A stretch of 64,000 bases of DNA, from the NCBI GenBank assembly GCA_037379345.1, contig CM074520.1, positions 11,449,488 through 11,513,487 of the forward strand. Direction: 5' to 3'. A model generated the notes under the pieces. It made no database searches, was not told where the DNA came from, and saw only the letters and a list, made by a program, of their open reading frames with translations. The stretch's first letter is position 1. Each line of letters starts with the position of its first letter. This DNA comes from Perna viridis. Its lineage: Eukaryota. Positions 1-64,000 of the stretch are shown here, piece after piece. A program made the position numbers and the translations under genes.

Positions 1-1157
1 CGTCTACCTCTGATAATAAACATTGGATATAAAACGTTTTGCAGACAAAAACAATGTTGTTTTGGGCTTGGTCTGCTGGTACGACAACATATTTGTCATG
101 TATAGTAGAAAACTGATGTAGCCTTGGCACTCATTGGCCTATTTAAAACTTTCATTCGTTTCAAAATTAAACACCTTACGGCCTTTAACCACTCTGACAG
201 AGAATCAATGTTCTCGTTTTATCCATTTCCTTCCATAGTCCTCGGCGGCATCCATAAGAACTTTAAAGTTATAATTCCAATTTATGGAGCGTGGTTCACG
301 GTACTTGGGATCTTTAGAGAGGATATTACGCAGAGATTCGTTTTCGATAATGGTTAAATCTCCGGTAACGACGTGACCATAAAGACCATATTTGAATGGA
401 GAGGTTTTGCAAGAACAGTCAGGTGGTTTAGCCTTGAAGTCCTCAATCCCAAGGTTCTACAATAGCCTTTTATAATTGAAAATTTTGGATGCGATGGGTG
501 AAGTATAGAAATATGAAATAATTGGTATGGATTTTTCTTTGAAATATGGGGGGAATTTTGTTGGTAACGTTTTTGTAATGGTGGATGTTAGCCAAATTAA
601 TTGCATCTATACCTTTGTTGACAAACGGTAGTGGAAGAAATGATCGTTTTTCTTCATCTTGACTTTTCACACAAACTGTTTAAAGAGTCTGTGGAAACCA
701 ATATCCAAAATGATGGCAACAAGTCTGTAATAATGATGAGGTGGGGTCAGAAACAGGAGTGTCAAGACTTGTTTTGTAAAGGGAGTGTATTAGAGTCTGA
801 GGTATAGAATAGAGTTTGGTTCTAATGTGATGAAGTCCAAGAGGTTTTTGTATGAAAGGAAGGAGACCATCTATGGAGACATCACGTAACTTAGGTGACG
901 TATAGTGGCGATGGCCATGACTCCTTTCCCGTCTTGGATTTTTGTCAAATAAATTCATCACATTTATGCTATTGTTATATTGGCTTGAAAGGTTTCCTAC
1001 ACTTTTGATGTTATCATTGCATCTGTAAGGTATTGCAGTACCTAGTCTGCGTATCCAGTACTCCTCTCTTTCCCTACGATAGTTTTTACTTAGAAGGGAC
1101 TGTTCGTAGGATGGTAATTTTTTTTCTAAAATACGAACTTTCATGGAGAGGATGAAG
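1..1157 (-). mobile_element. Decayed Penelope-like retroelement with N-terminal GIY-YIG endonuclease (Naiad-like domain order); runs off the window edge
   Basis: Minus-strand translation gives, in order: the end of a GIY-YIG domain (MKVRILEK...REREEYWIRRLGTAIPYRCND), a linker (ASKIFNYK...PPDCSCKTSPFKYGLYGHVVTGDL...KDPKYREP), and the start of RT (HDKYVVVPADQAQNNIVFVCK). Contains frameshifts and one TAG. Confidence 0.85.
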
Positions 1158-1460
1158 AAAATGTTCTAGAACGAAATCTTCAACAAGAAGTGCATGCACC
1201 GGACGGTAATTTAGAAATTAACAACACAAACGCAATAGAAAATAAAGTCGCTAACATCTACTTCCATATCAGCTTATTCTATAGGGTACGTCTGTCACAC
1301 GTAATCCAACGAAAAACTTTATGATTCAACAGTTATGACTTAAACGATTCCAAAATACAATTAATGACTTTTTAATAGGCAGGTGTGTTTTCTTTTGATG
1401 AAAGAACACTCATTCTGTTTAAATATTTTTGATTGTAAAGCTAGTTCCTTCTTCGATATA

Positions 1461-3369
1461 TCTATACTACTAAATGAAGAGTCCGATTTATTTGAGTCGC
1501 AACTCCTTGAAAACCATACAAAATCGAATATATTTCTGATATGAGGTTTTAATGTAGTGTTGTGTACTTCCTAAATTTGTCTTTGAAACAATCTTTTTCC
1601 TACCAAAAACGCAAATTTTTGGCGACCGTCATTGGTCCGTGTGTTATAATACGCTTTCGACACATGCTCAATCGACGTGCTGTCCGCATTATGTGTACAC
1701 GTGTTACAAGAGTATTGTACGTTTATTATTTTAATTAAACGACATTCATCATTTTCCTGAGGTGCAAATCTGTCCAATCATGGAAAGGCGCAGAACGTGA
1801 CGAAATAAACCTTCCCCCTTCTATGTTTAATCATCTGCACCTGCAGTCCGTGCCCTTCCCCCTTTTATGTGTAAACTAGCATGACTGGTAAACCCCCTAC
1901 CAGTTGTTTTGAATAAAATATTGAATTATTTAAAACATAAGGATGTATTATGCACCTTTTAAATGGGTGGAACAGAACTTTCAGAAAATTAAAGGGAATT
2001 TAACCAAGTTCCTCTTTCTTCCCACCCCATCCCATCCCACCCCCCACAAAATATGTAGTACCAAGTCCTAAAAACTTATAGTATACACGTAGTTGTCTTT
2101 CTTTTATTACATTGTATGATAAAAAAGTTCTGTTCGATCTCAATACACAGTTTGCAGTCTTAATTTATATTATGCATACAAATTCAGTTGGGTGTCAGAG
2201 GTTTTCAATTGATAAACACAAATTTGTACAGTTAAGCACAAAAATACATGCAAGTTCGATTTTGAGTTAGATAAAGACATATTTTTTCGAGTTAGCTAGA
2301 GACCACTTTGATAACCTACTTGAAAGCATTATTGGGTGTATTTCTTTGACAACTAACAAGACATTTCGCAGAAATATAAGACAAAATGCTGAAAAGACCC
2401 TTTTCAATTTTTCTCGCAAATTCAACCATTAACAATTGCGAGCGAACAAGTCCCAGTTTGGCGGTTGATCACATATGTGTGTAAACATTACGGAGTGAAT
2501 ATGCATCTGAAAAAACTCATACGATACATTCCAAATAACCGGTAACAAGGAACGGGACTGTAATGCCTCTTGATGTTGTATGAGGGTCTTCAACAATGAA
2601 AAAACGTTAATTCTTTCAAACCAGACCAAGAAGGCCCCCTATATATACATTAACAGAATTCTTGATAAAATAAAAATCAAGGTTACGCTTTTGCTGCCCA
2701 CTGGCCAGGAGAGGTTAACCAGCTAAAGGCACCAGGGTTACATGTAGGGCTGCTAAACTTGAATTATTCGATCGCTGCAAAAATGTCGTTAATGCAATGC
2801 ATGTCTGGAGCAGTCATATTGTGTATTGCAAGCGAATTGTAAGGGTTTTTTTCCTCAACGAGCCATATCAACTTTTAAAGTCTTTTCTTGCGTTTGTCGG
2901 TGTCGTCATCGTCGTCATAAAACATCAGCCCCTCCCATACCGCTGGGTCAAATTAAACCTAGGACCAATAAAATAGCTTCTTAGTCTAAGATTAAACCAT
3001 TTTTTTTTCAGGATAGCGCATTGGCATAAGACATGAAATTTTGCTTAGGGACGCACAATTTAAATTCCAGAGTGCTTAGTATATTTCGATCCTGACGTTG
3101 GAGAAAAGATAATTTGGTAAGGAATAGTTAAAAATATGTAATGTGAATAAAAAAAGAAAGAAAATGATTCGCTTGCACGCGTTAGCAATGCACATATTTT
3201 TGCGTGTTGCGTACAAAAAGAAATTCTGAGTCAAAAGAAAACCAAATCCCTTAAAAATCCTCTTAAACCACTTAATCAATTTGAACAAAACCATACACAT
3301 TTGATGTATGATAGATGTTCGTAGATTCTTTACAACGATTACTCATTTTGTTTTAATTCGTCAAACTAG
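1461..3369 (+). mobile_element. Possible Helitron-type termini enclosing degraded repeats
   Basis: A|TCTATACTACTAAA at 1461 resembles a Helitron 5' end. An imperfect hairpin followed by CTAG|T at 3366-3370 resembles a 3' end. That the two ends belong to one element is unproven. Confidence 0.3.
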
Positions 3370-3819
3370 TACTGTGTCCACACTTTGCTCAATCGACCGC
3401 GTTTTCGGGGGCATCCTCTAGTTATACCTACATTATGTCAAATCATACCAGACTCGATGTATCTACAGATAATTTGGTTTCCGGTTTTCCCAATTCTTCT
3501 CAATACCAAATACTATGCCTTAACATCACTAAATTCAATTGAAAGATATCCACTATCATATTTTCACTACATATCACTTTCAATTTTCAGTGCTTTTCTA
3601 GATTTCCAAATCACTATTTTGACATAATGAATGAATTAACGCTTTTAACAAAATTTGACAAATATATTTGTATCACCCATTGCATATGTCGTAGATGCTT
3701 ACATGAACTTACAGTAAATATGTATCATGTAATCGTTATTTGGTTAACATTATGATATATTACCTGACATACTTTTTTAAAGTTTGATCCTAAAAACAAA
3801 AACATGTCTTCAACGTCAT

Positions 3820-4030
3820 AACGGTGTATCCCACTACCCTATGAGAACCGGTTTTGTCATCGTATCATAGTTTTCCTTTCTTCCTTCGTCTAATCCGGAC
3901 TTAAATTTTCATGAGCACTTTGGGGGGTATTTCTAGAAAAGCAGAAGACGCTTTGCCTATCGATACACCTGGTCCATGCTCACAGTTTTTAGTTGAATCA
4001 GAAATGCTCGAATCCTTTTGCTCTAGTGAT
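3820..4030 (+). mobile_element. 3' tail fragment of the PLE family also seen at 7450-8080
   Basis: Shares CATAGTTTTCCTTTC...GCAGA(A/G)GACGC...CACCTG...TGCTC..AGTTTTTAGT blocks with 7830-7945. Confidence 0.65.
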
Positions 4031-4263
4031 TTAATTAAATTCTTCCTATTTTGTATAGTGTCTTATTACAGAGTTTGTAAATATATTTAGTTTTATAGTT
4101 TTACACAATTTTCAAGATCTGCGCACAACGTGTGTCTATTATACAATGTTCAAGATCTTTAATAACTGTCAATACATTTTTCATACGTCGCAGGTATTCA
4201 CCTGATTAGGTATTGAGTTGTATTTACAGACCATTTACTCTCATACACACTCAGTTTATTTAA

Positions 4264-4302
4264 GGCACTGAAGAAGGTCGTTGGTTGACCGAAAATTGTG
4301 CT
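4264..4302 (+). ncRNA. Degenerate minimal type-I hammerhead-like motif in a PLE pseudo-LTR remnant (about 4050-4373)
   Basis: GGCA-CTGAAGA-A-GGTCG(TTGGT)TGACC-GAAA-ATTG-TGCT. Core boxes and stem II are intact. The cleavage position appears to be G, so it is probably inactive. Confidence 0.55.
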
Positions 4303-5671
4303 CATTATATGTTTTATTATAGTATATTAACATACTTTATTGGTATTGTTGTGCAATCTTTCAGACTTATATAATTATTTTGTTTGTCCTGCATCGCCGT
4401 GACTCGAAGATCCGATAACCGTTAAGTTTGCGGGTTGGCAGATTCCTGTAGACTTTATACATTTTTTTCAACTGCCTGTATGGTGTTATTACGCGATCCC
4501 AATAGACTTACAGTAAACTGTTGCGACTACCTTGCTTTAATGCATTTAACTAAAGTGTGTGTTTATTGTCTGAAATATTGTATTCGTATTACGCCGAGCA
4601 TTGCATACAAGGCTAACGTCCAGTCAACTGGAAAAGGTATCAGATAGGTCCGCTAGAATGGGTCAGGGCAGTAACTTTAAAGTGAATAAGTGAATGTGGC
4701 CATTCAATAGATTTAAATTAAAGTATGTAGTACTTAAACAAAGACGAAAATTTTATCCAGTAAGTTTAATCATTATATTTAATGGACAACCGTTTTATCT
4801 TTCCTATCTCGCCGCTTTCAGCTATTGCCCCTTTTGCCCATGACTTAACAATGCTCAGTTGTAGGCTATGCCTAACTCATTTAGCTTTCCAGGATGTGTG
4901 CAATTCCTGTTAATATATCATTTAGACTTGTCATATTTTATGTGCCAAAACTGATTTTATGAAACCAGATGACATCTTAAAATATTTGCGTTATGGCATG
5001 AACAAAAAACATAAGTTTTGATGAAGATCTACATACGCAATGTAGCAAACTGAATAAAACAGATTACACATAAAAATTCAAGACCAGAAAAACAAGATAT
5101 TTCACCACAAAATCAAAGCAATATAGCAATATGAACTCCAACAAAAAGCCAAAAGAGGTATCAGGATCCCCGAAGAGGTAAGCATGTCATCCATTAATAG
5201 TCTAGTAAAAATTATGCAGCATTCCGACACGAGTTACAGAGTGGTTTCTGTAAATTGATTGATTATAAAGCATAAGTATTATTGCATTTTTAAAGTCTAC
5301 TTTCAACCAATCTTTCATTTTGGAACTACTTGTCTAGGTGGCTTAGTTTAGTTTTATTTACATGGCGGTATATATAGACGAACAACTTGCACTGTCAGTT
5401 TGTCGGTTCAATTTCCTTGTATTTCCAAGACCAGCATCAATAAGATCAACTAGATTGTGTTTCCATAGAACTATATTTAATTGCAGGTCAATGGTTTTAC
5501 CGACTTCAATTTATGTACACAGAAAATATTGAAGTGTGTTAAATTCTAAATATTAAAAAGCTAGAATCACATACAGACCTTACTCTAAAATATTGCTCAT
5601 CCAAACATTTAGTCATCTGATAGTATTAAACATTGGAATCAGTCAGTACTTTGAAGTGTTCATTTATATAT

Positions 5672-5813
5672 ACAATAACACTGCACTGACTTGACATAAA
5701 AGTGATATACATATGAGGTTTAAACCCGCGGGAAAATGCAAGACTGTGCGGAAAATTTTCACCGGTTCGAGTCGAACTCGTAAGTTTTTGTCAAGTCAGT
5801 GCACTGTTGTTGT
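5672..5813. mobile_element. Palindromic non-autonomous DNA element (Crypton/MITE-like)
   Basis: 29-bp inverted arms at 5672-5700 and 5785-5813 (26/29 match), with weaker inner complementarity. Confidence 0.6.
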
Positions 5814-6169
5814 TTTTACACTGCATCAAAAATTTCAAATGAAAATGACACTTTAAGCAAGGAAATAACAATTTTTATTTGAAACGGGCGTCATCCTGGC
5901 AAATTCAAACCAATTGAGCGTTTGTGTCGTCGTAACAGAAAAGGTATTGTGGGTCTACTTATCTACAAGTATTTCTCTCCCGCTGCTTAATGGCACAACT
6001 TGAGACGCTCTCGACTGAAAGAGTTGCTTTAAAGTATCAAAAAATAACCTGTTTCTCTTTTTAAGGTATACCTTTAGGACCTCATTATGTATTAATCGTT
6101 TTGTGGATTTGGTATATTTAAGGGATCGGATATTATCAGTAAAAACTTGTCGAGTAAACTGTTAGAGAC

Positions 6170-6365
6170 ATGCAGAGGACGCATACCCTACCAGTGCACC
6201 CTGGCCATGCTCCTAGTTTTTAGTTGAGTGCCGGTTGCTAATTTACTTTTATTTTTTTTACGAAGTTGATGTTCTTCGTTTTGTCTGTATATGTTTTTTG
6301 TATAGTCGCTATCTTTGGATCATGACCTTTTTATTACCGTTCGAATCATAGTTCCATTTATTTTC
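6170..6365 (+). mobile_element. 3' tail fragment of the same PLE family
   Basis: GCAGAGGACGCATACCCTACCAGTGCACC...TGCTCCTAGTTTTTAGTTGAG matches 7884-7945. Confidence 0.65.
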
Positions 6366-7449
6366 CTCTCATGGGATATTAATGTAATGGTATTATTATC
6401 TTGATCTGAACTTCTTATTCCATATCATCAAAATTAAATAAATGACTTTTCTAAATGATACTACATGTAATACGGCATATCTAGCAATTTTTTCCAATAT
6501 TTTTTTCAACACCTTTTACATCGAAACATCTCATTTGTTCTCTGGTTGGTTTTTATGTTTAATTTGACCATTATATTTAATTTTTTTCCCAATATTGTTT
6601 GTATATCCTACATTATCACAATTAATTAATCTGCAGCATTTTTTTTATTTCCAACTGGGTTGGTTGGTTTATATAATGCTGCTTCTCTCGTGTTTTACTA
6701 CGACAGAAAGGAAATAGTTGGAACGCTATTTTATTTCCGATCCCCGCAATTATACAGTATAAAATGGTAAAACAATTAAAATGTTTTCTCAACTAAAATT
6801 GAAATGGCCAGTTCTAATAGTATCAACAAATGCGTATACTGCATTGTTTATAATACAGCGGTTTAAGGAACGGACATTTGTTCCAAACCAAGAAGACAAT
6901 TAAACACTAAGAGGAATTATAGTTAAAAAATAAGGTGTTTTCCCTAACGTTGTCTTATGCAAAAGTTTACAACAAATACTTTTGTTCAAAACGCAAATTA
7001 ATAAATATTCAATCTGCTCCCCCGATTTCATATAGCAAAGCGTTTTTGTTGTTGTGTGTGTGTTTTTTTTTTCCACTAAAGGAAACAAAGTTCAAGTTTC
7101 AGTGTATTTCCAGCATTTGATAAAATGAATATATTTTAAATTAAAGTCTTTCCAGTTCTCTAAATTAGCTGCAGTCCTGTCATATAGTGATTGTAATACT
7201 ATGTCAAACATTGTTTTTGTCTGCAAAACATTTAACATCCAGTGCTTATGATCAGTGGTAGACGCAGAAAATAATAGCAGAAATAACACCTATACTGCCA
7301 CCACACTCTGACAGGTTGGCTTTATAGCTGATCTAATTCAAAGGAAGGAACATCGTTCAGCCAGATCCTAAGATCTCAGTTTCTGCTAAATAGATCATGT
7401 ATTATCGTTAAAAAAAAACTAGTTTAGGAGTTTTGTTCTGCGAATCTAC

Positions 7450-8080
7450 CACAACACCTTGAGATAAAAGACAGTACGGACACTGTAAAGTCAATTATAT
7501 CTTGACATACACTTAGAGATCGATAGTAAATGAAAATTATTGACCAAACTATACGCTAAAAGCGATGACTTTTCATTCATCTGTTGCAACATCCCTTCAG
7601 TACCTGCGTTTGGAGTTTCATATCACAAGTCATACATTATGCCAAAGCTTCCCATAACTACCCATAATTTTTGTATCGCGCTAGGCGTCTTACATTTAGG
7701 CTTCTAGAACAGGTTTAGATTGCTACAACGTTGAAGTCATCTCTACAGAAGTTATATGTTTGTCACCATGAACTCGTGGATCGTTAGCGTGTATCAATCT
7801 GCACCGTAAAACTGGTTTGTTCAACGTGTCATAGTTTTCCTTTCCTCGATCCTGGACTTGACTCGGCGGGTCTTTCTATAATAGCAGAGGACGCTGACCC
7901 TACCGGTGCACCTGCACAGTGCTCTTAGTTTTTAGTGGAGTCCAAGATGCTCCTCACTTTTTTGCTTTGTATGTATTATTTTAGTTATCATATGTTCTTT
8001 GTTGTATGGTTCTGTTTGCAATGCCTGGTCTTGTCCCTGGATTACATTTTTTTTTATTTCTGCTAGAATGTTGCTTATTC
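7450..8080 (+). mobile_element. Decayed C-terminal RT/thumb region and 3' UTR of a PLE with no downstream endonuclease (consistent with Naiad type)
   Basis: Broken frames give EIKDSTDTVKS, YLDIHLEID, TKLYAKSDDF, NIPSVPAFGV and LKSSLQKLYVCHHELVDR, followed by a non-coding tail that recurs elsewhere in the window. Confidence 0.75.
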
Positions 8081-9203
8081 TACAACAAAAATATAGAAGA
8101 CATTGTGAGAATTGTTTGGTTTTTTTATATAACAAAGCAAACAATAGAAATTTTAGTTTATTTCTGCTGTCATCCGCTAATCGAAATAAAAAAAAACCCA
8201 AGTTTTGGTGAGTGATATAATAATAATAATAATAATAAAAATATATTTCTTTTAAAATTTAACTTATAAGATCTGATGCACCAATGACATGTGTCGTCAA
8301 AATTGGATGTTGGTTCTAACAACGCAGACAAAATTGCCTTATTGGCCCCTTCTGAATAAATTTATTCAGATTAATGTAAGCAGCTTTAAAATAATTTGAA
8401 AATGCACAAAATTACTTTTGTATTGGTACTAATAAGGTTAGGTTCATATTTCCAATTAAAAAAACGGGATATTACAATCTTTGTCTCTCGTGAAAACATC
8501 ACTGGTATCGTATCCATTATGATTTCATCTTTCTAAAACGCTTTAACTGCACATATAGGAATGCGTATCTAGTTCCCATTCCTAGTACCGTTTTCAAAAT
8601 AATAATAGTGTAGCTTTTTTACTGATATAGGTACAGGTATAGGTTATTGGTCTATCTGCAAGGACACATATTTTTTTTTTAATTTAGGTGTAATGTGTCT
8701 ATGCAAGTGCCATTGTCATTGAAAATTGATATTTCTTTTGTACCTATTGACATAATAAGCTTGTTGGGATTTTGCAATAAGGGTTAATTATGATTGAACA
8801 TTGAAGATCCATTAATAATAGAAGTGTACATGTGTGTAGACTTAGAAATTAGAAGTCTATACTAATCTTGATTTTCCATACTGCGACATTTATGTTTAAT
8901 CCCTTAGGATGAAAGCCTTGATCTGTGTTCACACAAGATAGGACATGCATCAATTGTACAGCTGGTGTTTATGAAGTCGGTTATATTCACCTGTTTAGGT
9001 CGTGATTTGTGTTCACAGACCATTTACTGCGACGTTTGCATAATATTGATTTTTTGTGACATGCATCATAAATTTGGTCCTCTACCCTACACAATAGCAT
9101 CTAAATGTGCTGTCCCGTACTATCATACATCATGTACTCAGTTACATCCCTAGATTAATCCTACGAGGAGGAATGACCCGGCCAGCGAAAGCTATATTTT
9201 TAT

Positions 9204-9362
9204 ATAGCCTAGCTGGCCGATTGGTCTAGGGTGCTGGACTTTGTGCAGGCGGTGTTGCCATAGATGTCACAGCGGTACGAGTTCGAGTCCCGCGTTGGAA
9301 ACGACCAATAATTTGTATCGCAAATTTGACAGTTCTAACATCGTTGGGAAGTTATCAGATCT

Positions 9363-9365
<3 letters not shown>
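9204..9365 (+). mobile_element. tRNA-headed SINE-like element, copy 1
   Basis: A-box-like TGGCCGATTGG and B-box GTTCGAGTC. Roughly 85-90% identical by eye to the copy at 9505. Ends in (TA)n. Confidence 0.8.

Positions 9366-9407
<42 letters not shown>
9366..9407. repeat. (TA)21 microsatellite
   Basis: Direct reading. Confidence 0.95.
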
Positions 9408-9408
<1 letters not shown>

Positions 9409-9472
9409 CGTCTCAGAATGTGACGACTCTATTTGCTACACTGCTCCATCGGATCAAATTGATACAGGGAAG

Positions 9473-9661
9473 ATATATAAACGTAACGAAAGGTCTGAAA
9501 AATTATAGCCTAGCTGGCCGAGTGGCCTAGGGCGCTGGACTTTATGCAGGCGGTGTTGCCATAGATGTCACAGCAGTACGAGTTCGAGTCCCGCGGAGGG
9601 AACAACAAAAAGTTTGCATCGCAAATTTGACAGTTCTAACATCGTTGGGAATTTTTCAGTC

Positions 9662-9665
<4 letters not shown>
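9473..9665 (+). mobile_element. tRNA-headed SINE-like element, copy 2, with 16-bp inverted terminal segments
   Basis: A box TGGCCGAGTGG at 9515-9525 and B box GTTCGAGTC at 9582-9590, in a tRNA-Leu/Ser-like 5' half. AAAGGTCTGAAAAATT (9489-9504) is the reverse complement of 9650-9665 at 15/16. Confidence 0.8.

Positions 9666-9700
<35 letters not shown>
9665..9700. repeat. (TA)18 microsatellite shared by the SINE-like element and the PLE
   Basis: Direct reading. Confidence 0.95.
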
Positions 9701-9701
<1 letters not shown>

Positions 9702-9703
<2 letters not shown>

Positions 9704-10468
9704 GACAAGAAAAATCCAACACGATTAGATTTTCACGATATATTTATGTATTCACATCACTAGCGCTTTCATGGCTGCTGCCAATCTTCAGGTGACATTA
9801 CATAACGACAACGTAGTTAATGGTAACGTTCTACATATAGTGACGTTAAAATAGTATAAGGGGAGTTAAACATTAACGTCAAAAATGTTAAAATAAAAGA
9901 GAGAAATAAGAGGACATGAAAAATGTTAACGTCCATTCAATTTCGATTTAAATTTACGAATAAACATCATTTCTTTGGTTTCACGTAAATCTTTATCGTT
10001 GTCTCTCAGTTTGTAAAATGGGAAAATTTTAAATCGTCCATCGCTGCATTTATCTAAATACTCACTGACGGGACAAAATCTGTAATTTGGATCTCGGACC
10101 TGTTGTCGATGGACTCTCGTTCGATCAATGACCCTGTCGCCTGTTTCACATTTGCTACATTTTATGCAATAAATTAAATTTGCAGTTTTACAGTTCATGT
10201 CCTCGTTTGCGTAAATAGTGGTTTCATCCCTTGTAGGGATCGAATGTCCTTCGTGTATGTAGTCGCAATTGTTGCAACGTTTGTCCTTGCATTTCGATAC
10301 AGTGAAGCGTTTTTCGGCAGGGTCGAAACGGGCACTTGCAAGTATTGGTTTAAGGTTTTTCGGTTGACGTTTGCTTTGTATTATTTTTTCTTTGTTGATA
10401 TGGACTTTTCGCGATTCGCTTTGTGCTATAATTGGTAAGTTTGCTCTTGCTATTTCAAAAATATTCGG
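9702..10468 (-). mobile_element. 3' part of a Neptune-like Penelope element: linker, C-terminal GIY-YIG endonuclease and pseudo-LTR
   Basis: Stop-free frame 10468-9926 reads PNIF...SKRQPKNLK..L, then KCKDKRCNNC (Cys linker typical of Neptune), then NCKTANLIYCIKCSKC-ETG..R..VH...RETKEMMFIRKF..KLN. The YIG segment is deleted in frame. The 3' end abuts (TA)n. Confidence 0.9.
9754..9798 (-). ncRNA. Minimal type-I hammerhead ribozyme in the PLE pseudo-LTR
   Basis: Minus strand reads ATGTCAC-CTGAAGA-T-TGGC(AGCA)GCCA-T-GAAA-GCGC-TA-GTGATGT: stem I, CUGANGA box, stem II, GAAA, palindromic stem III AGCGCT and a CUA cleavage triplet. Confidence 0.85.
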
Positions 10469-10665
10469 GATGATGTGGACTTTTTATCTCATCTACCTAG
10501 AACAGTCAGGGAAGAGGCAATAATGGTTAGCTTCGACGTTATCAGCCTATACACAAATATACCCCATAACCTAGGTATTAATGCCGTAAAATATTGGATA
10601 GAAAAGCATCCTGAAGCAATTGATAATCGTTTTACCGCTGACTTAATATTGGAATCAGTTAGTTT
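10463..10665 (+). mobile_element. Inverted PLE reverse-transcriptase fragment
   Basis: IRDDVDFLSHLP...MVSFDVISLYTNIPHNLGINAVKYW is the PLE RT motif A region, in opposite orientation to the adjacent endonuclease part. Confidence 0.9.
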
Positions 10666-11040
10666 GGAAGATTGAAGATTGAAGACTGAAGATTGGCAGC
10701 AGGGAAGTAGATAATACGATGTATTCAATATTGGAACCAGCCAATGCCTCGTCAACAAGCATTTCTTGGCTACGTACCTTGCAGGACCAGGAATCTGAAA
10801 ATGAGTGTTTTGCCTCTAAACTGTGTATAACCAACTGCAATATCAAAATCAGAAATTTGAGTTGTCCTGTGTCAAGGTCCCTAAGCATATTACCATGCTT
10901 TTCAGTGTGAGTATTGATGTTTAAAATCATAATGGAATCACCTGAGACACTCACGTCTGAAAGAGCTGCTTTTAAAACTATTGAAAGAAAAATCCTGGCT
11001 TTTTTATCTTTTGCTCTAAATAAAGTTAAGGAATCCTTAT

Positions 11041-24024: not shown

Positions 24025-26724
24025 CTGAGTATTTAAGGAACTGTTGGATTTGAATGTCACCAGGCCTGTACTGTTGGATACTGTTGAAGGGAATGTCATC
24101 GACAGGGTATTTTCTTGTTCTTCATCCATAGAGAAACTGACTTCCTTCTTAGGAACTTCATAACAATCCATGATGCGGTCCTGTGAACCTCTTGAAGAGG
24201 AGGATCTATTACTGCTTCCTCGCTTCAAGTCGACTATTCTCATATGTTCAGCAGATGTAGCACTGTAAACATGTTTTCGAGAGTCCATTTTACGAATAAC
24301 ACAAATTGTTATAATTATAAGAATCGAAAGAAGTGCAGTCACACAGCCAATAACTATAGCAATAATGATGTTCTGACCAGCCCCTACATCTTTGATACCA
24401 GCAACAGTTGTTACATTAATAAACTTGACGTTGATGATGAGGACTTCATGCATACTTTGTTGAGGACTGCCTTGGTCCTGTGCAGCAACAGTCAGTTCAT
24501 AGTTCCTTATTTCATAAATGTGTAGTTTACGCTTTAAAAATATTTCTCCTGATTTACTGTCTAAATAGAACAGTTCATCATCATTTCCATTTATAATAGA
24601 ATAACTTACTGAGCCATTATCACCCAAGTCAGGATCAATAGCAGATAAAGTTGTGACTAAGGTATCAGAATTGGCTAAGTACTCCAGAATAATGGAATTA
24701 TTTGTAGAATTAGGGAATTTAAAGGTAGGTGCATTGTCATTCAGGTCAAGAACTTTGACTGTAACTTTTGCTGAACTGGTCAGTTGGTTCATGCCAAGGT
24801 CAACTGCAAGAATATCAAAAGTATATAGATCCTTCATTTCTCTATCCAGCTCCTCTATTATTGTGATCATGCCATCAATTGACATTGAAAAAGGAAGGTA
24901 ATTTGCTTGGTTTTTCAGACGGAATGTGACAACACCATTATCAAGCCCATCAGGATCATCAGCAATCACTTGTCCAATCAAACCCTTCTGATTTTCTACA
25001 ACATCAAAACGATAATGATAATTTGAGAATTGTGGGGCATTGTCATTCTCATCTTCAATGTCAATCTCAACTGTGGCTGTAGAAGTAAAAATCTTGCTTC
25101 CTCCATTATCAGTTGCAAGTACAAAGAAAGAATAAAGTGTTCGATTCTCTCTGTCAAATGAAATTCTACTCTTGATGATGCCAGTATTAGGTTCAATAGA
25201 GAACTCATTAAGTACACTGTGACTGAGCTGGTACGTAACAACAGCATTAGATCCTTGATCAGCATCTGTAGCACTAACCTTTGTTATGTACGTATTTGGA
25301 AGTTTATTCTCAGTGACTTTGGCCTTGAAAAGTTGCCTTGTGAACTGAGGGGCATTGTCATTTACATCTTCCACCTGCACAATAAAACTTTTGGTATTAT
25401 TCCTTTTAGGTGTACCTCCATCAGAACATGTGACAGTAATCACATGTTCATCAATGACCTCTCTATTCAACATACCATGAACAACAATTTTAAATTCATT
25501 TTCTGCAAATTTTTCTAACCTGAAGTAATCATTGTTAACAGAGCATGAGGCAATTTTATTGACCCCTTGATCAGCATCATTGACATGAACAAACGCTATA
25601 ACAGTTCCATTGGATGTATTTTCTTTAACTAGTGCATAGTCACTACCTCTGACAAATGTTACTTCAATGATCGGATCATTGTTATTGACATCCAAAACAG
25701 TTATAGAGATCACAGCCTGGCTACTAAGTTGATTCTGTCCATGGTCTGTAGCTTCAATAATTACTTTATAGGGCTCAACTGGTATGACTGTTAATGGGCG
25801 TTTGACAAAAAGTTCACCAATATTTCCCACAGTTCCTGAAACTGTTCTGACCCCAAACAACTGTGAGACAGATGGATTTTGTTGTCGTGAACTTAACTCA
25901 TAATTCACCTTGCCATTGTCACCCTCATCCTCATCAGAAGCAGATAGAGTAAGAAAGACTTGATTAACGGTAATATTTTCGTTGATAATGACGTCATATT
26001 GTTCACCACTGAATGTTGGCTTATTATCATTAACATCAGTAACAGTAATATTGACCATAAGCATTCCAGTTTTTGGTGGGTTGCCCCCATCCTTAGCCAC
26101 TATAAATAGCTGATAATAGTCTTTCGTCTCAAAATCAAGAGGAGTCAGTATTCTCAAACTCAAATCTGATGATCCATCCAGTTTTGGATGAACGTCTAAG
26201 GCAAAAATATTTTTAAAATCAGGAACTATTTCATAAGTTTGAACAGAATTATTTGTACCCCTATCAGGGTCAACAGCTCCCTTCAGTGTTATCGTTGTAT
26301 TTGCAGGTAGATTTTCTCTAAGACTTAATGCTACTGAGGGTTTCTCAAATGATGGAGAGTTATCATTGACATCAATAATATTTACTGTAATATTTATACT
26401 ATAGGAGACTGATCCTGCAGCAGCTCCGACACGGAACCACTGTACACAGACAGTCTTAAAAGGGCACAGTGATTCTCTGTCTAGTTTACGTTTAGTACTT
26501 AACACACCAGACACTGATTCTAGTTCAAAGTTACCAACACTTCCGATAAAGACATATGTTATTCCTGTGGTCGATGAAAGATTTGAGTCTTGCCCTACAT
26601 TTCCAACGATGACACGAGGTTCCAATTCTTCTCGGATGGAGTAATGTAACTCAATACCAGCTTGACACACAATAAGTCCAAAATAAGACGAAATGATGAA
26701 GAAGAAAATTTTTAAGTTATCCAT
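24025..26724 (-). CDS. Protocadherin (delta-1-like, 7 EC repeats), large coding exon: signal peptide, EC1-7, TM and proximal tail. Spliced product about 1168 aa
   Basis: Six DxN(D/N)N linkers and seven repeats. EC1 has the protocadherin DRExLCx5C signature (DRESLCPFKTVC). TM is IIIAIVIGCVTALLSILIIITICVI. Donor CAG|GTAATA falls after codon 900. The exon begins at acceptor TTTTCAG|G 26770 with an in-frame stop before the ATG, so upstream exons are non-coding. Confidence 0.97.
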
Positions 26725-26734
26725 TTTTCTGTCT

Positions 26735-26746
26735 TTACTTTACCAT
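26735..26746 (-). promoter_or_regulatory. uORF (M-V-K-stop) in the protocadherin 5' UTR
   Basis: ATA-ATG-GTA-AAG-TAA ends 10 nt before the main ATG, with A at -3 and G at +4. Confidence 0.6.
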
Positions 26747-29700
26747 TATTTTAATAGCTCCTTGGTCCACCTGAAAATAAAGAAAATAAAAATTAAACTG
26801 ACAATATTCAAAATTCCATATATCAAAGAAATTTTCACTTCAGCTTTTGTGCAAAGTCCTAAATTCAAAATTAATTAAACATTTGAATTACGTTAAGAAA
26901 TGGCTGGATAGACTGACTTGTAAGACTTATACAGTATATGGCTTATACAGATACTAGCTTTTTTCTGTAAATTAAGAATGATAGAAATATGAAGTAAAGG
27001 TATTATTTTTATATACACAGTTTGACTTTTTATATACATCCTTAAAAAGACAAGTACATGGAACTTTCCAAGTATGATCCTGTTCTAAACATAAGACAAA
27101 CTCAGCATCTTATGATCTAGTAGTATTTCACATGAATCAATCATTATCTATATTTAGCTACTTAACATAAAAAACTCCATCCAACAAATCCAAATGATCT
27201 TTACCTTAATGTACAAAAAGTCAATTATAAAGCCTTCGTTTTGACCAGCACTAGTCCCAGTAGGCTTGTAAAAACAGAACATGTTAATTTTTCAACAACC
27301 CACACAAACTATAAACCCTGGGAGCCAACTTGTTAAAAAGATTTTATCTTCTAGATATAATAAAAAAAAATGGCAATTCATAAAAACTGAAATAAATGAC
27401 ATAATCTGAGTCAATGAAGTGTTTAAACATAATGCTCTTTACGGCTTATCATAAAGAATTGCAGGGATAAGCAGATAAGTCTCTACATATCAGTATATGG
27501 CCTGCCAATATATCACAGATTAACTTGCCATTTCAGTATTGATAAATTAATTTTTAACATAGTTTTCTAACTTATGTTACACAGGACAAGTTGACCAAAA
27601 AGGGTAGTGTCAATATGGTAAACTAATGACTTCCTTTTCTTGATAAATGCCTGTGCAACTTGTCATGTATTAATTCATTCAGTTGATACAGTACAGTTAT
27701 TTTTGAGAAAAATTAATTTCCTAATGTTTTATCATGTATAATGATTTGTCTATTATTATACACCCATTCTTTAAGAAAAACCGTGATCTATACCACTCTT
27801 TCTACTTCAAACTTATTGTTCAAAATCCGGTTGTACATCCTAAAATTGTTCCTGTTAAAATTGTGTAATTAAAAATAGTGATTAAATACTAAATAATGAT
27901 TACATGTAGTATCTATTTTTATCATCACTTACATGTATGATTTCCTTAGTCCCACTGAAGTAATCTTTCAAGTGTCATATGCTGGATTTAGCAGACACTT
28001 TTATGCACCAGTTCAGAAATTTCACAAGTTTAGTTGATCTACCAAGCTACAGACAAACAGTCCTCAAAATTTTTCATTAATTTTTCACAACAATGTTTAT
28101 AGCCACTTAGACTTTCATCACAAACCAGTACAAACAAACAAACAATACAATTACTATCAGGTTAAGGTGGACATTAAAGACTTCCCAGTGACATAAGGTC
28201 ATAGGTGGGCTAATTAATGTACATTTAATTAATTACTCTATTTAGGCATTAGGTGAATTTGGTGTCAGTGCCATGCTGGGTAAGATTTTATAAAGGGGGA
28301 CTGATTGTGTAATAATACCTTACTAATGAATTTATAATAGAAAATTATTTTAATAAATGATATACGTATATATGTCAGAATGGATTTTCTTGTAATTTAG
28401 TAACTTAAGTACAAAATTTCATGAAAGGTTAAAGAATTAATGCCAAAAGTTTTGGATTATCCATAAATGTTTAAAGTTTGAAAGTTTCAGCACAATTGTA
28501 CTATAATGTTAACATAATTATACCTTGTCAATATTTATTGAAATCAAAATAAATTTGTGTTTTTCAGAAAGCAAATATACAAATAAATTATAGAGATAAA
28601 CTTTAACTCCACCATCATACTGATTTGTTAGAAACAAATCCTAGGATTTAGATGGTTTTTTTTGTATTATACTGAACGACAAATCAACACGCTTTTCAAT
28701 TAGTCCAGTTGTAGACTCCACCTGAGTCCAATGCATTTTATCTCTTTCTTTTATCTTTGATCTTTACAAAAGTTGCTCTATAAAGAATTACATTGATTTC
28801 AGTTTTTGGAATTAATATTATGTGGGCTACTCTCTTTGCATCAATAAAACCCTGGTTCTTTGAAACAATATGAAGAAATTTGATATGGTAACAGAATTTC
28901 CCTTTACTTCCTGAAATCTTATCCCAATATTCTACAATGCATAACAAAGCAATACCATTAGAACGGCAGTGGTTTAGGACATAATGATTTTTCTACTGTT
29001 GTCTATTTATCAAAATAATCCTTAGAAATCAAACTCCTGCTGGTGTTTTTAATTAAAATGAATGTTCTTCTACAAAATTACTAAGAGATCCAAATAAGAA
29101 ATTGAGGCAATTTTTCAGTTGAAAATGAAAGCTAAGATGTTTCCTGTTATAATAAGGAAAACATTATTTTTATCATGAAATAAACTTTCATTGCAAGTCA
29201 TTAAAAAAGATGCCAACCTTGTCCTGAAGACTTAGTTTATATACAGGGTTGAATGTAGGTGTTATTATTCTGTTTGTTGACTGTAAGAGAAAACCTTTAG
29301 AACTTTACCAGTTTTTAACCTATTAGCAATTTAGCTTAACAAGGTGGATGAAATTTTTAAATTATACCTTGCCATAGAGGTGTAGGTACATGGGTCATAC
29401 ATACAATAGAAACATTGATCTATAAAACAGCCAGGTCTTTATGTTATGGTGAGGTGCAAAAACAAGTCATCAATCAACCAAAAAAATATCAAATTTTCCT
29501 ACTTTATAATTACCTATATAAATTCAATAATTATTATAATGGTAATATTATAATTATCCAAACTTTTATCAAATTTCTTTTTGACATGAAAACCTTGTTA
29601 ACTATACATTACACCTGCTAAAATCTTCATAAATGACAAATTTTAATATATATGTATCTATAAAACCAACATGAGGTGGTACAAATATTTGTTTTTTTCC

Positions 29701-32700
29701 CAGACTTTGGTACATTGTCATTCTTCCCAACTGTCTTATCGATTTTATAATGATCATTAAATTATAAAGAGGTGATCAGAAAGCAATCTTATTGATGGAT
29801 CATCCATGTCAATGTAATAAAACACATATCAATCTTCAAGGTCTATTACAATTGAAAACTAAAGTATTTCTTTCCCCAAGTAAGTTCAAACAACCTTATA
29901 AATGTTCCAATGTTCTGTACTTTTTTAATCCCAATAACTTGGATAATCTTATGCCTTCATAGAAATTTCCCCTACAGAAATAGCAATCTTGTTACGCACC
30001 AGTTAAATAATACTTACAAACATTGTCATGGATAAAATAAAACTTTTTTTGTATACTATTTCAACAGTGGAATAGGGCTACCAGTTAACAGTTAAATTGC
30101 AGAGCACCTGTCAAAAGGGGAGATAACTCAAGAAAACATATAGTTGTGAGTCACCAAATTTACACATCTTGATATTATATTTTATAGTTCCTCCTGAGCA
30201 GAGGATTACTACTACAAACTTGTCATTCAGTCATATCTGTTGTGGTAATGATTCCTTCTGAGAGAGGATTTCAAAACAAACTTGTCATTTAGAAACATCA
30301 ATAGCGATTACAACCAATCAGTGGGTCATCGATGTGACATTGGTGGCCAGCCATCATTTATTATAAAACAAAGATAAATTAATCTTCAATATCATATTTA
30401 GTACATAAAACAATATTTTGTTAGGCTTGAAACAGCCTAGGAAACATCATGCTTAAAACTACAGGTGTCATAATTATGTCAAATTCCGTCAATTTATTAA
30501 ATCAAAATTTTCTTTTGTTCCATGTTTGATATGTTGACAGTTTCTATTTAAAAATGTTCAGCCTTAATTGATAACTATGAAATATTCTTTGTTCAAAAGC
30601 AGAAACAGAAGTTGACCTTCCTTTATAGTAAATAGAAACCAGGTCTGATTAGCACTTGATAATATGCAAAAAAAAACTGTACCAAATTCTCTCTACCTTT
30701 CTTTAATCCAGAAGCTCATCAAATCAAACTTATATCCAGATACACTGAATTTATTTACCTAAATCATCATTGATCAGTTTTATCTGGTATCTGTGGTCAG
30801 TAAGATCTTCTAACCTGTATTGTAACACCTTGAATCCCCAGGTGTCAACTACTTTACCTTATCTACTATCCAATCAACCTAACTCTATTAATGTTATACT
30901 ATTGTCAATATTCCATAATGTTATGTCAAATACAATGAAACATCAAATGCAAAATCTACCAACAAAGTCTGAAAATCTGATAATTTAGAAAAATAATACA
31001 TGTCTTTTGTCTAAATCAAAGGAGTTTTACTCTTAACACAAAATTGTGAAAAGTTTGAATCAATAGGATATAAGTTAAGCAGACAGACCTTAGGGTTTTA
31101 TTACCTATAGTTTACATGTGCTAATAACAATCTGGAATTACCTACATTTTAATTCACTTAAACAACTTGGAATAGATTTTTATGACTTCTTCAACAGTGT
31201 TGGGCTTCCATGAAAATCAGATTCTTATAAAACTGTGATTTGCTAAATAGATCTACCCTAAAGACTATATTTTGAAGTACAGTGTGGTTGGTTATAAATT
31301 AAGCAAACTATTACTAGAAAATTTGAATCTGTAATGTGAGTCTCCATAACTTGACATAAATGGATCAAATTCATTGACACTTTATTGAAAACTTTTGGTT
31401 TACCTCAAGGGGACCATTGATTTCAACTTGGAAAAGTCCTGGACTTTTAAGTATGAATCCCTGCCACAGTTTTTACCAAAAACAATATAAAGCCATTCTG
31501 TATAATATGTCCTACCTGTTACTGCTGCTACCCTTATCTTAGAAATAACAGTACATTAACAAAGAAAGGGGTATAAATTAACCCTGTCCCAGAAACTGAC
31601 AGAAGGGGGAGGTGTAATGAAGTGAACACATTAGCCATGATAATGACTACAGCTGATAATTTGTCAATTAAATTCTAATTCATTACAAAATCTCTTTATC
31701 AACCACATAATTAAAATTTTGAATTTGTTAAAGATAGATAAATTGAAGAGAGGAAGTCTGCTGAGAAGGACAAAAGACAGAGTGACGGAAATGGCCAGAG
31801 GGGACAAGAAATGTATTGACAGGTAAATTGGACACTGACCAGACTGAAAGGGACATTTGTAAGAATCTCTGCTCCTTTCATGAAATTTGTGGAAATACCT
31901 GAAAGAGCGAAGCATCGGCCAAAATGATAATTCAGTCAGTCTTCACACTGTCAAAGTAAATAGGGATAATAGCAACAATGATTTGCCTAAGTTTCTGAAA
32001 ATATGCTCAAAACAGAAAACCAGGAAATAATTTGTTATCAATTAATTTCTGCCATTGAGAAAACTTGAAAATAAAATAAAGTCCACAAAAAAGTTTGAAT
32101 TTGTTTCTCATGAAATTCATACAAAAAAATTACAGCTAAGTTATCTGTGAATAGAATAGTTGTAAGCTATAACAGTGATCAAACCTGCATTCACACATTA
32201 CTCTCTGACACACACACAGTGGGAAAATTAATCCATAATACTTTCTTCCCATAATATTTTCCTAATTAGTAAAAATGAACTCCAGGAATGTCAGAAGTTT
32301 ATTTAAAATTAAAATTTAAATCTGGATAAGGCAATTTACAATAGTTAATCCTCTTTATAGCAAGGTACTTCACTGTTAGGATAAGTTATGTAATATGGGT
32401 TACAACAGACCTCTCCAGCACAGACTGGGACCAAACTTACCGTCATGTTTCAGTCTGTTTGGGACAAACATGATTAAAATATTTGGGCCTGAATACTTCA
32501 GGATTAGAAAGTGTGGAGTAGTTTACATGTTCAACTCATTCAAAATTAAATTTCAAACAAGAATTATATTTATAGCTGCAAAAAATAACTTCATTAAAGA
32601 AGAAAACATAAAAAAAGAGAAAAAAATGCTAACTTACTTCCAGAACAGTAGTTGAATTGAATGACTCGTATCATTATAAAATAAATCACAGAATTGAAAC

Positions 32701-35700
32701 TTCATTAGTTCAAATCCATTGATAGAAACTGAATCCAATTAAAATTGGAAACTGTCCATTCTCTGGTTATACTGTCATTGTCTACAGAGACTAATTCCAA
32801 ATTAGGATAAACTTTCATTCAAATATCAACAATTGTGAGTGTCCAGTGAATATAAACCTCCCAATCTATGTTGTGTTCACATGACAAAATTCAAATCCTA
32901 AGGACTAACTGTCTAAAACTGATAGTGTCCACTACTTAATTTAAATCGTAATTTAATGGATCAAGAACCTTAACGTCCACTGTCCAACATATGGGTTGAA
33001 GTAACTGATTTACAATTTTAGGTTAATAACCAGCGATGGATTTAAATGTGAAAATTCTAAAATGATTACAAATTTGATGGATCAATGTTTATTAACATAT
33101 AGAAGTTGAAAAAGACAGATTATATTTAATTTTCAGATTAGTTGATTGATTGGTTATTGACATTAACAAGGTAAATAAACGATACAGGTACAAAAAATCC
33201 AGGTAAATTAATTTTTTTATAATTTTAAATACATGTACAATAATTCAAAATTTATTTCCTGATCAGATTTTTATTCATATAATAAAACTTAAGTAGCATT
33301 TAAATCAATGTCCATTAGATTTATATTTTGTAGTAAAGTACAATATATTTGTTTCTAGGTAATTTCCCCATTATACATTCATGCTAGAAAACAAACTTAG
33401 CAGAAAGACTTTATAATGTACTAACTGTGTATTTCCTATACTGCTTACAATTTAGTATATTTGAACTGTGTAAATTAAAAAAAATAAAATCAGCACTCAC
33501 TTCGGCCAGATTTTTCAGTTCAATCAGTATAAAATCAAGGGAAGGCAACTAAAGAATGAGTTACATTCTAACAGCTCCAAAAAACTTTGCAGTATCTGAT
33601 TAAGACCAGAGAAAATTAATACCAGACAGAATTCGGGAAACTAAAAGTTAACTCAAAAGCATTTTGCTAAAGGTAATTTGATTTCATTAAAATTCCATCT
33701 AACAGTTAATTTAACATCATTACTGCATGTGCAGGTTTGTTATAAATCCACAGGACAGTGTCTTAACCTATAGAGATGACACATTTCTGATGGACACTAT
33801 GTTGACTTAGGCATGTTGGGCAAATGACGTGGGATAATGGATGGACATACAACGACTAAATATAACAATATTTTTACATTGATCACAACATCCCCTGGAC
33901 ATGATGTCAAGAGGAAATCTTGGACATTGGTCACAAGGCAAAAGCAGATTAAGCACAGAACAAATATTTAATAGCATGACTGGTGTAAAGGCTAATGCAT
34001 GAATGCTGTAGCAGAGATACGACAATGTATTAGACAGAGATTATACTACTAATTAGTCCACAGATAGCAGGTGCTCTGGATGTTCTTAGAATATCTCTTC
34101 ATTTAGGTCTCATGTTGAAATATAATGGACCTGCTGTTATAATGGGTTTTAGCTACATTTGATTTCAATAACACTTGTTCTTGGCAATGTTCATTCAGAA
34201 TTAGATTTTAACTTTAATATAACACAGTAATAATTTCCTTTGGCACAACAGGACATTTTCAAATATGAGCAAAAAGAAAAGTAGTCCATTCATTGTCAAA
34301 TTTCTACTTAAAATTACCAGTTACAGCCAAGTTTTCATCTTTTTTTAAATCAGTTTTTTTTTATTTTAGTTGTTGTATCATAGAGTTCCCAAATCTGAAT
34401 TTGATTTTTTTTCACGACATCAATAAAAAATCCATAAAAAGTTACATTTCATTAGCAAACAATGAGGTATCATAGCATTAAATATTGCCCTCCAAAAAAA
34501 TGGATAAAATAGATCACTTACAACTTGTTTAGCTTCAGAAATATGATACTACATGTATCAATGCTTTTCAATCAACATTTTTACCCCTGGATGATTTATA
34601 AGAGACAGCGATGCCAGGCCAGCATGATACTTCTACAACACCAATAACTATTTTCAGCATTTTCAATAATTGAAATACAAAACAGCTTTAGTGTCCAGAC
34701 AGTTGATTATATAATGCTTTTAAAACTATTGAAATTTTTGTTGCGTATAATTAGCATAAAGCTTTTATAAATGATTTCATCTCAAACAGTGAACAAAATT
34801 AACACAATGCCAATATTTTCACATTGCCTGACTGCACAACTGCACAAAATTTTAATTTCATGCTTTGAAAGCATGTATTTCGATATTTTGTAAAGTAGAG
34901 CTAACTGATTTCATTAATTCATTTTGTTTGTAAAACATTGCAAAAGAATCAATTGTATAAATACATATCATGTATCATCATCAAAATCAGAATAGAGTTT
35001 TAAAATAAGAACCAAATAACTTGTAATGGGCTGCCAGAGAGTGCCAAATTAAACCTTACTCAGTGAGGAAAGTACAAAAAAATCTAAAAATTATAAATAT
35101 ACCTTCCTATCCAATCTCAATAGAAGACAGTCAATTGATAACATGACCAACAATAAATTTTCCTGGGTAAAATGAATTTTCAATAAAATTATCCTTTCAT
35201 ATACGGAAAGAAGTTCCTTAGTGAATAATATGTTAAAGAGAATAAAAACAACAATAAAATGGAAAAAAAAAACAACTAAAATCCAAATGTATGAAAAAGC
35301 TAACATTAATACAACAAATCAGCTGTAAACAATCGAACAGGTAATCAATCAGCTATTCGTTACAGGTAAATAGGATTACAGGTGTTATTGCAGACCTAAT
35401 TACTTTGATCTGGTCAGTAAGATGTACAAATATTGACACTAAATCTACTCCAGTTGTAATATTATCCTATTATCTCCCTTTGATCTATCAGATTAGGTAG
35501 TTACTTCCCTTGATGGGTGTTAATTATTTACTTAAAGCTGTCAAAATCTGATAATGGGCGATATAATTGAATTTGACTCTTTTTCTTCCTAATACAGATG
35601 TTTTTAACTCATTACTAAATTTTTTTATAATGAAATTAAACCTAGATGTAATAAGTAATAATATTTATGTATGATCTGGCATAATCTGTGCAGACCAATT

Positions 35701-38700
35701 CTTGAGTCTATACAGCATATAATCATTTTTTTACTATCAGATTCATAAAACTTAATAAATAGGAAATGCCAGTGTCAAATGTGTAATGTATAATATGTCA
35801 GCTGCATATTAAATTGGAATAGATAGATTTTTCTTTGGTACAGTTATTGAATTTATTCTTCATTTAAAGAAAGTTGGACATTTGAGTCTTTATTGATGAA
35901 TTGTTGACACAATATTGATTTAAATACATCAAGTATGAGTACAGATGAGCTACATCAAAGTATAAGACACAAGAACTGCTCTACAAGTAAGGTTTCAAGT
36001 TAAATATGAAGCCAAATTCAGTTTATAATCACATCCAAATGTGGTAAACTTAAGTGTATGTGGTTAACAGTCATAAAACTGACCACATAATTAGAACATA
36101 TCCAAACTTTTATTACAGAGTAACATAAATCTCGCTTTCTTGTTTAAAAACTAAATAATAAATCTAGATTGATTTACCAATAAATATTCCATTGGTTTGA
36201 CTTTACTTTGGGAGATGTTGATATTCAGAGGGTCATTATTGAGTTTCTCAAAATTTATGGTACAGAAAGTGATTAAACAAAGGGATTGTGTAATGATTTC
36301 AATCAGAATTTGACACTAAAATCTCATTTGATAAAAGGCATCATTCTCTGCATTAAAAGAGTACATAGCTTTCATAAAGTTTACAACCTTATATGCATAT
36401 TATCAGGTTTTTATAGGTAAAATTTTAGGTTTTTTTTGCTAATAAAGAAAGAAATTTTTTTTTTTTCAGAGAGTTAGGTCAGAACCTATAAGTCAAGTTA
36501 TGAGGTATTTAACCTAAATATGTTGAGGTAATATACCTTAACATCAATATTCGATATCAGTATGTGATGTAATAATTAAAACCAGTTGTATAGAAGATAT
36601 ATGCACATTATTTCATATTTGATGACAAAGTTTCCGTCACAGCACCCAGCGAAGAACCAACTGTGATCACCAGTGCCATGTATCCGTAAGTATAAATAAT
36701 ATCAGTAGGAATGATCATCCATGAACTCCGTCCATATAGTACAGGTATAAAATAATTATACCTTTTAGATCACAATCATACCCTTTTTAATGAGATAAGA
36801 TTTCAAAAGAGATATTGAAATGAGACTCATCAGCCCAGGTGTCTTTGTATTGAAGTCACCGATAAAGGACTGTGGTTATAGGACCCATACACCATCCAAA
36901 ATAAACAAAGACAGAAAACGAAAAGTGACCGCTCAAGTTTAAATCTATTTTTCTACATAGTTTCATTACAGAAAATGAATTAAAATCTGTCAGTGTTTAA
37001 TGAAAAAGTCCTTTTTTAAACAAACTTTTAAATAAATAAAAGGAAAACGACACTTGAAGCTTATCATCAATAACGCCATCTTAAACTAGGAAAACCAGTT
37101 TGTTTGAATTATTTGTTTTCTGCACAGAATTGATTTTGCATGCATTATTGGTAGAAAGTTTTTATTATTGTTTAAAATCATGACATTGAACATAACTTTC
37201 ACTTGCTTGAACACCTAAATTAAAGGAAGATTTTTCTAGGAGAGAAAATCAGAAAGCAGAACACAATCTGATATAACTCTTAAAATAATATTATGAAAAT
37301 CTTTTACATACTTAATTCAGATCATTGCTATGTAAAATTAAATATAAAAATCAGGAAAGTTAAAACTAATCAAGGAAATCATACAGAATTATTTAGTCTG
37401 ATCTAAGAAGCAAAATAAATATTGAATATAAAAAAAAATAAAGAAATAAATATAAAATAGTACAGTAATTTACTTACTTAATTGAAATCCATGAAGAAGA
37501 CAATAGATCCATATACATGTTTTAAAATAAAACAGTATTCTGGTCACTAATGATCCCTTATCAACAGATATCTTCCTAAATGTGCAATCAAAACTTGTGA
37601 AAAATGATGTAACAAAAATGAAAAATCCAAGGTCCTTCTAGCTAAAACCTTTGATATCTAATGTACACATTAATCATCATGTTCCTTTTCTGGTTTATTT
37701 CTTGTTTCAATCCCCCACCTTTTGTGTCCCCTGTTTAATAGTAATGCGTAAGGCAATTCTTTGATAGTATCTAAATCTGATTGACACACTCTACTAGTCA
37801 ATTCCTGGTCCCTGAGTGTAACTATTTCATCAATGATTTTTTTTTGTTTTTTTTTAGCTTTACATTTAAAAGGAGGGAAATTAGTAATTTATTTTGGTTT
37901 TGTGTTTAATGGAGAATTTCAGACTAAATAAATAGATAACTTTTAACCTAGAGGTCCATCCCTAAGAACCTGAACTCAAAAGGTTCATGTGAAAGTAAAG
38001 TTGATGGTAAATTATCATAATTCTATTCTAACTGAATAACATGTGCAGATAGTTTATATTTTCATATAGAAATAAATGTTGTTTAATCTATAAATAAACG
38101 CTATTGTAAGATTTGTAATATATGTTTTTTTTTATATATATACATGTATATAAAATGTGACCAAATTTTTAAGTATCTGTTTGATTGCAATTAAAGCACA
38201 TAATAAAAAATTGTTCATTTTTTGCAAATAAATAAGATTCAAAATTTAATCATCAATTAAATATTACAAAAATAAAGCATTTCCAACAAAATATTAAGTT
38301 ATTAGTAAGTAAAGCAAATAGTATATTATACTTTCTCCCATTCAAAGCCTGTGATTAAAAATGCATGTGACATTTGAAATTTCTACAAAAGTTTTCCTGC
38401 CATTTTACATATTCTGAGTTTTCTACTGATTTCATGGGAGAAAGAGATTCTCCTCCAATGCTCTCATGTACTACAAGATTTCTCCATGCTAGATAACTGA
38501 AGCTCATGGGTTGAAATGTAAAATTTAATTAACAATACATTCTTCTAAATCTACTAAACATGACTAACATTCAAAATGAATTTTGAAAACAAAAGGGAAT
38601 AAATCAGTCAAATATTTTCATTTTCTTCCATTTTCTCATTGCTGAAAAGTCTGATATTTATTGTGATTTCGTATTGTTAGTCAGAATAACAAAAGATTAT

Positions 38701-41700
38701 TGCATTGCTCTTGATAACCATCACTCAATCCATAGTGTACCTGATCTGATTGTATACCTTTGTTTTTCACCTGTTAATGGAATGCATGACCCTTATATTA
38801 AAGGTAAAATTTTTGTGACTCTTCTTTAAGTTTCTTTATTATGTATATCTTCTACTATCAGAGTGTCCTATCAATACAATTTAAAGAGCTTGAAGTGTCA
38901 CTAAAGAGTTGTTTCATCTACAAAGAATTCTTATTTAATGTCAGAAAAATGTTCAACAGCTTCACTCTGTCAACTCAGCTTTTATGACATGCATTTGTCA
39001 AGTAATATTTATATGGTATCTATAACCCATACCTTTTTATCATAAACTGGAGGCAAATGAGTTAGGCAACAGTTCTCTCATAGGCCACAATAACATCAAT
39101 ATGGTGAAATGTTCATAAAAATCTCCTTTGCTTTGCTCATCTTTTGTCATGACATGACTTACAATTCACACTTTCACAAAAAATATCTGTAAAATTACTT
39201 CTCAACTCCTCCCCCTAACAGAACTCTTTTATCAAGGAGACACAAAAGACATACCTGAATTTTTGTACAGACAGTTAAAGTTTTCAATTAATTCAGGAAT
39301 AATTCTTATCTTATATAAATTAAAGATAAACATTTTTTTTCTCTCTATGTATGCAGGTGTCAGAATAAAATTATAGGGAATTGACAAACTTTACAACTGC
39401 AAAAAAATATGTCAGTTTCTCAAATTTATACAAGGAATAATTATTTCTGAATTAAAACCTCCCAAACCATGAATTACAAAAGCTGGCATAGTAAGAGTAC
39501 ACAGACATTGTTAGAGCTATTTGCTGGCATCATTGTATAGACTGATATAACTACTGGCCGTAATTAATTCAAAATCATTTTTGTCTTGTGAGGAAGTTTT
39601 TTTAAAAAAAATCTTGAAATGAAATTTCATACATTGCAGCCTAAAGCCAAATCCTATAAATTTTCACAGCAGCCTTTATCCATCCCAAACATTTTAGAGA
39701 TCCACCATCATAATCATTCTAAAGAAATTTGATTTGATCATTAAATCCATCATTTTGTCATCACAGACAGAATCTTCGGATAAAAATTCTGGATTAATTC
39801 AATTTTCTCATCCAGAACAAACATCTGGATAATATTATAATATCAGGATAACAGCCAATTGTCAGACGGATCTGCCACAGAAACCTTTACTGACTGTGGG
39901 TAATCAGGGTTACATTTAATATAGAATTGTTATATTTATCCACAGGCTGTCGGACACTGGTCAAAAGATCAATTAAAGATCAATTCAAATAACTTCCTAC
40001 AAGTTCACTATCGACTGACCGGAGCTTATTAGATTTGGTTGAGTGTTGAACAACCAGGAGCAAGGGCAAAGTTAATAAATGAATCACATGGCAGAGTGAG
40101 TTAGAATATAGTATTAAAATCAATGAGCAAATGGCAGAGCTGGGCTCCTAAGTCAGAGAAATGATTTATTTTGGTCTTGAAAGATTTATATAAATAAACA
40201 GTAGCTCAGAAGCTCATTTAACCAGTCCCACTTTTTTTGCGCTATAATATCCAACAACTTGGAAACAAAAAGTATTTATGAGTTATGGACAATTGGACAG
40301 ACTAACAAATGGACTGACTGCAATTTACCATATTATGTCCATCAAAATATATGCGAATTAAAATCATTGAAAAGGAGTTACATTTCCATTATCTTTTCAT
40401 TAATTTGTAAAAAATATGATTACATACCCAATATTGTAGTATTTATTTTAAAAGAGAAATACTATCGTAAAGCCCTTGCAATGGAAGATAAGTATAAATG
40501 TAAATGAAAATTAAAAAACCAAATATCTCTATCTCCTGTACAAAAAAAAAAAACCCAAAAAAACAAAAAGAAAAAAACTTGACAACTATTAGTATGATGG
40601 TATAGGAGTTGGTTCCATTTGATCATTCTCACAAATAAGATAAATATAGGAACAGAAAGTTATACCCCAGGTCAAGTTAAAGCCGAAACCTCTAAGCGTA
40701 CTAATGTCATTCAATTTAGCGTCTTTTTATTTAAATTAAAGCAACAGAGTCCTTTGATGCTTATTCTAATTGTAGCCATTTGACCCTTGACAAGACAAAA
40801 CTATCATTTCTATTCTAACATAAGCCTATAACTAATGCATCAATTTGACAAAAAGTGCATTAGTGATAAAAATTTACAGCCCTCATTATTCATTAGAAGA
40901 TCAGGCTAAAACCGTATACTTAGCCTAATTTAATGAAACTCACAATAATGCATTTTGGTGTAAAGATCCAAAGCTTTTTCACATGCATCAGGTTTATAAC
41001 ACACTCTGATAATGCCAGAGATTCCGACCTGCAGTCTCCATTGTAGCTAAGCAGAGAGACCCAAGACCAACAAAAGAAATTTGCATTCCAAGTTACTCAT
41101 AAAATATTTTATGTCTATTTTATTTCTACCAATTACAATGACCAGAAATCAGAATTTCTCTTATTAGAGCAAGTTTTATCACCTGACAAGCAATATGGTG
41201 TGTTTTTAATTCATACATTTATGAGCAATAAAATCTAATATCAACTTCACCAAACCTCTCTCTTCCTCTAGTCTATTAAAACAATATCTGTTAGCATAAC
41301 AATACTAATACCAGCACATCTGAACCAATAAAACCTCATGAAAATCTCAAAATATACCATTAAACTGTCTCTGTGTATCAGGGACAAATTAACCAGTTGG
41401 TGTGCACGATAACCCAAAACAAAATCATAAAGATAATACCACAATGCATGTCTCCTTAAGTCTAGGGAAGAATGGCCAAAATAAAATGGTTCTGGACATT
41501 TAACACCATTGACTCATCCCGAAATATATCAAATTACAGATTAAGCACATGCCAAACTGGTCACTTCATTTCCTCTGGACTTTAATACATTTTTGTATCT
41601 CTTCAAAGCTGATATGTTTGGAATATCTTTACTAATTGAAAGCGATAATGAGTTTCTCTTAAGGATAAGATATATTTTTATGAAGATGATTCGTGTAAAT

Positions 41701-41889
41701 AATTTCTGGATTAGTGGTATTTTCATGGTGAAAATTCCGGTATTATCATCATGTTTCCTTATAATGACTACTACATTTGTCTGCTGTAACAAGAAAGTTT
41801 ACAATATCACCTATACACCAGAAGGCAATGAAATTGAAGTTGCTTTAACTATATCATATATAATATTGTTCTCGTTTCAAATAACCCGA

Positions 41890-42090
41890 CATGGATTCAG
41901 GGGGAAGGGGAGGGCAAAGTTGTGTATACAGTATCACACTCAACACCCCTAAAACTAGGATTTTATTTCATGATATCTTTATGCTTTCACAAATTCTACC
42001 CCCAAAAATGTTCTTGCTTTACTTCACTGAACCCATAATTAACTATATAACTTACTCCCCTCCTAAGCTGAAAGCCCAGATCTGCCCCTG
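41890..42090. mobile_element. Decayed MITE remnant (CAGGGGCGGATC-type end)
   Basis: Right end GATCTGCCCCTG; G-rich left portion GGATTCAGGGGGAAGGGG. Confidence 0.4.
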
Positions 42091-45000
42091 GTAACATACA
42101 TCATTATTAGTACTGACCTTGCCTGACTATACAAGCTTCGTTGCGATTTCTCTAGTAATAGGTCCTTACTTCATCAAAAACAAGCGAAAGTTGTCCAGAC
42201 CTGTAATATTACACAGTCGGTTAGCTAACAATACATTATAAAAGAACATTTCATGCCTTAAAAAATTCACTTAAATCTGCATTGTCTTCTAATGGTTAAA
42301 GACAACAAAGCACTTTCAATGATTCCCAAACCATTAAGGTTTGAGGTATGCCTTGTTGACTGCTTAAATATAAAAGCACACTTCTTATCCATTGATAGAA
42401 ATCAACAGAAGAAACTCCATACTCCATTGTGGTTTTCTGGAGATATTTTTAGTCCTGATCAAATCTTGTAATTTTGGTTCTACAGGTGCTGAAAAATTAA
42501 CTGTATTAATTTCTATGTCAACTCCTGTAAATGTATGAATTTTGACAGAGTACTAATGTTTGCTATTTTTGCCATAGTGAAATAAGCATGAAAAATAAAA
42601 AGAGAGAAATTGATTGTTTACAATTTGGAAAGCTGATTTCTTAAGAAATTAATATGTATCTTGAATTTTGAAACTTGCTCTGTGACTTTCAGTATACCTA
42701 AACCTATCAGCATCAATTTAATTCCCAGGTTGACTTCCTTCTTATATTTTCATTAAACAGTCCAGTTCAATGGTGTCCTTACATCCAACTCACAATGTTC
42801 GTTACAATTTGATGTAACCTTATGTAAATTATTATTTGTAAAAAGAATGATATTAATCCATATAAAACCTCAATATGAATAGAATCAGCCTTATGAGTTA
42901 GAGTTTATTATACAAATCATCCTTTAGATTTTTAACCCAGTTCAAATCAATAGAAGATATTGATGGAATTTATTTCAATTTTATAAGACTCATAAAAGAT
43001 TTATTTTTAATATGCTGAAGTATGGGTTTATTAAAATTTCAAAAATTAATTTGGATAGCTACAAAGAGAAAAAGAATTTTTTACATAATTTACAGGTTTC
43101 CCATAGGTTAAGTTTGTACATTAAAAGTATTTATAAACAAGTAATAGTTGATGATATTAATTGATTTCATAAATAAATCATTTAACTTTCCATATTAACA
43201 CATTATTCCATGTTGCAGATATCTTTTTAATGCATTTAGAAACCTACTTAACATTTATTTTATAAGTATTTGTCATATCATCTACCTTACTGATCCAACC
43301 TGCTGGTGGGGTGGGGGTTGGGGGGGGGGGGGGCTTATTGAAAATTTCAGTTAAGACCATGCAGCCTGCTTGGATTTTTTTTGTCCTGTTCTGCCCAATG
43401 ATCCCCTAGTTGGTAAAGTTCAGCAGATGACCATGCAGTACACTACCAAGTTTCATGACTATAGAACTAATAATGGTACTAATTTCTAATGTCAGAATCA
43501 AGCAAAAATAGCAAAATAGTGTTACACAAAGAAACCAGTAAATCCTTTTCATTTCTTGTGGAATTAATGTAGAATAAAAGTGTTCAAAAGATAATTTTTC
43601 TGTAATTTATATTTTTTTGTGTGAAATCCATTAATACTCTTATTAAAGTCTGCCTTTTTCATACAATCATGAAACAAAGAAACATTTATTTCCTTACTAA
43701 ATCAATTGTCCTCAAAGGATTCCTCCTCTGCCCAGAACCAATTTGACAGCCCCATGACAAATATCCCCTAAAGGATTATCACCTGCATTAACTAGATTAG
43801 ATAATTAACTAAGTATTTGACAATGGTCTGACAATAATCCTAATTAATCCAGTTTATTGGGTGTTTTATTACTATGAAAAATGAAGAAACTATATTGCCT
43901 AGCACAGCATGGTAAAATAATTTTGGAATGCAATTTAATAAAATCAAGGTATTGTCCCTAATGTAGGGTAAATATTTAAAAAAAAATAATAAAAAATCAA
44001 ATATAGGGTGTAGGACAGGGACTACTCAAATGAATCCATGTCTATTTCCAGAGCTGTGATATTTCTTATAAACGAAATGTGATCATGCAGAGTGAAATGA
44101 GACAGGAAGAGACTGCTATATAATACAGTACAGGAGAAAACAATGTATGCAGATATTTAATACTTAATGTGCAAGACATCTATTTTTACAATTTCATTTC
44201 ATTTGACAGAGACCATAATTAAGAGATATGGATCTGCAAACTAACACCTCAGTGTAACCCATTATAAAACCTTGTTCAAGTGGGAAACAATGCATGCAAT
44301 TTTCCTCCATTACATAATAACAGGGTTTTAATATGCAATATCTGTCCATGTTATCTTATGACAAATATATTCAAATAAATATTACATAATTAACTAATTA
44401 ATTCATATCTGTATAAAATATACACCTGCTTTTCTCTTTGTTTCAGAAACACCCTCCATGTAAAATAAACACAATTATCAAATTGGTTTTCATTATTACC
44501 ACCAAGCCAAAGATGTCATCTCCAAAAATTATGAATAATTCAAGATTCTAGTTTTAACAGGAGATGAAGCGATGTTATATAATGAATTTATGAATTCATA
44601 AGTGTGACAGCCATTAAACTGACGATATCTTTTGAACCGGTCCATCTTAGCGTAACTATCAAACTGTTTTGCTTAAACAACTTCATTTATGGAAATATAA
44701 TGGACTTTAAAGCTTTTGTTTTTACTTTCTTTATTGGTGATGAGTCATAGATATTTTGGTTTTTTTTAACCCTGGCGTGCTTTTAGGGAAATGTACTTAT
44801 TCTTTCATTTATACATTTCTTTGCAAATTTTTAAAAAGTAATATAAGTCAACAGTTATATGAAAGAGACAACAATAAATCTTTAACTGCTATGTTCCATG
44901 ATTTAGGTTTGAATTTTATACCTTAAGTATTCTTCCATCTTAAACAATTTGTTAAAATGAAGACTATTTTTGCACAAATTTTATCATCAGCATAAAAAAC

Positions 45001-48000
45001 AAAACAAATTGCAGCACTTTTTTCTGAGTTTTAATCATCATGATATAAATAAGCAAGAAAGACTAAATGTAAAATCAAATCAACTTAGAAAAATAAAATG
45101 TGGAACACATAGATACTTTATCTTTCATCAATAACAGGTGGCCAATACCTTACAGAGCCATCTGCTGATTCCAGAAAACAGACAAAAATGTCAAATCACA
45201 ATCAAAGAAGGTTCAACAACAGCTCAACAAGTTTTACATACAGTACAAACTCACCTGCTTGAAACTTATCTCCACTGATTCTCCATTTAATCAGACAATC
45301 CCCACAAAAACCCTCATTTTACCAGTACAAACATGTAAAACTTAAGAAATACTAACTTCTGTCTCAGAGTACAGATAAACAAATCACCCAGAACCAAGTT
45401 CAGATGAAATATCATCCGAAATCAATGTCCTTTAATCTAATCAATCTACAAGTATTGGAAATCTACCGAATTATTACTATTTTTACACAGAACCCATGTG
45501 CCAGCATTTGAATGCTCTTATAAGGATCATTGAAGGTTCACTATATCAAATACCATGATTGTAATCTGATTTGAGTATCTAACTCAAGTTTAAATAATCT
45601 GTCTGTGCTATCTGATGCTCCTCAGTAGAAGAATATTTAAATCTGAGCCATGATCACACTAACTGTAACCCATAACATGTCAGATAATACCTACACCAGT
45701 ATCACAGAAGAAAACTGGTAATCAAACTACCCTATACAGCCAACTGAATTTACTTAACAATGAAAAAAAATATATATAGAAAAAAATAATACTGTTTCTG
45801 TGATTCAGATTGTCATCATGAATCTAACTATATCCCCTAACAAAGCCAAAGCAAAAAACAGTAATATATTTACAAAGAGATAGCCAATGCAGTTTTTGGC
45901 TCTTATTGCCAGTTTATCATTAAAATATAAAAAAAAAAATATAAGATTTAATTTGGTGAACAATACTTTTTGCATTTAGATAAATTATTCAATTGATTTA
46001 ATGAATAAACCAATACATGAAAGTGAAAAACTGTTTTGCTTGAAAATATTCTGGACACAAATGCAACCACTAGAGCCTTGAATTTTACAGTTGTCATCAC
46101 TTTTGCCCAACACATGTAATGAGAGGTTGTAAGCTCCATTATAGCATCATTGATGTCACATGATTCACAGCATTGTTCACAATACCGACTGCATCGGAAT
46201 AAAATGTTTCAGGGATTCAAACTGTCACTAAAAACACACGAACAGATCCCCAAAACATCATGTATCCCGCTGAATATAACTATGGTAAGTTTACATCCCT
46301 TATATTGTGCTACTTATTGCAACATAAGTGAACTAATAATTAGCTTGAACTTAGAAAATTTATAAAACAAGAACCATTAGTATACTACTAATCTGCTAAA
46401 ACCAAGACTCCAATTTTAATTCAATCTTGTCCTTTAAAATTTTTAACCTAATTTGTTCCTGGACATACAGTCACAGATACAGACATGCAGGATTTAAACA
46501 GTATTGTCCCAAATCAATAGTTACCCTGCTATTAACACAGCCCATATTTTTTTTTGTGCCAAGTCACATATTGTAACCTAGGAAATTTTAGCTTAGACCT
46601 TCCTGTAGTGGGAATTAAATGACTGAGGTATAAGATTAAGAAATATGACACCTAATATGCAGCATGTTCAAATATTGATTTCAAATATTGACACACAATA
46701 TGAACAAATATTAAAATAGGATCAACATTTTATGATGGGCTGTCAATACATCGTAACAAGAATATAATCTTTGTCATGCAGCTTTCAAAAGAGCTACATG
46801 AACACATTTAATCACAACCTTTATCTTTAAAAATTAAACAGTAATGTATATTATTACAAAACTACCTTGGCTACTCTGGTTTTGTTCAGAACTATTTTAA
46901 TGGCACTCCAGTGCAACTCTGATTGAAGAAACATAAAAAACTTGAGGTCACATTTCAAAATAATGCTCATTTTCATTATCCAATCCTAGCTCCTGGCTTT
47001 GGGTAGGTAGGTAGGGAAATTATTTCTTTTTACCAAAATTTATATGATTCTCAAAGAATGAAAAATGCTGCTTTGAACATTTTTTTTTTTAAAATCTTGT
47101 CAGAGAATGACAATAAGATTATTTGAGCAGGGCCAATTTTTATGGGGTAAGTAGGTTATGGGAAACAAACATAATTTTAATTTTGGCCTGACTTGGTCCT
47201 GTTCTTAGGGTAAATAAGTATTATCAAATAATAAAGTGTTTAAGTATGATATGTCCATTCGAAGAAAAAAAAAACGCCAAATCTGTTACATATTTAGAGC
47301 ATAGTTACAGATAGAGAAAAGGCACACTAAGAGGAATTCTATATTTTGTTATAAAATCTTTGCAGTGTAGCTTAGCATTTGTTCTAATGTAACAGTTGTG
47401 ATCAAATTTATAACATGTTCTTATAACTGTATCAGATTTCTTTGGTATAGATTATGAAATTGTTCCCATCTGGTCATTACTCATGCTTATTAGTTCTTAT
47501 TGAATAAAATCAATCAGTAACAAAATTAGCTGATTGACTGAAGTGAAAGTAGAGATCATTACAAAGTGAAAATGGATAAAGATAAAGGATAACAATGGAT
47601 GTACAGCATCAAAATAATAACATCAAAGAAGGTAAAGATTACAGCCATAGACAAATAAGATCTGACCATCAAATAACATACAGACAGCTTGACTTGGATA
47701 AAGAGCCTGCAGTAAAAGATAAGGCAATGTGAAGAATCAATTTCCAGTAACAAGCTTTCCCAGAATTGTCTGTCATAAGTTCAATCATATAACCATGTTA
47801 CCAAGCTTGTACACTGATAAAAATCTCACCAAAATATCTGTTTTTGAGATGGCTGACCGGGCATTTGAACTTAAGATCTTGAAATACAGCAGCTGAAACC
47901 AATGATCAAGTTTCACAAAAATTATGAGTTTCATGACAAATGATACTGGAAGAAATACATCAGGCTAGTACAAAATGTATATTTAAAAAAAAGTATTAAA

Positions 48001-51000
48001 ATCTAAAACAAGGCATAGTTTGGATCAAACAAATGGTCTAAACTGATATGCTACCTATGGCTCCATTAGTATTTCTTACCAAAGATACAAAGAATTCTGA
48101 ACTTTCTACTTGCTGAAAATATATAGAATCTTTGACTGTATATTACCACCAGACAGACCTTCAAAACTATAATATAGGTTAGTATTCAAGACATGCTTTT
48201 GATCACCTTTCACAAAGATTCCATTTATACTTCATGGAATATGATTATGAAATTAAGTTATCAGCAGGGAAAGTGTAGATTTGTCTATATTTAACAGGCA
48301 TCAGGCAGTGTTATGTCAATCAGTTGATAACCAATATCAGCCTAACAGAATTCCATGTAAGAAACTTTATCTAAATCTGACACAATACTCAAATTTCAGT
48401 AAAAAAATCCTAAAAACACTTTCCTGAGAAAGTATTTTAAGCCCAGTACCAGACAAAGTAATATCACTTAAGTTCTGGCCAATTACCCTCAAATTAGTCA
48501 AAAGCATACCCTGCCTTTAGTGCTGTATCAGATTGTAAGATAACATGGTTTCTTGTGAGATAAATTTCACTGATAGATCATGTAGTAGATAATCTCATTA
48601 AGATAATCTGGGAACATGTGGAGAGATACATGTATTGGTGGATGTTACAGTGGAGTGGAATCTAGTTACAATCATTCCTAGATGTGTAAGAATTGTTCTA
48701 GACATTAGCAACTACATGTATGTGTGGGCAATGGAATTTCTCCTCATCTGGTCACACAAGGACTTTCTTTTATGTAGATAAAGGAAGCATGTTAACTTTC
48801 TTTTCGATTTCCTTAATATCATTTGTCTACCTTTCTTCAGATACTAGTATTTGTTTCTGTTTTTTTTTGTTTTTATAATCTTACTACTTTAACATTTTTA
48901 ATGACAAAATCTCTTATTTTTTTTCTTCCAAACAAAAAGTGAAATGAATTAGCCTTTCCAGCAAATTATATCTGCAATGTATCTGCAGATCTTAAAATGA
49001 AGCTTTCTAATTTGAGGATACTAGACTCTCATGAAAAAGATACATGTAACACAATATTTCAGCTCAACACTGATCAGAATATAATTTACTAAAGTGTGCA
49101 ACTTACAGTATTACAAAAAGTGTTAAGTGTCAGTCCCTAGAATTAGTAAGTAGGTGAAACATGATTTGAAAAAAAAAAAAAAAACATCATTTTGATGTGT
49201 AATTACACTGTTTGCACCACCAGAATCAAGAAAAACAGACCAGATTTTCCATATTATGCTGGACCATTGCATTACAATTTCATTGAAATGCACTGAAAAT
49301 GAACATTTCAAGGTAGATAACTCTGTCAAAACATCATTTTTCAAAGGTTCTATTGAAAAATTTCTGAGCAAAGCCAACAATGCAGAGATAAAATAATGGT
49401 AATTTCAAACAGAGAAAGCATCCTTGCGTTATATTTTATTTTCAGATCAGTGGGTTTTTAATATGCATGTTTCTGATTTTTTTCATTTTGCCTGATACTT
49501 ACAAAAACTTACACTTAAGTGTCATTTATAAGAAACCTCTGTTTAATCTTTATGAAAGGAAAAACATTTTAGACACATGAACTCCCCATTTATCATGATG
49601 TGATCTAAGTTTACCAAGTACCTAAATTAGAAAAACAAATAATTTGCTGTCACTTAAAATTTTCAGCTTCCAAATCTCAGTTCTGGTCACATTTAGAGTA
49701 CTGTTGGTAAACACATGGTCTACTTAGCACCTAGGTGTAACCTAGATAATGAACTCGCTTTAACCTTAAAAGGGGAGATTACTCATTGTTTGATACCTTT
49801 TATTGCTGTCATTGTCTTTAAGGTTTTAAAATGGGGCCTATAAAGGGTAAAAAAAGAACTTAAGCATCAGATTTTATCAGAGAAAATGATTGAGTAATTA
49901 AAGATTCTTTCTAAGGTAAATATTTTAAGGAAAGCACTGGATTGACCTATTAAATACCAATAATTAAATGAAAACATTTCCTAAATTAACCAACCCAAAA
50001 TGTCCCTAATTTCAAGGAGAGTTAAAGACACTCATTTGAGTCTAATAAACTACAAAATTGATAGATCATTTTCATACTTTAATGTTGAAAGAAAGGCTCA
50101 TACATTTAACTAGATTTATAGATGCTATACCTTGGTTTAAATACCTGAAATAAATCTCTATCAAAAGACCACTTATAACCTTTGAAAAATTAATTAAAAT
50201 AAATTGAAAAATGATTGAAATTTCTCTATTTTGTTGTATCATATAAGGTATAGATGGCAGCTTTCACTGAAAATTACATCATTTTTCCACATACACAAAA
50301 GAGGTTGTATTCATCATACCAGCTCAAGTTTCTAATCAATTGGTGGATGTTAACACTGGTGATGGGATAACTATGATATGATGTATCATCTGAACATGAT
50401 CGGGACAAGAAAGATATAATGACAACGTAATGGTCAATTATCTTAACTTAAAATTCAATTTCGTAATTTAATATTTCGTATGAAGATGGGATTTTCTGAC
50501 AAAAAAGTAAAGAAACTTATCATCTTAAGCTAACCTTGTACTGAAATGTTCGATATAAAAGCTGGATCATATAACTATTTGTTAAAATATTAATGATTTT
50601 AACTATTTTTGAATACATATACAGTGTCATGGTTTTCCTGTTAAAAGTTGGTAGATAAACACAATGGATATTATCTTGTACGTTTTCTATACATCCAAAT
50701 AGTTGCATTATTATTTGTTATATATATATTTTCTTGCTGAATTTTATAATTGATAAAATTATCTCCTTGGTGTGAAACAGAAAGAAAGAAGTGCAGAACA
50801 AGTAAAATAGAATATTAAGTAAATTTAGATAATATTCAGAAAATCTAGATAAAGCCTCATTGGAATTGACCTACGGTATGTATTTTTTCCCTTAAATTCA
50901 ATTTAAAAATTGGATTTATTTTGTCAGTATTTCAAGTTTAACTATCTAACTAAAAAATATCAATGGCAATTAACCATTAGGATATAATCATTCATTCTGT

Positions 51001-53899
51001 AATCCACTGTCCAATAATTCCCCCAGCCCAAGTCCTATGAGTAACACCTAAATGAAAATTGACAGAGTTCCCATTCTTGCTTTTAGACCCAAGTTTTCAG
51101 TTTATTGGATTAATAAACGCTGTAGGAATTTCCAAGATAAATGCTTGTAAAAGAAATGTGAAAACGGCATTATAAGCTTCTTCAAGCTAATTGAATTTAC
51201 ATTATAAATGAGAAAGCTTGACAAGACTGATCTAATACAAGGGACAGATGATCTAACAATATTATGGTTTCCTACTGTAAAAAAATGCATTCATTTTCAG
51301 AAAACAAGATTTCTGTAAATGATGCTGCCTGAAGCCATGGATAAAGATAACAATATCTGATGTTATATCATCACTCAAAATTATAAAATTGACAAATAGA
51401 TTAATTGACTTGGGAAATAGTTTTGGTGAAAACCTCTAGCGTTGAAATTGGCTTCTGTGCAGCTTTCAGTGTTAAAGATTCTATGATTCTCAAACACATC
51501 AAAGAAAATGTGCTAATGTCTCAACACAGATTTCAAGGCAATTCAAAGAAGCATTTTCTTGCAGAAGTTCTTAGGACCTAAGGATTTGCTATAAAGGTTT
51601 TGTAAATACCATCTAATAACTTAAAATAAGTAAATTAACAATATTCTACACGACTAGCTATTTACAATCTCAAACTTTAAATTGCAATATAAGACCTTGC
51701 AACAATTATACATTTGAGGTGGGAAATAAATCAATCCTAAGAGAATGTGGAATTAATCCATATGTTTCAGGTCAAAGAAGACTACCAGTCATTAAAAACA
51801 CATCAAATTTCAATCTTGAGATAATCAAACTTCTGTAAAATTCCTTTAATTAGCTATCAAACCATACCATTGATCTCTACCATGGCTGGTGTATCAATCA
51901 TAACATTAACATTTCTATGTTTATTCAGTAACTGATGGATTAAAAACATTTGGCTGTCATTTTAATATATAAAGATAAACCACAGGTGATGGAGTTTTTT
52001 TCTGAAGTTTCTCTGGAATCTAATTAGATTGTAATTTGTTGGTATATCAAATAGTTAATTATAGTATGATTGATATAGCATAGTCTTGGTTTTTCTTATT
52101 CAATTAGAACTTTTTATGATCCAAATCCATAAAAAATCTTTCATCTAAGACTTCATCCCCCCTTTTTATTACTGGAAACTAGTAGATGTATTATAGCAAC
52201 TCTTTATAGCTGTTCAATGTAATTATATTTTGACACATACAACCATTGTAACTTTTTTATATAATTCTCTGGGGAAAGGCATTCATTTCTTTCTTCTCAC
52301 TAAACCCTATGCAAGATGTATCAATGAACATTTTTTTAATTAAAACAGTAAAAGTTATCAAAGATTTTTAAAAATATAATCAATGAAGATTAAAACATTA
52401 AGTTACTTTTTAAATCTGAAATTTATGCATATTTTACTTGCAACACTCCCTCTCCACAAATATTGCAAAAAGTATGATAAAATAATTAATAAAAGAGTTG
52501 AAAAGTTTTTATACTTACCAATAGAAAGATAAAATCCAGAATTCAATAACTGTCAACAAGTCAATAAAACAAACATCAATTAAAATAAATCCATCACAAT
52601 TCACTTTCACCACGCTGAGGATATAAACTTTATCTTTTACTATGATTTTCTTTTACTATTTGTCACAGATGAACAACCCTCTACCTTGGTCATGTGATCT
52701 CATGATTATTCATGTATTCTTTATCAATTCTATTTGATATATCAGAGAATGTTTTGTTAGGTTAAATTTAGTATTATATCAAGATATCATGATAATAATC
52801 TTTAATAATTTAATTGTGAAGGTTATAAGATAACTCACCTTTCTAATATAAGCAGTGAGAAAAATAAATCTGTTATAGTTAAATTATCTAATACAGAAAT
52901 TTTTTTTTTTCATATGATCAGAGATTTACTCTTAATATAAACAGAATGATGTTAATATAACATATATCAAAATTCATTTTATTTTTTATTGCATAAAAAA
53001 ATGCTTCAAATGTACTGAACATTTTTGTGCATTTTTTTTTCAGATTATAAAAGAAAAGTACAAGCAGTGTTTAATTTTTTAATACATTCTGTAGTATGCT
53101 TTCTATAATACTGAACCCCTTTGTACCCGATTCTTATATTCATTGCCATAAATTGTTATTTATCAAAAGAAATTATGTAAACTAATTTTATCAATTAATT
53201 TGACAACTTCAAAAGTTAAGAACTAAGAAGCATCATAACCCAGAGAAAATTTATTACCCTTCTGTATAAACAGTTATATGTTTATGCTTATAGCAAAACA
53301 AGCTGAGTTTGTTTTCTTTATCGTATATACACACAGAAAAATATTCATGGCTATTTCCTCTGATCTTGTACTCTATGAATGAAAAAACTAGTCTGGCACC
53401 AGGCATATCATGGTTTCAGAATAACACCCTTGTTAATTCATATAACTTCAGACTTGTCAAAACAATTTCACCAATTTTCATGCAATAAATAGGGTTTTTG
53501 TACTCAAAAATGTATTTATGATATAAATATTTATCAGCCAAGAGCTGTTGATACTTCACAGAAAATAAACAGCTACTTAGAATCATGCACAGTAATAGGG
53601 CAGGTTACATACTTCAGGGAACATCATTTACTCAGGGAAATGGGGTGTAGCCAATTATTACTGATGTATGTGACAAATGTATCTGTCTTTTTTCTTAAAC
53701 TTTCTCATAAAAGTTTTAAAGGACAGAATTTAGCTCTGTGTTTTCCTACAAGGCTCTAAGAATGCAAGTTTGACAGAAGTTAGCACTTCATCACAAAATG
53801 ATTCATAACTGGTTATTATATTTTTTTTCCTATCAATATTTTTATTCCAAGTCAGTTTTCCACCAATTTGAAAAAAAAACAATAAACCATCCTCAAACA

Positions 53900-54077
53900 G
53901 AAATCAAGGGAGCCAAGATTCTAGCAGAAATCAAAAGAATGTAATCCAGGGACAAAGACCAGACATGAAAACAGACACATACAGCAAAAAACATAAATAA
54001 AAAACAATATTAATACATACGATGTAACAAAAGTAAATGAGCAACTCAGACTCCACTAAACACTGAGAGCATGGACT
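53900..54077 (-). mobile_element. PLE-family 3' tail fragment
   Basis: Reverse complement matches 7920-8075 (CATGCTCTCAGTGTTTAGTGGAGTC...GTCTTTGTCCCTGGATTACATT). Confidence 0.75.
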
Positions 54078-54347
54078 TCAAATAATCTTCAAAAGTTTTA
54101 ACATTGTGAATGAATCAGAAGAGATTCCTAAACAAAACATCAAAACATTTCACAAATCATTTAAACTAAATTGAGTGCAATACTTTCCATGTCCCAGAAA
54201 GTACCAAGTCTTTATCAATAGTAATTAGACAGCTCACAACAGTATAGAGTTACTACAGACACTTTATAAAGATATCCGATATTACAGATAGACTCGTCCT
54301 CTGACTGAACATTGTTTCAATTGATCTGCCAAAAAGTAGTCAACTAA

Positions 54348-54590
54348 CAGTGGTGGATCTAGAGATTTACAAAGAGGGGGGTTTACCCAGGGTTAAAAAC
54401 TGCTCCTCATTGATGCGAAAAAATAAGCATTCACTCATGTTTATAATTGATGGCTAATTGCCTGATTGTTAATTAGCTAAATTGTTTTCCGAGTATGTTT
54501 CGATGTTAAAACATAAAAATGGAACATTGTAAAAATTTCAAATTTATACCGGAACCGCAGGCCTAGACCAACCCTTTTGATCTGCCTATG
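54348..54590. mobile_element. Decayed MITE with CAGTGG(C/T)GGATC-type termini
   Basis: CAGTGGTGGATCT at 54348 and GATCTGCCTATG at 54579-54590. A similar head TAGTGGTGGATC lies near 59405. Confidence 0.5.
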
Positions 54591-55722
54591 TGCCGGGATT
54601 TCTAGATGAATAGAGATCTACAATTAGTCTTTTACTTTGATGATCATTTAAATTGGACTTTAGGATCATAATTAAGTGTCAGGCTAATGGGAAAAATCAG
54701 AAACAAGCATGTAAAAAAGCACTGATCTAACAATATAATTTCACTTAAGGATGCTTCCTCTATTTCATAGACCACTATTTGATCTCTGCATTTGCTCAAA
54801 AAATTTTCAATAGAAAGTTAGAAAAATGAGGCTTTTGACAGAGTTATCTGAAATGTTCATTTGCATTGCATTTGAATAAAAGTATAACTCGGTTAACCAA
54901 AATTATATGGAAAATCTGGTCTTTTTTCTTTGATTCTTATGGGGCAAATAGTCAAATTTAACTCAAAAGGCTGTTTTTTTATAACATGTTTCACCCACTG
55001 CCAGATTCTAACAGAGAATTACAATTAACATTTTCAAGGTTTTAAGCCTAATTTCATGTCAGTTAGTCCTGAACTTTATAAATCTAAAGAAAAAGGTTTG
55101 AAAGTCTATTCAGAATCCATAACGTGGTAATTGAGGAAAACAGTCATTGATGAGAGTGCAGATAATTATTTCTAGCTGCAGAAATCAACCATGAAACCCC
55201 CCTCCCCTTAACAAGTGAATCTGACCAGAAAAAACATATAGATAGCAGTATAAAAAGAACCAGCAATTTGTTCATTTTGTGGCTCGTTTAAAAGTGTACA
55301 TCTATTATAGCCAAAACATTATGGCAGATTTTGCAAAGATTCTACTCTGACAACATAAAGTTTTGTTAACTAGCCCAGAGAAAATTATCAATAAAGGAAG
55401 TGAACTATCCAAACCCCATAATTTGTCAATTTTGTGGTTCATCAGCTAACTTCTAACAATTGATATAGGTGCAGATTAAACCAGGTATATAACCAACAAG
55501 TACAGAAATATATAACCAGAAACTTAACTGATCATTAAATCGAGCAATCATAAATTTAAAACTTAAGCAGGCTTGCAGAAAATTGGATTTACCACCAAAT
55601 GCGGCAGTGCTTCCTTCCATGTTGTGGGTTGCATGAGAGGCTTGTATTTCACTGAAGGTAATAAATTTTTAACTTAAAGAGGTTTGTAATAATGTGTAAT
55701 GATAGGATGATGTAAGTTTTAT

Positions 55723-55819
55723 ATTCTGTGGTTTGCAGGTAACAACCAGGTGAGCAGCCCAGGTATAAATCACCTGGTTAAGCAGGCTTGTCCCTTTGTT
55801 GGGTAACAAACCACAGAAT
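55723..55819. repeat. Nested inverted repeats (palindromic DNA-element remnant)
   Basis: ATTCTGTGGTTTG / CAAACCACAGAAT (13 bp) encloses AACCAGGTGA / TCACCTGGTT (10 bp). Confidence 0.6.
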
Positions 55820-56763
55820 CTTATACTACCCTTTAATTACTACCAGTACATGGACATTTTCACTTCAGGAAACGGTAGAATATAGTCAATGGATTACTGG
55901 TACTTCTGATGTATTTTAAACAATTCCTAAAATGAGTGTATTATGCACTCTGCAAAACACAATATACTTCATAATTTTGTACATTCTATAAGATTGAAAC
56001 TGAAAAGTGAAAAGTGAAAAGAGAAATAAATACATCACAAAATAAAAAAGCTAGTCTATAAAGTTATGGTTTAAAAATAGGGCATTGATGGCAGTGATTG
56101 ATGGAACATTAAGTGTTATTTTGCCACATAATGGTGAAAAAAAAGGGAGTGGCAAAATATTAAAAATGGCCTAACACAAAAACTACATTTCGATTTTGCT
56201 GAAAATTGAACATATTTATTTTGTGATTTTATAATATTGGCAAAGTTTCAAAAACACTTATTGATCTGTTCTCAATTTATCATCTGAGAACTGTTGGGGA
56301 CAGACAGACGGATGAAATGACAGTATATCACATAATACCTCACCAATTCATGTGGCAGCTATGGTATACAAGTTATATAATCTATTTCTAAACATTCTAG
56401 AATGAAACAATTTGATATGTACTAACTGCAAATGCATCTATGTAAGGAATTTATGCAAATGTCATCAAATCTGCCAATTCATGAATTGTATAAATTATCA
56501 AGATAGAGAGATAAACCAAGAGGTGGACAGGTGGGGCATGTCTATCAATTAATTAACATTAATTAACCTGTGTACCTGTCCATAGATGAATCAGACTGTC
56601 TGTGGGATATTTACATAAGGAGATAGATCCTCTAATATTAAAGTTTTAATAGGTAGTTAGTAGATCATTATTTCAAACTAACCTTATCTGGAAAAGTTTT
56701 ATGAGAAATTACTTAAACTTCAAACAAGTTACACTTAATATATGTCTGTAAACATTATAAAGT

Positions 56764-56979
56764 CAGGGCATTTAAGTCACAGCCTTTTTTCCTTCAGAAA
56801 AAAAGGATTTAATACAAAACCAATATACATGTACGATACTTTATTCACTGATGACTTAAAATACAATGTAAATTGCCCCTTTAATACAATAGGAGGTTTT
56901 AGCAACCATAATTTATACAGGGCAATTGCCCTGTACTAATTTAATACAGGGCACATGCCCTGTATTAATTCTGGCCCTG
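56764..56979. mobile_element. hAT-like MITE with subterminal palindromes
   Basis: CAGGGC...GCCCTG ends. Flanks TATAAAGT / TATAAAAGT look like an 8-bp TSD with one indel. Palindromes at 56916-56935 and 56941-56968. Confidence 0.55.
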
Positions 56980-57526
56980 TATAAAAGTTAAACTTGTCTG
57001 CCATTTTGTTTGAAACAGACTAACAATGAACGTTAATTGTAATATGTTAATTGTTATTGTTCAGATTTATTTGTTCGAAAAAAATCTGATTTACCATGTA
57101 GATTTGTCCTTCGTTTTTTTTTTTTCAGTCAATTCCTTGACAATTTAAAAAAAAAATGTCTTTTTTTCATACATTTAATTGATCTACATGTATGTTTCAT
57201 AAAGGGATCACTTTATGGCTAAGTTCTATATGTGAAAAAAAAACACATTAACACACAAAAAATCAAAACTGTATAATGATCTACACATTTATAAAATTCG
57301 TGGGAAAAGCTAAAGAATGCATTAAAAACCTAATTTGAGAAGGTATCAGCAAACTTGGTATATTAATATAGATCTATATAGAAAAGAACAGTTGGGGTGA
57401 ATAAATGCATCAAGAGATCTGGAGTGTTACAGTCTTCACTAGGAAATATGTCATACTGAGCTGTATTTAAAGGTTTGTACAAATAACTCCTGTTATTTTA
57501 AGTCATCAGTTAATAAAGGGATCATA

Positions 57527-57627
57527 AAATGGTTATTTTCATATTAATCCTGTATTATGTCCAAGTACAGTCGTATTGGGTTTCGACCACTTGTATTGGC
57601 CCGAGGCAAATATGAAAATAACCATTT
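57527..57627. repeat. 19-bp perfect inverted repeat (Crypton-like remnant)
   Basis: AAATGGTTATTTTCATATT (57527-57545) / AATATGAAAATAACCATTT (57609-57627), with a CpG-containing spacer. Confidence 0.65.
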
Positions 57628-57701
57628 AATAACCCTATATTATAATTATTACTGAAAGAGGATGAATATTTGATACTTCCTTTGTCTTACATGGTGATGC
57701 A

Positions 57702-57830
57702 TTGGGCTGATATGTTATATAAGACTTTTGTTGTCTCACTTGCATTGGGTTGATATTTTATATAAGACTGCTGTTGTCTCGCATGCATTGTTTTGATATT
57801 TTATATAAGATTTCTGTTGTCTCACATGTA
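57702..57830. repeat. Minisatellite, 3 x 43 bp
   Basis: Unit approximately TTGGGTTGATATTTTATATAAGACTTCTGTTGTCTCACATGCA, at 57702, 57745 and 57788. Confidence 0.85.
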
Positions 57831-60800
57831 TTTTACATAGTTTCTATTATCTTACATGCATTCAGGTTTGATATTTTACAATCTCATAGTAACAGCCAAT
57901 TCATTTTCATATTTTCTATAGAACTGTCTCATAGCTGCCAATCTTCAAAATTAAAAAGAAAAATTACAGGCTATAGCTGCCATATTTGTCAAAACTTCCT
58001 AATATTTCTTCTCATTTCCTCCAATACTATTACAGACCACCCAGGCCCAGATCACTAAAATGACCAATTTGAGAATTGTCTGAATGGACCAAATACCAAT
58101 CAGTTAGAATCACTTCATCTCAATTTGTCCAGCAAATTACAAGGCTAAGTCTTAACAGATGGCAAATAAAACCCCCAATGGACTTATTAAGCTAGCATGT
58201 CCATCTTCTTCTTTACAAAATCCTACAATAATTATCTAATTTCCCTATACAAACAGAGAAGTGTTAAAACTCAGTACTTTCTCTTCTCAATTATATCTTA
58301 GATCTAGATTTGGTCTTTACAAATAGAGATTTGGCCAGAGATTTTTCTGATTTGATCTTTACAAACAGTGTTTTGGAGATATATCTAATTTGTACAGGGT
58401 TATAACTGTTAAAGCAGGGTCATACTAATTATTTCTGATGAGCAATACAATGGTCAAGCTAAAATGTCATTAATCTTTTCAATAAAAGCAGATATATGTG
58501 TCTATAATTATCCAGACAGGAGCACCAACAACCAACCATAACTTTGTAAATACAGTTTTAAAGTGTTAAAATATATATAATAATCCTGATATTACTCCAT
58601 CAACAAAAGCAAAATGATGACATGAACACCTTATGACATGCATTCTTGTTAATTCTCAGTGGCTATAAATGGGTATAAAAGCACCTACTAACATTAAGGA
58701 CCCCATTTTAAATTTTAACTTAAAAAAAAGCAATGCAGCTATTGAAAACCAGTAACAATAACAACTGTTATTTAGAGTTAAATATTTCAGCTTTATCAAA
58801 TAGCAGTCAATAAAGCAAAGTTAATTTTAAATAAACAGTGGCCCTTGGCTAAAGTCACTGTAATCTGTTTCCAAAAAAAATCCATTTACAGATTGAACAC
58901 TACAATATTTACAGAGCTAAATGAATTGCATATTGTTCAACCTGCATTATTAAATGGGAGTTTAACATTCTTTCCCAGCATCAAAAGGAAATGCTCCTCA
59001 ATATTTTGAAGCCTGTGGCTATATGCTTTTAATTTAGTTTCAAATTACCTCCCCTGAATAGATGCAATACTTGAGTTTGGAGCCAGTAAATAAAAAGAAG
59101 ATGCCCCAAGATCACAGAATTAAGTCAATATCACTAGAAAATTTATAAACATTGCATATTTCAAAATAAGATTAGAAATCATGCACATTTTGATTGCAGT
59201 TTGGTCATGTCTAGTATTATATGGTCATCATTCACATGACATGATTTAAATACTAAAAAGAAATGGGAAAATCTTTAAATAATGTTAACAGAATGTGTTC
59301 TTATTTTGGTTTTATGAACCCACAAATAGGACAAGCTATATATCTCTTCGGTCATAGAACAGACAAACAACTCAAAGAACTTATTGGTAAAATCAGAATA
59401 ACATTAGTGGTGGATCAAGAAATTAAAAAAAGGAATGATACACATAGCAGAACAAGATATTCTGAAAAGGGGGGGCGGCCAACTGACCTAAGGTGGGAAT
59501 AAATCAAGTGATTTCTTGTTTTTTTCTATATAATCAATCCACCTATGGTGAATGAATCAACACAATATCCACACCATGACTACAGATAGGATGATAGAAA
59601 TATCAATATTTGATGCAGGAATAAATCTGTATAATGCCTCTAAAATCAAAAAGTCACTCTTGAGGGCCAAGGTCACAGTGACATTATTGTTAAAAATGTT
59701 CAGAAAAAAATGACATATACAACCTGCACCTACAACCAGTTTAATATTAGCAGAGAGCTAGAGTGTTACATCAATCCCTGAGGTAGGCATACCATGGATA
59801 CAAATCATATCTATATCTGTCTTCAGTCAATTAAACATGTATAATAACAGGAAAATAAATCTAATTCAGACAGCCTACTCTGCCAGCAAATCTCACCTCA
59901 AGTCACTTCTCAGTATCTTACTCTGCAATAACATTTACTTTGTAGATAAAATCAGTAGATAGCATGTTATAAGACACTCAGAAGATATGATATACATCCT
60001 GCAATCACAGGGGGTGAAAACTAATTTCCATGAACTTGAATTCACCTTAGATACATTTGGTGTTATTCTCAATGAAGTCACTCTATACATAAATATCCAG
60101 TTCTATTTCACTGATTTTGATATGAAAGGACAATGGAAGCTAAATATATTATGTAAATGCTTAGTCACCAACTTACCCTACCAGTGCACCTAGTCTTTGC
60201 ATCAAGATTATAGTGTACAAAATGTATCTTTTTTTCATTCTAGCCTGAAATATTGCCATTACCTTTTTCATTACTGCATTACACAATCTGTTTCTGTTTC
60301 TTGGTCTCTTAATGTTGTGTGTTGGTTACTTAAGTAGCTGTCTTTGTAAGAATCATGCAAAATCTGAAAAATGTGATACACCTCAAAAAAGGCTACATAT
60401 TTTTATTTTTGTAATCAAGTTGTTTCATGGGTCTATACTATGAAATGTGTAATTATTCATTCAAATCTGCCTGCTCTTAAGAGATAATCCACATTGAAAA
60501 TCCAGTAGATTCTATTGTAATTGAGCACCATTTACAGAGTTATCTCCCTTAATTTTGAAATCTACAGTGCATTCTATACAATTTTTATCTCCTAAGAGCA
60601 CGGGTTATATGAAAAACCACATGCTAATTCCTGTTTACTATGACATTTCAAACAAAATATCAAAAATAAAAATATGTAGGCTTTTTACCCATGAATCACA
60701 TTTTGCATGATCCTTAGCTGGAGTGCTACTTAATTACTATCTATCACAATATTTCTGTTACTTTCTCTTTCAAATACACAGACTGGCATCGGTAATTAAA

Positions 60801-62089
60801 ATATCTCATTTTAAGATTATCAACAACTCCTAATTTTTTCCACAAATCTTTGATTCCAAGCAAACAGATTTATCAAGGTGAAAGCCAGAGGATAGATTTG
60901 AAGAAAATCTCAGTTTGAGGATATTAATGGAACTAGGCTCCATATATCCTATTAACCTTTTGACAGCTCTATGTGGCAGATATCCTTCTTTCAAACTTCC
61001 CAGATAAATATTAAGATTGTAATTGCTTTTACTTGGAATAGTGAATCTTAATAAGGATAAAAAATGACTTCAATAGGTAACAATAATAGCTGTTTGAAGT
61101 TCAAGACCTAAGACACTGAATTAAGAATTCTTTGAACTCTAAAGTGAAGCCATAGTCTAAGAATATAAGGAAAAGAAGTTATTTTTCTATTAATATCAAA
61201 ATTCAAATGAAGTAGAATGTGCAACTTCATACTGACTTTTCATGTCCTGTTGAAGAAATTCCTTTAAGTGAAGATAACAAGGGGTTTTTAATATCATTAA
61301 GCCATTTTAAATTGATTTTTTTGCATAACATGAATCGAAATTTGCAATAATAATTAGTTTTCATTTTCCTTTTCACAACACAATCTATGTAAATTAACTT
61401 TGAAAATGAAGTTTTTCTACCTTTTATGAGAAAATCCATGTCTCATGCTGTATAATAAATTGCTATTTACATAAGGAAAAAAGGGAAGCACGTTTTTTTT
61501 ACTTTTAAGCCTTCCATAGCACAGGAACTGTCTGAAAGCTGTCATTAGACGCTTACACCGAACACCAATTCAGTCTATATACCCAATGTCTCTTTACATC
61601 TTTTGATCCTGTTTTTCCTTTCATTTCCATAAAATTAAGACAATAATCCCCAGCTTAGCAATCAATACAGTATTTAATGTTATAGACATATTCAGACACC
61701 AATGACATTTCTATGTGAGAAAAACCATCACTTGGGAGAAAATGAGAATGTATAGAAAGTCCTATTAGTGATGTTGGCATGGAAATATTAGCCTGCAACA
61801 AGTAACAATAGTCAAGAAACAGAATTAGCAGGTACTAAACTAATTTTATGACATGGACATGGATTAACCTTAAAGAAATCATTGTTGCTTCATATAACAG
61901 TAGATTTTTTAAGTAAAGGTCCCAGAACAGAAAGTTGGTTCATGTGAATGAAGATTTATTACACTATTTTAAATACAGATTATACCACTGCTGTTGTGCT
62001 AACAAGCATTTTCTAGCCACATGTCCCCTACCACCACAAAAAAAAATTGCAAAAGTGCAAAAGTCCCATAAATCCAGTAAAATTTGTGG

Positions 62090-62222
62090 AATCAAAATGG
62101 CTGCACAATACAAATGGTGACTAACAATTTTACAAAATTATCATCCAAAAGTGTGACCATACAGGCAGATGGATGGACACCTGTATTTCTATGTCCCTTT
62201 CTGTATAGCAGCGGGAGACAAA
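62090..62222. mobile_element. HINE/Helentron-like remnant (similar remnants near 40210-40340 and 56150-56365)
   Basis: GA(C/T)G microsatellite-like block followed by a short hairpin TGTCCC...GGGAGACA and an A run. Confidence 0.4.
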
Positions 62223-64000
62223 ACATTTAAGACCCATACATGTACATATCTTGTCTGGACCTGCGTCAGTCTCATATATTTGTCAGCATATAAATATTTT
62301 CAATATGTATATACTCACGGTTCAAAGTTTCAATAATATTAGAACAACATTTGAAGACAACACAAAAGAGGTGATATGACAGACGGACAGATTTGTAACG
62401 GAGTGGAGTGGGCACTCAACACCTGCTTTAATCATTGGAAGATATCTGGGATTAATTTAACCAAAAATTGTAAGTGAACAAATGGTGATTAGTGCTAAAA
62501 GTACTATAGGACCATATGTCATCATACCTAATACAAACATTTGCATACTTTTTAATTTCAGCGGAACTAACTGCAGATATTTCTGAATGATTTTTAGAGA
62601 GATCATTTCAACAAAGGCATTGGTATTTATTATGAATGACTGGTCAATAAAGCAAACATATTTTTGTGTATAAAATGTAAATAAAACAACTGTTTTATTA
62701 TAAAAAAATCTTGACAGCATAAGCTGCTATGCTTTGCTTATTTGCATCAAAAAGATTCACACAAAAAGAAATGTATGTCCCATTTGACAAGATTAGCAAA
62801 ATCTCCAAAATCTCCTGTAGAAATGAAATGGAAGTTTTCCAATTTGTCTTTGAAGTTGATGAAGCTCCTTAATGGAAGCATCCAAATGAAATGAATTGGA
62901 GAACTTCTCCAAGTTAAAAGACAAAACTATATTGTGAACAGTAAATCAATTGCTAACCTCACAGCCAAGAGGATAATTCATGCACAAAATAAGATTAAAT
63001 ATGCAACTCTCTTCTTGCATGTGTGCAGTCTGTTAAGACCAGTGCTTCAAATCTCAATTAGGATTCATTGTCCCTAGCAACTATACATCAAAGTCAAGTC
63101 ATTTCAATGTCATAAATTAGAACTTTTAATAAACGTTTTAATTAAGTTTGTGAATTTCTTCTATTGTGGCTATGGTCACTGATCAGGGTCACGCTAGGTG
63201 ACCTTTTAAATAATGTGGACCAATTTATCCCCCTGTCCACTATATCACAGACCATCAAAAGGATACCTAGTCACAAATCACAACATAATCATGGACCAGA
63301 ATAATAATCTCTAGTGTCAACAAATCCTTCATCTGGTTGGATAGAATTTTTTAGAAAATGTAATTTCAGGACGAACAAGATACTGAACACTTTTACAGCT
63401 GCAATCTAAATTACTGGTACTTAACAATTCAACAAGACAGAATTGTAATACCTGTTGCTTCCCTAACTTTATTTAAGGAGTAAAAGAGATAATTTTTTTA
63501 AGTGTGTGTGTCTGTTTAGAATGCTATTCCTATGTAGTCTGTTATGGAAATAAGTTGTAACAATAAGTTTAGCATACTTGATATGAAATGTAAATTTTTA
63601 ACAAAGGTTAAAGTCAGAGAACAGAATGAAAAATATCAAGACAATCCCTGCTGGTAAGTTTAGTGACAAATTGTCAGTTTAGTGACATATAGCTGACTGA
63701 TTTTGTTAGCATAAAAGATATTTGACAATGTCTGAGGCCTTATTTTTCCTGATAAATCCTGTTTCCTTGAAATGTAGTCAAATACAAGAATGATTTCCTT
63801 CCATAAATTTATGCTGTCCACCTTCAATCATGAATGACAACCTTAAAATCCTATAATCTTTATTTCAATTTCCTTTTAGCTTCAAAATGACAACTTCAAC
63901 CAGATAATAGTCAGTTAAAATGGTGCCTTTTCCTGTTTAATAAAATCCAATAATCTTACGGAATAATTTTGTCTTAATTGAGGAAAGAACAGTAGAGTCA

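What the first reader, a model, noticed from the sequence alone, without database searches (positions are those of the whole stretch)
9204..9726. tRNA-headed element with a Penelope-like 3' end and (TA)n target: candidate PLE-mobilised SINE
Seen: two copies of a Pol III A/B-box element end in ATCGTTGGGAATTTTTCAGTCCTT(TA)n, not in polyA or a recognisable LINE tail. The hammerhead-bearing remnant at 4345-4373 ends ATTGTTGTGCAATCTTTCAGACTTATATA. The Neptune-like PLE ends (minus strand, 9725-9702) ATCGTGTTGGATTTTTCTTGTCAGA(TA)n in the very same TA tract. Established: SINEs borrow the 3' end and target preference of their partner retroelement, normally a LINE. Inference: this SINE may parasitise microsatellite-targeting PLEs. 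The similarity is short and AT-rich, so it is suggestive only.
Basis: partly seen in the sequence, partly recalled or inferred. Interest (0 to 1): 0.75.

Follow-up and report, generated by a model that had tools for sequence, protein, structure and literature searches.

The report
Penelope-parasite repeat with Pol III boxes
This is an abundant, roughly 400-base mussel repeat that carries a tRNA-type promoter motif inside it rather than at its head and sits here in TA microsatellites beside Penelope-like retroelements, which likely copy it; it would then be a SINE-like parasite of Penelope elements rather than of LINEs.

Summary
The two A/B-box copies, their (TA)n tracts and both PLE ends are real, but the quoted 3' end fits copy 2 only. 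The tRNA-like part (A, 162 nt) is usually preceded by window 9041-9202 (C) and often runs on into the reverse complement of the spacer 9408-9487 (B); RNA reads join B to C. The unit is about 400 nt and permuted (A-B-C-A), not a tRNA-headed SINE. Roughly a third of A ends run into TA. Insertion 9408-9665 is an inverted truncated copy abutting a direct copy, with 15/16 inverted ends, as described for PLE insertions. Copy 2's end resembles both PLE ends above chance (1 of 1229 controls each); copy 1's barely does. No hammerhead and no LTR primer site were found, and a T5 run would stop Pol III early. Best reading (0.55): a non-autonomous, TA-targeted PLE parasite whose pseudo-LTR holds Pol III boxes, organised like Schistosoma SM-alpha but without a ribozyme. 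No genome was available, so the partner is unproven.

The parts
8984..9028 (+). Piece of a decayed PLE-type 3' region into or beside which insertion 1 landed
   Evidence: 87% over 45 nt to 4195-4239, which lies 30 nt upstream of the remnant's hammerhead
9027..9202 (+). Segment C (about 9041-9202) preceded by about 10 nt resembling the end of segment B; part of the repeat unit, upstream of the box region
   Evidence: Loose ends before 9504 in all 4 runs resemble 9173-9202 (RNA consensus 30 of 30 letters); RNA loose ends before 9402 match the reverse complement of 9043-9072 at 28 of 30
9176..9225 (+). Strong hairpin across the C|A junction (end of C is an inverted near-copy of the start of A)
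   Evidence: -26.1 kcal/mol, z -5.3, 0 of 200 shuffles as stable; family-wide by the loose-end consensus
9203..9365 (+). Segment A, copy 1: A box 9214-9224, B box 9281-9289, PLE-like 3' tip (diverged; T run mutated)
9366..9407 (.). (TA)21 tract between insertion 1 and insertion 2
9408..9504 (-). Inverted, 5'-truncated copy: last 16 nt of A (9504-9489) followed by segment B (9487-9408), ending at the TA tract
   Evidence: 15 of 16 inverted match to 9650-9665, the only such match in the window; opposite-strand joints 9475 to 9655-9670 in all 4 runs
9504..9665 (+). Segment A, copy 2: A box 9515-9525, B box 9582-9590, T5 run 9652-9656, PLE-like 3' tip 9641-9665
   Evidence: 27,695, 15,007 and 1,907 contigs and 2,898 RNA reads laid on 9400-9675
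9665..9701 (.). TA tract (37 nt) shared tail-to-tail by insertion 2 and the Neptune-like PLE
9702..9925 (-). 3' UTR of the Neptune-like PLE with a minimal hammerhead at about 9795-9757
   Evidence: core found at 9791 with a 4-bp stem II; stem I predicted
9926..10468 (-). Broken C-terminal part of the PLE protein: Cys-rich linker and GIY-YIG region, with a 6-residue gap where the relative has its second catalytic triplet
   Evidence: 55% to P0001 residues 512-698; P0001 has RVT_1 (just under cut-off) and GIY-YIG
10463..10702 (+). Inverted 5' part of the same PLE insertion: reverse transcriptase piece 10463-10660 and a 17-nt copy of the hammerhead start at 10686-10702
   Evidence: 64% to P0001 residues 215-280; 17 of 17 match to 9775-9791
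4195..4373 (+). Second PLE-type 3' end: hammerhead core at 4268, end at 4367 followed by three TA units; closest match to the element's tip

Best explanation
The two copies are pieces of an abundant, roughly 400-nt non-coding repeat (order A-B-C-A, Pol III boxes in A) that is likely copied by the reverse transcriptase and GIY-YIG nuclease of a TA-targeting Penelope-like element, with segment A likely serving as its pseudo-LTR. Shown: the unit order, its abundance, TA tracts at A's end in 2 of 2 window copies, an inverted truncated copy joined to a direct copy, and above-chance similarity of A's tip to two PLE ends. Inferred: a read-through RNA spanning a partial tandem (A-B-C-A-B) is bound by the PLE protein; the nuclease nicks a (TA)n tract; reverse transcription starts inside the RNA, mostly at A's tip and sometimes further on in B (a 'tail'); premature ends and template switches give 5'-truncated, tandem and inverted copies. 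Inferred and weakest: the A/B boxes of an upstream A act as promoter for the next unit, as in SM-alpha; the T5 run near A's end means this needs Pol III read-through, or else Pol II supplies the RNA and the boxes are a passenger.
For:: loose ends before 9504 resemble C in 4 of 4 runs (190, 170, 29 contigs; 304 RNA reads; agreement 0.50, 0.49, 0.57, 0.68); loose ends behind 9670 resemble the start of B in 4 of 4 runs (62, 42, 10, 83) with opposite-strand joints at the same place; 182 + 149 RNA reads join B to C. Depth in 9670-9675 over 9660-9669 is 0.28, 0.33, 0.12 and 0.47, so A ends split between TA and B, as a pseudo-LTR at both ends of a unit would give. 81 RNA reads (agreement 0.88) show a copy cut at 9521 with a TA run on its 5' side; 15/16 inverted ends around 9489-9665; the neighbouring PLE has the same inverted 5' layout; tip similarity; no control 30-mer of 1229 reaches the summed score of copy 2 (44); the third natural copy of the tip matches the remnant at 11 of 12 and carries the family's majority letter at 9660 (98%). 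PMC8557442 passages describe partial tandems, an adjacent inverted 5'-truncated copy, a tail at one end, (TA)n targets, and non-autonomous families with pLTRs, head-to-tail insertions and 3' similarity. PMC11167929 shows internal initiation on AT-rich targets without need of hammerhead cleavage.
Against: No genome, so no insertion was read end to end beyond the two here; no listed contig spans the laid stretch. The tip match is about 20 nt, chosen after the fact, weak for copy 1 (65 of 1229 controls reach its summed score) and absent between the two PLE ends. B is 80 nt, longer than the 30-40-nt tails described. The B-to-C link is clear only in RNA reads, which may come from few loci; in two DNA runs the consensus there is mixed (agreement 0.51, 0.53) and the third has no row among those shown. 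In organism B few A ends run into TA (0.12). The laid stretch ended after five TA units, so an internal variable TA run is not excluded for the family. No hammerhead in 9020-9670. The T5 run argues against a Pol III template. RNA reads lie on both strands about equally with no sharp start or end.
Confidence: 0.55

Rival explanations
1. An ordinary LINE-mobilised SINE of order A (head), B (body), C (tail) that forms tandem arrays by recombination; the TA runs are expansions of an internal TATA that PLEs then hit.
For: A has the boxes at its start, as a SINE head would; bivalve SINEs form tandem and palindromic arrays (PMC11481361 passages); half or more of A ends continue into B.
Against: A T5 run closes A before B; C ends in no poly(A) or simple repeat and is usually followed by A; 2 of 2 window copies stop at A's tip in TA and neither tract is followed by B's start; the inverted copy is unexplained.
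Confidence: 0.15
2. A Helenus-like TRIM: LTR = C + A + 8 nt holding the tRNA-like part, internal part = B, moved by a Gypsy element.
For: LTR-internal-LTR gives the same A-B-C-A adjacency; the family reads show TGTA at C's start and TACA 8 nt past A's tip, like the TGT...ACA ends of bivalve Helenus LTRs (supplement part 6); Helenus occurs in Mytilidae.
Against: B begins with no TGG primer site and ends in no purine tract on the box strand, whereas the bivalve Helenus internal parts I read by eye have both; the LTR would be about 330 nt against a longest Helenus LTR of 323; both window copies stop short of the supposed LTR end; 0 of 4 short words found in the Helenus supplement.
Confidence: 0.1
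3. A rolling-circle (Helentron/HINE-type) or satellite-like repeat that captured a tRNA-like piece; hairpin, TA run and tandem units belong to that mechanism (features recalled, not from a call).
For: Strong hairpin at 9176-9225, tandem adjacency and a TATA at each segment junction.
Against: The hairpin is internal to the unit, not subterminal in insertion 2; it does not explain the match to hammerhead-bearing PLE ends or 5' truncation with inversion.
Confidence: 0.1
4. A composite of unrelated TA-targeting fragments that piled up in one TA tract and was then spread passively (segmental or tandem amplification); the PLE-like tip is a captured relic with no role.
For: All three junctions contain TATA; in organism B part of B (9407-9455) is about eight times deeper than the rest of the stretch, so B is a module shared with another family.
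Against: Thousands of distinct contigs, many with long unlike flanks (median loose length 74-80 nt in X3), and separate truncated insertions point to dispersed retrotransposition.
Confidence: 0.1

Closest known systems
Schistosoma SM-alpha / Sj-alpha SINE-like repeats (review passages, PMC6765202)
   Same: Short non-coding unit, Pol III promoter at the 3' end of the monomer, tandem copies in which the upstream unit would transcribe the next.
   Different: SM-alpha carries a hammerhead that cuts the multimer; none was found here. A TA target and a PLE-like tip are not mentioned in the passages seen.
Non-autonomous Chlamys PLEs such as MRC1 (PMC8557442 passages)
   Same: Non-coding, pseudo-LTRs, head-to-tail copies, 3' similarity to autonomous PLEs, microsatellite targets, mostly no canonical hammerhead.
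   Different: Algal, N-terminal-nuclease clade, (CA)n or (C)n targets; no Pol III boxes mentioned in the passages seen.
Animal non-LTR retrozymes (PMC7229834 passages; bioRxiv 10.64898/2026.07.22.740005 part 1 and passages)
   Same: Units of 350-390 bp in Mytilus, tandem, proposed to be moved by PLEs.
   Different: Defined by a type I hammerhead in each unit (absent in the window copy); no tRNA-type promoter described.
Helenus TRIMs (PMC10886601)
   Same: tRNA-like A/B boxes inside a terminal repeat rather than at a free head; present in Mytilidae.
   Different: True LTRs with TGG primer site, purine tract and 4-bp duplication; Gypsy partner. No primer site or purine tract here.
Bivalve HCD tRNA-SINEs: Meta, V, MD, Core, Deu (PMC11481361 passages and supplement search)
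   Same: A/B boxes, microsatellite tails, tandem and palindromic arrangements.
   Different: Head at the 5' end, tails from CR1, CR1-Zenon, L2 or Nimb LINEs; the main text has 0 occurrences of 'Penelope'; 0 of 5 short words from this element found in 8 supplementary files (which may not hold the consensus sequences).

Membership tests
Canonical tRNA-SINE | [quoted passage not shown] | tested here: met
   Box pairs only in the two copies (motifs recalled)
Canonical tRNA-SINE | Head recognisably derived from a tRNA | tested here: inconclusive
   ARAGORN 0 genes; no tRNA among 29 Rfam matches at E<=10; no cloverleaf, z -0.23 and 1.02
Canonical tRNA-SINE | Promoter region is the 5' end of the element | tested here: not met
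   Segment C precedes it as the consensus loose end in 4 of 4 runs and in window copy 1; copy 2 does start there
Canonical tRNA-SINE | 3' tail shared with a LINE | not testable with these tools
   No genome and no LINE library
Canonical tRNA-SINE | Target site duplication of 6-18 bp | tested here: inconclusive
   Ends lie in TA tracts, which hide duplications
Canonical tRNA-SINE | Discrete Pol III transcript | not testable with these tools
   Only a cDNA RNA-seq run was laid: both strands, no sharp ends; T5 at 9652-9656
Non-autonomous PLE | Partial tandems forming pseudo-LTRs | tested here: met
   A-B, B-C and C-A junctions in reads, A ends split between B and TA; inferred from junctions, no full copy read
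Non-autonomous PLE | Inverted 5'-truncated copy at the 5' end giving inverted repeats | tested here: met
   1 of 2 window insertions, 15/16 arms
Non-autonomous PLE | Microsatellite target | tested here: met
   2 of 2 window copies; depth ratios 0.28, 0.33, 0.47 in organism A runs, 0.12 in organism B
Non-autonomous PLE | 3' similarity to an autonomous PLE | tested here: inconclusive
   Above chance for copy 2 against 2 of 2 hammerhead-bearing ends, weak or absent for copy 1; only two ends available
Non-autonomous PLE | 30-40-nt tail at one end | tested here: inconclusive
   B (80 nt) sits at one end of insertion 2 but is longer
Non-LTR retrozyme | Type I hammerhead in each unit | tested here: not met
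   0 relaxed cores in 9020-9670 on both strands; the same scan found both PLE hammerheads. One copy of C only
Helenus TRIM | Primer-binding site (TGG...) right after the LTR | tested here: not met
   By eye against supplement part 6 of 11 and B
Helenus TRIM | Purine tract before the 3' LTR | tested here: not met
   None on the box strand at B's end; an 8-purine run lies on the other strand
Helenus TRIM | TG...CA termini with 4-bp duplication | tested here: inconclusive
   TGTA and TACA occur at the B|C and A|B junctions in reads, but no window copy ends there
Neptune PLE (neighbour at 9702-10702) | C-terminal GIY-YIG with CX2-5CxxC linker and hammerhead in the 3' repeat | tested here: met
   linker definition
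Neptune PLE (neighbour at 9702-10702) | RT groups with Neptune rather than Nematis | not tested
   No tree built; only 66 RT residues remain

The most novel reading that the evidence does not exclude
A SINE-equivalent for Penelope-like elements: a tRNA-type Pol III promoter placed in a pseudo-LTR and fused to a PLE recognition tip, spreading to thousands of TA microsatellites in mussels with no ribozyme and no LINE partner, the PLE counterpart of Cassandra and Helenus among LTR elements.
Probability: 0.35. Interest if true: 0.7.

Novelty: new variant of a known kind. Interest (0 to 1): 0.55.

Why it matters
SINE partners described in the bivalve papers I saw are all LINEs. A Pol III-box element moved by PLEs would add a partnership, and would pinpoint a roughly 20-nt cis signal for PLE recognition, which is testable with the in vitro PLE system now available (PMC11167929). 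It also warns that SINE finders and short-read curation will cut such a family at the box region and mislabel it. Non-autonomous PLE parasites as such are known (retrozymes, MRC1, short non-autonomous Penelope elements in butterflies), so the gain is a variant, not a new class.

Tried and rejected
No whole genome is held. Exact-pattern scans for the element found nothing: viral contigs, prokaryote genomes, metagenomes. A pattern from B gave 3 loci, all matching over the 17-18 pattern letters only, rejected as chance. Scans for loci of the PLE protein: 0 confirmed of 7, 108 and 232 candidate stretches, so no further PLE ends were obtained. Rfam: only TA-driven chance hits; it also missed both minimal hammerheads. 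No RNA holder listed in the run index. Three look-ups in earlier findings returned nothing. The end of B does not resemble A's tip (4571 and 4996 of 5000 shuffles as good). Six pieces of another repeat family in the window score only 12-16 against copy 2's end. A MITE reading was rejected because the 16-nt inverted repeat is explained by the inverted copy and copy 1 lacks it. A hammerhead reading of the GAAA at the end of C was rejected: no catalytic core upstream. Supplement searches for short words found none in the Helenus, bivalve SINE or MetaSINE files (2 of 3 files searched); line breaks, genus differences or missing sequence files can hide matches.

Full report
Setting. The window is 31.7% G+C and holds a protocadherin gene whose best named relative is from Mytilus coruscus at 66% identity, next Pinctada at 42%, so the host is likely a mytilid mussel outside Mytilus. 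No whole genome is held, so family-level evidence comes from one lay of four public runs.

Observation. Two copies, 9203-9400 and 9504-9701, are 91% alike. Each has A- and B-box motifs, and no other place in the window has such a pair (motifs recalled). Neither ARAGORN nor Rfam calls a tRNA, so tRNA ancestry rests on the boxes alone. Both copies end in the only long TA tracts of the window. The PLE on the minus strand is real: 55% to residues 512-698 of P0001, a protein with RT and GIY-YIG domains, with a minimal hammerhead 89 nt from its end. It is 5'-inverted: an RT piece lies on the plus strand at 10463-10660. The remnant at 4195-4373 has a hammerhead core 99 nt from its end.

Is the end similarity more than chance? 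The last 30 nt of copy 2 score 22 against each PLE end; 13 and 38 of 5000 shuffles and 1 of 1229 TATA-preceded 30-mers reach that in each case; 0 of 1229 reach the summed score. Copy 1 gives 131 of 5000 against the remnant and 3263 of 5000 against the Neptune-like end; the two PLE ends do not match each other (4250 of 5000). The family's majority letter at 9660 (98%) agrees with the remnant, and a third natural copy of the tip at 9489-9504 matches it at 11 of 12. The match is real for the family tip against the remnant, short, and chosen after the fact.

The element is larger than reported. I laid 4 of the 24 listed runs on 9400-9675 at 80% likeness: 27,695, 15,007 and 1,907 contigs and 2,898 of 10.35 million RNA reads. 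Three junctions emerge; the tables show only the best-supported rows (24 loose-end rows shown, 1089 not). First, loose ends before 9504 resemble window 9173-9202, the sequence upstream of copy 1, in all four runs (190, 170, 29, 304 records; agreement 0.49-0.68; RNA consensus 30 of 30 letters). Second, loose ends behind 9670 (62, 42, 10, 83 records) and opposite-strand joints from 9475 to 9655-9670 show A running into the reverse complement of the spacer. Third, 182 + 149 RNA reads join the far end of the spacer to the reverse complement of 9043-9072; in two DNA runs this consensus is mixed. The unit is thus C (162 nt), A (162), B (80), about 400 nt, joined A-B-C-A, with TATA at each junction and a strong hairpin across C|A (z -5.3). 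Depth in the last bin over the one before is 0.28, 0.33 and 0.47 in organism A runs and 0.12 in organism B: a minority to a half of A ends run into TA, the rest mostly into B. These ratios are rough; contig depth is no copy number and TA-rich records may be filtered out.

Anatomy in the window. Insertion 1 is C-A-(TA)21, starting just after a piece that matches the remnant PLE's 3' region (8984-9028). Insertion 2, 9408-9665, is an inverted piece (A's last 16 nt plus B) joined to a direct A, with TA on both sides; the inverted arms match at 15 of 16, the only such match in the window. Craig et al. (PMC8557442; passages; supplement word search) describe this for PLEs: partial tandems forming pseudo-LTRs, an adjacent inverted 5'-truncated copy giving inverted repeats, a tail at one end, TA targets, and non-autonomous families with head-to-tail copies and 3' similarity.

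Mechanism. Shown: unit order, abundance, TA ends, inversion, tip match. Inferred: a read-through RNA over a partial tandem is bound by a PLE protein that nicks TA tracts and starts reverse transcription inside the RNA, as shown in vitro for an anole PLE where hammerhead cleavage was not needed (PMC11167929, parts 1-2 of 4). The role of the boxes is open: a T5 run at 9652-9656 would stop Pol III about 10 nt before the tip (established terminator rule, recalled), and the RNA reads lie on both strands with no sharp ends. Confidence 0.55. Rivals: tandem-prone LINE-driven SINE (0.15), Helenus-like TRIM (0.1), rolling-circle or satellite repeat (0.1), passive composite (0.1).

Comparison. It works most like Schistosoma SM-alpha, whose Pol III promoter lies at the 3' end of the monomer (review passages, PMC6765202), and like MRC1. 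It fails the retrozyme test: no hammerhead core in 9020-9670 while both PLE controls were found (retrozyme papers: passages of PMC7229834; part 1 of 5 and passages of the 2026 preprint, supplements closed; passages of PMC4209133). It fails Helenus on primer site and purine tract (PMC10886601: passages, parts 2-3 of 6, supplement search and part 6 of 11). It fails the 5'-head test of a canonical SINE. Bivalve SINE work lists LINE partners only (PMC11481361 passages and supplement search; PMC10294476 passages; PMC4824008 supplement search only; PMC4758252 listing only).

Novelty. Ten paper searches showed no description of a Pol III-box, hammerhead-less PLE parasite; most hits were seen as listings only, the library lacks many subscription papers, and Repbase and Dfam could not be searched. 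Short non-autonomous Penelope elements are mentioned for butterflies (PMC6685494 passage). Verdict: a new variant of a known kind, interest 0.55; the bolder reading, a SINE-equivalent for PLEs, has probability 0.35 and would merit 0.7.

Noticed in passing
window 9702-10702: The Neptune-like PLE is 5'-inverted: GIY-YIG part on minus, RT piece on plus from 10463, then a 17-nt copy of its hammerhead start preceded by short repeats.
   Followed up: partly
window 9407-9455, run X11 (organism B): This part of segment B is about eight times deeper than 9460-9500, with 66 contigs leaving at 9455: B's distal half seems shared with another, more abundant family in a related species.
   Followed up: no
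window 8740-8920: Frameshifted text resembling the end of a GIY-YIG domain by eye, upstream of the piece shared with the 4195 remnant; no tblastn support.
   Followed up: partly
window 4268-4305: The remnant's hammerhead has G at the cleavage position by eye, so it is probably inactive.
   Followed up: no
window 1-1165 (minus); 1-58 repeated inverted at 7207-7264: Broken ORFs that look like a Naiad-type PLE with N-terminal nuclease (label recalled; no Pfam hit).
   Followed up: no
window 3935-3996, 6166-6227, 7878-8073, 12813-12883, 53895-54071, 60174-60214: Six pieces of one further repeat family, recalled as the 3' region of Naiad-type elements; not tested.
   Followed up: partly
window 5665-5818: 34-nt inverted arms (85%) around 84 nt, starting at a short TA run, with a 13-of-14 match to the B-box region of the element on the minus strand: possible MITE-like element.
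   Followed up: no
window 23989-26739 (minus): Single-exon cadherin region of a protocadherin, seven cadherin repeats.
   Followed up: partly
window 49117-49501 and 54673-55034; 57698-57878; 6649-6895 and 12086-12331: A 389-nt inverted repeat pair (74%), a 43-nt tandem repeat, and a 250-nt dispersed repeat (70%).
   Followed up: no
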